In this document: one piece after another, positions 1 through 64,000 of the stretch
Layout of the letters: each line of letters starts with the position of its first letter
Numbering within the stretch: position 1 is the stretch's first letter
DNA from: Escherichia phage vB_EcoM_ULIM3
Sequence record: OQ850289
Direction: 5' to 3' (one strand)
DNA: 64,000 nt
The notes under the pieces: generated by a model
What the model saw: only the letters and a program-made list of their open reading frames with translations
Told to the model about the DNA's origin: nothing
Database searches by the model: none
Program-made: the position numbers and the translations under genes

Positions 1-5276
<5,276 letters not shown>

Positions 5277-5278
5277 TA

Positions 5279-6451
5279 ATGGCAGTAGGTGAAATTCAAA
5301 TTAGTGCCTTGCCTCAAGCATCCTTACCAATTGACCTTAGTGATATCTTCCATCTTAAGCAGGGTATTGAGGATAAGAGGTGTACTCTTGAGCAATTACT
5401 TGCTCCACACGCAAGCCTAAGAAATAACCCTCATGGTGTTACTAAAACACAAATTGGTTTAGATAATGTTATTAATGCTCTTCAGTTAGTCGCTGAAAAT
5501 AACTTATCAGATATTGTTAATGTAGCTGAGGCAAGAGCAAATCTACAGATTATGTCTTCAGAAGAGGTTAATAACCTTGTCCAGCAACATATCAAGGACA
5601 AGAGTAACCCACACAATACAACTAAGGCACAGGTTGGTTTAAGTAATGTTCAGAACTGGACAACATCTAATCTGTATAACGAAGATGCAGATAAGTATGC
5701 TACAGCAAGAGCAGTAAATAACTTGTACAAGGCTGTTCAGGCTTCTTATCCAGTAGGTACTATCCATCTTTCTATGAACTCTGCAAACCCTTCCACATAC
5801 TTAATTTGTGGAGGTACTTGGGAGTTAGTTTCAAAAGGCAGGGCATTGGTTGGCTATGACTCTGATACAAGACCAGCAGGTTCTGTATTTGGCGCTTCAA
5901 CTGTCACTTTGTCAGTTAATAACATACCTCAGCACTCCCACTCTGTGTCTCTTAGCGGTGGTGGTCACACTCATAATGCAACTGTGTCAATTTCAGCTTT
6001 TGATTATGGGACTAAGACTACAAACTCTTTTGACTATGGGACAAAAGCTACTAACACAACTGGTAACCATACACACAGTGTGTCAGGTAACACTAGCACC
6101 AATGGTACTCACAACCATGATGTGTATCCTAGAGAAAATGATGGCACTGGTAATGCTGTGGCTGACTCTGATGGTGGTGGTGCAAGAAGGACATCAAGGA
6201 CTTCTAGTGATGGTGCGCACTCACACAGCTTTAACGTCACATCTGGTGCATCAGGTGACCACAGCCACACGGTTGGTATTGGTGCTCACAGTCATACAGT
6301 TGGTATTGGTTCACATACGCATAGTGGCACTGTAACAGTTTCTTCTTCTGAACATACACATAGTGGCAATACAAATAGTGTTGGTGGAGGTCAGGCAGTT
6401 AATATTGAACAGCCATCCTTCGTACTGTATGTATGGCAGAGAACAGCTTAA
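5279..6451 (+). CDS. tail fibre protein with C-terminal HxH repeats
   Basis: 390 aa; C-terminal third has repeated H-x-H motifs (HTHS, HSHT, HNHD) and FDYGTK repeats; terminator follows. Confidence 0.75.
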   Translation: MAVGEIQISALPQASLPIDLSDIFHLKQGIEDKRCTLEQLLAPHASLRNNPHGVTKTQIGLDNVINALQLVAENNLSDIVNVAEARANLQIMSSEEVNNLVQQHIKDKSNPHNTTKAQVGLSNVQNWTTSNLYNEDADKYATARAVNNLYKAVQASYPVGTIHLSMNSANPSTYLICGGTWELVSKGRALVGYDSDTRPAGSVFGASTVTLSVNNIPQHSHSVSLSGGGHTHNATVSISAFDYGTKTTNSFDYGTKATNTTGNHTHSVSGNTSTNGTHNHDVYPRENDGTGNAVADSDGGGARRTSRTSSDGAHSHSFNVTSGASGDHSHTVGIGAHSHTVGIGSHTHSGTVTVSSSEHTHSGNTNSVGGGQAVNIEQPSFVLYVWQRTA

Positions 6452-6497
6452 TTTCTTTACAGGGGCTTTATAGCCCCTTTTAAGAGGAAAATTTATA

Positions 6498-8852
6498 ATG
6501 GCAGATTACAAATTGAGTGAGCTAAACTCAATCGACACAATCCGTTCAGATGACCTTCTTCATGTCAGAGTTAAAAAGAGACCTGAAATGCTGGGTGATG
6601 AAGACCGTCGAATGACCTATCAAGATTTCTTAGCATCTTTTAAGCTTGAAAGATTTGTTCAGATTGCTGGTAGCACTATGACGGGTGACTTAGGAATTGT
6701 TAAGCTACTTTACGGTGGCAAGGCTGTATTCGACCCCACAGGCTCTTCTGAGATTACTGTTGGTGATGTTTTAAAGACTTTTAAAATCAACGCAAACGGC
6801 CTTAAACTAACTATTGCAGACGCTTCAAGGTCGGCAACTGTTTATCATACTTTGAATAAGCCAAGCCCTAATGAACTTGGGATGAGAACTAATGAAGAGA
6901 ATGACGCAAGGTATGCAAGACTAGCCGTGAATAATACCTTTAGAGGTACTCAAGCTATCCTCTCTGACAATGAAGCGCTCATTATTAAAAATATCACTCA
7001 AGGTGCTCCACTCTATCTTCGTGGTCAAGATGCAGATGGTACTAACAGATGGTATCTAGGTAATGATAATAGGGGTACAAATAATCTTGTATTGAAGAAT
7101 GTAAAGTCTGACGTTTCAATTGCTATTTTAGAGAATTTGGTGACAGTCAACAGAACTCTTCAAATTGCTGGCCAAGTTCAGCCTTCAAGTTTTGCTAACT
7201 TAGATGCTAGGTATTTTACCCAGACAGCAGCTAATCAGAGATTTGCGCAGTTAGCTGGCAATAATACATTTAGTGGTTCTAATATTTTCACTAATTTTGT
7301 TATTAAGAAGAATGCTAATGCTATTACTATTCAAAATGTAGATACAACTGCGGCTTTGTATATCCAAGCAAGGAAATCAGATGGAACTAATAAGTGGTAC
7401 ATTGGTAATGATGGTGATGAAAACATTGTAAACATCTATAACTATTTAGCAAAAACACAAATCTCATTAGGTAACACCATTACCATGAGCAGAACAGTCC
7501 AAATTGGTGGTCAAGTACAACCTTCTGATTGGACTAACATTGATTCTAGATATATTCCGGCAGCCACTTTGAGTAATCTCCCTAAACTTAATGTGTCTAA
7601 TACTTTTACAAATGTGCAAACTATTGTATCTAACAACGAGGGTTTGGTATTAAGGAACTTGACACAGGGGCAGCCACTATATATCCGTGGTGTTGATACT
7701 GAGAATGTTTCTAGATGGTGGTTAGGTGTAGGTGGTCCAAACTCTAATGTGGTAACACTTAACAACAACTATTCTGACACTAAAATCTCACTTGGTGGCT
7801 CATCAGTAATGACTAATAAGAGCTTAGCTATTACTGGTCAAGTACAACCTTCTGACTTCTCTAACTTAGATGCTAGATACTATACCCAAGCTGCCGCAAA
7901 CGCAAGATATATGCTTGCAAGCATCACTGGTTCGGCTTCTGAAGCAGATGGTGGTGATGGTGTTGCATGGGATGCAAAAACAGGTCTTTATAAGGTTACT
8001 AACACCACTGGACAGTCTTCTTCACTTGTATATCACATGTTTTTAGGGACTAGTTCTACACCATCTGCACAATTAAAGTTTTCGTTTAAAAATGGTGGGA
8101 TGTGGTATAGAACATCAAGAGATGCCTATGGCTTCGAAGTTAATTGGTCTAAAGTTTACACGGAAGCACAAAAACCAACCCCTTCAGAGATTGGTGCATA
8201 CACTAAAGCTGAAACTGACCAGAAAATTGCAACAGCAATTAGTGACTCTACAGACCTTAACAAAATCTATCCAGTTGGTATTGTAACGTGGTTTAACAGT
8301 AATGTTAACCCTAATACAGCACTCCCTGGTCTAACTTGGACGTACCTGAATAATGGTGTTGGTAGAACTATCAGAATCGCAGCAGCAAACGGTTCAGATG
8401 TTGCTACAACTGGTGGTTCAGATTCTGTGACATTAGCTGTTGGTAACTTACCATCACACACTCACAGTTTCTCTGCTACCACTTCATCTTTTGATTATGG
8501 TACGAAGAACACTAACAGTACTGGTGCACATACCCATTCAGTTAGTGGTACTGCTGCATCTGCTGGGCAACACGCACACAGAATTTCACAGGGTGACAAC
8601 GCTAACGTTTCATCAGGTAGAGTCGCATCTTCAAACTCTGCTCAGACCCATGTTGGTTGGACTGAAAATGATGGTGTTCACACCCACTCAGTTAGTGGTA
8701 CTGCTGCATCTGCTGGTGGACATGCTCACTCTGTAGGTATTGGTGCTCATAGCCACACAGTTAGTGGTAACACTGGTGGTACAGGTTCTGGTTCAGCATT
8801 TAGTGTTACTAACCAGTTCTACAAGTTAATGGCTTGGGTAAGAACTGCTTAA
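6498..8852 (+). CDS. long tail fibre protein with triplicated shaft repeat and HxH tip
   Basis: 784 aa; three ~110 aa internal repeats each ending GQVQPS(D/S)(F/W)xN(L/I)D(A/S)RY; C-terminal FDYGTK and HxH repeats shared with 5279-6451. Confidence 0.8.
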   Translation: MADYKLSELNSIDTIRSDDLLHVRVKKRPEMLGDEDRRMTYQDFLASFKLERFVQIAGSTMTGDLGIVKLLYGGKAVFDPTGSSEITVGDVLKTFKINANGLKLTIADASRSATVYHTLNKPSPNELGMRTNEENDARYARLAVNNTFRGTQAILSDNEALIIKNITQGAPLYLRGQDADGTNRWYLGNDNRGTNNLVLKNVKSDVSIAILENLVTVNRTLQIAGQVQPSSFANLDARYFTQTAANQRFAQLAGNNTFSGSNIFTNFVIKKNANAITIQNVDTTAALYIQARKSDGTNKWYIGNDGDENIVNIYNYLAKTQISLGNTITMSRTVQIGGQVQPSDWTNIDSRYIPAATLSNLPKLNVSNTFTNVQTIVSNNEGLVLRNLTQGQPLYIRGVDTENVSRWWLGVGGPNSNVVTLNNNYSDTKISLGGSSVMTNKSLAITGQVQPSDFSNLDARYYTQAAANARYMLASITGSASEADGGDGVAWDAKTGLYKVTNTTGQSSSLVYHMFLGTSSTPSAQLKFSFKNGGMWYRTSRDAYGFEVNWSKVYTEAQKPTPSEIGAYTKAETDQKIATAISDSTDLNKIYPVGIVTWFNSNVNPNTALPGLTWTYLNNGVGRTIRIAAANGSDVATTGGSDSVTLAVGNLPSHTHSFSATTSSFDYGTKNTNSTGAHTHSVSGTAASAGQHAHRISQGDNANVSSGRVASSNSAQTHVGWTENDGVHTHSVSGTAASAGGHAHSVGIGAHSHTVSGNTGGTGSGSAFSVTNQFYKLMAWVRTA

Positions 8853-8931
8853 TCCCTTGTTGACTGATTGTTAAGATGGTGTTAATATTCTTTATGGGTA
8901 TTCTCACCATCTTGGCTGATGAGGTGATTAA

Positions 8932-9129
8932 ATGCCTACAATCCTAGCAATTCTTCTAAAAAATCTAGGCAGCTTCTTCTGGAAACTCATTTTATCCCTT
9001 CTAAGTGAATACATGATTGAGAAAGTGTTCTTTAAGCTTGCAAGATACCTTGCGAGTAAAACAGACACACCTATTGATGATGAGTTCGTAGATAACTTAG
9101 AAAAAGCTTTTAAGGGGGAGAATAAATGA
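8932..9129 (+). CDS. small hydrophobic protein
   Basis: 65 aa ORF with hydrophobic N-terminus, after the tail-fibre genes. Confidence 0.4.
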   Translation: MPTILAILLKNLGSFFWKLILSLLSEYMIEKVFFKLARYLASKTDTPIDDEFVDNLEKAFKGENK

Positions 9130-9497
9130 AGTGGCTAGAGGAAGCTTTTAAAAATAATATTGGTGCAATTGTAGTTGGTATTTTTAGTGTTATTGGGATG
9201 TATACCACGATGCAAGTTTCAAGTGGTAAACAAGAAGTGTCTGTCACAACAAAGTTACAGCAGCTAGATAATTATTCCAAAAGTAACTATTCAGCTATTC
9301 GTGATTTACAGTCTGACATGAGACTGATTCAGCTAGGGATGGAGAACCAGAAAGTTCAGTTAGAGAATGTTAAGGGTGAAAACGCAAAACTTACCAAAAC
9401 TCTTGATAAATTCTCTGACAGTGTGAACAATCTGGCTCAATCAGTATCAGCCTTGCAAGCTATTACTGAGAAGAACACAAAGAATACTGAAAAATAA
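9126..9497 (+). CDS. membrane-anchored coiled-coil protein
   Basis: 123 aa; N-terminal TM segment (IGAIVVGIFSVIGMY) then coiled-coil-like sequence; ATGA overlap with upstream ORF. Confidence 0.5.
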   Translation: MKWLEEAFKNNIGAIVVGIFSVIGMYTTMQVSSGKQEVSVTTKLQQLDNYSKSNYSAIRDLQSDMRLIQLGMENQKVQLENVKGENAKLTKTLDKFSDSVNNLAQSVSALQAITEKNTKNTEK

Positions 9498-9503
9498 AAT
9501 TTT

Positions 9504-9535
9504 AAGGCTCCTTTTTACGGGAGCCTTTTTTGTTT
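9504..9535. terminator. bidirectional intrinsic terminator between convergent units
   Basis: Hairpin AAGGCTCC-TTTTTAC-GGGAGCCTT with T-run on + and A-run upstream (T-run on -). Confidence 0.7.
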
Positions 9536-10434
9536 TACTTGCCTACTGACAGAGGTGCTTCAATCTTCCCTGCATGTTGGTAGTTGTTAATACCACCAAT
9601 AAAGTCACTTGCAGTAAGGTGTTTTAGGTCACTTAGTGTGTTAAGCTGCACACCAATCTCAAAAGTAGGTGCATGGAACTCTTTATTGTTCATCAGTTCA
9701 TAAACCTGCTTCATATGATTCTGATAAATCTGAGTGTCTCCAAAGACACCTATCAAGTATCGTGGAGTGTATCCAGTCATCTTACAAAGAACTTCTAAGA
9801 TGAAGCCATAAGACGCAATATTAAACGGAAGCCCTAAAAAGGTGTCTACAGAACGTTGATACCATTGCAAATCCACTTCACCTTCGTTAGTGATATAAAT
9901 CTGAAACAGTACATGACAAGGTGCTAAAGCCATCGAATTAGCTGCAATATCTGCTGCATTCCAAGCATTAACAAGCATGTAGCGGTCTGTGATATCACCT
10001 TTCATCTTCGTTACTAAGGTTTCTAACTGGTCTACAACACAACCATTATGACCTTCAAAGTTTCTCCACTGAACCCCGTAGATTCTCCCACCTGCATCTT
10101 CTAACCAGTCTTGTTCAGAAGAATAGTTAGAGCTTAACCAGCGTTTAAAATCATCTGACCAGATAGTCCAGCGTTCCCCATCATTTTCACCCCAAGTACG
10201 GTAACGGAGTTCACCAAGTTTATTCTCACCGTTCAGGAACCATAAAGCTTCCCCAATAACTTGCCGTGTAAACACCTGTTTAGATGTTAAGAGTGGGAAA
10301 CCAGTTCTCATATCAAAACGAAATTGTGGTGGAGCAAATGCAGAGATAACGTCTCCAGTTCGTGTAGTACGCAGTTCACCAACGGATAGAACATGGTTCA
10401 GAATATTTTTGTAACTTGAATCTGCTTGTGACAT
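9535..10434 (-). CDS. thyA: thymidylate synthase
   Basis: 299 aa; ThyA motifs ALWFLNG, MALAPCH, LGLPFNIASY, DTQIYQNHM. Confidence 0.9.
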   Translation of the reverse strand: MSQADSSYKNILNHVLSVGELRTTRTGDVISAFAPPQFRFDMRTGFPLLTSKQVFTRQVIGEALWFLNGENKLGELRYRTWGENDGERWTIWSDDFKRWLSSNYSSEQDWLEDAGGRIYGVQWRNFEGHNGCVVDQLETLVTKMKGDITDRYMLVNAWNAADIAANSMALAPCHVLFQIYITNEGEVDLQWYQRSVDTFLGLPFNIASYGFILEVLCKMTGYTPRYLIGVFGDTQIYQNHMKQVYELMNNKEFHAPTFEIGVQLNTLSDLKHLTASDFIGGINNYQHAGKIEAPLSVGK

Positions 10435-10435
10435 A

Positions 10436-10981
10436 TCAAAAGTGTCCTTTTACTTGTGGAACATAAATTTCAAAGGTTGCTTTACCATCATCTGAGGGTC
10501 TTGACTGCACCTTTGCAAATACACGGCTATCATACAATTTATCGAAGAAGTTTTCAAAAGGTAAATACACAGTGGCCTCTTCAGTGACTTTATGGAAAAC
10601 TGTATGGAAAACCACACCAGCATACGGCAAAGCATCGACAAGAACACCTGCACCACCAATTACAAAGACATCTTCATCAATAGAGCTGTCAAGATACTTC
10701 AAAAATGCTCCAAAGGATTCTTTACTAGCCTTAGCATACATTACATCGTCTTTGTCAAAGTCTATACCCAAATATGGAACAGAGTTCGTTAAGACGAGGT
10801 TTGTACGTTCTGGTAATGGTTTGCTACCCAGAGTCTTAAAAGTTTCATTACCCATGACTACTAAGTTATCTTTAGTGAGTCTCTTAAACTCTTGCATATC
10901 CTGTTTATGTCGAGGCCACGGCATACCAGTTGGAGTACCAAACTCCCCATTTTCACCACTTGCAAAGATTAATTTAATCAT
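10436..10981 (-). CDS. frd: dihydrofolate reductase
   Basis: 181 aa; DHFR-like N-terminus (IFA..GxPW, VVMGNETFKTLG, NLVLT); adjacent to thyA as in T4 frd-td. Confidence 0.8.
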   Translation of the reverse strand: MIKLIFASGENGEFGTPTGMPWPRHKQDMQEFKRLTKDNLVVMGNETFKTLGSKPLPERTNLVLTNSVPYLGIDFDKDDVMYAKASKESFGAFLKYLDSSIDEDVFVIGGAGVLVDALPYAGVVFHTVFHKVTEEATVYLPFENFFDKLYDSRVFAKVQSRPSDDGKATFEIYVPQVKGHF

Positions 10982-11238
10982 TTTGTAAATCCTTTCTTAA
11001 TGAACCAGTTGATAACACTCTTCACAGCTTTATTGCTATGGTAGATTAAGTGTGGTGTAGGTTGGTATGAACCATAAGCCCAGAAAGCAATGATTTCATT
11101 ACATCCTGTACACCTTGTACTCTCTTCAGCAATATGACCGTTGACTATTTCACTTACCTCGCCTTGTAAGTCTGTACACCCACAATGTGGACATCGGATA
11201 GGTGTTCCATCAGACTCATAGCAGTGTTCAATTTTCAT
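10978..11238 (-). CDS. small zinc-ribbon protein
   Basis: 86 aa with CPHCGC ... CTGC cysteine pairs. Confidence 0.5.
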   Translation of the reverse strand: MKIEHCYESDGTPIRCPHCGCTDLQGEVSEIVNGHIAEESTRCTGCNEIIAFWAYGSYQPTPHLIYHSNKAVKSVINWFIKKGFTK

Positions 11239-11755
11239 CTATTTAACCTCAAAAACTGGCTCAAGAACCAATATAAAGTCTACACAGTCATCTTCTTCAT
11301 CCAGAATACCATCAAAGTTCTTAGGAACGAAGTCGAAGAGGCTCATAACAAAACAGTCAGAAGTGACCTTAATAGTTCCTCCCATGTTCTCTACAGTTAA
11401 CACTGTACGACTTTCTTTTACCTCCCTCAGAAGATTACCCACAAAGTCATCTAAGAAATACTTCATCAGTGACTTGAAACCTTTAGGGTAATCTGTACCA
11501 GAGTATGTTTCAATCTGAGGAACAAGTTTAACATTTATACTCGTCTTTGTTAAGAACGTGCTAGAGAACATACTATCAGGTAACTTACAAACAGTCTTTC
11601 CAGTACCTTCATGCTCAATCTCAACAAAACCAGCTTCATCGCCACATGTAACTATTTTAAAAGATGCTTCATTCTCATACTGTGAAGCCATAAACTTTTT
11701 AAGCATCTCTTTAAGGAAATCTGCATGAGCATCTTGTAAGTAGATATCAATCATA
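11239..11755 (-). CDS. hypothetical protein
   Basis: Track ORF 11239-11856; shortened to ATG (MIDIY) preceded by AGGTG, which removes overlap with the upstream gene. Confidence 0.5.
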
Positions 11756-11767
11756 GTTAAACACCTA

Positions 11768-12127
11768 TTATGGGAACAGACACTTAATGTCATCGTTTTT
11801 GAAAACGAAGCTTGTGTAGTTGTGACCATCAACATCCAACCAAACAGCCTGAACATCTACACCATCAAGATTCTGGTAAAGCTCTTTGATGAAGTGGTCT
11901 TTCACAATCTGACTGCTAGTTGTTTCCAGCTTAATGTTCGAGATTGCTGAACCTACAGCCATATAGCCCATGACACGTTTCTTCTCAGTATGCTTAATCT
12001 TACCATCTTTGTAAGCCATAATGAGATTGGAGAGAATCTTCACACCATAATACTTTTCAAGGTGAGTTGGTACGCCATAAAAGCCTAATGCGAAGTTTTC
12101 AGAGTGGATAATGTTTTCACGTTTCAT
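11768..12127 (-). CDS. hypothetical protein
   Basis: 119 aa ORF. Confidence 0.5.
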   Translation of the reverse strand: MKRENIIHSENFALGFYGVPTHLEKYYGVKILSNLIMAYKDGKIKHTEKKRVMGYMAVGSAISNIKLETTSSQIVKDHFIKELYQNLDGVDVQAVWLDVDGHNYTSFVFKNDDIKCLFP

Positions 12128-12128
12128 A

Positions 12129-12458
12129 TTAATCTGCCAACCTTAAATTGAAATTAACACCAAATTTTTCACATACTTCCAACATATACTCAAGGGAGAC
12201 GTTACCAGTGAGATGGATTATGTTGGATACACGAGCCTGAGAGATACCACAAATTTTAGCAACTTGCTCTTGAGAAAGGCCTCTGGATTTAATCTCTCTC
12301 TTAAAACGATGTGCAACGAAGTCTCTCATTTCGTCTACATCCATTGGACAAATATAACTCTCCATTTCAGCCTCTCTATCAGCCTCCCAATCATCTTGTG
12401 GGGCATAAGGGTCAAAAACCTCATTCATCTTTCTTCTTCCGTTTGCGTGAAGTGTCAA
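12129..12458 (-). CDS. putative HTH DNA-binding protein
   Basis: 109 aa; helix-turn-helix-like segment LSQEQVAKICGISQARVSNI; start may be the internal Met (MNEVF). Confidence 0.55.
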   Translation of the reverse strand: MTLHANGRRKMNEVFDPYAPQDDWEADREAEMESYICPMDVDEMRDFVAHRFKREIKSRGLSQEQVAKICGISQARVSNIIHLTGNVSLEYMLEVCEKFGVNFNLRLAD

Positions 12459-12633
12459 TCAATGAATCTATGTTTGTAGCCCTAACCTTTTCACGTTCAT
12501 CATTAAGATAATCATCAAGAGCCTTTTCAATCTGTGAATCATCTTGACAGATAACTGTAAAGACTGTAAATCCGTCTGTATCGTCAATTATCTTACCATA
12601 ACCGCTTCTGGGATGTAACTTTTTAAGAGCCAT
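12421..12633 (-). CDS. hypothetical protein
   Basis: 70 aa ORF. Confidence 0.4.
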   Translation of the reverse strand: MALKKLHPRSGYGKIIDDTDGFTVFTVICQDDSQIEKALDDYLNDEREKVRATNIDSLIDTSRKRKKKDE

Positions 12634-12634
12634 A

Positions 12635-13018
12635 TCAAATACCTGTGCAGCTTCTGTTTTCTAAGAAATACTCCACACCATACATAGCTTTTTGCATTAA
12701 ATCTTCTTTAAACTGGATACGATGATTGAGCATAGCCTGTACATCAATATCATCAGGGTGCTTCTCTTTAATGTTTGCAGATTGCAGGAAGTACTCTGCA
12801 AGAACGCGATACTGGTAGTCAGTCACCTTATCAGTCATCTCTGTCAAAGACTCTTCAGAGATGGGTTTAAGTAACTCACCATTAGCTAGAGCAACACCTT
12901 TTACAATCTGGCAAGTGTCTTCTGGAACACCTGATAAGTCCACATTTGGAAGTTCTGTTGCATTGACTGGTAAATTCATTGCCATAACCATTGCAGCAGC
13001 TAATAAAATCTTTTTCAT
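12635..13018 (-). CDS. secreted/periplasmic hypothetical protein
   Basis: 127 aa; N-terminal signal-peptide-like MKKILLAAAMVMAMNLPVNA. Confidence 0.55.
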   Translation of the reverse strand: MKKILLAAAMVMAMNLPVNATELPNVDLSGVPEDTCQIVKGVALANGELLKPISEESLTEMTDKVTDYQYRVLAEYFLQSANIKEKHPDDIDVQAMLNHRIQFKEDLMQKAMYGVEYFLENRSCTGI

Positions 13019-13068
13019 AATGACCTCAAAGTTATATTAAATTTTGTATTACATTGAGTATAAAAATA

Positions 13069-13107
13069 AGCTATAACACCTGACTTGTCAACAGATTTTA
13101 TAGCTTA
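13069..13107 (-). promoter_or_regulatory. palindromic operator-like site overlapping a TTGACA -35 element upstream of 12635-13018
   Basis: AAGCTATAA ... TTATAGCTT 9 bp inverted repeat with TTGACA in the 21 nt spacer (minus-strand reading). Confidence 0.4.
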
Positions 13108-13139
13108 TTTGGCAGATTTTTTATAAGGCTACTGCCATC

Positions 13140-13480
13140 CTTCCATACCAAACCTCACCTGACCTCGCCTAACCCTACCTTACTCCACCATACAGCACCT
13201 TATTAAAACACCCTGTTTAAAGACCTTTTAAAAAGGTAAGTCTCATTTTAATGTAGCTGAGACTAACTACCCATACCTCACCCTACCAGACCCTACCGAA
13301 CATCACTTAAAAACCCTCTTAGAAGACTCTTAAGTGATGTAATCGAATTTTAATGTAGCTCCGATTAACTACCCATACCTCACCTCACCCAACCATACCA
13401 TGCCTTGCCAGACCGCACCTTACCTCATTAAAAGACCCTCTTAAAAGACCTTTTAAAAAGGAGCCTCCGAAGAGGCTACC
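13140..13480 (-). repeat. non-coding repeat region (purine/GGT-rich on - strand) with conserved ~150 bp element
   Basis: No ORF; contains 7 bp inverted repeat AGTCTCA..TGAGACT and 10 bp inverted repeat CATCACTTAA..TTAAGTGATG; element recurs at 14720-14895. Confidence 0.6.
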
Positions 13481-13488
13481 TAGTCAAC

Positions 13489-13929
13489 TTAGAAAGGTTT
13501 TCTACGTTGCTTGTTAATGTTAGCTTTCATAGCAGCTAAATGGTTTTGCTGTTCAATCAGTCGTGAACGTTCTTGATGACTAAGCGCCATAGTGTTCACA
13601 TTCTCAATTGCTTGAGTGGCTTGCTTTAAAGCTCGACCAATCTTACCAGACATTTTGCGTTTTGCAATAGTTGCTTGATGCTTAGGTTCAACCACACGAT
13701 AACCAACACCCATTGAAGCAACCAGATAAATCTTCTCTTCTTTAAGAAGCTTTTCAATAAACTTCTCAAGTCGGTTTAGACGTGTAAGTGCATAAGCCTT
13801 CATTTCATCTTCGTACTTAACAATGTCACCTTGATAAGTTGGCTTCACAATACCTAAGAAGGTGTCCATCTCGGAATGTGATACAGTGTCGCCGTAACTA
13901 AACTTTGCTGCTAATGCTTTTGTATTCAT
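13489..13929 (-). CDS. hypothetical protein
   Basis: 146 aa ORF flanked by repeat regions. Confidence 0.55.
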   Translation of the reverse strand: MNTKALAAKFSYGDTVSHSEMDTFLGIVKPTYQGDIVKYEDEMKAYALTRLNRLEKFIEKLLKEEKIYLVASMGVGYRVVEPKHQATIAKRKMSGKIGRALKQATQAIENVNTMALSHQERSRLIEQQNHLAAMKANINKQRRKPF

Positions 13930-13931
13930 AA

Positions 13932-14537
<606 letters not shown>

Positions 14538-14589
14538 TTAGTTGATTGTTAAGTTGTTTGTAAAGAACCCTCAACAGAAGACTCTTTAG

Positions 14590-14900
14590 AAACTTGGTAG
14601 ATTTTTAACGTGGCTACTACCATCCACCCATACCTCACATCACCATACCATACCATACCATACCATACCATACCTGACCGGACCTAACCAAACTCCACAG
14701 CACCATACATCACATCACACAACCTTATTAAAAGACCCTGTTTAAAGACCCTTTAAAAAGGTAAGTCTCATTTTAATGTAGCTGAGACTAACTACCCATA
14801 CCAAACAGCACCGCACTATGCCTTACCCCACCTCACCGAGCCTCGCCCCACATCACTTAAAAACCCTTTTCAAAGACTCTTAAGGGATGTTGGTGAGTAC
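14590..14900 (-). repeat. non-coding repeat region, second copy of the conserved element plus (CATAC)6 microsatellite
   Basis: No ORF; 14720-14895 near-identical to 13195-13345; pentanucleotide CATAC x6 at 14644-14673. Confidence 0.6.
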
Positions 14901-14954
14901 CCGTTGGTTTATGCTGCTCAGTATACTCACCAAATTTTCTATGTCAACAACTTT

Positions 14955-16055
14955 TTACTCATAATCCCTAATAACTAACCCAACAGGGAACTGTAAAGAC
15001 CCCTTACGAGTCATCTTCTGGAACTGAACCGTTAAAGGCTTCCCGATAAACTCTTCAGGATGCTCAGCCAGATACTGCTTTTTCTCATGAGTGGTTTTCC
15101 ATGAGACATCTACAAAGACGTTAGGAAGAGTCTCTACAACGAACTTACCATGACCACGTTTATCAGTCTTTACACCAGTTACTTTAAACTCTTCAGTGTG
15201 CATCTTCTTGTGCTTAATCAAGAAGTATGAACGGTGACAACACTCATAGAAGGAGTCTTCAGAGATTGAACGGTACATTGCACCTTCAAACTTAGCTTCA
15301 ACCCACTTATCATGAGCTTCATCAAATTCTTCCCAAGAATTTACACGGATAGTCTGCACAGGAACAACTCTACAGGTATCCCCAAGCTCAACAATAGGTG
15401 AGTTATCAATAACTTCACGACGCTCAGGCCAAGATTTTGAATTGTCACAGATATCATACCAGTAGAATTTAAGAAGGTGACGGTCTGGATTGTCAGCATT
15501 CTTAATCATAGACACAATATCTTCTAAGTCCCAACCATGAGCATAAATCTCTCCATCAAAGTCTTCAACTTGCGGATGTAATTTAAGCAACAAAAGTAAG
15601 TCTGGTATTAGTTCTGCTGGAACGTTGTAAACAGTATTCTCACGAGAATAAGCTGTGAAACCGACTGAATCAGCATCTCTTGAAATTCTACAACGTACAC
15701 CATCCAGTTTCGGTTGAGCATCAGCAGGGAACTTCAGATACTTTGCATGACTAACCTTTGCAGCATCATGAGCAAGCTGTACACCTACCTTCTCAGTATT
15801 CTGTGCAGACTCTTTTGTGTAAGCATACCCTTTACGGTCAACTTGCTTTTTATACTTAGCAGCAACTTCAAAGAGAGCTTGCTGTTCAGCATTACGCTCA
15901 TTCTTTTTACCGATGTTTTTAGGTTCTGCTGTATACTCTTCAAACATCATCTTGCCATTTTCTTTGCCATAGGTTGTAATAACCTTGTCACCTACAGCAG
16001 TACATGACCAGATGTTAAAAGAGCCATCTTTATTTTGTTTGTACAGTATTGTCAT
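14955..16055 (-). CDS. ATP-dependent DNA ligase
   Basis: KLDGVRC adenylation motif (KxDG), EGAMY and LIKHKK downstream motifs; start set to ATG 16055 (MTILY) with GAGGA SD. Confidence 0.8.
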   Translation of the reverse strand: MTILYKQNKDGSFNIWSCTAVGDKVITTYGKENGKMMFEEYTAEPKNIGKKNERNAEQQALFEVAAKYKKQVDRKGYAYTKESAQNTEKVGVQLAHDAAKVSHAKYLKFPADAQPKLDGVRCRISRDADSVGFTAYSRENTVYNVPAELIPDLLLLLKLHPQVEDFDGEIYAHGWDLEDIVSMIKNADNPDRHLLKFYWYDICDNSKSWPERREVIDNSPIVELGDTCRVVPVQTIRVNSWEEFDEAHDKWVEAKFEGAMYRSISEDSFYECCHRSYFLIKHKKMHTEEFKVTGVKTDKRGHGKFVVETLPNVFVDVSWKTTHEKKQYLAEHPEEFIGKPLTVQFQKMTRKGSLQFPVGLVIRDYE

Positions 16056-16056
16056 T

Positions 16057-16248
16057 TTATTCCTCTGAGTGATACCAAGTATTGCAAGCATTACATGCGT
16101 AAAGCTCTAAATCATTTTTATCTGGTTTATGAAAACAGTTTGCTCCGCAGTGGCAACGAAACGGTTTTCCACCAACTGTCAGGATGAAGGATTGAACCTT
16201 TCCATCAGGAGTTCGTACAGCATTTTTATGCTTATCTTCTTTGTTCAT
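16057..16248 (-). CDS. small zinc-finger protein
   Basis: 63 aa; CHCGANC ... CNACN cysteine pairs. Confidence 0.5.
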   Translation of the reverse strand: MNKEDKHKNAVRTPDGKVQSFILTVGGKPFRCHCGANCFHKPDKNDLELYACNACNTWYHSEE

Positions 16249-16451
16249 TTTCTCTTACCACCAATCTCTACGTCAATCACTTGAACATCACCAGCAACAT
16301 CGAACTTATGAATGATGCTTTCCACAGTGTAAGTCCAACCCTCGATTCGAACCAACTCACCTTCTCGTGGAACTATTGGATTACGTTGAGCTACGGTTGT
16401 AGTGGAGTGAACAACATCATAACAGTAGATATAGTTTACTAGGACTTCCAT
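16245..16451 (-). CDS. hypothetical protein
   Basis: Track ORF 16245-16550 trimmed to the internal ATG (MEVLV) with GGTGAGGTG SD, avoiding overlap with the lipoprotein gene. Confidence 0.4.
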   Translation of the reverse strand: MEVLVNYIYCYDVVHSTTTVAQRNPIVPREGELVRIEGWTYTVESIIHKFDVAGDVQVIDVEIGGKRK

Positions 16452-16461
16452 CTTGAGCACC

Positions 16462-16719
16462 TCACCCAATAACAGTAGTGTGTGATTGACCATTTTTGCC
16501 ATAGCTATAAGATGTTGTTGTTTGAGAGTTTGGACACCTGACAACAACAATGTCTCTGCTTATGGCATCACCATGTAACTTATAGACTCTGCAATCTTGC
16601 ATCTCTGGTGGGAGGCTATAAGAAGCGTTTTTGTCCTCGTAAGAGGGATTACAGCCAGATAGAAAAATTACTCCAAGTGCAACCATTGCTTTCACACAAC
16701 TCTCAACCTTATTGTTCAC
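16462..16719 (-). CDS. putative lipoprotein
   Basis: 85 aa; signal peptide ending in lipobox-like LSGC. Confidence 0.55.
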   Translation of the reverse strand: MNNKVESCVKAMVALGVIFLSGCNPSYEDKNASYSLPPEMQDCRVYKLHGDAISRDIVVVRCPNSQTTTSYSYGKNGQSHTTVIG

Positions 16720-16851
16720 GATAGTCTACCTCTCTGTATGTTTTTAAATAGTGAGTGATGAGTTCTGGTAATTCACTACGTTTAACGTTTGAACGAAGAA
16801 GTGTCCAGTCAAAACCTTTACCAACCCTTCCCCAGAGACTGTACATTTTCT

Positions 16852-17085
16852 TCATAGCAACTCCAGAATATCAATACGTTCACCTTTGAGTACTCCAGTA
16901 CGGTCTTTTGCAATCTTACCTTCAACAATAAGAATGTGTGCAGACCTTAAAGTGTCACTGTTAAAGGCTTTTACGAACTTGCTAGGCATCACTACAATAC
17001 ACATCTCCTGAATCAACTCTGGAGTATAGCAATTGTCGTGAAGTTGCTGAATAACGTCTGCAAGTGTCATTTTTGATGTCTCCAA
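16852..17085 (-). CDS. small protein, paralogue A
   Basis: 77 aa; shares the motif GKIAKDxTGxLKGERxxIxxLL with 17273-17491. Confidence 0.55.
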   Translation of the reverse strand: METSKMTLADVIQQLHDNCYTPELIQEMCIVVMPSKFVKAFNSDTLRSAHILIVEGKIAKDRTGVLKGERIDILELL

Positions 17086-17276
17086 TACTCAATATCAATA
17101 AGTTCTTGTGCAATGCTTTTCAGATTACCTTTCAAGAAAACCTTCTCAGAACCTGAAAGAGATGAATTGTCAATTAACCTGTTCATTCTCTCAAACAACT
17201 TCTGCTTACGATTCTTGATAGTTTCCTTTGAAGCACCTTTCATCATCGCTGCATGGGTTCTTCCACGGTGGCTCAT
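17067..17276 (-). CDS. small basic protein
   Basis: 69 aa ORF between the two paralogues. Confidence 0.45.
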   Translation of the reverse strand: MSHRGRTHAAMMKGASKETIKNRKQKLFERMNRLIDNSSLSGSEKVFLKGNLKSIAQELIDIEYWRHQK

Positions 17277-17491
17277 AGTAAACTCTCAATATTTACACGC
17301 TCACCTTTCAAGTATCCTGTCTTATCTTTTGCGATTTTGCCTCCAGCGATAAAGATATCTACTCTACGTAGAACTTCAGGGTTTACCTTCAAATTCCTAC
17401 AGCTACTGCAAAGAACAATAAACAGCCCTTCAATCTCTTTTTGAGAGTAACCAGCACATTGCAACTGGACTTCAATTTCTGAAAGTGTCAT
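17273..17491 (-). CDS. small protein, paralogue B
   Basis: 72 aa; C-terminal motif shared with 16852-17085. Confidence 0.55.
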   Translation of the reverse strand: MTLSEIEVQLQCAGYSQKEIEGLFIVLCSSCRNLKVNPEVLRRVDIFIAGGKIAKDKTGYLKGERVNIESLL

Positions 17492-17552
17492 GTGACCTCC
17501 TATACAAGATACAGTATAAGGTACTCTTCCATGAGCACCTTGTCAATACTAA

Positions 17553-20252
17553 TTAGTGTACTTCAAGCCAGCTTTTACCAACCTTACCAGTACCTGTAAC
17601 AAGCGTTTCTTTCTTAAGGCCTAAGTTCTTAGAAGCTTGTCCATAATACCAGTCAGTAACTGCTTTCACTTCTGCCGTCATACTTTCTGGGCATTCCCAA
17701 CTCGTCTCATCGTGATATGCGCAGAGTAAGCGAGCACCAATAGCTGGTTGACGACCATTCAACTTCATCAAACCTTCGTCAATCATACGACGACAAGCAA
17801 GGTTAATTGCCTCATTTTGAATCTGAGCCTCTGAACCCATCAAAAGATAGTTCAATAATTTGTGTGGAGATTTACACCACAACCAAGCTCCAGCAACCTT
17901 TACAAAGCCCCCTTTAGAAATTGCAGCAGTCTTACCAAACACCTCTTCAAGAGCCTTTTTAGTTGCTTTGTAGTCAGCTTCCAAGTCATCTAGTAGCTTC
18001 TTAATTTTAGGCAAACGGATAAAGTAAGTCTGTTTAGTCAGCGCACCTTCCTGAGTAGTCGCAGCTTTAATCGTCTTAGCAAACTTCTCATCACCTGCAC
18101 CGAATAGCAGTGCATAGATACCATTCTTAGCTTTCTTACGACCTTTGCTAATCTCATGAAGAAGATTCTCATCCTGAGTAGCTCGACAAGTCAAGATGTC
18201 CTGCTCATCGTTCAAGCTAAAGTAGATACTGTTCAGTGTATGTGCATCAGTCCCTGAATAGACAACGTACAGGTCATTCTCAGAGTCATAGCGAAGGTAC
18301 TTATCAATCTCTGGGTTTAGGTACTCATCAAAATGTTTGCAGTAATAGCGTCCATCTTCTTGACGAATGAACTCAATCTCTTCTTTACCTTGCGTTACCG
18401 CTTTGGTGAAGTCTTTGTCACCCATAAAGTTACAAAGGAGAACTAGCTGGGCTGAGTTCATGTCTACAGAGACAACGTTAGTACCTTCTTCACAAATCCA
18501 CACTGCCCTCATTGGTTCCCCATAGACAGCAGCACCAGATGGTACGTTTACAATACCATATTGTGTCATACGTCCAGTTGAAGTACCAAACACCATTGCA
18601 CCAGCACTAAGGCGACCATCGGGACGAATCTGGTTCAACCAACCTTTTTCATCATCCTTTGAGTTCTCAATAGTTCTGCGTCGGTGCATCAAAGTATAGT
18701 ACTTAGCAATCTTCTGTCCAAGTTCACCTTCAATCGTATCATAAGATGATTCAGTAAGTTTTGGTGAAGTACGGATTAAGCAAGGCTCAAGCAAATCTGT
18801 GTATTTCTTCACAGACCAGTTATGCTCAATGTACTGGACACCTTCATGTTCAACATAACTTAAACCACATCGTTCCACCATTTCCTGCCACTTAGGATGT
18901 TTTGTAATCATCTTTTTATTGTCTTTGAAACGACAAACTTTGACAGGGCGACCGTCTGAGTCTTTCTTGTAGTTCCAGTCATCTGGAATCCAACCAACTG
19001 ATTTCAAGTAGTCTTTAACAACTGCTACCTGAGTCATACGAGAAACTTCAAACTCAATTGGTGTATATGGTGCATCAATCAAACCTGTGTAGCGACTTGA
19101 CTCAAGTTCAAAGTGGTTAACAACGTGGCTGTTATAGTACTTCACAGTTTTGACTGTTTTTACTGGCTTCCAGTCTTTGCACTTCTTACCAATCTTTGCA
19201 TTCAACTCATTGCAAATTGCACGAGCATCCTTCATTGCTACAAAACCTTCCTTGTACTCTTCACCAGTTACAGAGTTGGTTGGTGTATAGCAATTTCTCT
19301 TTTCAATGTTAAAAATCTTCGTAGTTGGCTTACCAAATGGTTTGATTTCGTATGTCTGCATCTCACCATTACGTACCTGCTGACGATACTTTGTCTTAGG
19401 GTACTTGGTAATTCTTTTCAGTCCATCTGCATGACCAAATGTTTCAACATACTCATTCCAAGCTTTTGCAAACTCTTCTCCAGTGACTTTACCTTTGGTC
19501 TTAATAGTTGGAGGTAGATGTGGTTCAACCTCTGAAGCAAGCTCATTAGTCAACTTGTCAAGTTCCTTTACATGGAACTCCATAAGCTCTTTATCAGCTT
19601 TCCAACCATTGATAGCTTGCTGGCTCATCCAGAAAGATGTCTCTTTAGCTCGCATGTAGGTTTCATAAGTGTCTATGCCACACTTCTTAAGCTTGAGATA
19701 CTCGTTATCAAGTGCCCGTTTAGTTTTGGCGTTAATACGGATATCTTCTACAACACGAGTGAAGATTTCTGCATTCCACACACCCCAATGCTCAATCTCT
19801 GGCTTACGAACACCAACACGAGCACCCCATGCAGCCAAGCCATGAGCACCTTTATAACCCTTTGGAGTTGGTCTATCCATCCACTGAACACGAGACTGGA
19901 TAAGAGAATCCTGAAAGAAATTACTCCACGGCTTACACTTTGGATTATCAAAGTTCCATAAATCAGGTGCAATGTGATTAAAAACCCACCAGTCATAACC
20001 GAGACCGTTATGGATGCAAAGACGTTTCGCCTTTAATGCAAACTCAATACCTTCACGCAAACCACCCTTAATGTACTTGGTGTACTTGTGACCGAGGATA
20101 GGCTCATCTGTAAAAACCCATACAGGTGGCTCTTCATCATCAGATTTATAGTCTGCGAAAGCCATTACGTGCACTTTAGTGAACTCAAGGAGTAAACCAT
20201 CAGTTTCTGTATCACCAACTAAATGTAAGTTTTTAAAATCTACGTTTTCCAT
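17553..20252 (-). CDS. DNA polymerase, family A, with 3'-5' exonuclease domain
   Basis: N-terminal exo motif GDTETDG; motif A (VVSVDMNSAQL), motif B (KxxxYALLFGAG), motif C (YHDE); start moved to ATG 20252 (MENV) with GGGAG SD. Confidence 0.85.
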   Translation of the reverse strand: MENVDFKNLHLVGDTETDGLLLEFTKVHVMAFADYKSDDEEPPVWVFTDEPILGHKYTKYIKGGLREGIEFALKAKRLCIHNGLGYDWWVFNHIAPDLWNFDNPKCKPWSNFFQDSLIQSRVQWMDRPTPKGYKGAHGLAAWGARVGVRKPEIEHWGVWNAEIFTRVVEDIRINAKTKRALDNEYLKLKKCGIDTYETYMRAKETSFWMSQQAINGWKADKELMEFHVKELDKLTNELASEVEPHLPPTIKTKGKVTGEEFAKAWNEYVETFGHADGLKRITKYPKTKYRQQVRNGEMQTYEIKPFGKPTTKIFNIEKRNCYTPTNSVTGEEYKEGFVAMKDARAICNELNAKIGKKCKDWKPVKTVKTVKYYNSHVVNHFELESSRYTGLIDAPYTPIEFEVSRMTQVAVVKDYLKSVGWIPDDWNYKKDSDGRPVKVCRFKDNKKMITKHPKWQEMVERCGLSYVEHEGVQYIEHNWSVKKYTDLLEPCLIRTSPKLTESSYDTIEGELGQKIAKYYTLMHRRRTIENSKDDEKGWLNQIRPDGRLSAGAMVFGTSTGRMTQYGIVNVPSGAAVYGEPMRAVWICEEGTNVVSVDMNSAQLVLLCNFMGDKDFTKAVTQGKEEIEFIRQEDGRYYCKHFDEYLNPEIDKYLRYDSENDLYVVYSGTDAHTLNSIYFSLNDEQDILTCRATQDENLLHEISKGRKKAKNGIYALLFGAGDEKFAKTIKAATTQEGALTKQTYFIRLPKIKKLLDDLEADYKATKKALEEVFGKTAAISKGGFVKVAGAWLWCKSPHKLLNYLLMGSEAQIQNEAINLACRRMIDEGLMKLNGRQPAIGARLLCAYHDETSWECPESMTAEVKAVTDWYYGQASKNLGLKKETLVTGTGKVGKSWLEVH

Positions 20253-20424
20253 TTTTACTCCCTCTAAAATCATTAACCTCATACATTACTGCAAAAAATT
20301 ATAAAAAGCAAGTTGACAATGTACTTGACAAGGTGTTAATCTTTGCGAAGTGGGTTTTTACTTAAAAGGTTACTTAACAGTTTAACTATACAGATACTTT
20401 AAAACTCTTAAAAGATTATTTAAT

Positions 20425-20465
20425 AGCTTTTAAAAAGCTTTAAAGTATAACGTATAGAATACGTT
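20425..20465. promoter_or_regulatory. two palindromes in the divergent intergenic region
   Basis: AGCTTTTAAAAAGCT (15 bp) and AACGTAT-AGA-ATACGTT in AT-rich spacer between polymerase and 20510 ORF. Confidence 0.4.
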
Positions 20466-20509
20466 AAGATAAAAGATTAAAACTTAATAGTTACTTAAAA
20501 GAGGCTTAC

Positions 20510-20932
20510 ATGCAGAAAATGTTTGTTCACCCAGACATAGCTGACTTTGTTAGAGCTTTGCAGAAGTTGGAAGAACTTGACATTGCTGCTCAACGGGAAT
20601 ATGCTCACCATCACAGGAGAATGGTTGATATACAACATGAAATAGAGTTGTCTGAAAACTATGAAGATGACTTAAAATGCTCTGTATTTGAGCATATGAA
20701 AGATGTTGCTACAGCTAGACGTAAAGCTAAAGACACAGTTGCTTTACTAGATTCTCTTAAAAAGAGGTTGCAAAGTGGTACAGACCTGTGTAATCTAGCG
20801 TCACTGATTAATGATGTTGAAACTTCTTGGGATAGACATTACTATCCACGTTCTGAAAAGACACTTGACTTTTCTTCATCCGAAAACTTAAAATGTTCTA
20901 GAAAGAAACTTAACCAACTGAGAGAGAAATAA
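20510..20932 (+). CDS. hypothetical protein
   Basis: 140 aa ORF. Confidence 0.55.
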   Translation: MQKMFVHPDIADFVRALQKLEELDIAAQREYAHHHRRMVDIQHEIELSENYEDDLKCSVFEHMKDVATARRKAKDTVALLDSLKKRLQSGTDLCNLASLINDVETSWDRHYYPRSEKTLDFSSSENLKCSRKKLNQLREK

Positions 20933-20933
20933 T

Positions 20934-21746
20934 ATGAATATCAATGTAGAACAAATGCTTGAAGAAAAAGGTATTGACGAAGCATTCTTAATCAATGCCG
21001 TAGAAAGCATGGCTATGATTCTTCGTGGAAACAACTATACAGAACAGTTTATGCCTGCAAGCTATAACCTGCCTAAAGACAAGTCTGATAACGGTGCTTT
21101 TGCAGAACAGGTTAATATGATGCTGTGTGACAAAACACTTGCTTTAGCATCTATTGTTGTAGGTGTTGATGCTCTTGCAGAGTTCATTTTTTATGAGATG
21201 CAGAAAAATGACTATATCGCCATGACCTCTGAAGAAAAAGACTCGCTACTGCTCTTAGGTTATGATGAGCTAGTTAACCTATTAATTTCGTCAACGAGTG
21301 CTGTTATGGCTGCTCTTGAGAAGCGCATGGAAGAGAAGCTGTCACGATATGGAAAACTTGATTGGGGTGTAGAGGAATTAAACCCACGAATCAAAGAGAT
21401 TATCCAGCAAACCAAAGATTCTTTGGAAGAAGCTGTAAAAAATGATTCTGTAGCTGACATAGAGCCACTTCAGGTGAAAGTTGCATTGATGATTCCAGCC
21501 ATCTCCACGATGATGAATATCGTTGCACTAATCCAGCTTTCACAGATGATGGGCACAAGCATTGAGTTCATTGAGAGTATGACTGGTGGTGTGAGTATGC
21601 AAGCAATCAATGATGTTCTGGTGAGCATTGGTGCTTCAATCATTGAAGAGAAGCTGCGCATTAACTTTGGTGATGATTTTGTGAAGCAAATCTCAGCTAT
21701 GGCTGAAAAAGAGTATTCACAGACTAATACTGACCAACTGCACTAA
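20934..21746 (+). CDS. hypothetical protein
   Basis: 270 aa ORF followed by terminator. Confidence 0.55.
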   Translation: MNINVEQMLEEKGIDEAFLINAVESMAMILRGNNYTEQFMPASYNLPKDKSDNGAFAEQVNMMLCDKTLALASIVVGVDALAEFIFYEMQKNDYIAMTSEEKDSLLLLGYDELVNLLISSTSAVMAALEKRMEEKLSRYGKLDWGVEELNPRIKEIIQQTKDSLEEAVKNDSVADIEPLQVKVALMIPAISTMMNIVALIQLSQMMGTSIEFIESMTGGVSMQAINDVLVSIGASIIEEKLRINFGDDFVKQISAMAEKEYSQTNTDQLH

Positions 21747-21764
21747 GTCTTTATAAACCTTACA

Positions 21765-21789
21765 AGCCTCCTTAGTTGGGGGCTTTTTA
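21765..21789 (+). terminator. intrinsic terminator
   Basis: AGCCTCC-loop-GGGGGCT followed by TTTTT. Confidence 0.6.
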
Positions 21790-21807
21790 GTAATTAAGGG
21801 AGATAGA

Positions 21808-22551
21808 ATGAGTAATATTATCGCATTTACTGGAAAGGCACGTTCTGGAAAAGACACCTCATGTTCTATTGTTAAGAATATCCTAGAAGATGAGTATGGC
21901 TACAATGTTGCAGTAATGGCCTATGCAGACAACCTTAAACTCTCTGCATCAAGGATATTTGACTTGACTTGGAATGACCTGTACGGTGAAACTAAAGAGA
22001 CTCCACAGGTTTTTGATTTATCATACTCTGAACTGATGTTCAAGGTCACAGAAGCTATGGAGTTTACCTTCAGAGGCGAACGTTATCATACGGACTTCAA
22101 ACTCATGTCAGAGTTAACCGGACGATTAATTATGGAACTAAAGAAGGTTGCTAAACCGACTCTATTAACACGTCTGGGATTTAGTAAAAAGTATAAATTT
22201 TCATCAAGACAGATTCAACAGATTTGGGGTACTGAAGTTATCCGTAAAGTTATGGGTGACAAATTCTGGGCTAAAGACCTCGAAAAACGAATGGTAAATT
22301 TCTTTGACGTTTGCTCACTTAAGAATCAGGACGGTGTTGTTTTAATCAGTGACTTAAGGTTTGACTCTGAAGCTGAGTGGCTGAGCAGATTTGCACACCA
22401 AACTATTGAAGTAAAAAGAGACAATGTGGATAAGGTTTCGTCACATGTTTCAGAAAATGGGATTTCTACCAAATATGCGCGTGACATTATTCATAATAAT
22501 GGTACTCTTGCAGACCTTGAAAGCAAGTTAAGAGCTATCCTGAAAATTTAA
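21808..22551 (+). CDS. putative deoxynucleoside monophosphate kinase
   Basis: 247 aa; N-terminal P-loop IIAFTGKARSGKDT closely resembles T4 gp1 (LSGVKRSGKDT). Confidence 0.65.
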   Translation: MSNIIAFTGKARSGKDTSCSIVKNILEDEYGYNVAVMAYADNLKLSASRIFDLTWNDLYGETKETPQVFDLSYSELMFKVTEAMEFTFRGERYHTDFKLMSELTGRLIMELKKVAKPTLLTRLGFSKKYKFSSRQIQQIWGTEVIRKVMGDKFWAKDLEKRMVNFFDVCSLKNQDGVVLISDLRFDSEAEWLSRFAHQTIEVKRDNVDKVSSHVSENGISTKYARDIIHNNGTLADLESKLRAILKI

Positions 22552-22559
22552 AAGAGAGA

Positions 22560-22760
22560 ATGAAGATGAGAGTAAAAGATAATTTTAAAGTTATTGACCA
22601 TCGTTTAGTGGAACTCTCATCTCTTTCCAATGAGGTAATGATTGAACGTCTTAAGAGAGTTGAATCACGAAGGAAAGAGATTGCAGATGAGATTCATGAA
22701 CTGGACAAGATTGAAAATGGATTGAAGGCAGAACTACAACGAAGAGGTGCTAATGTCTAA
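22560..22760 (+). CDS. hypothetical protein
   Basis: 66 aa ORF, coiled-coil-like. Confidence 0.4.
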   Translation: MKMRVKDNFKVIDHRLVELSSLSNEVMIERLKRVESRRKEIADEIHELDKIENGLKAELQRRGANV

Positions 22761-24738
22761 AGGTCGTAAATTGAAAGAGGCTGGTCAGTTTGTTGGTCAT
22801 TGTGCATGTCCACGTTGTGGTTCATCAGATGCTGGTTCAATCTACCATCACGACGATGATTCTTATTCAATGACTTGCTTTAGTTGTAATAAAGGTTTCC
22901 CAGAGTGGGATTTTGATAAAGGACAAATTGTGAGCACTTATTCTACTGGTTCAGATAATAAAAACCGTACTTTCCGTGGGATGGATTTAGACGATGTAAA
23001 AGAAAACCTTGAAGCAATGGACTTGAAAGACAGGAAGATTCCTGCAAAAGTTCTTGAACGCTTAGGTATCAAGGTTGACATTGACAGTGATGGTGAAATT
23101 GATGCACATTTCTATCCGACTTACAAACGTAATGAAGATGGCAAACTAGAACATGTTGGCTACCGTGTTCGTCACCGTTACCCAGAGGACCATCCAAAAG
23201 AACACCTACGTGGTAAGCTAAAAGACTTTTCAGGTGGTGTTGGAGACATTAAAGGTGAACTGGCAATGTTCGGTTCATGGATTGCTCCAGAAGGTGGCAA
23301 CCGTCTATTCATCTGGGAAGGTGAGATGGAATGTGCTACGGCAATCTACATGACTTCTCTGGCAATTAAAGATAAGTCTCGTCGTAAGAACTACTGTCAC
23401 GTATCTGTTCCATCAGGTGCAAACATTAAGTCTATCAAAGACAACTATCAGTACATTACATCATTTGATGAGATTTACTTGTGCTTTGATAACGATGAAG
23501 CAGGTGCTAAAGCAACAAAAGAGGCTGCTGGCATCCTACCTATTGAGAAGGTTCGTTTATTCCAGTATCCAGAAGGTGTAAAAGACCTTAATGAATGGTG
23601 GACAAAGTTCTATAAAGAGAAAGATACAGTTCTGGAAGGGTTTAAGCAGCGTATCTACAATGCACCTCGTTACTGCCCTGCTGGTATCAAGAACTTTGCA
23701 GACGGTTTTGAGGCAATGAAGAATCGTGGTCAGATTCCATTGATTCCTTTTCCAGAATCTTTCGGAGACTTGAACAGGCTAACTTACGGTGGTTACGGTT
23801 TAGGTGAGATTACGACTATTGCAGCACCATCTTCAGTAGGTAAGTCAGCTTACACTCGTGAGATGATTTATTCAGCTTGGAAAGAAACTGATTATAATAT
23901 CGGTGTAATTCCTGTAGAAGATACCTATGAAGAGTTGATGGAAATGCTCTGTGCAATCCACCTGAGCAAACAGATTTCTGAGATTCCTTATGATGAACGG
24001 GATTGGGATGAATTAAAGGGAGCACACGCAGAGCTTTCAAAAGGTCGTCGCATCCATATCGTTGACCATCAAGGGGCGATTGACCAAGATAACCTGCTGG
24101 AGTTTGTTGACTATCTTGTTAACAGTTTAGACTGTAAGATTATTATTCTTGACCCTATTACATTGGCTCTGTCACGTTCTGATACGGATGAAGAGGAAGT
24201 CTTGTCTGAACTATTGCGTCGTTGCAAACGCTACCAGTATGCACAGGTAAACGTTTGTCACGTTCGTAAGAGTGCAGGTGGTCAGAAAGCTAACTCTGAA
24301 GGTGGAGATATCTCTGAAGAGGATATTAAGGGTTCTGGTGCGTATTTCCAGATTTCCATGAACAACATTCTGTTAATGCGTAACAAGGTTGACCCAGACC
24401 CTGTTAAGAAAAACTTGACAAAAATCAAGTTAACTAAGTGTCGTCGTCATGGTAAGTCAACAGGTATTGCTGGTCATACTTGGTACAATCCAGACACAGG
24501 ACGTCTTATCAAAGCTTCTGGATGTGGTGTTGACATTGATGGTGCAGCAGAAAATATTCGTCAACAGTTTGGTATTGGTGAAGCTGAAGACCATTATGAC
24601 GACTCTTTACCTCATTATGAGGATGAAGTGTTTGACCGTGAGACTGGTGAAGTCTATACTGAAGAACAGCGTCAAAGCTCAACGATTCCACCTGTATTAA
24701 GTGAGGATGCAGATGACTGCCCGTTTGAAACTGAGTGA
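22747..24738 (+). CDS. DNA primase-helicase
   Basis: 663 aa; N-terminal zinc ribbon CPRCGSSD..CFSCN, TOPRIM-like LCFDNDEAG, Walker A APSSVGKS. Confidence 0.8.
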   Translation: MLMSKGRKLKEAGQFVGHCACPRCGSSDAGSIYHHDDDSYSMTCFSCNKGFPEWDFDKGQIVSTYSTGSDNKNRTFRGMDLDDVKENLEAMDLKDRKIPAKVLERLGIKVDIDSDGEIDAHFYPTYKRNEDGKLEHVGYRVRHRYPEDHPKEHLRGKLKDFSGGVGDIKGELAMFGSWIAPEGGNRLFIWEGEMECATAIYMTSLAIKDKSRRKNYCHVSVPSGANIKSIKDNYQYITSFDEIYLCFDNDEAGAKATKEAAGILPIEKVRLFQYPEGVKDLNEWWTKFYKEKDTVLEGFKQRIYNAPRYCPAGIKNFADGFEAMKNRGQIPLIPFPESFGDLNRLTYGGYGLGEITTIAAPSSVGKSAYTREMIYSAWKETDYNIGVIPVEDTYEELMEMLCAIHLSKQISEIPYDERDWDELKGAHAELSKGRRIHIVDHQGAIDQDNLLEFVDYLVNSLDCKIIILDPITLALSRSDTDEEEVLSELLRRCKRYQYAQVNVCHVRKSAGGQKANSEGGDISEEDIKGSGAYFQISMNNILLMRNKVDPDPVKKNLTKIKLTKCRRHGKSTGIAGHTWYNPDTGRLIKASGCGVDIDGAAENIRQQFGIGEAEDHYDDSLPHYEDEVFDRETGEVYTEEQRQSSTIPPVLSEDADDCPFETE

Positions 24739-24994
24739 TAGTTACAAAAGAGAGGGGTTCATACCCTTCTTTGAAGAAAAAAGTTTAAATGAATTTCAGG
24801 AAGAGTGTTTGACAAAGGTTGATAGGTTCTATAGAATGCTCTACATGAAATGTGATGGAGGCGTTGAGGTAGAAGAAAAGTTCCATCACAGTATGATAAC
24901 AGTCACTATTACTATACCTCGACATAATATTGGTTGGCTGTTTATAATTAAAGAAAATGTGTTTGAATATCAAGTATATCGGAGAATATCATGA
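24701..24994 (+). CDS. hypothetical protein
   Basis: 97 aa ORF overlapping the 3' end of the helicase gene; weak. Confidence 0.3.
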   Translation: MRMQMTARLKLSDSYKREGFIPFFEEKSLNEFQEECLTKVDRFYRMLYMKCDGGVEVEEKFHHSMITVTITIPRHNIGWLFIIKENVFEYQVYRRIS

Positions 24995-25140
24995 AACACT
25001 CTAAAGCATTTGAACAAGTTTTTGGGGATTCCTTAAAAGCCACTGCTGGTAAACCAGCAAAATACTATGAAGAGAAGCGTGTAAGAACTGGAAAAACTGC
25101 ACGTAAAGCAGCTTCTAAAGATAAGCACAACTTCCAGTAA
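24991..25140 (+). CDS. small basic hypothetical protein
   Basis: 49 aa ORF not in track; GGAG SD 7 nt upstream of ATG; lysine-rich. Confidence 0.3.
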   Translation: MKHSKAFEQVFGDSLKATAGKPAKYYEEKRVRTGKTARKAASKDKHNFQ

Positions 25141-25146
25141 TTAATG

Positions 25147-25175
25147 TTTGACAATAGAGTATCAACAAATTAGAA
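25147..25175 (+). promoter_or_regulatory. sigma70-type promoter upstream of SSB-like gene
   Basis: TTGACA - 17 nt - TAGAAT. Confidence 0.55.
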
Positions 25176-25212
25176 TTGGTACTCTTCATAAATTGAGATA
25201 GAGGTTTAAATA

Positions 25213-26070
25213 ATGTCTAAAGTTGTTAAAATGAAAGCTCCGGTAGAGAAGTACAACGGCACTGAACGTCAAACTCTGCGTTACCTTCTGAAAGATGTCT
25301 GGTTTTATTACCTGAACACTTCACCACGTCCGGGAAAAGGTAAATCTATTGATAAGAAATTCCCAGGCAAAGACTGTAACTACAGCGTATCAATTCTGGC
25401 AGAAGACGGTAACAAACTTTTTAAAGAGTTTACTAAGTCTAAGAAAAATCCAGAAGGCTGGGATAAAGTTACTACTGAAGCAGTTGATGCAGATGACTTC
25501 GAAGAGAAGTTTGGTTGTAAACCACCTTTTGAAGCAGACACTTACTACATCTTGAAAGTAAGTCGTGCAGCAGCTTATAAAGATGGTGCTGTATGGACAG
25601 CTAAACAGTCATTCCCTGTAATGCTGATTGAAGAAGTAAATGGTAAGCGTGTAGCTGTTAAACAGCCGATGAAGAAAATCAAAGCTCAAGCATCTGATAA
25701 ACATGAAGATGACAAGAACTATGATGTAATTCATCCAGATATTGCAGTTGGTAACGGTTCTTTCGGTAGTGTGATTCTCTCTACTCACTTCTACACTTTT
25801 GAGAACAATGTTCTGACAAAACCTATTCAGGAACAGTTTATCATTGATACTCTTGTACCTTACACTGGTGGTAACGGTGCTAATGGTGAACCTGAACTGG
25901 ATGAAGATGAACTGGCTATGCTTGGCCTTGACGGTGTTGAAGATAACGGTGAAATCACTGAAGAAGACGCAACAGACCACAAACCTTCGAATAATTCTGA
26001 TGATGGTGACGATGAAGACTTGCCAGACCCAGATGACGAAGAAGATGAAGACTTCGATACAGAAGACTAA
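25213..26070 (+). CDS. putative single-stranded DNA-binding protein
   Basis: 285 aa; highly acidic C-terminal tail (DDGDDEDLPDPDDEEDEDFDTED); located between helicase and exonuclease. Confidence 0.5.
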   Translation: MSKVVKMKAPVEKYNGTERQTLRYLLKDVWFYYLNTSPRPGKGKSIDKKFPGKDCNYSVSILAEDGNKLFKEFTKSKKNPEGWDKVTTEAVDADDFEEKFGCKPPFEADTYYILKVSRAAAYKDGAVWTAKQSFPVMLIEEVNGKRVAVKQPMKKIKAQASDKHEDDKNYDVIHPDIAVGNGSFGSVILSTHFYTFENNVLTKPIQEQFIIDTLVPYTGGNGANGEPELDEDELAMLGLDGVEDNGEITEEDATDHKPSNNSDDGDDEDLPDPDDEEDEDFDTED

Positions 26071-26089
26071 TCTCTAAAAAGTTACTTTA

Positions 26090-26117
26090 AAGCCCTGTAC
26101 TTAGTATGGGGCTTTTT
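26090..26117 (+). terminator. intrinsic terminator
   Basis: AGCCC-loop-GGGCT hairpin followed by TTTTT. Confidence 0.5.
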
Positions 26118-26133
26118 CATATGGAGAGCCATA

Positions 26134-27174
26134 ATGGAGAAGTACACATTAACAAAACTTCCCGATTCAGTTACACATGTTTTTATTGACTCTGACAGTA
26201 TTGCCTATAAAGGTGCTTGTGTAGTTGAGAAAGCAAAATATAAATATGTCAATAAACTCACAGCAGAGGAATCTGATTCGTTTGATAATGCAAAAGATGC
26301 TGCAAGATGGTTAGCAGACCAGAGAATCCTTGTGGAAGAGCTTGGCCTGACATTTGATGAAGATGAATGGGAAAGACAGACTTGGAAAGAAGCTAAGAGT
26401 GAGAAAGAAGCTATCATGGCGACTCAACAGGTGCTTCAGGAATGGCTTAAGGTTGTTGGTAAAGAAAGAACTTGGGTGGGTTATTTAACAGAGAAAGGTG
26501 TGCATAAGCATAAAGACATTAAAGGTCTTGAGCACCAATATCAAGGTAACCGTAAAGATGCTGTCACACCAACACACTTAGTTGCTTGTCGTGAATATCT
26601 TCTGTCAAGACCAGAGTTCAAACTCTTAAGGGGTGGCTTCGAAGCCGATTCAATCGTAATTGCTAAAGCTGAAAAGATGGGTAAGAAAGCTGCTCTTATG
26701 AGTATTGACAAAGACCTTCGACAAGCTGAAGGGACTTATTGTATTGATATGACTTATGAAAAGTCACCACTGATTTTTATTGCTGACAACAATGTTGGTG
26801 ATATCTGGGATTGCCCTATCAAATCAAAACCAAAAGCTGCAAAAACAGTTGGTGTAGGTTTTAAATTCTTGTGTTATCAGGCTGTTGCTGGAGATAATGC
26901 AGACAACTACTTTGGCCTTAAAGGTGCTGGTAAAGTAGCTGTGATGAATGCTTTAGATGGTAAAGAGACCTACAAAGAGTGTCTTGATGCTATCTATGAA
27001 CTCTATGCTAAAAAAGAGTCTTACACCTATGTGTCATGGGATGGACAGACTGTTACCAAAACACCATTAGAGTTAATGGAACAACATTTCTGGGTAGCAT
27101 ATCAAGAGAGAAATCCAAAAGATAATTTCTCTTTTAAGAAATATAATTGGGAGCCGTGTATGAATGAAGATTAA
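26134..27174 (+). CDS. putative 5'-3' exonuclease / RNase H (FEN family)
   Basis: 346 aa; acidic clusters THVFIDSDSIA and FEADSIVIAKAEK...MSIDKD resemble T4 RNase H. Confidence 0.55.
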   Translation: MEKYTLTKLPDSVTHVFIDSDSIAYKGACVVEKAKYKYVNKLTAEESDSFDNAKDAARWLADQRILVEELGLTFDEDEWERQTWKEAKSEKEAIMATQQVLQEWLKVVGKERTWVGYLTEKGVHKHKDIKGLEHQYQGNRKDAVTPTHLVACREYLLSRPEFKLLRGGFEADSIVIAKAEKMGKKAALMSIDKDLRQAEGTYCIDMTYEKSPLIFIADNNVGDIWDCPIKSKPKAAKTVGVGFKFLCYQAVAGDNADNYFGLKGAGKVAVMNALDGKETYKECLDAIYELYAKKESYTYVSWDGQTVTKTPLELMEQHFWVAYQERNPKDNFSFKKYNWEPCMNED

Positions 27175-27661
27175 AGGATTTGGCAATTGCCCCACCTATG
27201 GTCATTGGGTATCTTTGTGTGGGGAAGTTGACCCCACTAAACATTTTGGCTTTGTCTATTTAGTATACTGTAAGAAAACCGGACAATATTATATCGGAAA
27301 GAAACAGCTTAATAGTGTGACCAAAAGAAAAGTTGCTGGCAAGACTCGGAAGAAGGTAGTCACTAAGGAAAGTGATTGGATGACTTATGAGACTTCTTCT
27401 GAGTATATTAAAAAAGATATTGAGAGCTTTGGAAAAGAATTTTTTGACTTTTATATTATTCAAACCTACCACACAAAAGGTGGTCTAGTTTATGGTGAAG
27501 CAAACCTTCAACATAAATTCGATGTAATGACAAAAAGGATTGACTCTAAGCTCAGACTCTTCTACAATGCCAATATTGCAGCAATTAAGTTTATTACTAA
27601 AGAAACTTATGAAGATGCTGAAAAAAGAATCCATAAGGTAATGAAAGCAAACTGTGCTTGA
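27164..27661 (+). CDS. putative GIY-YIG endonuclease
   Basis: 165 aa; motif FVYLVYCKKTGQYYIGKK (GIY..YIG). Confidence 0.55.
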   Translation: MKIKGFGNCPTYGHWVSLCGEVDPTKHFGFVYLVYCKKTGQYYIGKKQLNSVTKRKVAGKTRKKVVTKESDWMTYETSSEYIKKDIESFGKEFFDFYIIQTYHTKGGLVYGEANLQHKFDVMTKRIDSKLRLFYNANIAAIKFITKETYEDAEKRIHKVMKANCA

Positions 27662-27667
27662 TAACTA

Positions 27668-27931
27668 TTGAGAGAGAATAAAATGTTTAACAAAAGTAAA
27701 GCTGTGAGTCATGTAGCAAAAGTTGACAGCAAGATTGAAGAACTTGAGCGCATTCTTGCAAATGCCAGAGAGTCAATAATTAAAGAGGTTGAAGCTGTTG
27801 AATCTCAAATGCAGCACCTAATGCTTAAACGTCAAGAGCTACGTGAGCATCTGGAATATATTGAAACACGAGAGCTAAAGGTTAACAGATATTTTAAGGA
27901 GTCAGAATGTTTAACTCAAGAGAATCAGTAA
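27668..27931 (+). CDS. hypothetical protein
   Basis: 87 aa ORF. Confidence 0.45.
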   Translation: MRENKMFNKSKAVSHVAKVDSKIEELERILANARESIIKEVEAVESQMQHLMLKRQELREHLEYIETRELKVNRYFKESECLTQENQ

Positions 27932-28662
27932 AAAACTGGAATCTTCGTTGTGGAAACACTCAAAAGCAACCCTACAGCAATGAGTATTGGGAATCTTTGA
28001 AATCTCAATCTCTATGTATGCTTGAAGAAGCAAAAGAGCTTGTAAAAGCAATTGAAGAGAAAGACCCCATTGAGACACTGGATGCTCAGGCAGATTTGCA
28101 ATATGTTCTTGACGGTTTGATTTACCTGTCACAACATGACCATAATGGTGCTATGGAAGCTGTTTGCCATAACAATGACCTAAAATACACAGACAACTAT
28201 GAAGAAGCTTTAAAACGTCTTGCAGATATTGAGAAGCGTACTGGTCAAGAGTGTATCATCAGAATGTCAGTAGTTGATGGCAAAGAATGGTATGCAATTG
28301 TTCGTGCAGCCGATGGGAAGATTATGAAGCAATCTAATCTCCCTAAAGTTCAGCTTGGTGAATACATTGTAGAACTTGAAAGCCAAGAACTTTTTGTGGT
28401 AGTATCTGAGACATGCGTTATCTGCAAAGGTATTGTATGTAGCTTAAAGGATTTGGGTGTAGATGGTTTTGTAGAAGTTAATCCAATTACCTCTAAAGCA
28501 GATAAAGATTTCTGTAAAGAGAATGGACTATGGATTGCAGATATTGTCTACTATGATGGTGAGCAGTTCCATGTAACCTCATACCCAAAACTGAATTATG
28601 ATGCTAATAACCTGAAGTGCTGGTTAAAAGGGGTTGGTTATAATGGATTCACAGAACATTAA
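27907..28662 (+). CDS. hypothetical protein
   Basis: 251 aa ORF. Confidence 0.55.
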   Translation: MFNSRESVKNWNLRCGNTQKQPYSNEYWESLKSQSLCMLEEAKELVKAIEEKDPIETLDAQADLQYVLDGLIYLSQHDHNGAMEAVCHNNDLKYTDNYEEALKRLADIEKRTGQECIIRMSVVDGKEWYAIVRAADGKIMKQSNLPKVQLGEYIVELESQELFVVVSETCVICKGIVCSLKDLGVDGFVEVNPITSKADKDFCKENGLWIADIVYYDGEQFHVTSYPKLNYDANNLKCWLKGVGYNGFTEH

Positions 28663-28966
28663 TAAAGAAGGTGTGGCTCAGAAGAGCCACTTCTCAAACT
28701 ACAATATCTCTATGACGGTGTTTATGAATGACCCGTTACTTGAGAAGTATGGTGAGACTCCAGATACACTTCTGGATAATGAACAAGTTTTAAAAGCAGT
28801 TCTGTACAAATACGGGATTGATATTGAGAAAGAGTATTCTTTTGAAATCTGTCAACACAGGAATACTTTTGGTAAAGTTGTAATGGCTCCACTCTTCATG
28901 GGTGTAGAAAGAACTGACTATGGTTGGTTATATCTAAAAAGAAACTTGGAGAAATACCGTGTCTAA
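28634..28966 (+). CDS. hypothetical protein
   Basis: 110 aa ORF. Confidence 0.45.
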   Translation: MVIMDSQNINKEGVAQKSHFSNYNISMTVFMNDPLLEKYGETPDTLLDNEQVLKAVLYKYGIDIEKEYSFEICQHRNTFGKVVMAPLFMGVERTDYGWLYLKRNLEKYRV

Positions 28967-29291
28967 AGCAAAAAAGCTATCTTATGATGACATTATCTCA
29001 GGTGCTAAATTAGGTGTTGATAGTATCGGACAAGATGTTAAGCACGGGGACACAGTCATGTACTGTGACGACAGAAGAGGCAGAAGTGCAATCTTGTTTG
29101 GAAGAGTTGTGTGCAAGATGCGAGGTAATTACGTTGTTGAAGACATGAATGTGGATGTCACAAAACAGCTTGAAATAATTATGAATAGTAATATATCATG
29201 GTTCGTGAATTGTATGCACACCTCTTCAGTCACAAAGGTAAGTGATAAGTTTTACGATATGTGGCAGAATGAGCAAATTTTCAAGATTTAA
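28959..29291 (+). CDS. hypothetical protein
   Basis: 110 aa ORF followed by terminator. Confidence 0.5.
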   Translation: MSKAKKLSYDDIISGAKLGVDSIGQDVKHGDTVMYCDDRRGRSAILFGRVVCKMRGNYVVEDMNVDVTKQLEIIMNSNISWFVNCMHTSSVTKVSDKFYDMWQNEQIFKI

Positions 29292-29295
29292 ACTA

Positions 29296-29321
29296 GGGAG
29301 CCTCTTCGGAGGCTCTTTTCA
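29296..29321 (+). terminator. intrinsic terminator
   Basis: GGGAGCCTC-TTCG-GAGGCTC followed by TTTTC. Confidence 0.7.
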
Positions 29322-29337
29322 TCTGTAGGATTCAAAA

Positions 29338-31572
29338 ATGATTAAGACAATTAAAAAATCAAACGGTACAGTAGTAAGCTTTGACCCAGAAAGACTGAAT
29401 AAGTGGGCATCATGGGCAGATAAGCGTGGAATCATCTGGTCAGAAGTCACTATGGAAGCCATGAAACGTGTCTATGAAGGTTGCACTACAAAAGAGATGC
29501 ACCAAGCTATGATTGATGTTTGTGTTGATAAACAAACTCAAGAGTACTCAGACATGGCTGGGCGGCTACTTCTGGGGATTATCTACAAAGAAGCCTTTGG
29601 GGGCTTTACTAAGGTTCCTACGCTGATTACCTTCGTTAAAAATATGGAGAGAGCAGGACTTTGGGAGAAGATGGATTATTCACAGGAAGAGCTTGAATAC
29701 CTGCAAGGTTACATCGTGCACTCAAAAGATATCTCTTACGGTTATGCAGTCTTGAAACAGTTCAGAGACAAGTACGGCATCCGTGATATTAAAACGGGAA
29801 GACTGTTTGAGTCACCACAATTTATGTTTATGGGTATGGCTATGAAAGCCTTTGAGAAGCAACCAAAGCACCGTAGACTGCAAGATGTTATCAAGCTGTA
29901 CACTTACCTATCTGACCTGAAGATTAACGCTCCTACGCCTTATTTAAACGGTTTAAGAGCCACCAAGTCAGGCTATGCGTCATGCTGTTTGATTAAGGCA
30001 AATGATACTGCTGAATCACTTGGTATTGCTGCAAAGGTTGCTTATGATATGACTACAAAGCAAGCTGGTATTGGTATGCTGATGGAGACTCGCACTATTG
30101 GTGATGGTATCCGTCAAAATACTATTGAGCACATGGGTAAACTACCTTATTACAAGCTTGTACGTTCATCTGTAGAGGCAAACAAACAGAAGAGTCGTGG
30201 TGGTTCAGCTAATAACTTCTACACTGCTCTAGACCCGCAGATTGAAGATTTACTGCGTTTGAAGCACCCTACAACGGTTCCTTCTAAACGTATTAATGAG
30301 ATGGACTACTCATTCGGCACAAACGATTATTTCTGGCAGTGTGTTCAGTATGATACAGATTGGTTGCTATTCTCTTACAAAGATGCACCAAAACTCTATG
30401 ATATGTTCTACACAGCATCTGCTGATGAGTTTGCTATGGCAGTTGGTCACGCAGTACATTCAGGAGTTAAGCACAGACGAGTCAAGGCTCGTGAAATTGC
30501 TAAGCTGTTTATTCAACAGCGTTATGCTACAGGTCGTGTGTATCCATTCTTCACTAACAACGCAAACACACATACACCATTTAAAGAACCATTGAAGATG
30601 TCAAATCTTTGTATGGAAATTGTATTGCCAGTGTATGGTTTTGAGAAAGAGACAGACCTTTACAGAGACGATGCTGTGAAAGAGGATGGTGAGGTGGCTC
30701 TTTGCTTCCTAGCTAGTTTGGTTGCAGGGAGAATTTCAGAAGATGAATACGCTGACGTTGCTTATTATGCTCTTGCAATGGTTGACTCCGTTATTGACCT
30801 TATGGATTATCCGTATCCGTCGATGCGTAACCATGTTCAGAAGCGTCGTTCTGTTGGGATTGGCCTTACAAATGTGGCTCATTACCTTGCGAAGAACTAC
30901 GTGAACTACTCTTCACGAGCAGGTAAAACGAAACTTCATGAACTTGCAGAGATGCACTCTTACTATCTGCATGAAGCCTCGCTGAGACTTGCTAAAGAAC
31001 GTGGCGTGCCAGAGTACATGAAGTTCACTAAGTATCCTGAAGGCTGGGTTCCTCCAAAGACAGCTAACAAGAAGATTGATGAAAAGCATGATGCAAAACT
31101 ACGATATGATTGGGATGACTTAGCACAACGTATCAAAGAAAATGGTGGAATCCGAAACTCTGTATTAGAAGCTTACATGCCTAATGAGAGTTCTTCACTA
31201 GCAACTAATACGACAAATGGCTTGTACCCAATTCGTGACTTTATTTTAACTAAAAAGTCTGCAACTGGTAACGTGCTGTTTATTGTTCCAGATTATGAAG
31301 AGTTGAAGTATGTCTATGAAATTGCTTGGGGTATTGACACCTTTGACCTGATTGATTGTTATGCAATTGTTCAAAAGTTCACTGGTCAAGCTATCTCTTC
31401 AGATTTCTATGTTGACTACGCAAAAGCTAAGAAGGTATCATTGGCTCAAGCTTTGAAGTACATGATTTATGCCAACTCGGTAGGTATGAAAACCATGTAC
31501 TACCTTAACAGTCGCATTGGTGTAGGTAAATCTGCACTGCAAGATGCTTATTGCGAGGGTTGTGGTGTTTAG
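29338..31572 (+). CDS. nrdA: ribonucleotide reductase class I alpha subunit
   Basis: 744 aa; N-terminal ATP-cone-like region (VVSFDPERL), large-subunit size, immediately followed by nrdB and glutaredoxin. Confidence 0.85.
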   Translation: MIKTIKKSNGTVVSFDPERLNKWASWADKRGIIWSEVTMEAMKRVYEGCTTKEMHQAMIDVCVDKQTQEYSDMAGRLLLGIIYKEAFGGFTKVPTLITFVKNMERAGLWEKMDYSQEELEYLQGYIVHSKDISYGYAVLKQFRDKYGIRDIKTGRLFESPQFMFMGMAMKAFEKQPKHRRLQDVIKLYTYLSDLKINAPTPYLNGLRATKSGYASCCLIKANDTAESLGIAAKVAYDMTTKQAGIGMLMETRTIGDGIRQNTIEHMGKLPYYKLVRSSVEANKQKSRGGSANNFYTALDPQIEDLLRLKHPTTVPSKRINEMDYSFGTNDYFWQCVQYDTDWLLFSYKDAPKLYDMFYTASADEFAMAVGHAVHSGVKHRRVKAREIAKLFIQQRYATGRVYPFFTNNANTHTPFKEPLKMSNLCMEIVLPVYGFEKETDLYRDDAVKEDGEVALCFLASLVAGRISEDEYADVAYYALAMVDSVIDLMDYPYPSMRNHVQKRRSVGIGLTNVAHYLAKNYVNYSSRAGKTKLHELAEMHSYYLHEASLRLAKERGVPEYMKFTKYPEGWVPPKTANKKIDEKHDAKLRYDWDDLAQRIKENGGIRNSVLEAYMPNESSSLATNTTNGLYPIRDFILTKKSATGNVLFIVPDYEELKYVYEIAWGIDTFDLIDCYAIVQKFTGQAISSDFYVDYAKAKKVSLAQALKYMIYANSVGMKTMYYLNSRIGVGKSALQDAYCEGCGV

Positions 31573-31627
31573 TTTTAACAACTATGAGGGTCGTAAAAGA
31601 CCCTCTAAAAATAACTTTGGAGAGACC

Positions 31628-31885
31628 ATGAAAGATTTAATAGAAAAACATGAGCGACCAATATACTTGCTCTACAAACCCCGCAAAACATTGTACTATG
31701 TGAGCAGCACAGGTATCATGATAAAGCAGAATGATGACTTATGGGTCACTGGAGCATCTTACATCTCTACAGCAGATGGTAAAATCTACGCAAGACCTTA
31801 TGAGATGTTTAACAAAGAGAATTGGGAAGTTTTAGACAGAAAACAAGCCTTAGAAATGATAAAGAAAGGAGAAATCACGCTATGA
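31628..31885 (+). CDS. hypothetical protein
   Basis: Track ORF 31544-31885 trimmed to ATG 31628 (MKDLIEK) with GGAGAG SD. Confidence 0.4.
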   Translation: MKDLIEKHERPIYLLYKPRKTLYYVSSTGIMIKQNDDLWVTGASYISTADGKIYARPYEMFNKENWEVLDRKQALEMIKKGEITL

Positions 31886-32955
31886 TTAACCAGCACCCAA
31901 TCTTTTTAGGTGGTGAGAGAAAAACTTTTGACTCACTTAATAAGCACTACCCAAAAATCTTCGAACTTTATAAACAACAAAAAGCACAAGACTGGTCAGA
32001 AGATGAGTTCCCTTTTGAACAATCACGTCTTGATTTTGAGAGTGTCCCAGCATCAATGTCAGGTGTAATGCTTGAGATTCTTAAGTGGCAGTGGGAAGCA
32101 GACACTCAAGTTGCTAAGAGCTTGGCATTTGCCTTTGCACCCTTTATCTCTGATGACATCTATGCAACTGCAATTATGAAGCAGTCTGAGATTGAAAACC
32201 TACACGCTCTTACTTACTCAGAGATTGTAAGACAATGTATTAAAAACCCTGAAACAATCTTAGATGAGATTAACCAGAATGTTGCTGTACAAGACCGATT
32301 AAAAACTGTGAATCGTGTTCTTGAAGAATTACTGGATGAAGGTATAAACTATCGTCTGAGTTATGTGCGTGACTCACTTCTGGACAAAGACCCTTTACAC
32401 TTCCATAAAGTGATTCTAAAAGGTCTATTTGCAGTGACTGCACTTGAAGGTATTTCTTTTATGGCATCTTTTGCATGTACTTTTGCACTTGATGCTCAAG
32501 ATAAATTTCAAGGTATTGCTCAAGCTGTCCAGAAAATTATGCTTGACGAAATCCTTCACACTAAAATTGATATTGAAGTTTTAAAAGAAACTTTAAGAGA
32601 TGATGAGTGGCAAAAAGCTTTCCAACAAATTCTTCCAGAGATTAAAGTAATCTTAGATGAAGTAGTTGAAAGTGAAGAGAAATGGTCGTATTATATCTTC
32701 TCCGAAGGACGTGCTGTAGTTGGGTTAAATACAAAGCTTCTTCATGAGTGGGTTTACTATAATGCTGCCCCACTGTATGATATGTTTGGCATTCCCAGAG
32801 ATTTTGTAGCTCCTAAAGAACCACCTTTGAAGTATATGATTAAGAAGATGGAAATTGATAAAGAGCAGAATGCTAATCAGGAGCAACAGAACGGTGCGTA
32901 TTTATTGAATACTATTGTAGATGATTTGAATAGTGGATTTTTAGAGGTTCCTTAA
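31882..32955 (+). CDS. nrdB: ribonucleotide reductase class I beta subunit
   Basis: Start set to ATG 31882 with AAGGAG SD; small-subunit size, directly after nrdA. Confidence 0.8.
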   Translation: MINQHPIFLGGERKTFDSLNKHYPKIFELYKQQKAQDWSEDEFPFEQSRLDFESVPASMSGVMLEILKWQWEADTQVAKSLAFAFAPFISDDIYATAIMKQSEIENLHALTYSEIVRQCIKNPETILDEINQNVAVQDRLKTVNRVLEELLDEGINYRLSYVRDSLLDKDPLHFHKVILKGLFAVTALEGISFMASFACTFALDAQDKFQGIAQAVQKIMLDEILHTKIDIEVLKETLRDDEWQKAFQQILPEIKVILDEVVESEEKWSYYIFSEGRAVVGLNTKLLHEWVYYNAAPLYDMFGIPRDFVAPKEPPLKYMIKKMEIDKEQNANQEQQNGAYLLNTIVDDLNSGFLEVP

Positions 32956-33197
32956 TGACTTATGTAATTTACTCCAAAACTGGATGCCCTCAGTGTGAGA
33001 CTGCAAAGAATTTTGCGAAAGCTCGTGGTATTGACCATGTTGTGAGAATGTTAGGGCAGGATTATGAACTGCCAGACCTGATGGATATTGCACAGATGCC
33101 AGTTCGTCAGATGCCATTCATCATGAAAACTGACGGTCAAAACCTAAAACCTGTTGGGACGCTACAGAATTTTATGGCAGAGGTGAATAATGCTTAA
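32955..33197 (+). CDS. glutaredoxin-like protein
   Basis: 80 aa; N-terminal CPQC redox motif (YSKTGCPQCETAK). Confidence 0.75.
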   Translation: MTYVIYSKTGCPQCETAKNFAKARGIDHVVRMLGQDYELPDLMDIAQMPVRQMPFIMKTDGQNLKPVGTLQNFMAEVNNA

Positions 33198-33396
33198 ACG
33201 CATTTGGGAAGGTTTGGTTGTTGATGCACCAGCTATTGTGATTGGTATGCTGATTGTTAACCTATTTACTGACTTTGAACAAGGTTCATTGTTTGGAGCC
33301 ATGTTACTATGGGTTATCTTCGAAATATTAGAGATACAGCTAGGCATCACTGAAAAACTAAGAAAACTCGTTTCAAAGTTTTCTAAAAAGATTTAA
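33190..33396 (+). CDS. small membrane protein
   Basis: 68 aa hydrophobic ORF. Confidence 0.4.
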   Translation: MLKRIWEGLVVDAPAIVIGMLIVNLFTDFEQGSLFGAMLLWVIFEILEIQLGITEKLRKLVSKFSKKI

Positions 33397-33401
33397 AATG
33401 A

Positions 33402-33425
33402 AAGGGTCTCTTCGGAGACCTTTTT
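33402..33425 (+). terminator. intrinsic terminator
   Basis: GGGTCTC-TTCG-GAGACC followed by TTTTT. Confidence 0.7.
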
Positions 33426-33444
33426 AGCATGTAAAGGTGCAATA

Positions 33445-35589
33445 ATGAACAAAGTACAGATTATTAAAAAGAATGGCTCACTTGAAGAACCTGATATCAA
33501 AAAAGTTTTAGCAGCAGTAACTAAGTCAGCTAACAGGGTTGGATATAAAGAACTCCCACCAGATGTTACCCAAGCTCTTGAGTCAGCATTCATGAGGATT
33601 CTGGTAAAGTCCACTAAGCAGAATAATTTACTCATCTCAGTCAATGATATTCACAGCATTGTTGAGGGTGCTTTGGCAGAAGTCAATCACGAGATTTATG
33701 AGTCTTACTCAACATACAGAAATTACCGGAAAGAGGTTGCTCAAAATTGGGATGAGCTTTACCAAAAGACTAGAGACACGCTCTTCTTAGGTGACCGTGA
33801 AAACGCTAACTTTGACAGCAGTTTAATTTCTACAAAAGGTTCAATTATTCGTGGTTACCTGACTAAAGAAATCTTTAAGCAGTACCATTTAACACCAGAG
33901 GAACTTGAAGCCATTGAAAAAGGGTTTATCTACATCCATGACTTAAGAGACCTGATTTTTGGCGGCATTAACTGTTGCTTGTTTGACATTGGTAAAGTAC
34001 TGAAAGGTGGCTTTGAAATGTCTGGCATCGAATACTGTGAACCGAAGTCTGTACTGTCAGCCTTACAGGTTATTGGTGATGTAGTTCTTTCAGCAACTGC
34101 ACAGCAATTTGGCGGCTTTACTTTAGCAGAGATTGATAAGGTACTTGTACCGTATGCTAAGAAGTCTCTACGCTACCATGCTGAGAAAGCAGCATCTTAT
34201 GGTATTCCTAAAGAACATTACCATAATTATATCATGGAGCAGCTACAGATTGAATTAACTCAAGGTTTTCAGTCACTTGAAATGAAACTGAACACTGTAC
34301 CTTGCAGCCGTGGTGATTTCGCATTCACAACTTTAACATTTGGTTTACTTGACTCAGATATGTCTAATGAAGACAACCGACTACAATACATGATTGCAAG
34401 TACTCTCCTAGATGTTCGTATGAATGGACAAGGTAAGAGCAAAAAACCTGTTGTATTCCCTAAACTTGTTTATATCTACGACCAGAAGAGACATGATGAA
34501 AATATCTGTCAAGGTCACCTGTACAGTAAAGCTATTGAGTGTTGCTCTAAAGCAATGTATCCAGATTTCTTAAGTGTATCTGGTCATGGTGCTGTAGCAG
34601 AGGCTTTTGAGCGTTCTGGTAAGGTGATTTCACCGATGGGTTGCAGAGCCTTCTTATCTCCATATCTTAATGAGGATGGGGAAGAGTTCTATGTTGGTCG
34701 TGCTAACATTGGTGCTGTATCTTTGAACTTGCCAATGATTTACCAGTATTCTAAAGAGAATGGTTTAGATTTCTGGAAAGAGCTTGATAAGTACCTAGAG
34801 ATGATTCGCAGCTTCCACAAGAAACGCTACGAAATGATTGCTAATATGCCAGCAAGTTCTAACCCTCTTGCATTCACACAAGGTGGTTTGTACAAAGGTA
34901 TTAAGAAACCTACTGATAAGGTTGGTTGGGATATTGTGAAGTCCTTCACAGCTTCTTTTGGGGTTACCGCACTGGATGAGTTATCTGTTCTTGCTGAAGG
35001 TAAACGGCTGCATGAAGCTGGGAGCTATAGTTTTGCATACGATGTTCTGGCATACATTAACATGAAAACTGAAGAGTTTAAAAATGAAGATGGCTTCTTA
35101 TATGCTGTCTATGGTACTCCAGCAGAATCACTTTGTGGAACTCAGCTAAAACAGTTCAGAGAAATGTTTGGTGTTATTAAAGGCGTTTCTGACAAGGAAT
35201 ACTTTACAAACAGTTTCCATATGAATGTTACGGCAGACATCTCACCATTTGAGAAGCAGGACTTAGAAGAGCCATTCTTCCATATCTGTAGAGGTGGCAG
35301 AATCCAGTATGTAAGGGTAGCTAACCCAGAAAACTTAACAGCACTTAAAAGTTGTATTACCAGAGGGATGTTGAAGGGTTTTTATCAGGGACTTAACTTT
35401 GACTTAGCAATCTGTGAGCATTGTGGTAACAGACCAAAGGCTGATGTTGAAGAATGTGAGGTTTGCCATTCACATGATATCTCTGTGATTAACAGGGTGT
35501 GTGGGTATCTTGGGTGGACTAAGATTAAAGGCGAATCCCGAATGAACGATGCAAAAATTGCTGAGATTCGTGACAGAATCTCTATGTAA
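33445..35589 (+). CDS. nrdD: anaerobic ribonucleoside-triphosphate reductase
   Basis: 714 aa; C-terminal Cys cluster CEHCGN..CEVCH and glycyl-radical motif RVCGYLG. Confidence 0.85.
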   Translation: MNKVQIIKKNGSLEEPDIKKVLAAVTKSANRVGYKELPPDVTQALESAFMRILVKSTKQNNLLISVNDIHSIVEGALAEVNHEIYESYSTYRNYRKEVAQNWDELYQKTRDTLFLGDRENANFDSSLISTKGSIIRGYLTKEIFKQYHLTPEELEAIEKGFIYIHDLRDLIFGGINCCLFDIGKVLKGGFEMSGIEYCEPKSVLSALQVIGDVVLSATAQQFGGFTLAEIDKVLVPYAKKSLRYHAEKAASYGIPKEHYHNYIMEQLQIELTQGFQSLEMKLNTVPCSRGDFAFTTLTFGLLDSDMSNEDNRLQYMIASTLLDVRMNGQGKSKKPVVFPKLVYIYDQKRHDENICQGHLYSKAIECCSKAMYPDFLSVSGHGAVAEAFERSGKVISPMGCRAFLSPYLNEDGEEFYVGRANIGAVSLNLPMIYQYSKENGLDFWKELDKYLEMIRSFHKKRYEMIANMPASSNPLAFTQGGLYKGIKKPTDKVGWDIVKSFTASFGVTALDELSVLAEGKRLHEAGSYSFAYDVLAYINMKTEEFKNEDGFLYAVYGTPAESLCGTQLKQFREMFGVIKGVSDKEYFTNSFHMNVTADISPFEKQDLEEPFFHICRGGRIQYVRVANPENLTALKSCITRGMLKGFYQGLNFDLAICEHCGNRPKADVEECEVCHSHDISVINRVCGYLGWTKIKGESRMNDAKIAEIRDRISM

Positions 35590-35598
35590 AACTTGACA

Positions 35599-35639
35599 AG
35601 GTGATGTGGGTGTTGATAGGCTTACATCACCTTTTTTAT
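35599..35639 (+). terminator. intrinsic terminator
   Basis: AGGTGATGT-loop-ACATCACCT followed by TTTTTT. Confidence 0.6.
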
Positions 35640-35743
35640 TGGATGTTAGACATGGCAGAGAGTATTATTGGGTTGTTCATAGGTTCTGTCTTACTAGGGT
35701 TCTTTTTAGGACTCTCTTATTGTGAGTTGAGAGATAAGTTAAA

Positions 35744-35944
35744 ATGTTTAAAATACCAAAAACGTTGATATACATACTACATATTCTAGTCTTCTTCTTT
35801 GGGGTTAGTGTTATGGTATGGGGTTTCTCAGACCCACAATGGAGTTTTGCATATCATGGTCAGATGGATTTATGGTCATGCTTCAAACCATTTTTAGGGT
35901 TAGCTATAGCATTCAGTGCATTGCCAACTAAGGTGAAATTATGA
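35744..35944 (+). CDS. small membrane protein
   Basis: 66 aa, two hydrophobic segments. Confidence 0.45.
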   Translation: MFKIPKTLIYILHILVFFFGVSVMVWGFSDPQWSFAYHGQMDLWSCFKPFLGLAIAFSALPTKVKL

Positions 35945-36336
35945 TTAAGTTGAACCAAAAACAGTTAGAGTGGATTAAAGATTATGCCTCAGAGTGTGGC
36001 TCTTATGAAAAGAATCACGTAAGATACTCAACATTCCACACGACCTTTACATTGTACATTAGTGACAACGTTCTAAGTGATTCCGTAGAAGATTGTGCAG
36101 CGTTGCCTAATGAGTTGCTTGACAAATTAGTTGTAGTCACTGGAACTTGGTCTGAAGAAGACGGCCATGAATTATCTAACGATGTTGTCTTCTACAGTAT
36201 TGATAACATTATGAATCCAGAGTACATTATGTTAATGACTTGTGCACAAGACTGTGTGCCATTGCAAAACTTCATTAAAGAGCACTGTGAAGAGTTTATT
36301 ACTAAACTGGTTCCTTATCAGGTGGTATTTGAATGA
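35941..36336 (+). CDS. hypothetical protein
   Basis: 131 aa ORF. Confidence 0.5.
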   Translation: MIKLNQKQLEWIKDYASECGSYEKNHVRYSTFHTTFTLYISDNVLSDSVEDCAALPNELLDKLVVVTGTWSEEDGHELSNDVVFYSIDNIMNPEYIMLMTCAQDCVPLQNFIKEHCEEFITKLVPYQVVFE

Positions 36337-36395
36337 GTAAAACAATTCGAAGAAAAGGTTTAAATAATATTTATATGTATTGGTGAGGTAACTAG

Positions 36396-36881
36396 ATGAA
36401 TTACATGGAGATTAGGCCATTTGACACAGCTAATGGTGAAGGGGTTCGTGTAAGCCTCTTTGTAGCTGGTTGTAAGCACCACTGTGAAGGCTGCTTCAAC
36501 AGGGAGTCTTGGAAGTTTAATGCTGGTAAAGAGTTTACTTATGCAAACCTCTACGGCATCATTAAGTTAATGGATGATGAGGCCATCAGTGGGTTGTCAA
36601 TACTCGGTGGAGAACCTCTGGATGATAGAAATATTCGGGAGGTCACCAACATTTGTAAACGTATTAAAACTGTTTACCCAGAAAAGTCTATCTGGCTCTG
36701 GACAGGGTTTCAACTACACGAAAAAATTCACTTAGATGTGATGAAATATGTTGACGTGGTGATTGATGGTAAGTATGATTCATCTAAACCAACAGTCAAA
36801 CCTTATCGTGGTTCTGATAACCAAAACCTCTGGAGAAAAGAGTATGGGTGGCAAGGTGATTGTCAATGGCGAGCAGAATAA
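36396..36881 (+). CDS. nrdG: anaerobic ribonucleotide reductase activating protein (radical SAM)
   Basis: 161 aa; CKHHCEGCFN = CxxxCxxC radical-SAM cluster motif near N-terminus. Confidence 0.8.
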   Translation: MNYMEIRPFDTANGEGVRVSLFVAGCKHHCEGCFNRESWKFNAGKEFTYANLYGIIKLMDDEAISGLSILGGEPLDDRNIREVTNICKRIKTVYPEKSIWLWTGFQLHEKIHLDVMKYVDVVIDGKYDSSKPTVKPYRGSDNQNLWRKEYGWQGDCQWRAE

Positions 36882-36962
36882 ATTTAAATGTTGGTGACAG
36901 TATTGTTGGTGTCACTGAAAAGAACTTAAAACATTTTGTGAAAAGATTGAGAGAGATATGAA

Positions 36963-37220
36963 ATGGGACTCTGGAATAGTTTTAAATCAAAAGTAAAAGC
37001 AGCACTAGCTTCATTAGGTATGCTCACTGGTGTTGATGTGGCTCATCTTATGCAGAACTTCAAGATGGATGAGAAGCTGGCTAATGAGATTATGAAAAGT
37101 ATCTATGTAGGCCGTGGTAAAGGTGGTAAGAAACAAGCACATCGACCAACTGGTGCAGCAGCTATTAAACGGGCAGCTAAGAAAGCTCGTAACCGTAAAC
37201 GTAATAAGAAGGCTAAATAA
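36963..37220 (+). CDS. hypothetical basic protein
   Basis: 85 aa; Lys/Arg-rich C-terminus. Confidence 0.45.
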   Translation: MGLWNSFKSKVKAALASLGMLTGVDVAHLMQNFKMDEKLANEIMKSIYVGRGKGGKKQAHRPTGAAAIKRAAKKARNRKRNKKAK

Positions 37221-37222
37221 TC

Positions 37223-37543
37223 ATGAGCAAAGTTTATAACACTCGTAAATTACAGATTTTCGTACTGTGCCAGTTTATGGCTAAAGAGTATAACTACTAC
37301 TACTGTGGCACAGGGTTCATCAGTGACAATGACGGCTCATATCTACCGTTCAAAGAGGCTGTAAAACTCTTCAATGAAGAAGTAAGCTCTAAGAAAGATA
37401 TCGAAAAGGTTAAGCTAACCTACAGTAAGAAAGATAAGAAGATTATCTGCCTAGATAACTTTGTAAAAGTTACTGGAGAAGCAAAAGAGTTTATGGATGA
37501 GAGTGAGATTTCATTCACAAGCATCTTGAAAGTAGCTCAGTAA
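37223..37543 (+). CDS. hypothetical protein
   Basis: 106 aa ORF followed by terminator. Confidence 0.5.
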   Translation: MSKVYNTRKLQIFVLCQFMAKEYNYYYCGTGFISDNDGSYLPFKEAVKLFNEEVSSKKDIEKVKLTYSKKDKKIICLDNFVKVTGEAKEFMDESEISFTSILKVAQ

Positions 37544-37555
37544 ACAGATACTATA

Positions 37556-37581
37556 AGGGAACTGTAAAGGTTCCCTTTTTA
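37556..37581 (+). terminator. intrinsic terminator
   Basis: AAGGGAAC-loop-GTTCCCTT followed by TTT. Confidence 0.65.
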
Positions 37582-37594
37582 TTTTGGAGATAAC

Positions 37595-37945
37595 ATGTAT
37601 CTGTCAAACCTGAAACGTTCTGCTGCAATGTCAGTGTTAAGACTCAGTTTTGATGAGCGTCAAGAGTTTATAGACTCCCACAAATATGACCCTTCAAATT
37701 CTAATCACATGGTTCTTTGGAATCGTGATAACTTCCGTGAAAGAGCACTTGTCCGTTATTACCCACACTACACAATAGATAACCTGTATGAATGGTGTGT
37801 TGTGAAGAACACCATTGCAACACTGAACAATCTTTGCAGGTATACGGGTAAGCAAACATTTACATTAGGTCATCACAAACCTGTTACAAAAGGTGGTGAA
37901 CATCACTGTGCAAACTGGTTTATCCAAACTAAAGCTGATAACTAG
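37595..37945 (+). CDS. putative small HNH-like nuclease
   Basis: 116 aa; C-terminal GHHKPVTKGGEHHCANW resembles an HNH motif. Confidence 0.35.
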   Translation: MYLSNLKRSAAMSVLRLSFDERQEFIDSHKYDPSNSNHMVLWNRDNFRERALVRYYPHYTIDNLYEWCVVKNTIATLNNLCRYTGKQTFTLGHHKPVTKGGEHHCANWFIQTKADN

Positions 37946-38102
37946 AAGCAAGGAGATAGCCTCCTAAGTATCCCTAAGATGACCTATGAAGAGCAAGAGA
38001 AATATATCAAAAATAATATGCCAGATGTGCTTGACAACAACTATACAGATTTGGCAATATCTCTCCTGTTGAAGTTCGAGACAGTTTATAGGGCAACTTA
38101 TA

Positions 38103-38381
38103 ATGGCTAAAGAAAAGTGGGAGATTTTACCATTAGTCAGTGAAGGAGGTAATGGTTGTGAAATGTACATGATACGTGGTCATGTTCCAGAGCCAATTGC
38201 ACTTGAGATGGTAAACAACTTTACAGATGGTTCTTACAAAGACTTAGGCGAACCAACTGTCAAGCAACAATGGGTTAAACCTGTACCAGACAGCACAGGT
38301 AACTGTAGTGTACTTTATCACGTTGTAGACCCTGCAAAATGCAAATCTGCAATGGCAGTAACAAACGTAACTTTTGATTGA
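38103..38381 (+). CDS. hypothetical protein
   Basis: 92 aa ORF. Confidence 0.45.
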   Translation: MAKEKWEILPLVSEGGNGCEMYMIRGHVPEPIALEMVNNFTDGSYKDLGEPTVKQQWVKPVPDSTGNCSVLYHVVDPAKCKSAMAVTNVTFD

Positions 38382-39274
38382 GAGAGAAAACTATGAAAAC
38401 ATCTATCCGTGTCACAATTCATTCACCGACTAAAGGAACTCATGAAGAAGAGTTTAACATAATCCAATTCCCTTCTGGTGAGATTGGTGGCCACTTTTCA
38501 CAAGAGCTTGTTGATTTTACTGCTTATGCAGCATCATCTATTAACAATGTGGTTATGATTGTAAAGGGTTATGACAAAGACACACTGTTTGCTGTGGCAC
38601 TGGCTAAAGAAGCAATTGACGATTTAGTTCCTCATGATTATGCCCTGAAGACTGTCATTTTTTACTACTTGCCAAATGCACGATACGACCGTCACATGTT
38701 TAAAGGCGACGCAGCAGCTTTAAAGGTTTTTGCTAAACAGGTAAATGCAATGGGATTTGGTGCAGTCTGTGCAGTTGACCCTCACAGTTATGTACCAGAT
38801 AACCTGTTTAACTGCTTCCAAAGTATTCCTCAAAAGGAGATTGCAGTCCACTATGCAAATGACCCTCTAATTGATTACTTAGTAGCCCCAGATGCAGGTG
38901 CTTCTAAGAAGATTGCAGAGACTGCTAAAGAGGTGGATAAACCATATATCACAATGTCTAAGGTGCGAAATCTTAAGACTGGAGAAATCACTGGTATGCG
39001 AATCCTTGACGATGTTGATTTGACCGATAAAACCGTCATGATTCTTGATGATATCTGTGATGGTGGTCGAACCTTCGTAGAGGCAGCTAAACACCTACGT
39101 GAAGCAGGTGCAAAACGTGTTGAGCTTTATGTAACACATGGTATCTTCTCTAAAGGTGTTGAAAACCTTCTTGACAACGGTATCGACCATATTTACACTA
39201 CAAACTCTTTAGGCGAAGCTAAAGACCGTGGCTTAACACATTATGGTCAAGTTACTGTAGCAAACATTGATTAG
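38378..39274 (+). CDS. ribose-phosphate pyrophosphokinase family protein (Prs-like)
   Basis: 298 aa; PRTase motif VMILDDICDGGRTF, PHDYALKTVIFYYLPNARYDR and VAPDAGASKK collinear with Prs. Confidence 0.8.
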   Translation: MREKTMKTSIRVTIHSPTKGTHEEEFNIIQFPSGEIGGHFSQELVDFTAYAASSINNVVMIVKGYDKDTLFAVALAKEAIDDLVPHDYALKTVIFYYLPNARYDRHMFKGDAAALKVFAKQVNAMGFGAVCAVDPHSYVPDNLFNCFQSIPQKEIAVHYANDPLIDYLVAPDAGASKKIAETAKEVDKPYITMSKVRNLKTGEITGMRILDDVDLTDKTVMILDDICDGGRTFVEAAKHLREAGAKRVELYVTHGIFSKGVENLLDNGIDHIYTTNSLGEAKDRGLTHYGQVTVANID

Positions 39275-39282
39275 GTAACAGT

Positions 39283-39774
39283 ATGAATAAGGGTTATTTT
39301 GAAAGATACCTAATATATGAACCAGATACAGGTTTATTAATTTGGAGAGTAACCCTTTGCAGTACCGCTATTGCTGGTAATGTGGCTGGCACAAGGTCTA
39401 AGAAGGGTTATATCCAAGTCCAGATAAATAAGAAGAGGTACTATGCACATAATATTGCATGGATTATGTCTGGAGGTGAGATACCAAGTGGATATGAGAT
39501 AGACCACATAGACCTTGATAAATCTAATAATAAGTTGGAGAATTTAAGACTTAGCACAAAGTCACAAAATCAGAGGAACAGGGGTATATACAAGAATAAT
39601 AAAACTGGTGTGAAGGGTGTAAGTTTTTGTAAACAAACAGGTCTTTACAAAGCAAGAGTCATGCTTTACCATAAAGAATACTTTTGTGGAAGATTTAAAA
39701 CGGTAGAAGAAGCAAAAGAAGCTGTAATTAAAAAGCGAATAGAACTTCATGGTGAGTTTGCAAGACATAACTAA
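39283..39774 (+). CDS. HNH homing endonuclease with AP2-like DNA-binding domain
   Basis: 163 aa; HNH region YAHNIAW..IDHIDLDKSNNKLENLRLSTKSQN; AP2-like KGVSFCKQTGLYKARV..FKTVEEA; inserted between Prs-like and NAMPT-like genes. Confidence 0.75.
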   Translation: MNKGYFERYLIYEPDTGLLIWRVTLCSTAIAGNVAGTRSKKGYIQVQINKKRYYAHNIAWIMSGGEIPSGYEIDHIDLDKSNNKLENLRLSTKSQNQRNRGIYKNNKTGVKGVSFCKQTGLYKARVMLYHKEYFCGRFKTVEEAKEAVIKKRIELHGEFARHN

Positions 39775-39788
39775 GAGAGAGATAAAAT

Positions 39789-41570
39789 ATGAGTAAGTCA
39801 CTTTACGCAGTACCAGCAGGTCTTAATGCAGATGCTTACAAGGCATCACATATATATCAGTATCCAGATGCTACGCAATATCTTATGTTGAACCTGACAC
39901 CACGTAGTGACAAATGGTTTAACAGCCCCTTAGCAATTGATGGTGTAGTAGCTTTTGGTATTCAACGTTTCGTTAAAGATTACTTGATAGACCACTGGAA
40001 CGCCACTTTCTTTGAACGTGATAAAAAAGAAGCCATTGATGAAATCTTAGAAGTCATGAATGGTGTTCTGGGTAAAGATGCTATCAGTCGAGAGCATTGG
40101 GAAGCACTTCACGACTTAGGTTATCTACCAGTTGAAGTATACGCTGTAGAAGAAGGTACAGTTGTCCCTATGCGTGTCCCAATGATTGTTTTCCAGAACA
40201 CTGTTTCAGGTTTCCATTGGGTAGCAGGTTATCTGGAAGATGCTTTCTCTGCTGAGATTTGGAAGGCTTGTACCATTGCAACTATTGCATTGCACTACAA
40301 ACGTATCTGTAAGAAGTGGGCTGACCTTACTTGTGACAATGACTTACATTTACCTTATCAGTGCCATGATTTTGCTATGCGTGGTATGTCCGGCTTTACT
40401 GATGACGCATTTAATGCTGTAGGTCACTTAACCAGCTTTAAAGGGACTGATAGCTTCCCTGCTGTGTACACAGCTAAACGCATCTATGGACAGTCCTACC
40501 CAATTTCTGATATTGGTAGTTCTGTACCAGCCACTGAACACTCTGTCATGTGTGCAAACATTGCTTGGGAAGGTGGTAATGAGTTGATTGAAGAGGAAAG
40601 ACGCTTTAAAGGTGAGTTACAAACCTTCCGTCGTTTCTTAACAGAAACTTACCCAACTGGTATTGCAAGTATTGTTTCAGATACTTATAACTTCTGGAGA
40701 ACTGTGTCAGAAATCTTACCAGCACTCCGTAAAGAAATTATGGAACGTGATGGTAAACTGGTAATTCGCCCTGACTCTGGAGACCCTGTACATATTGTCA
40801 CAGGTTATAAAGCAATCCACTTAGAGTGTGCTAAAAAGGCTTATTACGAGCACCTAAGCAAGCTTGAAGCCAGCGACACAATGTTGAATGCTGTTCTGAA
40901 CATGAAGCTTGAAAACATCAACTATGGTGTTGCTGGATGGCTACTGTCAGAAGGCTACGAAATGGTTGTTGACAGAGAAGACTTTGAAGTTGCTGATACA
41001 GTGCTGTTGAAAAACGCTTATATGGTTGGCTCTGCAAACGTTGTAACACGTCCTGTAGCGGAGATTGATGGAGCTATCAAGACACTGTATAACATCTTTG
41101 GAGGAACTATCAACTCTAAAGGTTTTAAAGTACTGGATGAGCATATCGGGCTTATTTATGGCGACTCTATCACGTTGGAACGTGCAAACGAAATACTGAA
41201 GCGTTTGTATGAAATGGGTTTTGCAAGCTCTAACGTAGTGTTTGGTGTAGGTTCTTACACTTACCAGTACATGACTCGTGACACCTTTGCATTTGCTGTC
41301 AAAGCAACTCTTGCAAGCATTGGTGGTAAAGAGATTATGCTTGCAAAAGACCCTAAAACAGATAGTGGTGTTAAGAAGTCTGCTTTTGGTGGTGTAGCAC
41401 CTATGTGGGATGGTGAAAATCTGAAAGCTGTCGATGGCTATGGGTTCCAGAGCTTTGCAGATGCACTTGAACACCCAGCTTGTGCTTTACGTCTAGTCTT
41501 TAGCGACTCTGAGCAGTTCGGCTACACGACTCTTGGTGATATTCGAAATAATATTGACAAGCAGCTTTAA
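39789..41570 (+). CDS. nadV: nicotinamide phosphoribosyltransferase family protein
   Basis: 593 aa; size and overall similarity to NAMPT/NadV-type enzymes; gene symbol tentative. Confidence 0.7.
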   Translation: MSKSLYAVPAGLNADAYKASHIYQYPDATQYLMLNLTPRSDKWFNSPLAIDGVVAFGIQRFVKDYLIDHWNATFFERDKKEAIDEILEVMNGVLGKDAISREHWEALHDLGYLPVEVYAVEEGTVVPMRVPMIVFQNTVSGFHWVAGYLEDAFSAEIWKACTIATIALHYKRICKKWADLTCDNDLHLPYQCHDFAMRGMSGFTDDAFNAVGHLTSFKGTDSFPAVYTAKRIYGQSYPISDIGSSVPATEHSVMCANIAWEGGNELIEEERRFKGELQTFRRFLTETYPTGIASIVSDTYNFWRTVSEILPALRKEIMERDGKLVIRPDSGDPVHIVTGYKAIHLECAKKAYYEHLSKLEASDTMLNAVLNMKLENINYGVAGWLLSEGYEMVVDREDFEVADTVLLKNAYMVGSANVVTRPVAEIDGAIKTLYNIFGGTINSKGFKVLDEHIGLIYGDSITLERANEILKRLYEMGFASSNVVFGVGSYTYQYMTRDTFAFAVKATLASIGGKEIMLAKDPKTDSGVKKSAFGGVAPMWDGENLKAVDGYGFQSFADALEHPACALRLVFSDSEQFGYTTLGDIRNNIDKQL

Positions 41571-41584
41571 AAGTATATGATAAG

Positions 41585-41608
41585 AGGCTCCTACGGGAGC
41601 CTTTTTAA
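41585..41608 (+). terminator. intrinsic terminator
   Basis: GAGGCTCC-TAC-GGGAGCCTT followed by TTTT. Confidence 0.7.
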
Positions 41609-41623
41609 TTTCTGGAGAATGCT

Positions 41624-41968
41624 ATGGACAACCTTTCCATATGGTTTAACAAGAAACCTGTGCAACCGAAATACTTACAAGTTGCCTATACAGACATCCT
41701 TGAAGTTCTCGGTAAAGAAAAGTTTGAAAAGTTTTGTGAAGGTATCTACAATCACCACTGCCAATTTGCTACAAAAGAAGGTATGTTTGTCATAGAACAG
41801 TTCTTTGGCAGAGACCCAGATGACTACGAAGAGATTAGCTTTGTAATGAAATACATGATAGAGTATATTGAAAATCGTGGATTCGAAGTTAATCCTGAAT
41901 TTTATGAACATGAGGGTGTGCCTTTAGCAAAAGGTTTTGATGGCATACTCGTTAACTGGACTTGGTGA
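41624..41968 (+). CDS. hypothetical protein
   Basis: 114 aa ORF with GGAGA SD. Confidence 0.5.
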   Translation: MDNLSIWFNKKPVQPKYLQVAYTDILEVLGKEKFEKFCEGIYNHHCQFATKEGMFVIEQFFGRDPDDYEEISFVMKYMIEYIENRGFEVNPEFYEHEGVPLAKGFDGILVNWTW

Positions 41969-42309
41969 AAATTATGAAAATCAAAGAGATGAACATCAAC
42001 ATTGTCTTAGAAGAGCGTTGGGAGAACATCAAGAAACCTGAAAATGGTCATAAGCTCCTTAACAAAATTTTAGTAGCAGCTAAAGAAGAACTGACTGGTA
42101 AGATTGCAGCAGCAATCACAATAAAGGTCTGTGTAAAAGGTCTTCCAGACAATCACCAATTTGCACTTGACGAGTTTAAAGAAAGCTTCTACAATCCAAA
42201 CAAACAGATGCTTGAAAGTAACTTTGCAGTGTCTACAAGTATTGTCCATGACAGAAGCTTTATCCTTTACAAGAATATGAGAGGTGAGTCATGCAAGCAT
42301 ATTGGATAG
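41962..42309 (+). CDS. hypothetical protein
   Basis: 115 aa ORF. Confidence 0.5.
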   Translation: MVKIMKIKEMNINIVLEERWENIKKPENGHKLLNKILVAAKEELTGKIAAAITIKVCVKGLPDNHQFALDEFKESFYNPNKQMLESNFAVSTSIVHDRSFILYKNMRGESCKHIG

Positions 42310-42467
42310 AAATTCTACTGTCACTTGGTAGCGTAGCAGTATTTGTTTATCTTCTTTGTAAGTACTATGCAGAGCACAAAAAATGTGACTACTGTAATGG
42401 AGAAGGTTATACAAGAGCAGGTTGCTGCCCTATGTGTGGTGGTTCTGGTAAAATGTTTAATAAGTGA
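42291..42467 (+). CDS. small membrane-anchored protein with two CxxCxGxG (DnaJ-type zinc finger-like) motifs
   Basis: 58 aa ORF below track cutoff; GAGGTGA SD; TM segment then CDYCNGEG and CPMCGGSG. Confidence 0.4.
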   Translation: MQAYWIEILLSLGSVAVFVYLLCKYYAEHKKCDYCNGEGYTRAGCCPMCGGSGKMFNK

Positions 42468-42495
42468 TTTAACAGTAAACTAAGAGGAAAGTATT

Positions 42496-44862
42496 ATGCG
42501 CATGGTAAACGACCACGCAGAAGTGATTAAGAGTTCAACTTCTTTAGAGACGTCTCAAGCACAGATTACAATGACACCTGAAATGTTCAGCCTTTTGAGT
42601 TCTGGTGTATATACCTTTAAAGAAAGGGCAGTTATTCGTGAACTGTCATGTAACGCAGTAGATGCTCAGAAAGAAGCTGGAAAAGAGAACATCCCATTCC
42701 ATGTGCATTTACCTACTCGTTTTGAGCCTTACTTTGAAGTTCGTGATTTTGGAACTGGATTAACTCATGACAAAGTTATGAGCTTGTACCTAAACTACGG
42801 GGCTTCTACAAAGAATGACTCCAATGACTACATTGGTGCAATGGGTATCGGCTCAAAGTCACCATTTGCAATTGCTCAGTCATTCACAGTATCTAGCTAT
42901 GTTGATGGTGTTGTTAATAAGTACTCTGTTTACCTTGAGAATGGTATCCCTCAAGTAACTAAGCTGACAACTAACCCAACAAAAGAACCTAATGGTTTAG
43001 CTGTACGTGTGGCAGTTGCTGACCACCGTATCTCAAAGTTCTTTGAAGAAGCTGGTAATGTATACTCATACTTTGCTGTAAAACCAGAAAGTAATATTGT
43101 GTACGACGATGTATTAGCAGATATGAACGTCATTGCCCGTGAAGAGGGTGTTTATGATGCCATGATTCATAAGCAAAGTTGGCGTTCTAGTGGTAACAGG
43201 ACAGAGTTTAATGTGGTGATGGGTAACATTGCCTACCCTGTTAACATGGAAGCATTACTTGGTGATGACTTCTTCAAAGTATTGCCAGAATTTTTCCGTA
43301 GGAGCGTAGACCTTGTAAACATCTACATGCCTATTGGTTCAGTTGCTATTGCAGCTTCTCGTGAAGCATTGCAGATGAATGACACGACAAAAAATGTTAT
43401 CATTGAGGCTACTAAAAAGATAACTGAAGCCATTACAAAGGATGTTATCAAGAAAGTTAATAGCCAACCTACACTTATGGATGCTGCACAGGCTTATGCA
43501 GAGTTACGTTTGAACTCACGAGAAATGTTTAATGCTGTGTGTCCAAAGCTAGAGTGGGGAGGTGTTAAGCTTGACTCTCTGGAAGAAGAATTACTAAACA
43601 TTCGTCGTGGGATTATCTACGCAGAAGACGGCTCAGTCATTTATGAACGTGATGGTAAAGGTAATATTAAGGTTGATAGGAACGGAAACAATATACCTAA
43701 AGTGGACTACCTATACAATCCAGTTGCTTATGTCAAGTTCAACTCTTTAGAGAGTAAGATTCGTGCAACAGCACTTTCCTACACTCAAGAGGCAAGTATG
43801 TTCAATATCTTTGGCGCAATGCGTAAAAGCCAAATTGAACAGTTTTTGTTCGTGATTAATGACCGTCGCAATAAAAACGGTACTGAGAAGACTGTAGGAC
43901 GCAATCAAATCTTGCGTGGTGCATGTCGAGACTACGCTAACGAGTCAGGTCTGTTCCACAGATACAATGGTATTGTGTTTGTATTCTCGACTGAAAAAGA
44001 GTTAGATGATTTAATCAATCTACACAAACTTGATAAAAGCTTGTTAAAGATTGTGAAGATGTCTGATAAGGAACATCACTATCAGCGTAAAGAAGCTGTA
44101 AGAGGTGTTGTAAAACTCTGGAAAGCTGTTCCAGCAGAAGGTGTAGCTTCCTATAAAGAGGTTTCAGAGGACTTTGATACAATTGAAGAGCCTCAACTTT
44201 ATATCAAGGCAGTAGGTGACACTGTTGATGGCGAATGTTTTTGCTCATCTCCAGAAGATGTAGCCAAGTCAGTTGCTAATGTTACAGGGAAGACAGTCTA
44301 TGTTTTCCGAAAAGCAAATTGGAAAAAGATACCAGAAGACTGGATTGAAGTAGATGAGAAACTCTTGAACGACAGCTTAACTGATGTTCATTGGATTAAT
44401 CATAACAGGTATATGACACGCATCTACATGAATGGTGTTCTTGACCTTACAAGTAGCTGGATTATTGCCAGAAACTTTACATTCAATAATAGGAAGATTT
44501 CTCGTGGTTATTGCTATTCACGGGATACAAACAAAACTATCTTCCTAGAAGGTAATGAAGAGGCTGTAGAGGCAATGTTCGGTAAAATCCAATACGTTGC
44601 TGCACCGTTTGCATACACTTATACTATTAGTGTATTGAAAACTTTGAAAGACTGTCTTGACAATGATACAAAGCTTTACAAGAAAATTAAGAAAGCTGGT
44701 GACCGTATGGTCATTAAGGTGACAAACTACCTTTCAAAAAGAAAACAAGAAAACTTCTTGCTTTCTCATTTAGATTGGAATAAAGTGTCACCCATCGAAG
44801 TGAGTAAGTTCTTAGGCTTTGATGTAAAATGTGTTCCAGAAGGGACTACAATTTACGATTAA
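42496..44862 (+). CDS. rIIA: rIIA-like protein
   Basis: 788 aa; N-terminal region collinear with T4 rIIA (FSLLSSGVYT, RELSCNAVDA, RDFGTGL, NDYIGAMGIGSKSPF). Confidence 0.85.
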   Translation: MRMVNDHAEVIKSSTSLETSQAQITMTPEMFSLLSSGVYTFKERAVIRELSCNAVDAQKEAGKENIPFHVHLPTRFEPYFEVRDFGTGLTHDKVMSLYLNYGASTKNDSNDYIGAMGIGSKSPFAIAQSFTVSSYVDGVVNKYSVYLENGIPQVTKLTTNPTKEPNGLAVRVAVADHRISKFFEEAGNVYSYFAVKPESNIVYDDVLADMNVIAREEGVYDAMIHKQSWRSSGNRTEFNVVMGNIAYPVNMEALLGDDFFKVLPEFFRRSVDLVNIYMPIGSVAIAASREALQMNDTTKNVIIEATKKITEAITKDVIKKVNSQPTLMDAAQAYAELRLNSREMFNAVCPKLEWGGVKLDSLEEELLNIRRGIIYAEDGSVIYERDGKGNIKVDRNGNNIPKVDYLYNPVAYVKFNSLESKIRATALSYTQEASMFNIFGAMRKSQIEQFLFVINDRRNKNGTEKTVGRNQILRGACRDYANESGLFHRYNGIVFVFSTEKELDDLINLHKLDKSLLKIVKMSDKEHHYQRKEAVRGVVKLWKAVPAEGVASYKEVSEDFDTIEEPQLYIKAVGDTVDGECFCSSPEDVAKSVANVTGKTVYVFRKANWKKIPEDWIEVDEKLLNDSLTDVHWINHNRYMTRIYMNGVLDLTSSWIIARNFTFNNRKISRGYCYSRDTNKTIFLEGNEEAVEAMFGKIQYVAAPFAYTYTISVLKTLKDCLDNDTKLYKKIKKAGDRMVIKVTNYLSKRKQENFLLSHLDWNKVSPIEVSKFLGFDVKCVPEGTTIYD

Positions 44863-44867
44863 AGTGT

Positions 44868-44897
44868 TTGACAAGGGGCTTCAAAGCCCCTTAAAAT
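44868..44897 (+). promoter_or_regulatory. TTGACA element with embedded stem-loop between rIIA and rIIB
   Basis: TTGACA-AGGGGCTTCAAAGCCCC-TTAAAAT; hairpin lacks a T-run, so terminator function is uncertain. Confidence 0.35.
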
Positions 44898-44941
44898 AGC
44901 ATCACAAAATGATTTATTAACTAACAAGAGAGAGTAATAAG

Positions 44942-46051
44942 ATGACTACTAAAACTAAAGCACAGATTGACGCAGAAATTTACAAACTGGTTAAAGAGGG
45001 CAAGCTGACTAAAACCGCTATTGCACAGAAATTTAACACCTCAACCCGTTCAGTCGGTCGTGCTGTAGAGCGTCATGAAGCAACCTTAAAAGGGAATAAG
45101 AAGGTGACTTCTACACCAGCTACGAAGACTTTGAAGCAAGTTGCTAAGACCTTTAAAAAGAAAGCTGACAAACCAGTTGAAAAGGTTGTTAAAGATGCTG
45201 TACAGAAAGCTCCGGTAAATAAACTGCATGAAGCTATGCAGAAAGATGACAAGATTGAGTACATGATTACTGGTGACTCTGTAATTATGACTTACGGTTC
45301 AGAATCTGAAATTGTTGAGTCTACTCATCCGAACTATCAAGAGATTGTAGTTCATGTTGTGAAAGGTGAGTTCAAAAAAGCCTTTGAACTGATGAACATT
45401 CGCAAGTCTATCGAAAACTTCACTCAGGGCGCTATCACAATCAAAGGTGACAAGTTATTCTACGGTGCTGTTGAGATGCGTTCTACTCTGGTTGACCGTA
45501 TTCTTCACATGATGAAGACTGGTGATAAAGGTTTTGAACGACTTGTAATGTTCTTCGAAAAACTGATGGAAAACCCATCTAAAGATTCCGTAGAACAACT
45601 TTGGGGCTTCGTATCTCACCTTGATGTTGAAATTGATGAAGAAGGCTACATCATTGGTTGGAAGAAAGTATCTACTCGTGAAGGCAAGCTGGTTGACTCC
45701 CACACCTACAGAGTACCTAATGATTTGGGTAACATTGTAGAAATGCCACGTTGGATGGTTGATAATAACCGTAACGTGACTTGCTCTCAAGGTCTTCATG
45801 TTGGTGCTTGGGATTATGTTCGTTGTTTCTCAGGCGATACAATTCTGAAGGTTCGTGTCCATCCACGAGACGTTGTATCCGTACCAACTGATTACAACGA
45901 TATGAAGATGCGCTCGTCTCGTTATGAAGTTGCAGCAATCGTTGATAATCAACGTAAAGTGCTGAAAGCATGGGATGGTAAGACTGAAGCTTTACATGTC
46001 ATCGTCGGTACTGCTGGAGAACTTATCTCCCAACGTAAACGTGAAATCTAA
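44942..46051 (+). CDS. rIIB: rIIB-like protein
   Basis: 369 aa; collinear with T4 rIIB (LFYGAVEMRSTLVDRIL, FFEKLMENPS, VHPRDVVSVPTDYNDMKMRSSRYEV). Confidence 0.85.
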   Translation: MTTKTKAQIDAEIYKLVKEGKLTKTAIAQKFNTSTRSVGRAVERHEATLKGNKKVTSTPATKTLKQVAKTFKKKADKPVEKVVKDAVQKAPVNKLHEAMQKDDKIEYMITGDSVIMTYGSESEIVESTHPNYQEIVVHVVKGEFKKAFELMNIRKSIENFTQGAITIKGDKLFYGAVEMRSTLVDRILHMMKTGDKGFERLVMFFEKLMENPSKDSVEQLWGFVSHLDVEIDEEGYIIGWKKVSTREGKLVDSHTYRVPNDLGNIVEMPRWMVDNNRNVTCSQGLHVGAWDYVRCFSGDTILKVRVHPRDVVSVPTDYNDMKMRSSRYEVAAIVDNQRKVLKAWDGKTEALHVIVGTAGELISQRKREI

Positions 46052-46066
46052 TAAGTAATTTCTTAA

Positions 46067-46092
46067 AAGGCTGCTTCGGCGGCCTTTTTTAT
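46067..46092 (+). terminator. intrinsic terminator
   Basis: AGGCTGC-TTCG-GCGGCCT followed by TTTTTT. Confidence 0.65.
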
Positions 46093-46151
46093 TTGTATTT
46101 TGTGCAGAGTGCTGTATAATTGTTGTCACGATAAACTAAACAGGAGAACCA

Positions 46152-46700
46152 ATGAAGAAATTGATTCTAGGTTTGTGCTTAATGTTTACAGCACACTTAT
46201 CTTATGCAGTTGACTGCCCAGAGCTATCAATTAGCCAAAAAGTAAACATGTTAAAAGCTTACCAGTATGGTGAGAATAACATGGGTAAAGGTTGGGGTAT
46301 CACTCTAGCTGCTATAGCCTTACAAGAGTCAGAGTTAGGTCTGAAGGTAGAGAATAAAAAGACACATGATTATGGTATTTTCCAGAATCACTTGAAGACT
46401 GTTGTAAAGCGTAACAAAATTAGCCCTAATGTGGCTAAAAAGAAACTCTTAAGAGACTTTGATTATGCTGCGAAGGAAACTCACAAAGAGCTTGAGTTTT
46501 GGACAAAGGTGCATGGTCAGCCAAAGTCAAAGAAGACTTTACAAAAAGTTTTAGCATCATATAATGCTGGGTATTCGTACAGAATCCCTAAAGCTAAGAA
46601 GTATTCTCAAGATGTCTATAACAACATGAAAGTAATTGCTCAATGTGAATTTGCAACAAACATTTCTAAGGTAAATCATGAAAAAATTAAGAAAGTCTGA
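46152..46700 (+). CDS. putative secreted lytic transglycosylase-like protein (candidate endolysin)
   Basis: 182 aa; signal peptide MKKLILGLCLMFTAHLSYA; SLT-like AIALQESE and DYGIFQ motifs. Confidence 0.45.
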   Translation: MKKLILGLCLMFTAHLSYAVDCPELSISQKVNMLKAYQYGENNMGKGWGITLAAIALQESELGLKVENKKTHDYGIFQNHLKTVVKRNKISPNVAKKKLLRDFDYAAKETHKELEFWTKVHGQPKSKKTLQKVLASYNAGYSYRIPKAKKYSQDVYNNMKVIAQCEFATNISKVNHEKIKKV

Positions 46701-47373
46701 TGAAGTACTGTGTCATGCTTATGACTTACATCCTCATGAGTTAGGTCTTGATTCCTGTGTATGGACTCCAGAACAGTGTAGGGATTTTGAAGACACTGCA
46801 AGAGAAGTTGTATGTTCACTAGAAGAGTTTCACACATCAGAGCCAATTGTGAATGTTGTAGATAAAGAGACTGGACAAACTATAGGTGTAAGTCGTGATA
46901 GCTTAGTCATAGTCAATAAAGACCTTGTAGAAAAAGGGAATCTCATCTTAGCAGATATTGATGGTGTTCTTACAAATTTTAATCACGAAGATTGTTCAAC
47001 GGAATTGACTGACGGTTCATTCTCGCAGTACACTAATCTTCTTGACTCTGTAAGAGCAAAACCAACGTATGTTTTCAATATCATTGATGCAATTGCTAAT
47101 CATGCTGCTGTTGGACTCTTGACAGCGAGAGGTGAATCTCAGAGAATACCTACTGAGATGTTTTTAAGGCATAACACAGAGCATGACTACATGCTTTTTA
47201 TGCGTGGTTTTGGGACTAACTCTATAAGTGCAGAAAGTTTGAAAGTGAGGATGATTCAGTCTTGCATTCTGCCTTACTTTAATATAGTATGTTTTATAGA
47301 AGATACAGAGAAGAATGTTCAGAAGGTAAACAGAATCCTTCCACACATTAAAACCATGTTAGTTAAACATTGA
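46678..47373 (+). CDS. hypothetical protein, possible HAD-like hydrolase
   Basis: 231 aa; LILADIDGVLTNF resembles HAD motif I (DxDG); weak. Confidence 0.35.
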   Translation: MKKLRKSDEVLCHAYDLHPHELGLDSCVWTPEQCRDFEDTAREVVCSLEEFHTSEPIVNVVDKETGQTIGVSRDSLVIVNKDLVEKGNLILADIDGVLTNFNHEDCSTELTDGSFSQYTNLLDSVRAKPTYVFNIIDAIANHAAVGLLTARGESQRIPTEMFLRHNTEHDYMLFMRGFGTNSISAESLKVRMIQSCILPYFNIVCFIEDTEKNVQKVNRILPHIKTMLVKH

Positions 47374-47849
47374 GAGAAGAACTTATGAACAATATCATTA
47401 CGGTAGCACTGGACGATACGGCAAACAAATCTGAAGTAGTTCGTAAAATGATTCAAGGTAACTTTGAAGGTAAAATTTTCCGTGCTGTTAATGTAAAAGC
47501 TGATGGTAGCATTCGTGAATATCGTGCATTGTTGAACGTTAAGAAGCACGTAAAAGGTGTTGGTTCAACGACTGCACACAAAGAAAACCTGATGACTATC
47601 TATGATATGGGTAAGGCTTCAGAGTTAGGTGCTGAAGGTATCGTTAAAGAAGGTGCTCCGTATCGCTCTTTCAATCTGGAAACTACTCTTATGCTTTCCT
47701 TTACAAGTGGTTCTAAAACAATCACTTATCTCTTTACTGATGCTGCAACGGTATCTGCTATTAAGGATAGCACTGTCAAAGCTGGCGTAGTTGCTGCTGC
47801 AAAAGCTTCTTCGATGGCTGCGAATATCCTTGCTAAAGTCCTCGGTTAA
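47370..47849 (+). CDS. hypothetical protein
   Basis: 159 aa ORF followed by terminator. Confidence 0.5.
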   Translation: MREELMNNIITVALDDTANKSEVVRKMIQGNFEGKIFRAVNVKADGSIREYRALLNVKKHVKGVGSTTAHKENLMTIYDMGKASELGAEGIVKEGAPYRSFNLETTLMLSFTSGSKTITYLFTDAATVSAIKDSTVKAGVVAAAKASSMAANILAKVLG

Positions 47850-47859
47850 GGTTAAGATA

Positions 47860-47883
47860 CAGGCTCCTTCGGGAGCCTTTTTC
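47860..47883 (+). terminator. intrinsic terminator
   Basis: AGGCTCC-TTCG-GGAGCCT followed by TTTTT. Confidence 0.7.
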
Positions 47884-47901
47884 ATTTCAGGAGATTGTTA
47901 A

Positions 47902-48249
47902 ATGACATTTAAAGAGTTCTGTCAAGCTACTTTCATAATTGTTTTCTTAGTTGGGGTAGGTGTCTGGGGAGGATACTCTTACAGAGACTATCAAGTTGCT
48001 GAAGCTGAGCTAAATAATGAGAAACTAATAAGTGTTGCCAAAGATGCTTATCAGGAAGGTTTAGTCACACTCAGCACCAATTACAAAAATGATTTGAAAG
48101 ATGTGCTTGCTAAGAATAAGCACACAAAAGAGGTACTAACATATGAAAAAACTAAGCCAGAGTTTTATAATGTTTGTGTTACTGATAACTATGTCAGGGT
48201 GTTCAACGAACAAAGTGAGCAGTACATTCAAAAACTCCCAAGTAAGTGA
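47902..48249 (+). CDS. putative i-spanin-like protein
   Basis: 115 aa; N-terminal TM (FIIVFLVGVGVWGGY) then coiled-coil-like domain; 3' end overlaps a lipoprotein ORF in another frame. Confidence 0.45.
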   Translation: MTFKEFCQATFIIVFLVGVGVWGGYSYRDYQVAEAELNNEKLISVAKDAYQEGLVTLSTNYKNDLKDVLAKNKHTKEVLTYEKTKPEFYNVCVTDNYVRVFNEQSEQYIQKLPSK

Positions 48250-48412
48250 GAGTGATAAGTACACTCAAGAAGACTCAAGATTCACTATTAAAGGTAATAC
48301 TGGTAGTGATGTGGCAGCAGCCCTTGAGTTCTATCGTGATGGGTTTTACCAGTGCACAATCAAAGCTAATAACCTTATTGATATGATTTTATTAGGAAAT
48401 AAACAGCAATGA
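48143..48412 (+). CDS. putative o-spanin-like lipoprotein
   Basis: 89 aa; signal peptide with lipobox-like ITMSGC; start embedded in 47902-48249. Confidence 0.4.
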   Translation: MKKLSQSFIMFVLLITMSGCSTNKVSSTFKNSQVSESDKYTQEDSRFTIKGNTGSDVAAALEFYRDGFYQCTIKANNLIDMILLGNKQQ

Positions 48413-48678
48413 CAGAGAATGAAGATACTTTTTACGTAGAGGGGTACTTACTGTTACCGCGACCAAAAGAAACTTATATGCGAATCGACTTCATACCAAC
48501 CATTATGGATAATGTGATGTGTCATATCTTTATGCAGGGTGTCACAGCACAGCTTAAGCATGTTGGTAAAGACTGCAAAATAAAGGTTGACACTCATCCA
48601 GAAATCAAAGAGAATCACTACACATGGTTCTTACCAGACTCTAAAGAAATCTTAGCAATTCTTAAAACGAGGAAATGA
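48409..48678 (+). CDS. hypothetical protein
   Basis: 89 aa ORF. Confidence 0.45.
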   Translation: MTENEDTFYVEGYLLLPRPKETYMRIDFIPTIMDNVMCHIFMQGVTAQLKHVGKDCKIKVDTHPEIKENHYTWFLPDSKEILAILKTRK

Positions 48679-48989
48679 TTATGCAATTCCAGCCAACAAA
48701 TCGTGGATTTTCTTATGCAGAATTTAAAGATGCTAAAGGGGAAGTTTGTACTTTACAAGAGAGTTCATCATACGAACCATGTGTCTGGTTAGGTGCTAAA
48801 GAGGTCTCTGTTCAGTACCTAGATGGTGGCTGGAAAACACTTGATATCCCAGCATTAGTAGGTAAAGATTTTGTAGGTAACCAAAGAATGAAACTCAATC
48901 AAGAACAGGTAAAAGAACTGTTGCCGTACCTTCAATACTTTGCTGAAAATGGTGAATTGCCAACAGAGGAACTTACAAATGCAGATTAA
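48675..48989 (+). CDS. hypothetical protein
   Basis: 104 aa ORF. Confidence 0.45.
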   Translation: MIMQFQPTNRGFSYAEFKDAKGEVCTLQESSSYEPCVWLGAKEVSVQYLDGGWKTLDIPALVGKDFVGNQRMKLNQEQVKELLPYLQYFAENGELPTEELTNAD

Positions 48990-49305
48990 TGGAAGAGACT
49001 TTGTAGCCGTTTACTATGAGAAAGGTAAAGAAGTTGGCGTAGCACAATTGTCTTATGGCAATGGTAAGTGGTTATATGGAACAATCGCAGTAGTCGGGAC
49101 AAGAAGTGATACAAAAACCTTTAAAGATTGTGTTGAGCTTCTTGAAGAATCCATCCAGAATCATTGGTGTCTGATATGGATGACTGACAATGAAGTGATG
49201 GAACGTTTCAAAAAGATTGATATCAACATTGATAGTATTGAGCATGTTGATTTATATGAACTGACTGAGAAGGTAAATTATGAGAGTAATTCTAGCCAGA
49301 GATAA
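48979..49305 (+). CDS. hypothetical protein
   Basis: Track ORF 48940-49305 trimmed to internal ATG (MQINGRDF) to reduce overlap. Confidence 0.4.
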   Translation: MQINGRDFVAVYYEKGKEVGVAQLSYGNGKWLYGTIAVVGTRSDTKTFKDCVELLEESIQNHWCLIWMTDNEVMERFKKIDINIDSIEHVDLYELTEKVNYESNSSQR

Positions 49306-49507
49306 AAAGACACGGAAAATTATCCGGTCAGCAGTATTCATTGGAAGAAATAAAGTGATTCCATTTACAGCAAATGATGTGATAGCCTACAGGGAAAAAT
49401 TAGCATTTAGTTATTGCTTGCGTGGCTTCATCTCACAACCATTGGAAGACTTCAAAAGTCGTTGTGGTAAAGGTATCATCATTCAAGAGGCAATTATCAA
49501 TGGCTGA
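49280..49507 (+). CDS. hypothetical protein
   Basis: 75 aa ORF. Confidence 0.4.
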   Translation: MRVILARDKKTRKIIRSAVFIGRNKVIPFTANDVIAYREKLAFSYCLRGFISQPLEDFKSRCGKGIIIQEAIING

Positions 49508-49700
49508 CTTCTGCAAAGACTGTTCTATTGAAATGTTCGGACGTGATACAGGTGACTTAAAAGGTCTCATCACTGAAGATGACTTTAAAGCTGGTTATGC
49601 AATGCCAGTAATCTGTGAAGGCTGTGGGTGTATCTGGGTAGACCACGAAGGACAGCGTGTAAAACCTTCAGAAGATAAAGAATCTTGGGAGAGATGTTAA
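49500..49700 (+). CDS. small zinc-ribbon protein
   Basis: Track ORF 49422-49700 trimmed to ATG 49500 (MADFCKDC); CKDC ... CEGCGC. Confidence 0.4.
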   Translation: MADFCKDCSIEMFGRDTGDLKGLITEDDFKAGYAMPVICEGCGCIWVDHEGQRVKPSEDKESWERC

Positions 49701-50486
49701 ATGGGTATTGTAAAAATCATCAAAGGTGATATCTTTGATGCCTTTGATAAAGGCAAATTTGATATCATTGGTCATGGTTGCAACTGTATGAATTTCATGG
49801 GTGCAGGTATTGCAGCAACTATTTCTAAGCGTTATCCAAAAGTGTATGATACTGACACAGAAGTTTACCTGTTTGCAGGTGGCATTCGTCACAAACCCTG
49901 TGAAAATTTACTAGGTAATTTCTCTGTAGCACGTTTAAAACAAGGCCGTATAGCTAACCTTTACACCCAACTTCATACTGGTAAAGATGCCCGATACAGT
50001 GCTTTAGAGTCATCTTTGAAACAGCTTAACAGATACTGTGAAGTTAACCAGTTGAAGAAAGTTGGTCTACCTATGATTGGTGCAGGTATCGGTGGGCTTG
50101 ACCCTCAAGCTGTCACAGTTATCATTAATCAGGTGATGAAGAGTGTAGATGTTTATCTGTATGTCTATGAAGCAAAAATGTATAATGAGTTACACTCAGG
50201 TTGGAAAAACTACTGTGAACCAGAATACTTTGCAGGTGTAGTTGTGTTCACAGATAACGAAGTTACCCTCTTCAGACGAAGAAAAGGTAAGATACATCAA
50301 AGTAACCCTCCGGTTGAAAAGATGTCTCTGAGTAACGCTCTAGTTACCCACCTGTCGAAGAGCAATCACAGGATTGCAGTAACATTTGGCAGTGATGCAG
50401 ATACTTATATCTATGCAAGAACTGATGAGGATATCGAGACAGTTTTCTCTTCACCAGAAGTTACCTTCTTAGACGCAAAGAACTAA
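49701..50486 (+). CDS. putative macro-domain protein (ADP-ribose binding/processing)
   Basis: 261 aa; N-terminal IIKGDIFDA ... IIGHGCNCMNFMGAGIAATISKRYP resembles macro domain signatures. Confidence 0.5.
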   Translation: MGIVKIIKGDIFDAFDKGKFDIIGHGCNCMNFMGAGIAATISKRYPKVYDTDTEVYLFAGGIRHKPCENLLGNFSVARLKQGRIANLYTQLHTGKDARYSALESSLKQLNRYCEVNQLKKVGLPMIGAGIGGLDPQAVTVIINQVMKSVDVYLYVYEAKMYNELHSGWKNYCEPEYFAGVVVFTDNEVTLFRRRKGKIHQSNPPVEKMSLSNALVTHLSKSNHRIAVTFGSDADTYIYARTDEDIETVFSSPEVTFLDAKN

Positions 50487-50557
50487 GAAACTCTGTAGAA
50501 TATTCACAATAGACCAAGCCTTTCTTATCTGGTAAATTTTTCAGGTAAGGAGGCTTT

Positions 50558-50753
50558 TTCATTTCAGAATTGTGCAGGTAGATTTCTATAGAGAAACCTG
50601 TAGAGAAAATATTGAACTCCAAAGAGAAAATTCATTTTCAAACTGTGCAGATAATCTCCAAAGAGCTTTTTCATTTTCAAAACGTGCAGACCCCGCTCAG
50701 GTCGGGCAAGAAAAATCATTTTAGATTTGTGCAGGTAGGTTTTTATAGAGAGC
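50558..50753. repeat. four direct iteron-like repeats
   Basis: Core TCATTT(T/C)(C/A)(A/G)A(A/T)(T/C/A)(T/C)GTGCAG(G/A)(T/C) at ~50558, 50631, 50670, 50714; copies 1 and 4 share ~38 bp. Confidence 0.6.
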
Positions 50754-50761
50754 CAGACCAA

Positions 50762-50792
50762 CCCCTCTCCCCCTCTTACTCCCCCTCTCCCC
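50762..50792 (-). other. G-quadruplex-forming motif (C-rich on + strand)
   Basis: + strand CCCC-TCT-CCCCC-TCTTACT-CCCCC-TCT-CCCC, i.e. four G4-5 tracts on - strand. Confidence 0.55.
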
Positions 50793-50914
50793 AAAAGTCA
50801 AGAGAAAAATTTGTAGCGGATTGAAAAATAATTCTTGATTTGTGTTCTGTTTTGTGGTAGTCGTGTGCGCCCGTTTCATTACAGTTTTGCCAAAAATATT
50901 TTTAAAATTTTTTC

Positions 50915-50974
50915 TTGACTCTTTGAACGTGGTTATCTAGTATTTGCATCAACGGGGAGGGAATGACCTTCCCC
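50915..50974 (+). promoter_or_regulatory. early promoter cassette 1 with 5' leader stem-loop
   Basis: TTGACT-17-TAGTAT, then GGGGAGGG-AATGA-CCTTCCCC hairpin and conserved RBS (CTGGAG-9-ATG). Confidence 0.6.
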
Positions 50975-51006
50975 ACTAAATAAAGTCCTAAACTGGAGGT
51001 TCAAAA

Positions 51007-51387
51007 ATGGCATATCGCGCACCTAAATTCATCAATAAAGACAACTTTCGCAACGCACTGGAGAAGTCACTTGATGAAAATTTTAAAGGTAACATTATCG
51101 TTGTTCACGCATTCAATTTTAAGTATGATGTAAACGGGAATAGAATCAACCATTACACGGCAACCATGTTAGATGGTACACTATCAAGTGAAAAAGCCGT
51201 ACTGAATGCACTAGCAGGACGCGGAAAAGTATTAGTAAGATGCGATAAGCGACGTTATCAGGGTGGCGCATATGGTTATGATGATGCTGTTTATCATCTT
51301 GAAAATATGGGCTATAAAGTAGAAAAAGCTGGGGTATCGCAAATCATCGGGAGCGATGGTTATGTAACAATCTTCAAAATTAACTGA
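51007..51387 (+). CDS. hypothetical early protein
   Basis: 126 aa ORF directly after promoter cassette. Confidence 0.55.
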   Translation: MAYRAPKFINKDNFRNALEKSLDENFKGNIIVVHAFNFKYDVNGNRINHYTATMLDGTLSSEKAVLNALAGRGKVLVRCDKRRYQGGAYGYDDAVYHLENMGYKVEKAGVSQIIGSDGYVTIFKIN

Positions 51388-51388
51388 T

Positions 51389-51477
51389 AAAGTACTTTAC
51401 AAGGGGCTTATAGTTCAATAGAGTAAGCCCCAGATAAAGAGCTTTACCACTCAATCCTAAATTGGAGAATCTGAAAA
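51389..51477 (+). promoter_or_regulatory. class B intergenic element, copy 1
   Basis: AGTACTTTACAAGGGGCTTA..TAAGCCCCAGATAAAGAGCTTTACCACT..GGAGA..ATG; hairpin with TTTACA-17-TAGAGT embedded. Confidence 0.5.
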
Positions 51478-51771
51478 ATGGCTATTATCAAAAACGTTGT
51501 AATTACTGCAAAAACTCGTGATGACGCTCGCGTTATGGCTAAAAAGTTATGCGGGAAAGTTGTTGACAATGGGAAAAAATCTGCTGTAAGATGGGGCGTA
51601 AAGGTTGATAAACAGTTGAAGTTAAAAAATTCACCGATAAACCTTTTTACATGTGTAAACACTATCGGGAAGACAAATGTATACACGAAAAAGGCATACA
51701 TTAGACGCGTAGCATTAACATCCCCCATTCGTACAATGAGAGGTTATGCAAAGCTGAAAATTAACAAATAA
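51478..51771 (+). CDS. hypothetical early protein
   Basis: 97 aa ORF after class B element. Confidence 0.5.
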   Translation: MAIIKNVVITAKTRDDARVMAKKLCGKVVDNGKKSAVRWGVKVDKQLKLKNSPINLFTCVNTIGKTNVYTKKAYIRRVALTSPIRTMRGYAKLKINK

Positions 51772-51856
51772 AGTACTTTACAGGGGGCTTAAAAGTTGAT
51801 ATCTTAAGCCCCAGATAAAGAGCTTTACCACTTAATCCTAAACTGGAGATTCAAAA
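51770..51856 (+). promoter_or_regulatory. class B intergenic element, copy 2
   Basis: Same conserved element with GGGGGCTTAA..TTAAGCCCC hairpin. Confidence 0.5.
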
Positions 51857-52369
51857 ATGAAAACTGTAGACGCTACCTTTGAAGTTGTAAAAGAAAAATT
51901 TTCCATCATCTACGAAGCGGTAAATTGCTACGAAGCAAGCCATAATCTTGATAATTGGGAGTTTACAGATGACCATCAAGGCGGTGTGACTGTTAAAAAT
52001 CCTAACTGTCAGCGTAATGATTTTAAATATGCAATCCCTTTGCATTACAGCCTTAAACAGCTTTCAAGTGACTATGCAAAACAAGGCCGGGAAAATCCAT
52101 CAAAAGAGGCTTACGCAAGCTTACAAAAAGAACTAGAAAGAGATTTAGAGGCTTCAGAGTACAACCTTGCCGCGAAAGTTGTGGATGCAAATGGTCAAAC
52201 AATTTTAGACAGTTTTTATATTGGCTACGCTTTTGATTGGTGCTATAGTGACGGCGATGATTTAGAGGATAGACTAAAAGAAGAGGTGAACAATTCAGAC
52301 GCAGAATCTGAAGTATTAGAACGTTTGGAATCACTAAAAGATTCAGTGATGAATATCTTTAAGAACTAA
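51857..52369 (+). CDS. hypothetical early protein
   Basis: 170 aa acidic ORF. Confidence 0.55.
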   Translation: MKTVDATFEVVKEKFSIIYEAVNCYEASHNLDNWEFTDDHQGGVTVKNPNCQRNDFKYAIPLHYSLKQLSSDYAKQGRENPSKEAYASLQKELERDLEASEYNLAAKVVDANGQTILDSFYIGYAFDWCYSDGDDLEDRLKEEVNNSDAESEVLERLESLKDSVMNIFKN

Positions 52370-52374
52370 ATAGA

Positions 52375-52461
52375 TTTCTTTACACGGGGTTATCAAGCTG
52401 GTAGGATAGCCCCAGATAAAGAGATTTATCAAATAAAGCCCTTAAACTAGGAGATTCTAAA
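52375..52461 (+). promoter_or_regulatory. class B intergenic element, copy 3 (divergent)
   Basis: GGGGTTATC..GATAGCCCC hairpin then AGATAAAGAG and RBS. Confidence 0.45.
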
Positions 52462-52758
52462 ATGAAATTATCAAATCAAGTGCGTGAAAATCTAAGCAAA
52501 TTACTCAACAAAATTGATTTCATTGAAACATCAAGGAATAATCATGATGTTATGGAATGGTTACACGGCAAAATAAAAGGCCGTCGTGTAGTGATTTGCT
52601 TATGGAACAGTTGCAGGGAGTATAAAAAACCTGTATTGCAAGTTAATATCTATGATGATACTTTTAAAAGTCCTGTAAAGTCTAAAAGCGATTTATTAGA
52701 ATCCTATGAGATAACTGTAAATGGCAAAGTATCACGTAAAGAGGAAACACCATGTTAA
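52462..52758 (+). CDS. hypothetical early protein
   Basis: 98 aa ORF. Confidence 0.5.
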   Translation: MKLSNQVRENLSKLLNKIDFIETSRNNHDVMEWLHGKIKGRRVVICLWNSCREYKKPVLQVNIYDDTFKSPVKSKSDLLESYEITVNGKVSRKEETPC

Positions 52759-53084
52759 TGACTGGTATCACTGCAATCATTGCCATTTTCGCGCTATATA
52801 AGGCATATAAAGCCTATAATCTAGCAAATAAGGCAATCACACAGCAGGTTAGTAATAGCCTTGTAGAAAGCTTTCTAGGGCGCCTCAGTGATGAGCAAAT
52901 AAAGCGGCTAGAGATGAGCTTCAGATATAAAGCGAAAACCTATCAGATAAGTGACATCTTCAAAGATAATTTTCAGTTAGTTGATGATTATAATTCTCTG
53001 ATAAATGCTTTAAATGTCAGTGACTTAAAAGACTACTACGCTGTAATTGTTCAAGAATTGAGCAAACGAAAACAAAACTGTTGA
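52752..53084 (+). CDS. hypothetical early protein with N-terminal TM
   Basis: 110 aa ORF; hydrophobic N-terminus; stop overlaps -35 of next cassette. Confidence 0.5.
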   Translation: MLMTGITAIIAIFALYKAYKAYNLANKAITQQVSNSLVESFLGRLSDEQIKRLEMSFRYKAKTYQISDIFKDNFQLVDDYNSLINALNVSDLKDYYAVIVQELSKRKQNC

Positions 53085-53140
53085 CACTGGTTTTTAGATA
53101 GATTAAATTACACATCAACGGGGAGGGAATGACCTTCCCC
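53081..53140 (+). promoter_or_regulatory. early promoter cassette 2
   Basis: TTGACA-17-TAAATT then GGGGAGGG..CCTTCCCC hairpin; ~95 bp near-identical to 53942-54037. Confidence 0.6.
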
Positions 53141-53172
53141 ACTAAATAAAGTCCTAAACTGGAGATTCCAAA

Positions 53173-53445
53173 ATGTATACTACTAACAACGGTCGCACCT
53201 TAAACGTAACCCTACGCCACTATGTGAACGGTGTAATGCACTTCGAGGATTTACAAGCTGAACAGCACATTTTGGATTGGCAAGTTGCAGGACTCCAAAA
53301 AACTGCTACAGGATACGGGAAAAAGATTCCAACCAGTTGGAAAGTATACTACGAAGGACGTTTGCGCAGAATTTATCAAGATGTGCAAAGCAATAGCGCA
53401 TCGAGTTACATTATAGTAAAAGGCAAAAAACTGCATTTAATGTAA
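53173..53445 (+). CDS. hypothetical early protein
   Basis: 90 aa ORF. Confidence 0.5.
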   Translation: MYTTNNGRTLNVTLRHYVNGVMHFEDLQAEQHILDWQVAGLQKTATGYGKKIPTSWKVYYEGRLRRIYQDVQSNSASSYIIVKGKKLHLM

Positions 53446-53516
53446 AGTACTTTACAAGGGGCTTATAGTTCGATAAAGTAAGCCCCAGATAAAGAGCTTT
53501 ACTACTCAATCCTAAA
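53445..53516 (+). promoter_or_regulatory. class B intergenic element, copy 4
   Basis: GGGGCTTATAGTTCGATAAAGTAAGCCCC hairpin and conserved flanks. Confidence 0.5.
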
Positions 53517-53936
53517 TTGGAGAACTTAAAAATGGCTATTAATAACCGTGAATTATCAATGTTAAAAGCACGTTTGACCGTTAATCGAATCAACATTATG
53601 ACATCATCAGCGCCTGATGAGACATTGCACAACATTATCGGAAAGATTCAAAGCGTTATTTTAGACGTTGAAAACGTAAAAAGTTCATTGGCTGACGTTG
53701 CAGCAGGTATCACGCTAGACGGTGCGCAATATGAAATGTCCGACATGTTAGGCAAATCAAAGGTAATGAATAAAGAGCTTGATTTAAAGATGTTCCGATT
53801 TGCTGTTAAAGTATGGCTATCCGTCGAGTATGACGCTAATTTTGCAATCGCTGATTTCTTTGCCACTTGGTTACAACGTAATTTGACAAATCACGATTTT
53901 CGTGATGTCTGTGATGCAATTTATGCAGAACTCTAA
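53517..53936 (+). CDS. hypothetical early protein
   Basis: 139 aa ORF. Confidence 0.55.
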   Translation: MENLKMAINNRELSMLKARLTVNRINIMTSSAPDETLHNIIGKIQSVILDVENVKSSLADVAAGITLDGAQYEMSDMLGKSKVMNKELDLKMFRFAVKVWLSVEYDANFAIADFFATWLQRNLTNHDFRDVCDAIYAEL

Positions 53937-53945
53937 AAAATTTTG

Positions 53946-54005
53946 TTGACACTGGTTTTTAGATAGATTAAATTACACATCAACGGGGAGGGAATGACCT
54001 TCCCC
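53946..54005 (+). promoter_or_regulatory. early promoter cassette 3
   Basis: TTGACA-17-TAAATT then hairpin; duplicate of cassette 2. Confidence 0.6.
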
Positions 54006-54037
54006 ACTAAATAAAGTCCTAAACTGGAGATTCAAAA

Positions 54038-54241
54038 ATGGCTATTATTAATGGTTTAACCATTGAAACTACACACATCAAAGATATCAAAGTTGGTGAT
54101 ATAGTCCTTTCCCACGGCGTAGAAAAAACTGTCACTGCAAAGGATATCAAAGAGGATTCTTTCATGGGTAGGACTCTCTTCGGTGATTCTTATTGCTTAG
54201 GCTATCTTGCAGTTTTAAAAGTTGTCAAAAATAACAAATAA
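54038..54241 (+). CDS. hypothetical early protein
   Basis: 67 aa ORF. Confidence 0.45.
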   Translation: MAIINGLTIETTHIKDIKVGDIVLSHGVEKTVTAKDIKEDSFMGRTLFGDSYCLGYLAVLKVVKNNK

Positions 54242-54327
54242 AGTACTTTACAAGGGGCTTAAAAGTTGATAACTTAAGCCTCAGATAAAGAGCTTTACCA
54301 CTAAATCCTAAACTGGAGATTCTAAAA
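54241..54327 (+). promoter_or_regulatory. class B intergenic element, copy 5
   Basis: Conserved element, hairpin with one mismatch (GCCTC). Confidence 0.45.
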
Positions 54328-54576
54328 ATGATGAACTACTTTAACATTCCCGATACCTGTAGATTATTGACACAAGAAGAAAATTTGGGTAAACCTTTCA
54401 TTTACCACATGCCAGATAACACGGCAAAAACTTATAGTTACAATGTTAACCGTTTCACCGCATACGCTGCAAAGAACGGCTATAGGTTGGTTACTCAAAA
54501 AGTAATGCTGGTTACAACTGCTGGCGAGATTCCTACAGTTGCAGTCAAACTAGTTTTCTCAAAGAAAGTTAAATAA
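54328..54576 (+). CDS. hypothetical early protein
   Basis: 82 aa ORF. Confidence 0.5.
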   Translation: MMNYFNIPDTCRLLTQEENLGKPFIYHMPDNTAKTYSYNVNRFTAYAAKNGYRLVTQKVMLVTTAGEIPTVAVKLVFSKKVK

Positions 54577-54661
54577 AGCACTTTACAAGGGGCTTATAGT
54601 CCGATAAAGTAAGCCCCAGATAAAGAGCTTTACCACTAAATCCTAAACTGGAGATTCAAAA
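54577..54661 (+). promoter_or_regulatory. class B intergenic element, copy 6
   Basis: GGGGCTTATAGTCCGATAAAGTAAGCCCC hairpin and conserved flanks. Confidence 0.5.
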
Positions 54662-55204
54662 ATGAAATGTTTTCACGGAACTACTCAAGAAAATTTCCTC
54701 AACCTGATTAATAACGGTGATAAACCATCGGGCGCATGGAATTGTTCGGATATGGACGGCAATTTTTACGTGTATCCAGAAAATAAAATCTATGGCGACG
54801 ATGATGAAGAGATAACATCGGAAGGTATTCAGCAAGCTCTAGGCAATGCCACTATTACGGCGGCCTTCCAGATGAAAACCCAAAATATTGTTATCTTAGA
54901 ACTCGATATTCCAGAGGATGAGCTAAATGATGATTATTCTTGTGATAATATGTCGAGTGTAGCAAGTTTTACAGAGTACTTTGATGTAAATTGGATTAAA
55001 AAGGTCTATACAACAGAGTTTAACGCTATGTATTCGCCTTTTTGTCTTCCTTCACTGGATAACCCAAATATGAACTATCTTGATGAGACATTAGAACTAC
55101 TTGCTAAAAGTGTTCAACAGTCGGACAGTATTCAGGTTTTTTGTGACATCATGGATACACTGACAGGAAACATTGCAGAAGAGGATTTAAAGAGCTTTTT
55201 CTAA
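54662..55204 (+). CDS. hypothetical early protein
   Basis: 180 aa acidic ORF, followed by terminator. Confidence 0.55.
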   Translation: MKCFHGTTQENFLNLINNGDKPSGAWNCSDMDGNFYVYPENKIYGDDDEEITSEGIQQALGNATITAAFQMKTQNIVILELDIPEDELNDDYSCDNMSSVASFTEYFDVNWIKKVYTTEFNAMYSPFCLPSLDNPNMNYLDETLELLAKSVQQSDSIQVFCDIMDTLTGNIAEEDLKSFF

Positions 55205-55235
55205 AAACCTATGCAATAACCTTATAAACACTGAT

Positions 55236-55257
55236 TAGCCCCTCACAGGGGCTTTTA
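55236..55257 (+). terminator. intrinsic terminator
   Basis: AGCCCCT-CACA-GGGGCT followed by TTT. Confidence 0.55.
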
Positions 55258-55270
55258 GAGGGCTTAAATC

Positions 55271-55504
55271 ATGCTTACAACCGTTTACCTTATCCTTTCT
55301 ATTTGTAATGGCCATTCATGTGATTTTAAAGGGCTTGAGGAGTTCACAGGAAGTAAAGAAAATGCTATTCAAGTTTGCCAGATAGCAAGACAAGACTATC
55401 CCGCTAGTGATGATATACAATGTTACTTTAAGACAGAAGATGAAGACGGTATCTATTTTGACAGCGTAGATGGTCAGTATGAAATTATCATTGAAAAAGA
55501 CTAG
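55271..55504 (+). CDS. hypothetical early protein
   Basis: 77 aa ORF. Confidence 0.45.
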   Translation: MLTTVYLILSICNGHSCDFKGLEEFTGSKENAIQVCQIARQDYPASDDIQCYFKTEDEDGIYFDSVDGQYEIIIEKD

Positions 55505-55561
55505 ACAAGCCTGATAAAAATCTGTAAATTGTCAATCAACGGGGAGGGAATGACCTTCCCC
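55502..55561 (+). promoter_or_regulatory. early promoter cassette 4
   Basis: TAGACA-17-TAAATT (TGn extended -10) then GGGGAGGG..CCTTCCCC hairpin. Confidence 0.55.
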
Positions 55562-55595
55562 ACTAAGTACAATCCTTAAACTAGGAGATTCAAAA

Positions 55596-55937
55596 ATGGC
55601 TTATGTAACCGTAATTACCGATAAAGAAAATTCATCTTGGTCAACTCAAGTAAGTGATAAGATGTCACCTATGCAGTGCCTAAAATACTTTGAGCAGTGG
55701 AATAAAGGCGAGGACACAAGCCCCTTTCAAGTGATGCAGATTATCCATGTAGACAACGAAGGGAATAAAACGGTTTTAAATAGTGAGTACTACGCAAGCC
55801 GTTTTGAAACGAGAAGTAAAACAATGAAGCTTTTACGTGAATCCGGTTACTCCCATATCGCCGCGCTAATCTGGGATGACCTGCTAAAAAGTCAGCGTAT
55901 CAGCTATGTAAAACCTGAAAAAATATTCATCAGTTAA
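55596..55937 (+). CDS. hypothetical early protein
   Basis: 113 aa ORF. Confidence 0.5.
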   Translation: MAYVTVITDKENSSWSTQVSDKMSPMQCLKYFEQWNKGEDTSPFQVMQIIHVDNEGNKTVLNSEYYASRFETRSKTMKLLRESGYSHIAALIWDDLLKSQRISYVKPEKIFIS

Positions 55938-56065
55938 TCAATAACTTACAAAAAACTTTTAAAAAAGTGTTGACAATACCCATTGACATTGGTAACTTTG
56001 TTCGAGGGGGTTATCTAAAAGGGATTCACTTAAAAGATTCTTTATAGATAAGCTCAAAAAATTAC

Positions 56066-56124
56066 TTGCAATCAACTATCAAAACAAGTAAATTACTAAT
56101 CAACGGGAAGGCAATAACCTCCCC
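56066..56124 (+). promoter_or_regulatory. early promoter cassette 5 (variant hairpin)
   Basis: TTGCAA-17-TAAATT then GGGAAGG-CAATAA-CCTCCCC hairpin. Confidence 0.55.
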
Positions 56125-56156
56125 ACTAAATAAAGTCCTAAACTGGAGATTCTAAA

Positions 56157-56687
56157 ATGAACAAATTTCAAGCTATCAACTTCATTCGTTCAAATGCTGT
56201 AATGTCTAAGCCTGTAAAAGATACATACGAATTCCGTTGTAATGGGGTACATTTCGCAACAATCACCAAATCAGAAAACGGGGCTTATTACGTTCATCGT
56301 CGTAATGTCTCAACCGTTGTAGTCTCTCACTTTATGCAAGCTGTAGCGGAATTATTACCGTTATTCTTAGAGATTTATCTAGATGAGTGTAAAAACGTTC
56401 ACAACCACGTTAAAAGCCTTTTAAACGGTTATAAAATGGCTTATGAACGCTCTATCAAGTCCTTAAACAAGTTTTACAATGCACCTGCAAATACTGTTTC
56501 AATGGCTTATGATGTAAACGGTGAGTTAGTTAGTCTCTTTAAAGTGGAAGAAATTAAGCTGTATAATTTACGTCCTAGTGGTTACTCTAAGACTCTTGGT
56601 GAAGGTTTATCATTTAATATCAAGAACTTAGAAAAAACTTTAAAAGACATTGAAAAAGATATTGACGAGATAATCAAAAGTCTGTAA
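56157..56687 (+). CDS. hypothetical early protein
   Basis: 176 aa ORF. Confidence 0.55.
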   Translation: MNKFQAINFIRSNAVMSKPVKDTYEFRCNGVHFATITKSENGAYYVHRRNVSTVVVSHFMQAVAELLPLFLEIYLDECKNVHNHVKSLLNGYKMAYERSIKSLNKFYNAPANTVSMAYDVNGELVSLFKVEEIKLYNLRPSGYSKTLGEGLSFNIKNLEKTLKDIEKDIDEIIKSL

Positions 56688-56721
56688 ATTGTCAATCAAC
56701 GGGGAGGGAATGACCTTCCCC
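56662..56721 (+). promoter_or_regulatory. early promoter cassette 6
   Basis: TTGACG-17-TAAATT then GGGGAGGG..CCTTCCCC hairpin. Confidence 0.6.
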
Positions 56722-56753
56722 ACTAAATAAAGTCCTAAACTGGAGTTATCAAG

Positions 56754-57017
56754 ATGGAAAACGTAGAATTAACCACACTTTTACAAATTGCAACTGACAA
56801 AGAAGATGTAGCACTGTTTCACCGTATCGAAAGCGATTTATTCAATGGTGAAATCATCAAAGAATCTTATGAAGTTGTCGGATTCAAAGATGGTAAAGCG
56901 TTTGGCTTTTTTGACCTCGACAAAGGCAACGCTGTCACAAAGTATGATGTTGTATCTTGTGAGATTCTTACAAAATACAACGAAAAAAGGCTTGCAACAT
57001 ACGCCAATATGCAGTAA
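56754..57017 (+). CDS. hypothetical early protein
   Basis: 87 aa ORF. Confidence 0.5.
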   Translation: MENVELTTLLQIATDKEDVALFHRIESDLFNGEIIKESYEVVGFKDGKAFGFFDLDKGNAVTKYDVVSCEILTKYNEKRLATYANMQ

Positions 57018-57049
57018 ATTACTAATCAACGGGAGGCGATAACCTCCCC
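56992..57049 (+). promoter_or_regulatory. early promoter cassette 7 (variant hairpin)
   Basis: TTGCAA-17-TAAATT then GGGAGG-CGATAA-CCTCCC hairpin. Confidence 0.55.
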
Positions 57050-57083
57050 ACTAAATAAAACCCTTAAACTAGGAGATTCAAAA

Positions 57084-57332
57084 ATGGCAACTATCCGCGC
57101 TACTGTCAATGCCTATGGCTGTTATACTCTGGACGTTAAATTCGATATTGGTGGAACTGATGAGTGTTTTTCATTAGTGAAGACAGTTATCAAACAAGTT
57201 ATTCCAGATTATAACCCTACTGATGACTTCTGGAAAGATGCTGTAAAAGAGGCATTAAACGACGAGCATCACTATCATTACTGGGGTGACTTGATTGTTT
57301 CCCTGTACTACAATAAACAAGGTTACAACTAA
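57084..57332 (+). CDS. hypothetical early protein
   Basis: 82 aa ORF followed by tandem hairpins. Confidence 0.5.
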   Translation: MATIRATVNAYGCYTLDVKFDIGGTDECFSLVKTVIKQVIPDYNPTDDFWKDAVKEALNDEHHYHYWGDLIVSLYYNKQGYN

Positions 57333-57342
57333 TCGACGCAAC

Positions 57343-57397
57343 GGGGCTAAATAGCCCCAGATACCTCAACAGCCCCTGTTTAAAGGGGCTTTTTTAC
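57343..57397 (+). terminator. tandem stem-loops ending in an intrinsic terminator
   Basis: GGGGCT-AAAT-AGCCCC then AGCCCCT-GTTTAA-AGGGGCT followed by TTTTTT. Confidence 0.7.
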
Positions 57398-57399
57398 GT

Positions 57400-58940
57400 C
57401 TATTGAATCCTTATACAATCCCTTTCCAGAATCTTATCAGACCTTAAAAGCAATAACTCTATAGTCTACTCTATAACCTCTTATCAAATCAACTTAAATA
57501 AAAGCCAATAACCCCAGAAAGGGGATGGCCCATTTAAACGCTCTATAAAGCTCTATAACAGCCTTATCAACCTAACTTAAGGGATTGCATTACCTCACCC
57601 TAAAAAGCCCTTTATAAAGCTTCTCAGAGCCTTAAAAGAATCTTATAAGGGTGTAAGCTTTATCATCTCATTAGTATTCTTGTGAATAACTAAACAACCC
57701 CTTGATAGTCACTAAAAAGTATGTTATAGGGGGCTTTAAAGTTACTTTGAAGTAGCTTAAAAGTTACGTAAAAGAGGCTATAAAGTTACGTAAATGCTAG
57801 CCCCCTTAACATTTTCTTAACAATTTCTTAACAATCCCTACATAGTTATGCTTTTAAGGCACTTGTTAGCAACTTGTTAGCCCCTTGTTAAATCTCTGTT
57901 AAGACCACGTAAAAGCCTTGTAAGAGTCTTTGACATAGCCTTAAAAGCTCCTGTAAAGCCCTATAAAGAGGTATCTGTACAGTTGGGGGATAGATACTAG
58001 GAAGAGGTTTAAAAGAGGCTATAAAGAGCTATAGAGAGCTTTTAAGAGGTATGTTTAAGGAATCACTAAGAAGCAAAGGGAACGATAAGAAAAGAGTAGT
58101 GACCATGTTAATAGCTTGTTAAAAAGATTAAACACTTGTTAAAAACTTGTTAATTATCTTAACAAAATAACTCTTAAAAATTAACTTGTTAGCTCTTGTT
58201 AGTCATCTGTTAAGAGACTATAAAGACCATGTATCGACTGTTAAGAACTTGTTACAGCCTTGTTAGTTCTGTTAAGAATCTGTTAAGACCTTTGAAGAGT
58301 TGTTAAGAAGATGTGAGAGCTGTTAAGAGATTGTTAAGGATATTTTAAAATTTTGCAAAGTACTTGTAAGGGAGCTGTTAAGGGCTACCAAGCAGATATA
58401 CATCTTCTACAGATATTTTTGAGTTCCTTCAAAGACCCTAAAAAATGACTTGATAGTCCTATTTTATAAAAATTTTAAGATTCTGAATAATTACCTATAC
58501 AGTCTTTTAAAAATACAGGCAGAAACAGGCTTATAAGATACCTTGTTAGTACCGTGTTAGACCTTGTGAGATAAGGTCTGTAAAGATATTCCTGTTAAGT
58601 TTGTTAAAACAGTCTATATAGAGGCTTAGTATTCCCTAGTGAACACCTATAGAGAGTGTCATAGGTAACATAGAGATTAAGAGGTGTATAGGAGCTTCTA
58701 AGAAGGTGTAGAGAGATGGTTAAGGTGATTGTATAGGTTGTTAAGAAGGCTTGTTAGAAGAGTGTTTAGAAGGGCTATACAGAGGGGCTATTAAGACCAC
58801 TAGATAGTTACTAAGATACTATATAGTACTATATAACTATATATAGAGAGTAAGATTAAGAAGGTTGTTAAGAAGGGTAGATATTTTATTCACATATGAT
58901 GGTGACCCAGAGGTTGGGACAACCGATAAAATTTTATAAA
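57400..58940. repeat. ORF-free region dense in short degenerate motifs
   Basis: No ORF >60 aa on either strand; >25 copies of (C/T)TGTTA(A/G)(G) and CTATAAAG-like motifs; purine-rich + strand; between convergent units. Confidence 0.7.
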
Positions 58941-58968
58941 AATTAAAAAGCCCCCGATTAAGGAGGCT
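58938..58968 (-). terminator. putative intrinsic terminator for the minus-strand cluster
   Basis: Minus-strand reading: GAGCCTCC-TTAATC-GGGGGCT followed by T-rich run. Confidence 0.45.
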
Positions 58969-58979
58969 CTTAAGATATT

Positions 58980-59528
58980 TTAAATCAGTGTTTCCAGAAC
59001 TGTTTTTAATGATGACTTGGTTGTCTGATAAAAATGAGTAAATCCATTGTTGTTATCAAATACCTGCATCATGATATCATCTCCCTTGATTGGGTACACT
59101 CGGATATCATAGTGAAAACCATTAAAGACACAAGAACCACTACAGAATGCTCTAAAGTCATCCACTGAGATGTACTCTTCATGACCTGTGATTTTTATAC
59201 AAACACCTTTACTCGGTCTCTTAGGGTTGATATCTTCCATCACAGACATACTCTGTCCACCAAGAGATACCATAGTGACTACTTTACGGTTCTTCTGTCT
59301 AAAGTACATCTTAACTTTCTGCAAAGTGTCTTCATAGAACGGATAAGACCTTTCTACAAAGATTCCTTCAAGTGGCTCTTTACCATTTTCAACTTCTCTG
59401 TTATGCCGTACTGCAAAGATAATTTGTTCGAACCAGTCAAGATTTTCTTCGGAGAGTGCTTCCCGAATATCACTCCAATCAAGAACTAGATAGTTACCTT
59501 CAACTTCTTTTAAGTTATCTTTTTCCAT
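58980..59528 (-). CDS. hypothetical protein
   Basis: Track ORF starts at a TTG codon (59573); first ATG is at 59528 (MEKDNL). Confidence 0.5.
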   Translation of the reverse strand: MEKDNLKEVEGNYLVLDWSDIREALSEENLDWFEQIIFAVRHNREVENGKEPLEGIFVERSYPFYEDTLQKVKMYFRQKNRKVVTMVSLGGQSMSVMEDINPKRPSKGVCIKITGHEEYISVDDFRAFCSGSCVFNGFHYDIRVYPIKGDDIMMQVFDNNNGFTHFYQTTKSSLKTVLETLI

Positions 59529-59541
59529 ATCTATCACACCA

Positions 59542-60006
59542 TTATCGTAAAACTTGGTAAGCTGGAACTGCAAACTTGTTGCCGTTGTTCTTAATGAGGT
59601 CTTCTTCTGTTACTAAGAATGTAATCCCACACAAGTGTGTGTAGTGGCTACCATACTCAAATATTTTAAGTAAGTATTTACCATCGTGATAAACAGATTC
59701 TACTACACCTTTTGCAACAATCTTTCCAGTCTTGAAATCTTTAAGAGGGTATACATTACCAACTTTAGGGACTGTTTTCATCTCAGGTTCTTTTAGCTTC
59801 TCACTAACTTCTACATCACCTAGTAAGTGAGAACTTTCAAACGCTACATATTGCATATAGGCTTCTGAGCATTCCCAGATAAAACAATGTACAAGAACCT
59901 TAGCAGCATGTCTTGAGCAATTTAACTTATCACAAATTTCTTTGTACATTTCGTCTTTAGTTGAGTTGTCAAGCATTGCTTTTTGAACTACTTCTTTAAC
60001 TTTCAT
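59542..60006 (-). CDS. hypothetical protein
   Basis: 154 aa ORF. Confidence 0.5.
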   Translation of the reverse strand: MKVKEVVQKAMLDNSTKDEMYKEICDKLNCSRHAAKVLVHCFIWECSEAYMQYVAFESSHLLGDVEVSEKLKEPEMKTVPKVGNVYPLKDFKTGKIVAKGVVESVYHDGKYLLKIFEYGSHYTHLCGITFLVTEEDLIKNNGNKFAVPAYQVLR

Positions 60007-60424
60007 AAGCTCTCCGAATAACCCTATTAAGCATCTCTAAAGTCAGTTTTCCAGACTCTAAATGTGGCATAACAAGCTTTAAAGCTTTTTCAACATCATG
60101 CACAACATCTATTATACCTTCTGCATAGGCTTCTACAAGGATATCTTTTACATTTTGTGATTTACCTTTTTGTGGTATCACTAGACGCATATCAAACTCA
60201 TTTGCTTGAGGATGGTTCTTACCACGCCAGAAACCGTCCTTATCAAAGCTTATAAAGTTATCCTCATTAAAATTAATACCACAAACAACAAACTTATCTA
60301 GCACTATGCAGTTGAGAGGGTAATCATCACTTGCATCATTCATTCCAAGAAACTTAACAGTAGCTATATACCTCTGTGTCTTTGCATCTACAATGTCAAG
60401 TTCTTTACCTATGTACTCTTTCAT
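59996..60424 (-). CDS. hypothetical protein
   Basis: 142 aa ORF. Confidence 0.5.
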   Translation of the reverse strand: MKEYIGKELDIVDAKTQRYIATVKFLGMNDASDDYPLNCIVLDKFVVCGINFNEDNFISFDKDGFWRGKNHPQANEFDMRLVIPQKGKSQNVKDILVEAYAEGIIDVVHDVEKALKLVMPHLESGKLTLEMLNRVIRRAYES

Positions 60425-60427
60425 CTC

Positions 60428-60700
60428 TTAAATCCTATCAATTTGAAACTCTTCAGGTAACTCAGCCACCACTTTTAAATAGTAAGCATCAGAGATTGTA
60501 TGCTTTGTCTCATAGCTACCATTCTTAATCCAGTTATAATTTTCTGGTATTCCATCATCATTACAAAAACCTGAGTACATAATTGCTCTGTGGATTATAT
60601 TTTTATTAGAGTATGCAACATCTACAATATAGTATGTTTTTTCTTTCCAACCACCTTCAGGTTTACAAATACCTGAGATACCCTCTAATTCTGGTGTCAT
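60428..60700 (-). CDS. hypothetical protein
   Basis: 90 aa ORF. Confidence 0.45.
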   Translation of the reverse strand: MTPELEGISGICKPEGGWKEKTYYIVDVAYSNKNIIHRAIMYSGFCNDDGIPENYNWIKNGSYETKHTISDAYYLKVVAELPEEFQIDRI

Positions 60701-60753
60701 TTCACTACCTTCTAAGTTTCTACAAAGGGGCTATCAAGTAACCCCTTAATCTA

Positions 60754-60978
60754 TTACTCAGACTTTTCAGTCTTCTTATCGGATTTCTTACTGGTCTTCT
60801 TCTCAGCTTTCTGTTCAGGTTCCTTCTCAGAAGTTGCCTTGATAAACATATCAAGAAGCTCTGATAAGTCACTTTTCAGCAAAGTAACAGGCTGCTCATT
60901 GTAGAAGTTTTTGTCAAGATAAACTTTGAACTCTTCTATAGAAGGAAATCCAAAAATTGGTACAGGTGTCTTAATCAT
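60754..60978 (-). CDS. hypothetical protein with lysine-rich C-terminus
   Basis: 74 aa ORF. Confidence 0.45.
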   Translation of the reverse strand: MIKTPVPIFGFPSIEEFKVYLDKNFYNEQPVTLLKSDLSELLDMFIKATSEKEPEQKAEKKTSKKSDKKTEKSE

Positions 60979-61054
60979 TACTTAGTCTCTCCATAGGCAT
61001 CTTTCAAGATTGCCTTGTTAATCATTTCAGCGATTGCAAAACGAACACATACAG

Positions 61055-61588
61055 CTATAATTGTAGGTTGCATTCTTTACTTACCTCTTCAAGTTTAATC
61101 TCCGAGTCCTTAAGTCGTTTCTTATGAACTCTGAATCTTAGTAGTGAGACGATGATACCAGCTAAAGGAACAGCATACAAGTACCAAACATCATATACCT
61201 TTGCAGTAATCTGTGTAATAGTCAAGTCTTGAGCTATGTAGCTGATTGCTGATACGGCTAGTAATGTTGCTAAGAAGAAAACCAGTATCATAGCAATATT
61301 CAGACAACCTCTGGCATGGTATTCATGCTTAATGCACTTATTCTTTTCGTCAACAACCCTGTTGTAGTCATTTGTAAAGTCTCTGTAGAAAGCTTTCAAG
61401 TATTCTTGAGTGTAGCCTTCAAAGCAACCTGTACCGTACCAATAATCACCACCAAAGTGTGCTATGATACCGGTATCCCCATTCGGTTTGGTTACTCTCA
61501 AAGAGGTGTGATGACGAGTATCTTGATAGTCTATTTTGTATCTTTCTTCATAAATCATTTTCCAATCCCTCTCAGTCGTTTGTTCCAC
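61055..61588 (-). CDS. hypothetical membrane protein
   Basis: 177 aa; hydrophobic segments (ILVFFLATLLAVSAISYIA, VPLAGIIVSLL). Confidence 0.5.
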   Translation of the reverse strand: MEQTTERDWKMIYEERYKIDYQDTRHHTSLRVTKPNGDTGIIAHFGGDYWYGTGCFEGYTQEYLKAFYRDFTNDYNRVVDEKNKCIKHEYHARGCLNIAMILVFFLATLLAVSAISYIAQDLTITQITAKVYDVWYLYAVPLAGIIVSLLRFRVHKKRLKDSEIKLEEVSKECNLQL

Positions 61589-61773
61589 TCAATGTCAACA
61601 AGTCTTTGCAGGACTTTCCCTCTAGGTGTTACACCTTTTAAATCTGCATCGTAGCAACGGTAAAAGTCACCTTCAGCGTGTTTACTATAGCATTTTCTGA
61701 TATTCTGACTTCTACGATATTGCTCTAATAGGGACAGCTTGTAGTAATCTTCAACTGTAGTTAGTTTTTTCAT
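61555..61773 (-). CDS. hypothetical protein
   Basis: 72 aa ORF. Confidence 0.4.
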   Translation of the reverse strand: MKKLTTVEDYYKLSLLEQYRRSQNIRKCYSKHAEGDFYRCYDADLKGVTPRGKVLQRLVDIEWNKRLRGIGK

Positions 61774-61856
61774 TCTTTCACCACGTATCTTCTCAAGAAA
61801 CTAAAAAGGGAACTACCTCTCGATAGCTCCCATCATAGTTAATGTTGTATATTTGG

Positions 61857-62438
61857 TCAAGAGTATTTTTTAGGCAGTAATGCACTGCGCTTGTTCCTCT
61901 CTTCACTCAATAGTGCGATAAATTCGTCGCCTTTACCTTTCCACGGGCTGAATGAAGGGATATGCTCACGAATAGCCTCAATAACCGTCTTAAGTGCTGT
62001 ATTTTTCATCCACCAATCAGAATCTGCTGATGCCACTACGTAGAATCCACCTTCATCAGTCAGAATTGGCTCTGAGATACATGGAGAAATCAAAGTTGTG
62101 ACGATTGAACCATTGTTCATGTAGTATGTGCGCTTAATAACCTTTTCAAGAAGCTTGTGGAGGTCACCAAACAGTGTGACAAGCTCTTTATGGTCAATGT
62201 CTTTTTCGAGGCTTGCTCGATACTTCAATAGCGCAGCGTCAACCTCTCTGTCATTAAACTTGAAGTATTGTACTTCATCAACAAGGCAAACACTGATATT
62301 GTTGACATTCATAGTCAACTTACAGACTTTTGCAGGAGAATTGATACTTGGTTGAAAAAGTGCAACACAACCTTCAATGTTCCCAAAATGTTGGACTAGT
62401 GTTACTTGTGGGGTAATATTCTGTTGCTCTTCGGACAT
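61857..62438 (-). CDS. hypothetical protein
   Basis: 193 aa ORF. Confidence 0.5.
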   Translation of the reverse strand: MSEEQQNITPQVTLVQHFGNIEGCVALFQPSINSPAKVCKLTMNVNNISVCLVDEVQYFKFNDREVDAALLKYRASLEKDIDHKELVTLFGDLHKLLEKVIKRTYYMNNGSIVTTLISPCISEPILTDEGGFYVVASADSDWWMKNTALKTVIEAIREHIPSFSPWKGKGDEFIALLSEERNKRSALLPKKYS

Positions 62439-62782
62439 TACAGTTTCCTCATTAAATACTTTTTAAGTTGTGTGTTAGGTTTCTCAAAAACTTCTACAGA
62501 AGATATCTTGACAGCTTCACCACGCATACCTGTGTGTTTGAATATATAGTACTCTAACATCCCTATATACTTTGCTGGTAAGTCATGTTTGACATACACC
62601 GTTACAGAATCTTCAAATTCAACAACCTTTGTACCATCTTTGTAGTTAAACTCTTTAGGATGGTTGTAGTTGTCGATGTCGTACATTAAAAAGAGTCTTT
62701 TCCGTTGCATATCAAGCTTATTGGTTAAAGACTCTTTGATGTCTGAGAAGTTTTTATACACTATGACGTGGAGCTTACTCAT
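62438..62782 (-). CDS. hypothetical protein
   Basis: 114 aa ORF, start/stop coupled to neighbours. Confidence 0.5.
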   Translation of the reverse strand: MSKLHVIVYKNFSDIKESLTNKLDMQRKRLFLMYDIDNYNHPKEFNYKDGTKVVEFEDSVTVYVKHDLPAKYIGMLEYYIFKHTGMRGEAVKISSVEVFEKPNTQLKKYLMRKL

Positions 62783-63068
62783 CGTTAAACTCTCTGACGA
62801 AGAAGTAGTTGACTTTATTATTACCTACCATAAGGTCAAAGCAGGTATTCTCAAAAGGTTTGTTGTAGGCATCATATGAAGTATACGTATCAGCTACTTG
62901 TTTAGTATTGAGCTTTTTACTTGATGGGTTTAAGAGGCCACCATACAGCTTCTTGATAGCCTCTTCTACAACAGACCAGATAATTTCGTCAGTAATTTCT
63001 TCGTACAGGTCAAGTTCACGCTCTAGTGAGAAGTCACAAATAGGGAAGATAACCTGTACTTTACTCAT
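62775..63068 (-). CDS. hypothetical protein
   Basis: 97 aa ORF. Confidence 0.5.
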   Translation of the reverse strand: MSKVQVIFPICDFSLERELDLYEEITDEIIWSVVEEAIKKLYGGLLNPSSKKLNTKQVADTYTSYDAYNKPFENTCFDLMVGNNKVNYFFVREFNDE

Positions 63069-63463
63069 TAACGAATCACCTGTGAGACTTGAATTGCTTC
63101 AGTTACTGACAAGTCACCTACCTTCTCTTCTTTAATAAAAGTGAAGGTAAGTTCAACAGGTTCTTGCTCTTCTTGCTCAACTGGAACACCATTAAGCTCA
63201 TCAAAGATTGATTGAGTTGTCCAGTCTTCTCCACCATCTGGATAGTGGATTGCATAAAGAGGAAACTCTAAATTATACCAAGCGAAAACAGGACAACCAT
63301 CTGCATCATCTCGACATCTGTGGAGATATGTATTCGTACCTTCAAAATGCAAATGAAGATTACCATTCTTCTCAAAGAGAAGAGCATCTTGCAGGTCTAA
63401 TTCTTCATTTTCACTGTAACGACTGACATCAACTTTAACGTGGATATGACTGCTATTATTCAT
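63068..63463 (-). CDS. hypothetical protein
   Basis: 131 aa acidic ORF. Confidence 0.5.
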   Translation of the reverse strand: MNNSSHIHVKVDVSRYSENEELDLQDALLFEKNGNLHLHFEGTNTYLHRCRDDADGCPVFAWYNLEFPLYAIHYPDGGEDWTTQSIFDELNGVPVEQEEQEPVELTFTFIKEEKVGDLSVTEAIQVSQVIR

Positions 63464-63854
63464 AAAAACCTCTCTCTGCTTGTTCGATTTTTGCTCTTAA
63501 AGCTTCACAATGTTGTAAATGATAGTTAGCTTCTTGTTCATGTGTTGCTAACTGCCTTTCAAGAACAGTTTTATAATAACTTGCGAGTTGCTCTTTTGTC
63601 AATGGGTGCTCTGAAATAATATCAAGTCCACTTTCACCAAGAGGATTGAATTGTCCATGTTCGTTGACATTGTAAGTCTCAAACTTGAACAGGCCATTGT
63701 TCACAGACTCAATAGGTGACAATTCAACAAGCTCTACAGTAAACCGTGTATATACCTTGTCACCTCTTGAAACCACATTGTTTCCGACAATGCGTACAAG
63801 CGAGCCATTACGAGTGTACTTAAAAGTACCAAAGTCACTAGCCCAAAGTTTCAT
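63456..63854 (-). CDS. hypothetical protein
   Basis: 132 aa ORF with AAGGAG SD upstream. Confidence 0.55.
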   Translation of the reverse strand: MKLWASDFGTFKYTRNGSLVRIVGNNVVSRGDKVYTRFTVELVELSPIESVNNGLFKFETYNVNEHGQFNPLGESGLDIISEHPLTKEQLASYYKTVLERQLATHEQEANYHLQHCEALRAKIEQAERGFYE

Positions 63855-63873
63855 GGTTTTCTCCTTAGAAAAT

Positions 63874-63903
63874 AAAAAAAAAAAAAAGGCTCCCGAAGGA
63901 GCC
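63874..63903 (-). terminator. intrinsic terminator (minus strand) with long T-run
   Basis: GGCTCC-TTCG-GGAGCC followed on - strand by T14; appears as A14 before the hairpin on +. Confidence 0.7.
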
Positions 63904-63913
63904 TATGAAGATA

Positions 63914-64000
63914 TTACTTTGGATATACACTGTCAAGATAAATGTTAGCTTCCATTCTACGTCTGTTTTTCAGGCCGTTTGAAGTGACCTTCTCACCTTT
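63914..64000 (-). CDS. 3' end of a minus-strand gene extending beyond the window (5' partial)
   Basis: Open reading frame from window edge to TAA at 63914-63916, then terminator. Confidence 0.3.
   Translation of the reverse strand, partial: KGEKVTSNGLKNRRRMEANIYLDSVYPK

What the first reader, a model, noticed from the sequence alone, without database searches (positions are those of the whole stretch)
50915..57083. Seven copies of a promoter plus leader stem-loop plus RBS cassette driving small early-type genes
Seven near-identical cassettes (-35 TTGACA/TTGCAA, 17 nt, -10 TAAATT; then an 8 bp stem-loop GGGGAGGG-AATGA-CCTTCCCC about 10 nt after the -10; then ACTAAATAAAGTCCTAAACTGGAGATTCAAAAATG) each sit immediately before a small ORF. 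Two variant hairpins (cassettes 5 and 7) have changes on both arms that keep most of the stem paired, which points to selection on RNA structure. Copies 2 and 3 are ~95 bp near-identical. A conserved 5' leader hairpin at +1 suggests RNA-level control (stability, RNase processing or a binding protein) of a host-takeover gene set.
Basis: seen in the sequence. Interest (0 to 1): 0.6.

Follow-up and report, generated by a model that had tools for sequence, protein, structure and literature searches.

The report
Repeated promoter–hairpin gene cassettes, Felix-O1-like phage
In a 6.5-kb block of a Felix O1-like phage genome, almost every small gene of unknown function has its own standard cassette of host-type promoter, RNA hairpin and ribosome-binding site, and related phages have gained, lost and swapped genes by recombining between these cassettes, as already described for T4-like phages.

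Summary
Seven promoter–hairpin–RBS cassettes ("type A") lie at the stated coordinates and nowhere else in the window.

These share the same RBS module, but a sigma70-like promoter (TTTACA-17-TAnnnT) sits inside a two-part hairpin of about 21 bp. Together, 13 of the 15 ORFs have their own cassette.

The window is a Felixounavirus. Across about 40 related loci from four genera:
- Both promoter types show the classic conservation pattern: hexamers conserved, 17-nt spacer free.
- Both hairpins covary. Type A is 95.9% paired, type B 98.3%.
- G·U pairs far outnumber A·C mismatches, which points to sense-strand RNA.
- 85 of 96 synteny breakpoints fall in cassettes (24.6% expected), often with 20–100 nt of junction overlap.
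- One Felix O1 cassette is a clear A3/A4 chimera.

This matches the PeSL ("promoter-early stem-loop") cassettes of T4-like phages, here in an unrelated subfamily.

Promoter activity, transcription start sites and the hairpin's role are inferred, not shown. I favour a 5'-terminal stabiliser for type A and an RNase III site or 3' stabiliser for type B. "Host takeover" is unsupported: all 15 ORFs are of unknown function.

Verdict: real, and a new member of a known kind. Moderate interest.

The parts
50915..51006 (+). Type A cassette 1. -35 TTGACT 50915-20; -10 TAGTAT 50938-43; ATCAAC 50948-53; hairpin 50954-74; GGAG 50995-98. Precedes the 126-aa ORF at 51007.
51388..51477 (+). Type B cassette 1. 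It starts at the stop codon of the upstream ORF. Lower stem 5' strand 51388-99; -35 TTTACA 51396-401; upper stem-loop 51403-31, with -10 TAGAGT at 51419-24 in the loop; lower stem 3' strand 51435-46; GGAG 51464-67.
51769..51856 (+). Type B cassette 2. TTTACA 51777-82; TGA+TATCTT extended -10 at 51800-05; upper stem-loop 51784-812; GGAG 51845-48.
52371..52461 (+). Type B cassette 3, a variant. It has a 13-bp lower stem with compensatory changes. TTTACA 52379-84; TGG+TAGGAT 52402-07; upper stem-loop 52386-413; GGAG 52450-53.
53081..53172 (+). Type A cassette 2. TTGACA 53081-86 overlaps the stop codon of the upstream ORF. TAAATT 53104-09; hairpin 53120-40; GGAG 53161-64.
53443..53531 (+). Type B cassette 4. 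TTTACA 53451-56; TAAAGT 53474-79; upper stem-loop 53458-86; GGAG 53519-22.
53946..54037 (+). Type A cassette 3, 95/96 identical to cassette 2. Hairpin 53985-54005.
54239..54327 (+). Type B cassette 5. TTTACA 54247-52; TGA+TAACTT 54270-75; upper stem-loop 54254-82, which contains one G.U pair.
54574..54661 (+). Type B cassette 6. TTTACA 54582-87; TAAAGT 54605-10; upper stem-loop 54589-617.
55502..55595 (+). Type A cassette 4. TAGACA 55502-07; TAAATT 55525-30; hairpin 55541-61. Carries the RBS allele CCTTAAACTAGGAG.
56066..56156 (+). Type A cassette 5. TTGCAA 56066-71; TAAATT 56089-94; variant hairpin 56105-24 with 6 bp and an A.C mismatch.
56662..56753 (+). Type A cassette 6. TTGACG 56662-67 lies inside the end of the upstream ORF. 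TAAATT 56685-90; hairpin 56701-21.
56992..57083 (+). Type A cassette 7. TTGCAA 56992-97; TAAATT 57015-20; variant 6-bp hairpin 57031-48.
51007..57332 (+). Fifteen small ORFs (67-180 aa) served by the cassettes, all of unknown function. Two have no cassette of their own. The ORF at 52752 overlaps its upstream neighbour. The ORF at 55271 follows a terminator-like hairpin at 55237-55254.
57371..57396 (+). Canonical intrinsic terminator (AGCCCCTGTTTAAAGGGGCT + TTTTTT) that closes the block. It is preceded by a remnant type-B-like hairpin, GGGGCTAAATAGCCCC-AGATA, at 57343-57363.

Best explanation
The 50.9-57.4 kb block is the variable early/accessory gene region of a Felix O1-like myovirus. Thirteen of its fifteen small ORFs of unknown function each carry a portable regulatory cassette of about 90 bp. 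This is the same kind of element as the PeSLs (promoter-early stem-loops) of T4-like phages.

Each cassette has three parts:
1. A promoter read by host sigma70 RNA polymerase.
2. A G+C-rich stem-loop that forms in the sense RNA.
3. A standard A-rich leader with a GGAG Shine-Dalgarno sequence 8-10 nt before the ATG.

There are two architectures.

- Type A (x7). The hairpin starts 10 nt after the -10 hexamer, about +3/+4 of the predicted transcript. Every transcript started there would begin with a 5'-terminal stem-loop. I infer that this protects the mRNA from 5'-end-dependent decay (RppH / RNase E). It would also lie near the 3' end of any read-through message from upstream.

- Type B (x6). 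The promoter (TTTACA, 17 nt, TAnnnT, often with TG) lies inside a bipartite hairpin: a lower stem of 11-12 bp, a 3x3 internal loop, an upper stem of 9 bp and a loop of 9-13 nt. The hairpin would therefore be present only in read-through RNA from the upstream gene. I infer that it acts there as a processing site (T7-type RNase III) and/or a 3'-end stabiliser or attenuator.

On an evolutionary scale, the repeated cassettes provide the homology for recombination that inserts, deletes and swaps gene-plus-cassette modules.

Shown: the repeats, the promoter-like conservation pattern, the structural covariation and its strand asymmetry, breakpoints inside cassettes, a chimeric cassette, and genus-specific homogenisation of copies.

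Inferred: promoter activity, transcription start sites, and every biochemical role of the hairpins.
For: Identity and context
- The window is a Felixounavirus: 94% identical to phage LMP33, with 258 matching phage records.
- The 13 cassettes occur only in this block, all on the + strand.

Promoters
- Type A, 84 distinct copies: T/T/G of the -35 are 100/92/99% conserved. The -10 T, A and final T are 100%. The 17-nt spacer carries mostly under 0.8 bits per position (0.06-1.16). An A-rich tract lies upstream.
- Type B, 100 distinct copies: TTTACA is invariant. In the otherwise free loop, T23, A24 and T28 are each 98% conserved and G at -14 is 87%. TG is present in 51%.
- 10 of the 13 cassettes are picked up by the simple sigma70 scan, all with 17-nt spacing.

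Type A hairpin
- 36 or more alleles, with stems of 4-8 bp.
- On the covariance-model alignment, 95.9% of cells pair and 5 of 8 pairs have double changes. 0 of 500 shuffles reach this, and slid controls give 69-91%.
- Cognate arms fold to -10.5 kcal/mol against -8.7 for swapped arms; 0 of 2000 permutations do as well.

Type B hairpin
- 98.3% of 2001 cells pair, against 92.0% in shuffles and at most 57.8% when slid.
- 102 cells show double changes, against 21 expected. An independent anchor-based count agrees.
- Erwinia phages carry GGTG/CACC in place of GGGG/CCCC.

Strand
- G.U greatly outnumbers A.C: 56 to 7 in type A.
- In type B, UG is seen 47 times at one upper-stem pair and 92 times at one lower-stem pair.
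- The model scores the sense strand at 52-97 bits and the antisense strand at 30-42 bits.

Recombination
- 85 of 96 synteny breakpoints against 21 relatives lie in cassettes, where 24.6% is expected (p about 1e-39).
- Many junctions overlap by 20-100 nt, including A-to-B junctions through the shared RBS module.
- The Felix O1 cassette before its ORF21 has the A3 promoter side and the A4 RBS and gene side. The window therefore carries 1.49 kb more between two cassette copies.
- Paralogous copies share genus-specific substitutions.

Genes and known precedent
- The ORFs have no known function.
- The PeSL definition covers stem-loops placed between -35 and -10 as well as downstream of -10, and it notes G-T pairs.
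Against: - No transcription start sites, transcript ends or RNA half-lives are available for any Felix O1-like phage in the searched library. Promoter function and the "+3 hairpin" are therefore predictions.
- The Felix O1 genome paper did not list these sites among its predicted promoters.
- The positional homologue of cassette A5 in Moogle, SUSP1 and several other relatives has a promoter and leader but no recognisable hairpin, so the hairpin is dispensable at least at some sites.
- Window cassette 5 folds better on the antisense strand.
- The covariance-model alignments are fitted to the structure. The copies are related and exchange sequence, so counted changes are not independent events.
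- Whole-gene indels would put breakpoints in intergenic DNA in any case. It is the junction overlaps and the chimera that point to recombination within cassettes.
- In PeSLs the stem-loop was reported to act as a strong terminator, a role I consider unlikely here.
Confidence: 0.72

Rival explanations
1. The stem-loops are transcription terminators or attenuators that insulate each gene from upstream transcription. This is the role proposed and partly tested for PeSL stem-loops in RB49/phi1. The promoters then restart transcription.
For: - A PeSL stem-loop reduced lacZ expression as strongly as rrnB T1.
- GenBank records ASO1A/B and KhF1-3 annotate these hairpins as rho-independent terminators predicted by WebGeSTer.
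- The stems are G+C-rich.
Against: - None of the 13 hairpins is followed by a T-run. Type A is followed by ACTAAATAAAG and type B by AGATAAAG.
- The terminator scan finds none of them. It does find the canonical terminator that closes the block.
- The type A hairpin lies downstream of its own promoter, so it would terminate its own transcript.
- The conserved lower stem and internal loop of type B are not needed for an intrinsic terminator.
Confidence: 0.2
2. The type A hairpin, with the invariant ATCAAC, is the binding site of a phage-encoded or host RNA-binding regulator. This could be a nut/boxB-like antitermination site or a translational repressor that controls the whole gene set together.
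For: - TCAAC is invariant in the 84 distinct type-A copies from three genera that were selected on this motif; a few first-position cassettes carry ATCAGAC instead. The hairpin always follows it directly.
- Some alleles have GNRA-type loops, GAAA or GAGA.
Against: - There are 29 different loop sequences, stems of 4-8 bp and several unrelated stem sequences.
- The positional homologue of cassette A5 in several relatives has no recognisable hairpin.
- Only pairing is conserved, not sequence, which is not what a specific RNA-protein contact predicts.
- ATCAAC is also explained as the start-site region of the promoter.
Confidence: 0.07
3. The repeats act at the DNA level, as cruciforms, operators or recombination hot spots, or are selfish repeats with no role in expression. 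For example, the palindrome TAAAGTACTTTA in type B could be an operator for a dimeric repressor.
For: - TAAAGTACTTTA is a perfect 12-bp palindrome overlapping the -35 element, and a near copy lies about 40 bp downstream.
- The cassettes clearly take part in DNA recombination.
Against: - G.U pairs are tolerated and common only on the + strand. They would be A.C mismatches on the other strand and mismatches in a cruciform.
- In the B3 variant each half-element loses its own palindromic symmetry, while complementarity between the two halves is kept by double changes: GC to UA in 12 sequences.
- The sigma70-type conservation pattern and the fixed Shine-Dalgarno-to-ATG spacing are not expected for selfish repeats.
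Confidence: 0.06

Closest known systems
PeSL (promoter-early stem-loop) cassettes of T4-like phages RB49/phi1, T4/PST and KVP40/nt-1 (Arbiol et al. 2010, PMC2839356; Comeau et al. 2014, PMC4122927)
   Same: [quoted passage not shown]
- A sigma70-type early promoter with an A/T-rich upstream tract.
- A G/C-tract stem-loop containing G-T pairs.
- Stem-loop placement either between -35 and -10 or just downstream of -10.
- A Shine-Dalgarno sequence at the 3' end.
- Many copies clustered in a variable region of small ORFs of unknown function.
- Indels and replacements between close relatives whose junctions lie inside the repeat.
   Different: - A different virus lineage: Ounavirinae with genomes of about 88 kb, not T4-like.
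- No detectable sequence similarity outside Ounavirinae.
- Only two sharply defined architectures.
- The leader/RBS module is itself a conserved recombination substrate shared by both types.
- The type B hairpin is a bipartite structure of about 21 bp with covariation in both stems.
- No T-run follows the hairpins, so the terminator role shown for one PeSL is doubtful here.
- Promoter and terminator activity and mini-circles have not been tested.
RNase III processing sites of the T7/T3 early region, R0.3-R1.3 (established knowledge; Dunn and Studier)
   Same: - Type B elements lie between consecutive early genes.
- They fold into two stems of about 9-12 bp separated by a small internal loop, which is the size and shape of T7-type single-cleavage sites.
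- Cleavage would leave the upstream mRNA with a protective 3' hairpin.
   Different: - No cleavage data exist.
- T7 sites do not contain promoters.
- Type A stems (4-8 bp) are too short for RNase III.
5'-terminal stem-loop mRNA stabilisers, such as the ompA 5' UTR (established knowledge; Emory, Bouvet and Belasco 1992; RppH/RNase E 5'-end dependence)
   Same: The type A hairpin sits at a fixed distance of 10 nt from the -10 hexamer. This predicts only about 2-4 unpaired nucleotides at the 5' end, which is the geometry needed for protection.
   Different: - The transcription start site is predicted, not mapped.
- No half-life data exist.
- The ompA element is a single-gene feature, not a repeated module.
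Direct repeats already recorded in Felix O1 and wV8
   Same: These are the same sequences. The Felix O1 paper lists a 57-bp repeat (type B) and a 39-bp repeat (type A promoter). The wV8 GenBank record marks them as DR_1 to DR_9. ASO1A annotates them as "promoter" plus "terminator".
   Different: They were recorded only as repeats or automated predictions. None of the sources I found treats them as a cassette system, as conserved RNA structure, or as recombination modules.

Membership tests
PeSL-type regulatory cassette | Sequence close to the sigma70 promoter consensus, with an A/T-rich upstream tract | tested here: met
   Conservation profiles of 84 type A and 100 type B copies. The scan hits 10 of the 13 cassettes. 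Promoter activity itself was not tested.
PeSL-type regulatory cassette | A stable G/C-rich stem-loop adjacent to or overlapping the promoter. Five positional subclasses are known, including between -35 and -10 and downstream of -10. | tested here: met
   Type A lies downstream of -10, and type B encloses the -35 to -10 region. Covariation supports both.
PeSL-type regulatory cassette | The unit runs from the stop codon of the upstream gene to the Shine-Dalgarno sequence and start codon of the downstream gene | tested here: met
   Type B starts at the stop codon. In A2 the TTGACA overlaps the stop codon. GGAG lies 8-10 nt before every ATG.
PeSL-type regulatory cassette | Many copies concentrated in a variable region rich in small ORFs of unknown function | tested here: met
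   13 copies in 6.5 kb and none in the other 57 kb of the window or the other 26 kb of LMP33. All 15 ORFs lack a known function. Relatives cover 6-100% of the block.
PeSL-type regulatory cassette | Indels and replacements between related phages have junctions inside the repeated motif | tested here: met
   85 of 96 breakpoints lie in cassettes, junctions overlap by 20-100 nt, and there is a chimeric A3/A4 cassette.
PeSL-type regulatory cassette | Demonstrated promoter and terminator activity, and excised mini-circles | not testable with these tools
   Needs reporter assays and inverse PCR on infected cells.
PeSL-type regulatory cassette | Sequence homology to the RB49/phi1 elements, or occurrence in T4-like phages | tested here: not met
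   Sensitive blastn with both cassette types hits 248 and 288 records. All of the listed rows are Ounavirinae-type genomes or fragments of them. The resemblance is one of kind, not of descent.
Intrinsic (rho-independent) terminator | A G+C-rich hairpin directly followed by a T/U run | tested here: not met
   No cassette hairpin is reported by the terminator scan. Their tails are ACTAAATAAAG or AGATAAAG.
T7-type RNase III processing site | About 20 bp of double-stranded RNA, usually two stems around an internal loop, located between cistrons | tested here: inconclusive
   Type B has 11-12 + 9 bp around a 3x3 loop, with covariation in both stems. Type A does not qualify. Cleavage cannot be tested here.
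Lambda nut/boxB-like antitermination site | A conserved hairpin loop sequence recognised by an N-like protein | tested here: not met
   There are 29 different loops and variable stems.
N4-type hairpin promoter for a virion RNA polymerase | A 5-7 bp stem with a 3-nt loop in the template strand, plus a phage-encoded RNA polymerase | tested here: not met
   Loops are 4-9 nt and the structure is favoured on the sense strand. Felix O1 is reported to encode no RNA polymerase.
Rfam families | A match to any curated RNA family | tested here: not met
   Only one chance-level hit, E = 0.35.

The most novel reading that the evidence does not exclude
The type B element may carry two signals in the same DNA: a promoter and a processing site. 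Its -35 element lies in the lower stem and internal loop, and its -10 element lies in the terminal loop of an RNA hairpin shaped like a T7-type RNase III site. The predicted transcription start is 7-8 nt after TAnnnT, at the CCCC/AGA junction. This coincides within about 2 nt with the 3' side of the internal loop, where such sites are cut. A downstream mRNA would then have the same 5' end and the same standard leader whether it arose by initiation at the cassette or by processing of read-through RNA. Gene modules would stay expression-equivalent wherever recombination placed them.
Probability: 0.15. Interest if true: 0.65.

Novelty: new member of a known kind. Interest (0 to 1): 0.4.

Why it matters
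- It extends the PeSL principle beyond T4-like phages to an unrelated myovirus subfamily. In that principle, portable promoter / stem-loop / RBS units both express and shuffle accessory genes. This suggests a convergent and general solution for phage accessory-gene turnover.
- Felix O1-like phages are widely used for Salmonella and E. coli typing and biocontrol. The cassettes mark the natural insertion and deletion points of the genome. They also offer ready-made expression units for engineering.
- Both hairpins covary and favour the sense strand, so the data give two well-supported RNA structures.
- They also give a clear, cheap experiment: start-site and 3'-end mapping in wild-type and rnc hosts. 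This would settle what stem-loops in such cassettes do, a question the PeSL work left open between terminator, stabiliser and processing site.

Tried and rejected
- **MAFFT alignment of 47 hairpin variants.** The stems did not come into register, so I did not use it for pair counts. I used covariance-model alignments and an alignment-free arm-swap test instead.
- **Gapped pattern scan of viral contigs.** Most hits were chance matches. Only the loci from contigs of about 80-90 kb were used.
- **Rfam on the block.** Nothing found.
- **Pfam and PHROGs on all 15 ORFs.** No function found, so "host takeover" cannot be supported.
- **N4-like hairpin promoters.** This was my first association. I rejected it because of loop size, strand, the clear sigma70 hexamers and the absence of a phage RNA polymerase.
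- **Intrinsic terminators.** Rejected because no T-run follows the hairpins.
- **Palindromic operator reading of TAAAGTACTTTA.** Rejected because the B3 variant keeps complementarity between the two halves while losing the symmetry within each half.
- **Literature searches.** I looked for start-site maps of Felix O1-like phages and for any link between PeSLs and these phages, and found none. The wV8 paper text does not discuss its annotated repeats.

Full report
**1. What the window is**

Megablast of 50800-57400 against phage genomes gives 258 matching records, all Felix O1-like myoviruses. The best is E. coli phage LMP33, at 94% identity over 100% of the query. Coverage in other relatives falls stepwise from 100% to under 10%, in several pieces. 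The block is therefore mosaic within the group.

It lies downstream of rIIA/rIIB, spanin genes and a Macro-domain gene. It ends at a canonical terminator at 57371-57396.

**2. Check of the observation**

The seven cassettes are there, on the + strand, each ending at the ATG of a small ORF. The ATGs are at 51007, 53173, 54038, 55596, 56157, 56754 and 57084.

- All seven have a -35-like hexamer: TTGACT, TTGACA x2, TAGACA, TTGCAA x2, TTGACG.
- All have a 17-nt spacer and a -10-like hexamer. This is TAAATT in six copies and TAGTAT in the first.
- The invariant ATCAAC follows, and a hairpin starts exactly 10 nt after the -10 hexamer.
- A conserved leader follows, with GGAG 8 nt before the ATG.
- Five hairpins are the identical GGGGAGGG-AATGA-CCTTCCCC, which contains one G.U pair.
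- Cassette 7 has a clean 6-bp stem. Cassette 5 has 6 bp around an A.C mismatch.
- Copies 2 and 3 differ at one base in 96.
- The core patterns occur 5-7 times against 0.00 expected by chance.

**3.

Six further intergenic cassettes ("type B") precede the ATGs at 51478, 51857, 52462, 53532, 54328 and 54662. They end in the same leader/RBS module, so 13 of the 15 ORFs have a cassette.

Type B begins at the upstream stop codon. It reads TAAAGTACTTTACA-N-GGGGCTTA...TAAGCCCC-AGA-TAAAGAGCTTTAC.

It folds into two stems: a lower stem of 11-12 bp, a 3x3 internal loop, an upper stem of 9 bp and a loop of 9-13 nt. The folding energy is -22 to -27 kcal/mol, with z-scores of -2.7 to -3.6.

It also contains TTTACA, 17 nt, TAnnnT. 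The sigma70 scan reports this in five of the six copies.

All 13 RBS modules, and both core motifs, occur only in this block. None occurs in the other 57 kb of the window or in the 26 kb of LMP33 that the window does not cover.

**4. Comparative data set**

I collected this region from Felix O1, wV8, LMP33 and ASO1A (Felixounavirus). I added Moogle, 3HA14, Maleficent and ESh22 (Mooglevirus), SUSP1 and EcSzw-2 (Suspvirus), and an Erwinia phage (Kolesnikvirus). Fragments of about 25 Felix-like metagenomic contigs completed the set.

Before the wV8 and Erwinia loci were added, scripted extraction gave 122 distinct type A and 110 distinct type B upstream regions.

**5. Promoter signature**

Type A, anchored on ATCAAC, 84 distinct regions:
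- The -35 T/T/G are 100/92/99% conserved.
- The -10 reads T(100) A(100) n n n T(100).
- The 17 spacer positions carry mostly under 0.8 bits each (0.06-1.16).
- An A-tract lies upstream.

Type B, anchored on TTTACA, 100 distinct regions:
- Loop positions are nearly free, at 0.1-0.4 bits.
- The exceptions are T23, A24 and T28 (98% each) and G21 (87%). This gives TAnnnT at 17 nt, with a G at -14. TG is present in 51%.

This is the conservation pattern of sigma70 promoters, and for type B of the extended -10 class. It is sequence evidence only. No start-site mapping for these phages was found.

In Felix O1, RT-PCR showed ORFs 16, 20, 21 and 22 of this block peaking at 5 min, and ORFs 17, 19 and 23 peaking at 25 min.

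**6. Hairpin A**

At least 36 distinct alleles follow ATCAAC. They have stems of 4-8 bp and 29 different loops. Some stems are unrelated in sequence, such as GGGGCAAGATAAAGCCCC and GGGAAGCAATCCC. The positional homologue of cassette A5 in Moogle, SUSP1 and several other relatives has no recognisable hairpin.

On a covariance-model alignment of 84 distinct rows:
- 95.9% of cells pair.
- 5 of 8 pairs show changes on both sides.
- 0 of 500 shuffles reach the observed values.
- Sliding the partners gives 69-91% pairing.

That alignment is fitted to the model and contains a few type B rows. I therefore added an alignment-free test. Cognate 5' and 3' arms fold to -10.5 kcal/mol on average, against -8.7 for swapped arms, and 0 of 2000 permutations do as well.

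G.U pairs number 56 against 7 A.C mismatches. The structure is therefore favoured on the sense strand.

**7. Hairpin B**

A covariance model built from the six window copies finds 113 sense-strand copies, of which 101 are distinct.

- 98.3% of 2001 cells pair. Shuffles give 92.0 +/- 0.3%, and slid controls at most 57.8%.
- 102 cells carry double changes, against 21 +/- 4 expected.
- Both helices contain compensatory pairs: UA to AU, AU to UA, GC to UA.

An independent count anchored on TTTACA and CAGATAAAG agrees. Erwinia phages carry GGTG...CACC in place of GGGG...CCCC.

U.G is seen 47 times at one upper-stem pair and 92 times at one lower-stem pair. The reverse strand of the same loci scores 30-42 bits, against 52-97 for the sense strand.

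The B3 variant loses the internal symmetry of the TAAAGTACTTTA palindrome. It keeps, and extends to 13 bp, the pairing between the two halves. This argues for a long hairpin rather than two operators.

**8. Recombination**

I ran BLAST of the block against 21 relatives and examined 96 internal segment ends. 85 lie within cassette intervals +/-12 nt. These intervals cover 24.6% of the region (binomial p about 1e-39). For 48 distinct positions the count is 40.

Whole-gene indels would favour intergenic DNA anyway. The telling points are these:
- Adjacent segments overlap by 20-100 nt at the junction, so a single cassette copy stands where the window has two copies with genes between them. Examples are A3/A4, A6/A7, B5/B6, B1/B2 and B2/B3.
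- A-to-B junctions occur through the shared RBS module of 21-39 nt.
- In ASO1A, a 149-nt insertion holding an ORF annotated "No homologues" is flanked by a 33-nt repeat of the RBS module.
- The Felix O1 cassette before ORF21 matches A3 upstream of ATCAAC, including the end of the preceding gene. It matches A4 downstream of the hairpin, including the RBS allele and the start of the gene. The crossover therefore lay in the shared ATCAAC-hairpin segment.
- Paralogous copies within a genus share diagnostic substitutions. Type B copies in Mooglevirus and most of those in Suspvirus have T...T, where Felixounavirus copies mostly have A/G...C. The leader is AACAA in the former and ACTAAATAAAG in the latter. 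This indicates homogenisation among copies.

**9. Comparison with what is known**

The PeSLs of T4-like phages are defined as follows:
- sigma70-like early promoters with an A/T-rich upstream tract;
- a G/C-tract stem-loop, with G-T pairs noted;
- five positional subclasses, including between -35 and -10 and just downstream of -10;
- bounded by the upstream stop codon and the downstream Shine-Dalgarno sequence and ATG;
- clustered in hyperplastic regions rich in ORFs of unknown function;
- mediating modular shuffling.

Every sequence-level criterion is met here (see the membership table). The ORFs have no Pfam domain and belong to PHROGs of unknown function.

The elements are not homologous to the T4-type ones. 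Sensitive blastn finds them only in Ounavirinae-type genomes, and type B extends to Erwinia phages.

In the Felix O1 literature, the same sequences appear only in three forms:
- as "direct repeats" in the Felix O1 paper;
- as DR_1-9 in the wV8 record;
- as automated "promoter" plus "terminator" calls in ASO1A.

No paper in the library links PeSLs with these phages.

**10. Mechanism, and how sure I am**

I am fairly confident (about 0.7) that these are per-gene expression cassettes read by host RNA polymerase, and that they also serve as recombination modules.

The role of the hairpins is less certain.

- *Type A.* The fixed 10-nt distance from the -10 hexamer places the stem about 3 nt from the predicted 5' end. 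That is the geometry of 5'-terminal stabilisers, according to established knowledge of the ompA 5' UTR and of RppH/RNase E. Pairing rather than sequence is conserved, which fits a generic structural role and not a specific binding protein.
- *Type B.* The hairpin exists only in read-through RNA. Its size and internal loop resemble T7 early RNase III sites. Cleavage there would release an upstream mRNA with a 3' hairpin. The downstream mRNA would have a 5' end nearly coinciding with the predicted start site of the embedded promoter.
- *Terminator role.* A classical terminator role is unlikely, because no T-run follows any cassette hairpin.

All of these are inferences.

**11. Verdict**

It is unsupported on "host takeover" and unlikely on a binding protein.

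This is a new, non-homologous member of a known kind of element. Interest is moderate.

Noticed in passing
window 57400-58950: A stretch of about 1.55 kb with no ORF longer than 31 aa lies between the end of the + strand block and the converging - strand genes. It is packed with the heptamer YTGTTAR on the + strand: 24 copies, or 15.5 per kb, against 0.4 per kb elsewhere in the window. CTATAAAG occurs 5 times. There is no Rfam hit. A gap of similar size lies at this position in Moogle, and LMP33 has only two tiny annotated ORFs there. It could be a replication origin or a protein-binding array.
   Followed up: partly
window 50520-50800: After the terminator at 50520-50553 come four or five direct repeats of about 35 nt (...TTTTTCATTTTCAAACTGTGCAGRT...). 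A C-rich tract, CCCCTCTCCCCCTCTTACTCCCCCTCTCCCC, follows just upstream of the first cassette. The arrangement is conserved in Moogle.
   Followed up: no
window 55968-56060: An extra sigma70-like promoter (TTGACA-17-TAACTT) is followed by an imperfect hairpin of about 18 bp (dG -16.2 kcal/mol, z -2.6) with no ORF. It is conserved at 77-80% in Mooglevirus and Suspvirus, better than the flanking genes at 70-72%. It may be a small RNA. ASO1A annotates it as promoter plus terminator.
   Followed up: partly
window, RBS modules (for example 54018-54029 versus 55574-55587): The RBS module comes in two linked forms, CCTAAACTGGAG and CCTTAAACTAGGAG, in which a T and an A are inserted together. In the cassettes I read through I noticed no mixed forms, but I did not count them. 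CCU...AGG could pair and partly mask the Shine-Dalgarno sequence, but the helix is only 2-3 bp.
   Followed up: no
L133 (Erwinia phage vEam_PM_21) 2500-9000: The same one-cassette-per-gene layout exists in a Kolesnikvirus, but with a different standard leader: ATCGAAACAAACAACCCTTATAAAGGAAT, with an AGGAA-type Shine-Dalgarno sequence. Most hairpins lie upstream of the ATCGAAAC motif. The module sequence is lineage-specific, while the architecture is conserved.
   Followed up: partly
window 55237-55254 and 57343-57363: A terminator-like hairpin, AGCCCCTCACAGGGGCTTTT, precedes one of the two ORFs without a cassette (55271). A remnant type-B-like upper stem, GGGGCTAAATAGCCCC-AGATA, with no promoter or lower stem, sits just before the final terminator.
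   Followed up: no

What the first reader, a model, noticed from the sequence alone, without database searches (positions are those of the whole stretch)
51389..54661. Second family of conserved intergenic elements with a hairpin embedded in a promoter-like spacer
Six copies of AGTACTTTACA-AGGGGCTTA..TAAGCCCC-AGATAAAGAGCTTTACCACT-(RBS) separate consecutive small genes. The GC-rich hairpin lacks a U-tract, so it is not a canonical terminator; it sits between TTTACA and a TAnnnT hexamer at 17 nt spacing. Possible roles are a structured promoter, an RNase III-type processing site or an attenuator. Alternation with the first cassette family suggests two regulatory classes in the same gene array.
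Basis: seen in the sequence. Interest (0 to 1): 0.5.

Follow-up and report, generated by a model that had tools for sequence, protein, structure and literature searches.

The report
Promoter-plus-hairpin gene-cassette junctions in phage
Six copies of a ~92-bp spacer between small early genes of a Felix O1-like phage most likely each combine a host-type promoter, a long RNA hairpin and a ribosome-binding site, much like the PeSL cassettes of T4-like phages, so this is a new example of a known design, not a new kind of element.

Summary
Six copies sit where stated, each filling the gap from one gene's stop codon to the next ATG. The window is a Felixounavirus. The same element occurs at 1,351 places in 287 phage records, all apparently Felix O1-type (Ounavirinae) wherever taxonomy was checked, and not in bacterial genomes. 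The Felix O1 paper lists it only as a "57 bp direct repeat", and the wV8 record as DR_1/7/9.

Two copies of the palindrome TAAAGnnCTTTA flank the GC hairpin and pair with each other. This gives a ~59-nt two-tier sense-strand hairpin: 98% of cells paired, six pairs with compensatory changes, and 85 G·U against 19 unpaired cells.

A sigma-70-type promoter is superimposed on it: TTTACA, 17-18 bp, then TAnnnT, in 72 of 73 distinct cores. The TA stays fixed in an otherwise variable loop.

Single-gene insertions and deletions between related phages begin and end inside these elements.

Best reading (0.6): a PeSL-type composite cassette. It restarts transcription, while its hairpin attenuates, processes or stabilises read-through RNA, and it serves as recombination homology. 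Main rival (0.22): a T7-like RNase III site with no promoter.

All functional claims are inferred. No transcript mapping for these phages was found. Verdict: new member of a known kind; modest interest.

The parts
51388..51480 (+). F2 cassette copy 1, from the TAA stop (a second in-frame stop after TGA 51385-51387) to the ATG of the 97-aa gene
   Evidence: Coordinates. Lower-stem 5' half TAAAGTACTTTA 51388-51399. -35 TTTACA 51396-51401. Upper hairpin 51403-51431 (9 bp, -13.5 kcal/mol). -10 TAGAGT 51419-51424. Predicted +1 about 51432. Lower-stem 3' half TAAAGAGCTTTA 51435-51446. SD GGAG 51464-51467. ATG 51478-51480. The 81-nt fold gives -23.2 kcal/mol, z -3.9.
51769..51859 (+). F2 cassette copy 2, from the stop of the 97-aa gene to the ATG of the 170-aa gene
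   Evidence: Coordinates. Palindromes 51769-51780 and 51816-51827. -35 51777-51782. Upper hairpin 51784-51812. -10 TATCTT 51800-51805, preceded by TGa. Predicted +1 about 51813. SD 51845-51848. ATG 51857-51859. Fold -21.9 kcal/mol, z -3.6.
52371..52464 (+). F2 cassette copy 3, the divergent variant, between the 170-aa and 98-aa genes
   Evidence: Coordinates. Lower-stem halves TAGATTTCTTTA 52371-52382 and TAAAGAGATTTA 52417-52428. These form an uninterrupted 13-bp stem with a compensated G:C to U:A pair. -35 52379-52384. Upper hairpin GGGGTTATC/GATAGCCCC 52386-52413. -10 TAGGAT 52402-52407, preceded by TGg. Predicted +1 about 52414. SD 52450-52453. ATG 52462-52464. Fold -25.1 kcal/mol, z -4.4.
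53443..53534 (+). F2 cassette copy 4, between the 90-aa and 134-aa genes
   Evidence: Coordinates. Palindromes 53443-53454 and 53490-53501. -35 53451-53456. Upper hairpin 53458-53486. -10 TAAAGT 53474-53479. Predicted +1 about 53487. SD 53519-53522. ATG 53532-53534. Fold -24.9 kcal/mol, z -4.7.
54239..54330 (+). F2 cassette copy 5, between the 67-aa and 82-aa genes
   Evidence: Coordinates. Palindromes 54239-54250 and 54286-54297. -35 54247-54252. Upper hairpin 54254-54282, with a G.U pair from CCTC. -10 TAACTT 54270-54275, preceded by TGa. Predicted +1 about 54283. SD 54315-54318. ATG 54328-54330. Fold -18.8 kcal/mol, z -3.5. This copy and copy 6 bracket the 335-bp stretch (the 82-aa gene plus one element) that is absent from phage Meda.
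54574..54664 (+). F2 cassette copy 6, between the 82-aa and 180-aa genes
   Evidence: Coordinates. Palindromes TAAAGCACTTTA 54574-54585 and 54621-54632. -35 54582-54587. Upper hairpin 54589-54617. -10 TAAAGT 54605-54610. Predicted +1 about 54618. SD 54650-54653. ATG 54662-54664. Fold -23.3 kcal/mol, z -4.6.
50915..51009 (+). First F1 cassette of the array, shown as an example of the companion family. Other F1 copies start near 53081, 53946, 55502, 56054, 56662 and 57000.
   Evidence: F1 has a TTGACA-type -35, a 17-nt spacer, a TAAATT or TAGTAT -10, then a hairpin GGGGAGG..CCTTCCCC at about +4, then ACTAAATAAAGTCCTAAACTGGAG and the ATG. It shares its 3' module with F2 and replaces F2 at the same gene junctions in related phages.
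57343..57396 (+). End of the gene array: a degenerate F1/F2-hybrid hairpin GGGGCTAAATAGCCCC-AGATAC (57343-57364), followed by a canonical terminator (57371-57396)
   Evidence: Only here is the hairpin followed by a real stem plus T-run terminator. This shows what a canonical terminator looks like in this phage and that F2 lacks one.

Best explanation
F2 is a portable, roughly 92-bp 'cassette junction' of Felix O1-type phages (Ounavirinae). It is built like the PeSL (promoter-early stem-loop) elements of T4-like phages.

DNA level (inferred). F2 carries a host sigma-70 promoter. The -35 is TTTACA, the spacer is 17-18 bp, and the -10 is TAnnnT, often with an extended TGn. An A-rich stretch upstream includes the stop codon of the preceding gene. 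Transcription is predicted to start at the A of AGATAAAG, just 3' of the GC stem. The new mRNA would therefore have an unstructured leader of about 45 nt that ends in the array's common GGAG Shine-Dalgarno sequence.

Sense-RNA level (shown by folding and covariation; its role is inferred). A transcript arriving from an upstream F1 or F2 promoter folds the same DNA into a two-tier hairpin of about 59 nt. The parts are:
- a lower A/U stem of 11-12 bp, formed by two copies of TAAAGnnCTTTA, whose 5' base is the upstream stop codon;
- a 3x3 internal loop (CAN/AGA);
- an upper G/C stem of 8-10 bp;
- a terminal loop of 9-13 nt.

The hairpin has no U-tract. I infer that it marks and protects the 3' end of the upstream message, by attenuation, by blocking 3' exonucleases, and possibly by RNase III cleavage as in T7 early mRNA. 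Each small gene would then be an insulated expression unit.

Genome level (shown by comparison). The cassette flanks each small gene as a direct repeat of at least about 90 bp. It therefore serves as homology for recombination that inserts, deletes, duplicates and swaps single-gene cassettes.
For: Real and conserved:
- 6 copies in the window.
- 209 copies and 73 distinct cores in 58 loci.
- 1,351 places in 287 phage records. Felixounavirus, Mooglevirus and Kolesnikvirus were confirmed among the fetched records.
- No true copy in one genome each of 185,579 bacterial and archaeal species.

Hairpin:
- The MFE fold is the same two-tier structure in all 6 window copies and 4 Erwinia-phage copies, at -18.8 to -27.6 kcal/mol with z -3.5 to -6.5.
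- RNAalifold predicts the same consensus independently.
- On 47 distinct sequences, 98.0% of cells pair, against 15-60% when partners are slid by 1-3 columns. Six pairs carry compensatory changes, including GGGG/CCCC to GGUG/CACC in Kolesnikvirus and G:C to U:A in the lower stem. The covariation score is 0.170 against 0.073, exceeded by 0 of 500 shuffles.
- 85 cells are G.U or U.G wobble pairs and only 19 of 940 cells are unpaired. The fold therefore works on the + (sense) strand only, which points to RNA rather than duplex DNA.

Promoter:
- TAnnnT lies 17 nt (64 cores) or 18 nt (8 cores) after TTTACA in 72 of 73 distinct cores. TGn precedes it in 41.
- Length changes are absorbed downstream of the hexamer (discriminator of 6-8 nt).
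- In the 11-nt loop, the two TA positions are fixed in 53 of 55 cores while the neighbouring positions carry 3-4 different bases.
- The 30 nt upstream are 76% A+T, against 62% for the window.
- The same geometry of -35, 1 nt, hairpin, then a -10 inside the loop and 3' arm recurs with unrelated hairpins and no lower stem. Examples are the Kolesnikvirus 'F3' (TTGCAA or TTTACA, N17, TGnGAYTAT) and Silverhawkium (TTGACA-aGGGGTGTAAAAGCCCC-TACTAT).
- TTTACW-N17-TAYWAT is the published PeSL promoter consensus of the T4/PST pair (PMC4122927).
- In Felix O1 RT-PCR data, genes on either side of an F2 peak at different times. ORF19 peaks at 25 min and ORF20 at 5 min; ORF16 at 5 min and ORF17 at 25 min (PMC3185647). 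This evidence is crude.

Shuffling:
- F2 joins at least 19 different gene pairs across genomes.
- Indels are exactly one gene plus one element, as in junctions g2-g4-g7 against g2-g7, g4-g7-g5 against g4-g5, and g11-g26-g3 against g11-g3.
- The alignment of the window with Meda puts both ends of a 335-bp indel inside F2 copies.
- One genome has an 'empty' cassette, with the ATG fused directly to the next F2.
- The same hairpin variant occurs at many junctions, and one junction carries up to 14 variants.
- All ten flanking genes lack any Pfam match and belong to PHROGs of unknown function.
Against: - No transcript 5' or 3' end, reporter or cleavage data exist for this element. A full-text search found no Felixounavirus transcription-start mapping.
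- The -35 hexamer is confounded. CTTTA of TTTACA is also the 3' strand of the first palindrome and pairs in the lower stem, so its invariance does not prove a promoter.
- The -10 hexamers are weak (TATCTT, TAAGAT, TAACTT). The simple promoter scan scores them 9 of 12, no better than many chance sites in the region (51 found against 37 expected).
- Lower-stem covariation is thin. Six of 11 pairs never vary and only 2 pairs show double changes. The copies are related by descent and gene conversion, so the shuffle statistics overstate independence.
- The strong conservation of AGATAAAGAGCTTTAC could also reflect a protein-binding site.
- Terminator or attenuator activity of a hairpin without a U-tract is assumed by analogy with the PeSL reporter result (PMC2839356). 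It was not tested here.
Confidence: 0.6

Rival explanations
1. F2 is a pure RNA element, a T7-type processing and stability signal. The array is transcribed as polycistronic early RNA from the strong F1 promoters. Each F2 hairpin is cut by host RNase III in or near its internal loop. The upstream mRNA keeps a protective 3' hairpin and the downstream mRNA begins near AGAUAAAG. The -35 and -10 resemblance is incidental or secondary.
For: - The two-tier hairpin has about 20 bp in two stems separated by a 3x3 internal loop.
- Folding the T7 early intergenic regions that hold the RNase III sites R0.3, R0.5, R1, R1.1 and R1.3 gives a similar layout: a lower stem of 4-8 bp, an internal loop or mismatch, and an upper stem of 9-13 bp, at -18 to -24 kcal/mol. 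That these regions are the RNase III sites is established knowledge; the record as fetched does not annotate them.
- Pairing is strand-specific through G.U pairs.
- The invariance of TTTACA and AGATAAAGAGCTTTA is fully explained by the lower stem.
- F1 supplies near-consensus promoters upstream.
- The reverse strand gives weak, sub-threshold matches to a miRNA-precursor model. These reflect only the long-hairpin shape.
Against: - This reading does not explain why exactly two loop positions (TA) and the spacing of 17-18 nt from TTTACA are fixed while the rest of the loop varies.
- It does not explain why TGn is enriched.
- It does not explain why the same -35/-10 geometry recurs on unrelated hairpins that have no lower stem.
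- The terminal loop (9-13 nt) is larger than in the T7 sites (3-5 nt).
- RNase III antideterminant positions were not evaluated.
- The two readings are not exclusive. T7 itself places promoters in the same intergenic regions.
Confidence: 0.22
2. F2 is a DNA-level operator. The two 12-bp palindromes TAAAGnnCTTTA, 47 bp apart and bracketing the core promoter, and/or the GGGG..CCCC inverted repeat, bind a dimeric phage or host regulator that switches the early genes off or on.
For: - The palindromes are perfect in 5 of 6 copies. They occur only in F2 within the 64 kb window, with 10 matches against 0.11 expected.
- Six of 11 lower-stem pairs never vary, as expected for a sequence-specific site.
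- The sites overlap the -35 and roughly +4 to +15, which are classic repressor positions.
Against: - The changes that do occur are compensatory between the two sites, not within a site. For example TAAAT..CTTTA is paired with TAAAG..ATTTA, which breaks each palindrome but keeps the RNA pair.
- The upper arms change sequence freely while keeping complementarity, and they tolerate G.U only on the sense strand. A duplex-DNA site would not do this.
- No candidate regulator was identified.
Confidence: 0.06
3. F2 is a functionally neutral or selfish repeat. It would be kept uniform and spread only by recombination and gene conversion, with promoter-like and hairpin features as passengers.
For: - Hairpin variants are shuffled among junctions, and one junction carries up to 14 variants. 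This shows frequent conversion.
- Near-identity of many copies could reflect homogenisation rather than selection.
Against: - The element persists across three genera at 76-85% identity, with the stem maintained by compensatory changes.
- It always occupies the full stop-to-ATG gap, in one orientation, and supplies the only Shine-Dalgarno sequence for the downstream gene.
- Conversion alone does not produce covariation or fixed spacing.
Confidence: 0.05
4. F2 is a canonical Rho-independent terminator.
For: It has a GC-rich stem of 8-10 bp directly after a stop codon.
Against: - No U-tract follows either the upper stem (AGAUAAAG) or the full hairpin (CCACUAAA).
- The terminator scan calls the true terminators at 46065, 47861, 50520 and 57371 but none of the F2 copies.
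Confidence: 0.02

Closest known systems
PeSL (promoter-early stem-loop) cassettes of T4-like phages RB49/phi1, T4/PST and KVP40/nt-1 (Arbiol et al. 2010, PMC2839356; Comeau et al. 2014, PMC4122927)
   Same: [quoted passage not shown]
- It has an A/T-rich region and then a sigma-70-type promoter. The T4/PST consensus TTTACW-N17-TAYWAT matches F2.
- Its stem-loop is usually G-run...C-run, lies between the hexamers or overlaps the -10, and tolerates G.T pairs.
- It is clustered in a region of small ORFan early genes.
- Indels between close relatives have their end points in the elements.
   Different: - The host phage belongs to another subfamily (Ounavirinae, not T4-like), and there is no sequence homology.
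- F2 has an added lower stem made of two mutually complementary 12-bp palindromes, which gives a two-tier hairpin of about 59 nt. The PeSL papers I read do not describe this.
- Promoter activity, terminator activity and mini-circles were shown experimentally for PeSLs. None of these has been tested for F2.
RNase III processing signals of the phage T7 early region (R0.3, R0.5, R1, R1.1, R1.3)
   Same: - Both are repeated intergenic irregular hairpins between consecutive early genes.
- Both have a lower stem, an internal loop and a GC-rich upper stem of about 9-10 bp, with no U-tract and similar predicted stability.
- Promoters lie in the same intergenic regions in T7.
- Leaving a 3' hairpin on the upstream mRNA is the established function in T7.
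   Different: - There is no sequence similarity.
- The F2 internal loop is symmetric (3x3) and its terminal loop is larger.
- In F2 the promoter is superimposed on the hairpin rather than lying beside it.
- Cleavage by RNase III is untested.
Promoter-coupled terminators of bacteria (Fletcher et al., bioRxiv 10.64898/2026.08.19.745784)
   Same: One stretch of DNA serves both to end the upstream transcript and to start the downstream one. These elements lie between tandem genes and shorten the intergenic regions.
   Different: There, the hairpin DNA doubles as the -35, and the terminator T-tract lies just upstream of the -10, with the termination site about 10 bp before the start site. F2 has no T-tract, and its hairpin spans the spacer, the -10 and the discriminator.
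The '57 bp direct repeat' of the Felix O1 genome paper (PMC3185647) and repeat_region features DR_1/DR_7/DR_9 of the phage wV8 GenBank record EU877232
   Same: This is the same sequence element. CTTTACATGGGGCTTAAAAGTCTGTAAAGTAAGCCCCAGATAAAGAGCTTTACCACT lies between ORF15/16 and ORF19/20 of Felix O1.
   Different: Those sources list it only as a direct repeat. They mention no hairpin, promoter, palindromes or role in gene shuffling. The Felix O1 paper states that the promoters and temporal control of this region are unknown.

Membership tests
PeSL (promoter-early stem-loop cassette) | Sigma-70-like -35 and -10 hexamers about 17 bp apart | tested here: met
   TTTACA, then 17 nt (64 cores) or 18 nt (8 cores), then TAnnnT, in 72 of 73 distinct cores from 209 copies. 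TGn precedes the -10 in 41. All six window copies fit. This is a sequence match only; activity was not measured.
PeSL (promoter-early stem-loop cassette) | A stable stem-loop placed between the promoter hexamers, overlapping them or adjacent to them | tested here: met
   The upper stem of 8-11 bp starts 1 nt after the -35 and ends at the predicted +1. It folds at -6.3 to -17.5 kcal/mol and is supported by covariation.
PeSL (promoter-early stem-loop cassette) | The element spans from the upstream stop codon and an A/T-rich region to the SD and start codon of the next gene | tested here: met
   The stop codon TAA is the first triplet of the element. The 30 nt upstream of the -35 are 76% A+T, against 62% for the window.
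PeSL (promoter-early stem-loop cassette) | Clustered in a variable region of small genes of unknown function, with indels between related phages ending in the elements | tested here: met
   Gene-order maps of 17 genomes and the junction table. A 335-bp indel has both ends in F2. All ten flanking proteins lack Pfam matches and fall in PHROGs of unknown function.
PeSL (promoter-early stem-loop cassette) | Demonstrated promoter and terminator/attenuator activity, and mini-circle formation by recombination between elements | not testable with these tools
   These need reporter fusions and inverse PCR, as in PMC2839356.
PeSL (promoter-early stem-loop cassette) | Described host range: T4-like myoviruses | tested here: not met
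   The window is a Felixounavirus in the subfamily Ounavirinae. I therefore file F2 as working like a PeSL and as a new lineage of that kind, not as a homologue.
T7-type RNase III processing signal | An irregular hairpin with about two helical turns of dsRNA in upper and lower stems separated by an internal loop | tested here: met
   11 + 9 bp with a 3x3 loop. T7 sites folded with the same tool have the same layout.
T7-type RNase III processing signal | Lies inside a polycistronic transcript, so that transcription reads through it | tested here: inconclusive
   F1 promoters lie upstream, and no terminator lies between them and the F2 copies. No transcript data were found.
T7-type RNase III processing signal | Specific cleavage by RNase III, and absence of antideterminant base pairs | not testable with these tools
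   This needs in vitro cleavage, or a comparison of rnc mutant and wild-type hosts.
Rho-independent (intrinsic) terminator | A GC-rich hairpin immediately followed by a U-tract | tested here: not met
   The hairpin is followed by AGAUAAAG, and the scan does not call it. True terminators of the same phage do have T-runs (46065, 47861, 50520, 57371).
Any curated RNA family (Rfam 15) | A match at or near the gathering score | tested here: not met
   Only sub-threshold chance hits were found (mir-980 on the reverse strand at 19-22 bits against a gathering score of 47; snoZ278).

The most novel reading that the evidence does not exclude
The F2 hairpin is a genuine RNase III (or other endonuclease) processing signal that has been fused base-for-base with a sigma-70 promoter. 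Processed read-through RNA and newly initiated RNA would then acquire essentially the same 5' end (AGAUAAAG...), and every upstream message would end in the same protective hairpin. That would make F2 a self-contained 'insulator' that equalises each gene cassette whether or not it is read through. The paired TAAAGnnCTTTA palindromes would be its signature. This design has not been described for PeSLs or for T7.
Probability: 0.2. Interest if true: 0.55.

Novelty: new member of a known kind. Interest (0 to 1): 0.35.

Why it matters
- Felix O1-type phages are widely used for Salmonella and E. coli typing and biocontrol. Their own genome paper says that early promoters and temporal control are unknown. 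These cassettes, with the F1 family, would account for the expression signals of about a dozen accessory early genes.
- They extend the PeSL idea beyond T4-like phages, which suggests convergent evolution of a general phage solution. In that idea, one compact element gives a gene its promoter, its insulation and its mobility.
- Knowing the recombination-prone junctions helps explain why the accessory-gene content of therapeutic Felix O1-like phages varies.
- The cassettes offer natural, compact parts for phage engineering: a promoter, a 3' hairpin and an RBS in 92 bp.

Tried and rejected
- Canonical terminator: rejected. There is no U-tract and the scan does not call F2.
- Known RNA family: rejected. 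Rfam gave only sub-threshold chance hits.
- Host-derived REP-like repeat or prophage element: rejected. A relaxed pattern scan of one genome for each of 185,579 bacterial and archaeal species gave 7 single matches in unrelated taxa. None had the hairpin or the palindromes.
- Six short or unrelated IMG/VR contigs matched the first loose pattern (for example TTTACAAAGGGCAAGTTATTTGCCCTTGATAAAG). They have hairpins of a different length and no 17-nt spacing. I treated them as chance or unrelated and did not follow them.
- A second promoter reading was considered. In it, TAAAGT at the stop codon acts as the -10, as in truncated F1 copies, with a -35 in the upstream coding sequence. I found no consistent -35-like hexamer in the two copies I inspected by eye. 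In Erwinia phages the motif becomes AAAAGT or TAAAGA. Set aside on that partial check; not tested systematically.
- GATAAAG as a phage-specific -10-like box shared with F1 (ATAAAG): not supported. It lacks the T at -7, and its conservation is explained by the lower stem.
- KhF1 'terminator' annotations under the first BLAST hit turned out to be the F1 hairpins, called on the opposite strand. They are not F2.
- Literature searches for Felixounavirus transcription-start or RNA-seq data found nothing usable. The wV8 paper does not discuss the repeats.
- The Felix O1 RT-PCR time classes do not sort by F1 against F2. ORF16 and ORF20 (after F2) peak at 5 min and ORF17 (after F2) at 25 min. ORF19 (after F1) peaks at 25 min and ORF21 (after F1) at 5 min. 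There is thus no support for two temporal classes.

Full report
**Observation.** The region 51389-54661 contains six + strand copies of the described element.
- A strict pattern (TTTACA-N-GGGG...CCCAGATAAAGAG) finds five, with 0 expected in 100 shuffles.
- The decamer AGATAAAGAG finds all six, plus one unrelated coding hit.
- An nhmmer profile built from the six finds no further + strand copy in the 64 kb window.
- Each copy occupies the entire gap between the stop codon of one small ORF and the ATG of the next. The spans are 51388-51480, 51769-51859, 52371-52464, 53443-53534, 54239-54330 and 54574-54664.
- Copy 3 is a diverged variant. Copy 5 has one G.U pair in the stem.
- TTTACA, 17 nt, TAnnnT is present in all six. 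The window has 8 such matches against 1.6 expected.
- No T-run follows the hairpin. The terminator scan calls four true terminators nearby but none of these copies.

**What the window is, and what was already recorded.** The window is a Felix O1/wV8-like myovirus (Felixounavirus), 94-96% identical to phages KhF1, ECML-1 and ULIM8. The array lies downstream of the rII genes, at the end of an early transcription unit. It closes with a canonical terminator at 57371-57396.

The Felix O1 genome paper lists this very sequence as 'two 57 bp direct repeats' between genes 15/16 and 19/20. It lists the promoter part of the companion family as '39 bp repeats'. It offers no interpretation and states that promoters downstream of terminators and temporal control are unknown (PMC3185647). 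The wV8 GenBank record annotates the copies as repeat_region DR_1/DR_7/DR_9, and the wV8 paper does not discuss them. I found no transcription-start or RNA-seq study of these phages in the library.

**Anatomy.** Two further features emerged.

The first is a lower stem.
- The 12-bp palindrome TAAAGnnCTTTA occurs exactly twice in each of five copies, 47 bp apart, and nowhere else in the window (10 matches against 0.11 expected). Copy 3 carries a diverged version.
- The upstream copy begins with the stop codon and ends inside TTTACA. The downstream copy is the conserved box AGA-TAAAGAGCTTTA.
- Because both are self-complementary, they are complementary to each other.
- Folding 81-nt sense RNAs gives the same two-tier hairpin for all six window copies and for four copies from an Erwinia phage. 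The layout is 6 bp, a 1x1 mismatch, 5 bp, a 3x3 internal loop (CAN/AGA), a 9-bp GC stem and a 9-13-nt loop.
- The energies are -18.8 to -27.6 kcal/mol, with z -3.5 to -6.5.

The second concerns the -10 hexamer. It is not downstream of the hairpin. Its T-A lies in the loop and its last 1-3 bases lie in the 3' arm, and the rest of the 3' arm is a 6-7-nt GC-rich discriminator. The predicted start is the A of AGATAAAG, just after the upper stem. A transcript started here would therefore not contain the hairpin. Only RNA arriving from upstream would.

**Comparative evidence for the hairpin.**
- A pattern scan of IMG/VR returned 52 loci, most of them from about 25 genomes of about 87 kb.
- Adding GenBank phages from three genera gave 209 copies with 73 distinct cores.
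- BLAST finds the element at 1,351 places in 287 phage records. Felixounavirus, Mooglevirus (Citrobacter and Shigella hosts) and Kolesnikvirus (Erwinia hosts) were confirmed among the fetched records.
- It is absent from one genome per bacterial or archaeal species. Seven loose matches there have neither the hairpin nor the palindromes.
- On 47 distinct sequences, 98.0% of cells form standard pairs in the two-tier structure, against 15-60% when the 3' partners are slid by 1-3 columns.
- Six of 20 pairs show compensatory double changes. Examples are G:C to U:A in the third pair of the upper stem in all Kolesnikvirus copies, A:U/U:A/U:G at the top pair, and G:C to U:A in the lower stem.
- The covariation score is 0.170 against 0.073 for shuffles, with 0 of 500 reaching it.
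- RNAalifold independently returns the same consensus.
- 85 cells are G.U or U.G wobble pairs and only 19 of 940 are unpaired. These wobble pairs would be C.A mismatches on the other strand, so the structure is selected on the sense strand. That points to RNA rather than to a duplex-DNA protein site or a cruciform.
- One caveat applies. The copies are related by descent and by gene conversion, six of the 11 lower-stem pairs never vary, and the lower stem rests on two covarying pairs.

**Evidence for the promoter.**
- In 72 of 73 distinct cores, TAnnnT lies 17 nt (64 cores) or 18 nt (8 cores) after TTTACA.
- Insertions are tolerated only up to 18, and deletions fall downstream of the hexamer.
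- In the 11-nt loop, the TA is fixed in 53 of 55 cores of the main length class. The other two are the 18-nt-spacing cores, shifted by one. The neighbouring columns carry three or four different bases.
- TGn, the extended -10, precedes the hexamer in 41 cores.
- The 30 nt upstream are 76% A+T, against 62% for the window.
- The invariance of TTTACA is confounded by its role in the lower stem. The geometry, however, recurs where there is no lower stem. One case is a third cassette type in Kolesnikvirus: TTGCAA or TTTACA, 1 nt, GGGGTTAcGGTTATGAGACTATAACCCC, giving TGnGAYTAT at 17 nt. Another is a Mooglevirus cassette, TTGACA-aGGGGTGTAAAAGCCCC-TACTAT.
- TTTACW-N17-TAYWAT is the promoter consensus reported for PeSLs of the T4/PST pair.
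- Felix O1 RT-PCR classes show that genes on either side of an F2 can peak at different times. ORF19 peaks at 25 min and ORF20 at 5 min. ORF16 peaks at 5 min and ORF17 at 25 min. This fits independent control but is crude end-point data.
- Individually the hexamers are weak, and the simple scan rates them no better than many chance sites.

**Evidence for cassette shuffling.**
- I clustered the ORFs of the array in 17 genomes and mapped F1 and F2. Differences between genomes are whole units of 'one gene plus one element'. Examples are g2-F2-g4-F2-g7 against g2-F2-g7, g4-F2-g7-F2-g5 against g4-F2-g5, and g11-F2-g26-F2-g3 against g11-F2-g3.
- F2 joins at least 19 different gene pairs.
- Aligning the window with phage Meda puts both ends of a 335-bp indel (the 82-aa gene plus one element) inside F2 copies 5 and 6.
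- One genome carries an 'empty' cassette in which the ATG of one F2 runs straight into the next F2.
- The same hairpin variant sits at many different junctions, and one orthologous junction (g0-g1) carries 14 variants. This indicates frequent exchange among copies.
- F1 and F2 replace one another upstream of the same gene in different phages and share the 3' module ...ACTAAA..TCCTAAACTGGAG. This argues against two gene-specific regulatory classes.
- All ten flanking proteins lack Pfam matches and belong to PHROGs of unknown function.

**Mechanism I commit to (confidence about 0.6).** F2 is a composite cassette of the PeSL type.
- Shown: the repeat, its conservation, the sense-strand two-tier hairpin, the fixed promoter-like geometry, and the association with single-cassette indels.
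- Inferred: host RNA polymerase initiates at about the A after the upper stem.
- Inferred: read-through RNA from upstream folds the hairpin, which attenuates transcription and/or blocks 3' exonucleases and/or is cut by RNase III, giving each upstream message a stable 3' hairpin.
- Inferred: the terminating ribosome, whose stop codon is the first triplet of the lower stem, transiently opens that stem.

The main rival (about 0.22) is that there is no promoter and F2 is purely a T7-like RNase III processing signal. T7 early intergenic regions folded with the same tool have the same layout and energy. This rival explains the conserved boxes, but not the fixed loop TA, the spacing, or the recurrence of the geometry on hairpins without a lower stem. 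The two readings are compatible, and T7 also has promoters in those intergenic regions.

A DNA operator (0.06) is disfavoured by compensatory and G.U changes. A neutral repeat (0.05) is disfavoured by cross-genus covariation. A canonical terminator (0.02) is disfavoured by the missing U-tract.

**Comparison with known systems.** F2 meets every sequence-level feature that defines PeSLs (PMC2839356, PMC4122927).
- It spans stop codon to ATG.
- It has an A/T-rich upstream region and a sigma-70-type promoter.
- It has a G-run/C-run stem-loop between the hexamers or over the -10, with G.T pairs.
- It lies among ORFans, with indels at the elements.

It differs in three ways. The host lineage is Ounavirinae, not T4-like, and there is no sequence homology. 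It has an extra lower stem built from paired palindromes. And it lacks any experimental test, whether reporter activity or mini-circles.

It also resembles the bacterial 'promoter-coupled terminators' of a 2026 preprint in principle, but not in layout, because F2 has no T-tract and its hairpin sits in a different position.

**Novelty and interest.** The sequence repeat itself was already recorded. Its reading as a promoter-hairpin-RBS cassette that mediates modular shuffling is, as far as the searched literature shows, new for Felix O1-type phages. It is a new member of a known kind rather than a new kind. The two-tier hairpin and paired palindromes are the only feature without precedent in the PeSL papers I read, and their function is open. 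I score interest at 0.35.

**Limits.** Everything functional is inferred from sequence. Covariation statistics are inflated by the relatedness of the copies. I did not build a covariance model, run a phylogeny-aware test, or evaluate RNase III antideterminants.

Noticed in passing
window 57400-58950: A non-coding stretch of about 1.5 kb lies after the array's terminator. It is packed with short direct repeats (CTTGTTAG / CTGTTAAGA, often 11, 20 or 31 bp apart, and CTATAAAGAG motifs). It looks iteron-like, perhaps an origin, packaging or terminal region.
   Followed up: partly
window 50555-50850; also L056:2130-2280 (Erwinia phage Coenus): Four to five copies of TCATTTT(C/A)(A/G)A(A/T)(T/C)TGTGCAG(G/A) lie between a strong terminator (50520-50553) and the first F1 promoter. 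The same motif is repeated four times at the equivalent place in a Kolesnikvirus, so it is conserved across genera. A similar TGTGCAG precedes a TATAAT at about 46100.
   Followed up: partly
L056:4186-4260, 6676-6755, 7084-7155; L060 and L061 equivalents: Kolesnikvirus phages carry a third cassette type ('F3'): TTGCAA or TTTACA, 1 nt, GGGGTTAcGGTTATGAGACTATAACCCC, then GTCGAAACAAAC, an SD and the ATG. It has the same geometry of -35, hairpin and -10 as F2 but no lower stem.
   Followed up: partly
L062:9852-9925 (Shigella phage Silverhawkium): This cassette has a consensus -35, a hairpin wholly inside the 17-nt spacer, and a good -10: TTGACA-aGGGGTGTAAAAGCCCC-TACTAT.
   Followed up: no
L004 (IMG/VR 2974556886), reverse strand about 7355-7520: An 'empty cassette': the ATG of one F2 is fused directly to the next F2 (aaaATGcTTTACA). 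The locus also has a tandem duplication of the 85-aa gene cassette.
   Followed up: partly
window 57343-57364: A degenerate hybrid hairpin (atcgacgcaacGGGGCTAAATAGCCCCAGATAC) has an F1-like 5' context and an F2-like 3' context. It has no promoter hexamers or palindromes and lies just before the array's real terminator.
   Followed up: no
window 50904-51006, 53070-53172, 53935-54037, 55502-55595, 56054-56156, 56651-56753, 57000-57085: The companion F1 family has a near-consensus promoter (TTGACA-17-TAAATT) followed, at about +4, by the hairpin GGGGAGGgaatgaCCTTCCCC. This would be a 5'-terminal stem-loop on the mRNA. The -10 and discriminator of F1-type cassettes in related phages (TAAAGTACTCATCAAC; TAAATTAC.. 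in the window) resemble the 5' end of F2 (TAAAGTACTTTACAA). The post-hairpin segment of F1 resembles the F2 leader, which suggests common descent.
   Followed up: partly
window 13143-14890: Direct-repeat families of 70-164 nt (CC(A/T)TACC...ACCCTCTTAGAAGACTCTTAAGTGATGT) occur in 4-5 copies (families D5-D7). I did not examine them.
   Followed up: no
window 5966-8769: Repeated coding segments, for example GTACTGGTGCACATACCCATTCAGTTAGTGGTA, which encodes His-x-His motifs, lie in two neighbouring long genes (families D8, D9, D11, D14). They probably correspond to the tail-fibre gp76/gp77 repeats mentioned in the Felix O1 paper.
   Followed up: no
L002:1-696 (phage Meda gene 120), equivalent to window 49701-50486: The 261-aa protein just upstream of the array is annotated in Meda as 'possible phosphatase, RNase III inhibitor, RNA processing', and in Sf18 and Silverhawkium as a macro-domain protein. 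This could be relevant if the hairpins are RNase III substrates. I did not check the annotation.
   Followed up: no

What the first reader, a model, noticed from the sequence alone, without database searches (positions are those of the whole stretch)
57400..58940. 1.6 kb ORF-free, motif-dense region between convergent transcription units
Phage genomes are normally gene-dense, yet this region has no ORF above 60 aa on either strand. It is saturated with short degenerate motifs (CTTGTTAG, CTGTTAAG, TTGTTAAG, CTATAAAG; over 25 copies, often tandem at 7-12 bp spacing) and is purine-rich on the + strand. It is bracketed by terminators from both sides. Candidates are a replication origin or packaging site, a physical genome end or terminal repeat, a binding-site array for a phage DNA-binding protein, or a non-coding RNA locus.
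Basis: seen in the sequence. Interest (0 to 1): 0.7.

Follow-up and report, generated by a model that had tools for sequence, protein, structure and literature searches.

The report
Phage genome ends with phased repeats
The 1.6-kb gene-free, motif-packed stretch is where this Felix O1-like phage's linear chromosome begins and ends: a 590-bp terminal repeat plus two flanks, all built from short motifs spaced one DNA turn apart. The ends were already known for this genus; the motif array appears undescribed but resembles what phage T7 has at its ends.

Summary
Window 57333-58979 has no ORF above 31 aa. It holds 64 CTNNNNAG units against 11 +/- 3 in shuffles, and 19 neighbouring pairs lie 10-11 nt apart against 0.15 expected.

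The window is a Felixounavirus, 99.9% identical to phage ULIM8. The centre of the gap, 57800-58389, is the direct terminal repeat (DTR) of the virion DNA.
- Four relatives deposited with both repeat copies start and end at the same bases.
- A fifth relative annotates a DTR within 2 nt of those edges.
- A Mooglevirus shows the same layout.
- UAB_Phi87's ends were mapped experimentally to 608 bp; its box-to-box distance is 614 bp.

Both edges lie in invariant boxes. The whole junction is about 70% identical across genera, against 49-74% for the neighbouring genes.

The layout is shared by 13 genomes of three genera:
- a C-rich left flank with CTWWWWAG units
- a DTR with about 20 forward and 4 inverted TGTTA units
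- a G-rich right flank

TGTTAA arrays and a right-edge box also persist in Erwinia phage phiEa21-4. T7's concatemer junction has comparable CCTAAAG arrays.

Most likely this is the packaging and cutting site, with the arrays acting as a platform for an unidentified recognition protein. That role is inferred, not shown. Interest is moderate to low.

The parts
57371..57390 (+). Intrinsic terminator closing the rightward (+) gene block that runs toward the genome's right end
   Evidence: Terminator scan. Annotated as a terminator in ASO1A.
57333..57799 (.). Left unique flank of the concatemer junction (the last unique DNA before the right-end DTR copy). It is C-rich on the + strand and holds 18 CTNNNNAG units, mostly the A/T-only type (CTTAAAAG, CTATAAAG, CTTATAAG). 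It has almost no TGTTA.
   Evidence: Pr103Blw and HP1 have 457 and 472 bp between the last gene and the DTR.
57511..57526 (-). Small G+C hairpin followed by a T-rich run on the - strand (terminator-like). It is kept as a hairpin in two allelic forms, CCCCAGAAAGGGG and CCCGAAAGGG, across three genera. Its role is unknown.
57763..57793 (.). Two copies of the palindrome-containing box GTTACGTAA, 22 bp apart, immediately outside the left DTR edge
   Evidence: Sequence. The proximal copy is nearly invariant in 13 genomes.
57782..57849 (.). Left-edge box, a nearly invariant block spanning the left cut site: AAAGTTACGTAAATGCTA|GCCCCCTTAACA...CTACATAGTTAT
   Evidence: Alignment. The box is unique in the window.
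57800..58389 (.). Direct terminal repeat (DTR), 590 bp. It is present once here because the assembly is collapsed or circularly permuted, and twice in virion DNA. Base 57800 is the first base of the left genome end and 58389 the last base of the right genome end.
   Evidence: Mapping of the Pr103Blw DTR. Identical edges in CRP22, D4 and NBEco005, and within 2 nt in UAB_69. HP1. UAB_Phi87 experimental DTR.
57805..57833 (-). Three inverted copies of the core unit (CTTAACA, the reverse complement of TGTTAAG) at 11-bp spacing, at the very left edge of the DTR. They form an inverted repeat with the forward copies at the right edge.
   Evidence: (inverted repeats I1, I3).
57862..58382 (+). Forward array of about 20 (T)TGTTA(A/G) units at 10-11 bp spacing, interspersed with CTATAAAG-type units. 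This is the bulk of the DTR.
   Evidence: The count of 18-23 forward and 3-5 inverted units is conserved in 13 genomes.
58147..58165 (.). Head-to-head pair TTGTTAA-ttatc-TTAACAA, about 60 bp right of the DTR midpoint, inside a 30-nt block that is nearly invariant across three genera. It looks like a candidate site for a dimeric protein.
58381..58402 (.). Right-edge box AGGGCTACC|AAGCAGATATACA, 22 consecutive invariant positions centred on the right cut site. It is followed by a second CAGATAT 17 nt downstream (58393-58399 and 58410-58416).
   Evidence: AAGCAGATATACA is also found in phiEa21-4.
58390..58979 (.). Right unique flank (the first unique DNA after the left-end DTR copy). It is G-rich on the + strand and holds 18 CTNNNNAG units, including 7 forward TGTTA. 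A near-invariant island lies at 58525-58567 (three 11-bp units), and a predicted curvature peak lies near 58437.
58946..58971 (-). Intrinsic terminator closing the leftward (-) gene block that runs toward the genome's left end
   Evidence: Annotated as a terminator in ASO1A.

Best explanation
The gap is the concatemer junction of a Felixounavirus, the place where unit genomes are cut out of replicated head-to-tail DNA and packaged.

Shown, about 0.9 confidence:
- Bases 57800-58389 are the short exact direct terminal repeat of the virion chromosome.
- The 467 bp to its left and the 590 bp to its right are the unique DNA next to the right and left genome ends.
- Both flanking gene blocks are transcribed toward the ends and stop at terminators.
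- The two ends lie inside sequence boxes that are nearly invariant across three genera.

Inferred, about 0.45 confidence:
- As in T7-type phages, the terminase makes sequence-specific cuts or nicks at the two edge boxes, and the repeat is duplicated by strand-displacement synthesis so that every packaged genome carries a copy at each end. The large subunit is a Terminase_6-type enzyme encoded outside the window.
- The roughly 64 CTNNNNAG units, especially the 24 or so TGTTA(A/G) units filling the repeat, sit one per helical turn on one face of the DNA. They would serve as a cooperative binding platform for the recognition component of the packaging machinery.
- That component is still unidentified. 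No small terminase subunit is recognisable in these phages.
- The inverted units at the left edge and the forward units at the right edge would give the two cut sites mirror-image contexts.
For: Identity of the genome: 99.9% to phage ULIM8, and 254 Felix O1-like records match.

Position of the ends:
- Pr103Blw opens and closes with an annotated 581-bp terminal repeat. PhageTerm reports DTR-mode packaging (PMC8303462). The repeat maps to window 57800-58389.
- Records from other sources, CRP22 (579 bp), D4 (581 bp) and NBEco005 (651 bp), carry exact repeats with edges at the same bases. UAB_69's annotated DTR agrees within 2 nt.
- Mooglevirus HP1 has an annotated 570-bp repeat with the same edges and the same flank lengths.
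- UAB_Phi87's ends were mapped by Bal31 digestion and run-off sequencing to a 608-bp DTR, and cos ends were excluded (PMC4837284). The distance between its two edge boxes is 614 bp.

Constraint on the sequence:
- The edge boxes are invariant in 13 genomes of three genera and unique in the window.
- The junction is 70% identical between genera, against 49-74% for the adjacent genes.
- The CT/AG anchor bases are more conserved than spacer bases, 0.79 against 0.72.
- Indels come in 11-12 and 22-26 nt steps.

The array:
- The tripartite motif and skew layout is conserved in all 13 genomes.
- In the distant phiEa21-4, the syntenic gap keeps TGTTAA at 18.5 per kb against 1.0 per kb background, at 11-nt spacing, and keeps the AAGCAGATATACA box. 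Its left-flank repeat is different, TTCTAA.

T7 precedent, checked from sequence: 13 same-orientation CCTAAAG copies lie in and around the 160-bp DTR, eight of them in a 13-nt phased array.
Against: - No sequencing reads are available for this phage, so its own ends are inferred from identical edge sequences in relatives.
- The experimental DTR length for UAB_Phi87 (608 bp) differs by 6 bp from the box-to-box distance (614 bp).
- The two cut sites are not exact mirror images. The cut falls 0 and 4 nt from the shared GCCC...TTAACA core.
- Nothing shows that terminase or any other protein binds the arrays.
- No small terminase subunit is annotated or detectable next to TerL. Only a 66-aa protein of unknown function lies there. 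The proteins flanking the junction also have no known domains.
- To my recollection, the function of the analogous T7 arrays is itself unproven. The paper library did not let me check this.
Confidence: 0.75

Rival explanations
1. The arrays form a telomere-like nucleoprotein structure unrelated to terminase recognition. A phage or host protein coats the phased sites at both chromosome ends. Its job would be to protect them from exonucleases such as RecBCD, to pair the two ends for circularisation or concatemer formation, or to control DNA ejection, like the repeat-rich injection-stop region recalled for T5.
For: - The TGTTA units are concentrated inside the repeat, so they are present at both ends of every virion DNA.
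- The units are phased one per helical turn and conserved in four genera.
- An invariant head-to-head pair resembles an operator for a dimer.
- The PhageMaP preprint states that Bas63, a Felixounavirus, lacks a RecBCD inhibitor.
Against: - No candidate binding protein was found.
- There is no Chi site in the region.
- The strongest conservation is exactly at the cut sites, which points to the cutting machinery.
- Two-step injection is not known for Felix O1-like phages (my own knowledge).
Confidence: 0.15
2. The region is, or also contains, a replication origin. The repeats would be iterons for an initiator.
For: - It is a large non-coding region with direct and inverted short repeats, slightly more A+T-rich than the genome (GC 0.34 against 0.38).
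- Two DnaA-box-like 9-mers (TTATTCACA) occur in this phage.
- The GC skew changes sign inside the region.
Against: - The DnaA-like boxes are lost or altered in most relatives.
- No initiator-like gene is adjacent.
- The skew switch coincides with motif orientation and with the change in gene direction, and needs no origin.
- The replication genes are T7-style (family-A polymerase and a primase-helicase). To my knowledge such systems do not use iteron-binding initiators.
Confidence: 0.06
3. The region is a non-coding RNA or transcription-control locus. Possibilities are a leftward transcript ending at the 57526-57511 hairpin, or an array of -35-like TTAACA hexamers that titrates host RNA polymerase.
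For: - The reverse complement of TGTTAA is TTAACA, which matches 5 of 6 positions of the -35 consensus.
- A 10/12 promoter-like site lies on the - strand at 58244-58217, and a - strand terminator-like hairpin lies at 57526-57511.
- That hairpin is kept in three genera.
Against: - Promoter-like sites are not enriched: 14 found against 10.8 +/- 3.5 in shuffles.
- The best promoter-like site lies in the least conserved block and is deleted in Mooglevirus and Suspvirus.
- No Rfam family matches.
- No transcriptome data for this genus exist in the searchable literature.
Confidence: 0.03
4. The motifs are functionless. They would be slippage-generated repeats that accumulate in the only DNA not under coding constraint, and only the two cut sites matter.
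For: Indels occur in whole repeat units, as expected from slippage. DTR length varies from 570 to 651 bp among relatives.
Against: - The whole 1.6 kb is as conserved between genera as the neighbouring genes.
- Unit number, orientation and partition among the three parts are constant in 13 genomes.
- The TGTTAA core and the 11-nt phasing survive in a genus with no detectable DNA similarity.
- Compact phage genomes rarely keep 1.6 kb of neutral DNA.
Confidence: 0.01

Closest known systems
Short exact direct terminal repeats of Felix O1-like phages (Felixounavirus and Mooglevirus DTRs, e.g. UAB_Phi87, Pr103Blw, UAB_69, HP1)
   Same: - The locus and the edge sequences are the same, to the base or within 2 nt.
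- The size class is the same, 570-651 bp.
- The neighbouring genes are the same.
- UAB_Phi87's ends were mapped experimentally (PMC4837284).
   Different: Nothing differs for the repeat itself. However, the source record (ULIM8) and most of the 254 related records do not annotate it or open the genome there. None of the papers I could read describes the internal motif array or the edge boxes.
Bacteriophage T7 concatemer junction: 160-bp terminal repeat with adjacent arrays of the short repeat CCTAAAG. I recall these being called SRL and SRR in Dunn and Studier 1983.
   Same: - The DTR sits inside a gene-poor zone.
- One short degenerate A/T-rich motif is repeated in a single orientation inside the repeat and in phased tandem arrays in the flanks.
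- Ends are sequence-specific.
- The replication proteins are T7-style.
- The motifs even look alike: CCTAAAG and CATAAAG in T7, CTTAAAAG and CTATAAAG here.
   Different: - T7 has 13 copies at 13-nt phasing, mostly outside the repeat. Here there are 64 units at 10-11 nt phasing, the TGTTA class fills the repeat, and the flanks differ in motif type and skew.
- T7's junction carries promoters (A0, phiOL, phiOR). No conserved promoter is seen here.
- The virus families differ (podovirus Autographiviridae against myovirus Ounavirinae), and homology of the terminases or of the motifs was not tested.
- The function of the T7 arrays is, to my recollection, not established.
Terminase recognition sites made of several phased short repeats (SPP1 pacL/pacR, lambda cosB R sites, P1 pac hexamers). 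Recalled from memory, not checked here.
   Same: Several copies of a short site near the cleavage site, spaced about one helical turn apart, bound cooperatively by an oligomeric small terminase subunit.
   Different: - Those sites have 3-7 repeats over 100-200 bp. Here there are about 64 over 1.6 kb.
- Those phages have an identified small subunit. None is recognisable here.
- SPP1 and P1 package by headful with permuted ends. Here the ends are fixed.
- Predicted intrinsic curvature, a feature I recall for SPP1 pac, is not exceptional here.
Plasmid centromere-like arrays such as R1 parC (ten 11-bp repeats bound by ParR). Recalled from memory.
   Same: Tandem 10-11 bp phased short repeats that would place a small DNA-binding protein on one face of the helix.
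   Different: There is no partition system, no ParR- or ParM-like gene nearby, and this is a lytic linear phage genome. It is a resemblance of form only.

Membership tests
Short exact direct terminal repeat (DTR) genome ends with fixed, non-permuted termini | The same sequence is present at both ends of the virion DNA | tested here: met
   Relatives deposited with both ends carry exact repeats: Pr103Blw 581 bp, CRP22 579, D4 581, NBEco005 651, HP1 570. They map to window 57800-58389. This was tested in relatives, not in this phage's own virion DNA.
Short exact direct terminal repeat (DTR) genome ends with fixed, non-permuted termini | Ends fall at a fixed, sequence-defined position | tested here: met
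   The edges are identical to the base in four records and within 2 nt in a fifth. They lie inside invariant boxes that are unique in the window.
Short exact direct terminal repeat (DTR) genome ends with fixed, non-permuted termini | Experimental demonstration of the ends (exonuclease sensitivity, run-off sequencing) | tested here: met
   This comes from the literature, not from my own data. UAB_Phi87's ends were mapped by Bal31 plus run-off sequencing, giving a 608-bp DTR and no cos ends (PMC4837284). The box-to-box distance in that genome is 614 bp, a 6-bp discrepancy.
Short exact direct terminal repeat (DTR) genome ends with fixed, non-permuted termini | Twofold read coverage and read-start pile-ups at the edges in this phage itself | not testable with these tools
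   No sequencing reads are available for the window's source.
Short exact direct terminal repeat (DTR) genome ends with fixed, non-permuted termini | Large terminase groups with DTR-generating terminases | not tested
   TerL lies outside the window. In ASO1A it is a Terminase_6N/6C protein. PMC4837284 reports that Felix O1-like TerL proteins form their own DTR cluster.
T7-type concatemer junction with short-repeat arrays | Phased arrays of one short motif inside and beside the terminal repeat | tested here: met
   for this window, and for T7.
T7-type concatemer junction with short-repeat arrays | Common descent with T7 (homologous terminase or homologous motif) | not tested
   The virus families differ. 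The motif resemblance (CCTAAAG against CTTAAAAG) may be chance. I file this as 'works like', not 'is a member'.
Iteron-type replication origin | Conserved initiator or DnaA binding sites, with an adjacent initiator gene | tested here: not met
   The DnaA-like boxes are not conserved. Neighbouring proteins have no Pfam domain and only unknown-function PHROGs.
Headful pac site | Circularly permuted, terminally redundant ends | tested here: not met
   The ends are fixed to the base in independent isolates.
Known non-coding RNA family (Rfam 15) | Covariance-model match at or near the gathering score | tested here: not met
   The only match is Phe_leader at 24.8 bits against a gathering score of 55, E = 0.43, lying over the terminator.

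The most novel reading that the evidence does not exclude
The 24 or so TGTTA(A/G) units that fill the terminal repeat, together with the flanking CTNNNNAG arrays, would be the binding lattice of an unidentified sequence-specific protein conserved across the subfamily Ounavirinae.

That protein would build a telomere-like complex on both chromosome ends. It would either replace a classical small terminase subunit in pac recognition, or protect and pair the ends during infection.

This would be a new type of phage end-recognition system in a well-known phage group that has no recognisable TerS.
Probability: 0.2. Interest if true: 0.6.

Novelty: new member of a known kind. Interest (0 to 1): 0.35.

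Why it matters
Practical value:
- Most of the roughly 250 Felix O1-like records, including this phage's own record, are opened at arbitrary points and leave this region blank or carrying tiny spurious ORFs.
- The two invariant edge boxes let anyone place the true genome ends by sequence alone: ...GCTA|GCCCCCTTAACA on the left and ...GGGCTACC|AAGCAGATATACA on the right.

Biological value:
- Felix O1-like phages are widely used for Salmonella and E. coli typing and biocontrol.
- Their packaging recognition is uncharacterised, and no small terminase subunit is known.
- A conserved lattice of about 64 sites with defined cut sites gives a concrete DNA substrate for finding the recognition protein, and for engineering packaging-competent vectors.

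Tried and rejected
- Rfam scan of 56500-59800 at E <= 1: only a sub-threshold Phe_leader hit on the terminator.
- Promoter scan: no enrichment. The best - strand promoter-like site, 58244-58217, is not conserved.
- Intrinsic curvature as the reason for the phasing: a wedge-model calculation gives 8.2 degrees per turn for the gap against 7.6 window-wide, about the 12th percentile rank. Only two local peaks appear, at 58437 and 58933. The Bolshoy-Trifonov parameters were recalled from memory, and I validated the script on phased A-tracts. I rejected curvature as a general explanation.
- DnaA boxes, IHF sites and Chi: two DnaA-like boxes that are not conserved, one IHF-like match and no Chi.
- DNA-binding domains in nine flanking proteins, and in the 66-aa and 244-aa genes upstream of TerL: none found.
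- Literature on this region: the Felix O1, wV8 and VpaE1 genome papers, the PhageMaP Bas63 preprint and genus-wide searches gave no description of the arrays and no transcriptomics.
- Papers on the function of the T7 short-repeat arrays: none in the searchable library. I used the T7 sequence itself instead.
- The exact 21-nt right-edge box in IMG/VR viral contigs: 28 contigs of about 51-94 kb, none above Ounavirinae genome size. I did not check their taxonomy, and I found no sign of a spread beyond this group.
- Hidden short genes: excluded, because stop codons saturate all six frames.
- Assembly artefact: excluded by 254 independent records.
Full report
**1. The observation**

The window region 57333-58979 (1647 bp) lies between the stop codon of a + strand gene (57084-57332) and that of a - strand gene (58980-59528 or 59573). 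The only ORF of at least 30 aa in it is a 31-aa TTG-initiated one. No frame has more than 49 stop-free codons. Terminator-like hairpins close both flanking gene blocks, at 57371-57390 (+) and 58971-58946 (-).

- There are 64 copies, against 11.2 +/- 3.1 (maximum 21) in 1000 dinucleotide-preserving shuffles. That is about four times the density of the rest of the window.
- Nineteen successive pairs are 10-11 nt apart, against 0.15 expected.
- All-pair distances peak at 10-11, 21-22, 31-33, 42-44 and 55 nt, so this is an array with a period of about 11 bp.
- The eleven densest 300-nt bins of the 64-kb window are all inside the gap.

The claimed purine richness is marginal, 53.7% against 52.0%. 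What is really there is a switch from C-rich on the left (GC skew about -0.35) to G-rich on the right (up to +0.54).

**2. What the genome is**

The region is 99.9% identical to Escherichia phage vB_EcoM_ULIM8. It matches 254 phage records, nearly all Felix O1-like (Felixounavirus and relatives), and 191 of them match over at least 80% of its length.

Depositors annotate nothing functional here. They record at most short 'repeat_region' features, terminators, or tiny hypothetical ORFs. The Felix O1, wV8 and VpaE1 genome papers do not discuss the gap. The Felix O1 paper infers only 'short terminal repeats' from genome size.

**3. The physical ends lie inside the gap**

[quoted passage not shown] Its record starts and ends with that repeat. 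The last gene is followed by 457 bp and then the repeat. The first gene, the homologue of window 58980, starts 631 bp after the repeat. Aligned to the window, the repeat is 57800-58389, 590 bp.
- Three further records that carry both copies have exact repeats whose edges fall at the same bases...GTAAATGCTA|GCCCCCTTAACA on the left and ...GTTAAGGGCTACC|AAGCAGATATACA on the right. These are CRP22 (579 bp), D4 (581 bp; PhageTerm DTR per PMC11737134) and NBEco005 (651 bp).
- Salmonella phage UAB_69 annotates a DTR within 2 nt of those edges.
- Mooglevirus HP1, whose flanking protein is only 45% identical, has an annotated 570-bp repeat with the same edges and the same layout of 472 bp, repeat, 638 bp.
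- PMC4837284 mapped the ends of UAB_Phi87 with Bal31 and run-off sequencing. It found a 608-bp DTR and no cos ends. In that genome the two edge boxes are 614 bp apart (the script's printed values are one too high). This agrees within 6 bp.

The gap is therefore the concatemer junction: right-end unique flank (57333-57799), terminal repeat (57800-58389), left-end unique flank (58390-58979). The assembly in the window simply holds one copy of the repeat.

**4. Anatomy and constraint**

I aligned 13 junctions from Felixounavirus, Mooglevirus and Suspvirus.
- Between genera the junction is 70% identical over its whole length. In the same genome pairs the two adjacent genes are 49-61% identical and the next genes out 52-74%.
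- The non-coding DNA is therefore constrained about as much as coding DNA.
- The strongest conservation is at the edges. On the left it is a block of about 68 nt (57782-57849). On the right it is 22 consecutive invariant bases, AGGGCTACCAAGCAGATATACA (58381-58402), centred on the cut.
- Both boxes are unique in the window.
- Other near-invariant islands are a head-to-head pair TTGTTAA-ttatc-TTAACAA at 58147-58165, and three 11-bp units at 58525-58567.
- Indels between genomes peak at 11-12 and 22-26 nt, so the array changes by whole units and keeps its phase.
- The CT/AG anchor bases are somewhat better conserved than interiors and spacers, 0.79 against 0.72.

The layout is tripartite and constant in all 13 genomes:
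- The left flank is C-rich. It has 0-3 forward TGTTA copies and 6-10 A/T-only units (CTWWWWAG).
- The repeat has 18-23 forward TGTTA units and 3-5 inverted ones. Three of the inverted ones sit at its very left edge, at 11-bp spacing, which gives the repeat inverted termini.
- The right flank is G-rich, with 3-8 forward TGTTA.

The unit consensus is t-TGTTA-A-g, with little information outside the core.

In Erwinia phage phiEa21-4 (Kolesnikvirus), which shares no BLAST-detectable DNA similarity here, the syntenic 1188-bp gap shows the following:
- TGTTAA at 18.5 per kb against 1.0 per kb background, at 11-nt spacing, with inverted copies followed by forward copies.
- A recognisable right-edge box, TTTTGCAAAG...AAGCAGATATACA.
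- A C-rich left part that uses a different repeat, TTCTAA (12 copies, all in one orientation).

A conserved core motif with diverging surroundings is what one expects of sites read by a conserved protein.

**5. Mechanism**

Shown:
- The position of the terminal repeat.
- Sequence-defined ends.
- Transcription converging on the junction.
- Strong constraint on the edges and on the array.

Inferred by analogy with T7-type DTR phages, from established knowledge:
- Terminase recognises the junction in concatemeric DNA and cuts or nicks at both edges.
- The repeat is duplicated by strand-displacement synthesis.

This phage also has a T7-style replication set, a family-A polymerase and a Toprim-DnaB primase-helicase.

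I propose that the phased units are a cooperative binding platform for the recognition component. The large terminase of a close relative is a Terminase_6N/6C protein. No small subunit is annotated or detectable, and the gene just upstream encodes a 66-aa protein of unknown family. The nine proteins flanking the junction have no Pfam domains and only unknown-function PHROGs.

**6. Rivals**

- **End protection, end pairing or ejection control.** This fits the presence of the TGTTA lattice at both virion ends, and I cannot exclude it (0.15).
- **Replication origin.** This gains nothing. The DnaA-like boxes are not conserved and no initiator gene is nearby.
- **ncRNA or transcription control.** This gains little. 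There is no Rfam hit, no promoter enrichment, and the best promoter-like site is deleted in two genera. A small - strand hairpin at 57511-57526 is kept in two allelic forms and remains unexplained.
- **Intrinsic curvature.** It does not explain the phasing. The gap's predicted curvature is ordinary, with local peaks only at 58437 and 58933 (the parameters were recalled from memory).
- **Neutral slippage repeats.** This is contradicted by the conservation data.

**7. Comparison with known systems**

The repeat itself is a member of the already known Felix O1-type DTR class, and all testable defining features are met in relatives.

The closest mechanistic analogue is the T7 concatemer junction. 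From the T7 sequence I confirmed a 160-bp repeat with 13 same-orientation CCTAAAG copies: two before the repeat, three inside it, and eight just after it at 13-nt phasing.

The differences from T7 are:
- about five times more units here
- phasing of 10-11 nt instead of 13 nt
- concentration of the main motif inside the repeat
- distinct flank motifs
- no conserved promoters

Homology with T7 was not tested, so the claim is 'works like', not 'belongs to'. Resemblances to SPP1, lambda and P1 terminase sites and to plasmid parC arrays come from memory and concern form only.

**8. Verdict**

The finding is real and explained. It is the genome-end and packaging junction of a Felix O1-like phage.
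- The terminal repeat is already known for the genus, though it is unannotated in this phage's record and in most others.
[quoted passage not shown] They are a new instance of a known kind of structure.
- Interest is 0.35. A specialist would not be surprised by the identity of the region. The array does offer a defined handle on the unknown pac recognition of these phages.

Noticed in passing
window 1-64000: GATC is completely absent from the 64-kb window: 0 sites against 182 +/- 12 in dinucleotide-preserving shuffles. This implies strong avoidance of Dam or GATC-specific restriction sites.
   Followed up: partly
window 55524-55595, 56087-56156, 56648-56745, 57013-57083: Repeated intergenic cassettes of about 70 nt (hairpin plus ribosome-binding region) lie between the small + strand genes left of the junction. 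They appeared as mutual BLAST hits. They probably correspond to the intergenic direct repeats mentioned in the Felix O1 genome paper.
   Followed up: no
GenBank GU169904 (Staphylococcus phage SA1), about 135.9-137.6 kb: This 147-kb Staphylococcus phage record contains a 90% identical copy of the Felix O1-type junction and the neighbouring gene. This looks like a chimeric or contaminated assembly.
   Followed up: no
window 58353-58448; also small CDSs in UAB_69, UAB_Phi87, Michonne and D4 inside the homologous gap: Several records annotate 25-66 aa hypothetical proteins inside the junction, for example ULIM8's 31-aa CDS that spans the right DTR edge. They are not shared between records and are probably spurious calls.
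   Followed up: partly
window 60600-60900: This is the only place outside the junction with a raised CTNNNNAG density: 10-11 units per 300 nt, including two 11-nt spaced pairs around 60709-60731. It lies over the short gap between two small - strand genes.
   Followed up: no
window 57511-57526: A small G+C hairpin in the left flank occurs in two allelic forms, CCCCAGAAAGGGG and CCCGAAAGGG. Both can fold, and both are distributed across three genera. It is terminator-like on the - strand, and its function is unknown.
   Followed up: partly
window 17553-20282, 22747-24738, 29338-35589, 39789-41570: The window encodes a family-A DNA polymerase, a Toprim+DnaB primase-helicase, aerobic and anaerobic ribonucleotide reductases, and a NAMPT/NAPRTase-like enzyme. 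The last probably belongs to the NAD+ salvage genes that the PhageMaP preprint reports as counter-defence genes in Bas63.
   Followed up: no
L051 (phiEa21-4, NC_011811) 16472-17659: The Erwinia phage's syntenic gap likely contains its unannotated terminal repeat. A right-edge-like box (AAGCAGATATACA) lies at 17467, and a genus-specific TTCTAA array lies on the left side.
   Followed up: partly
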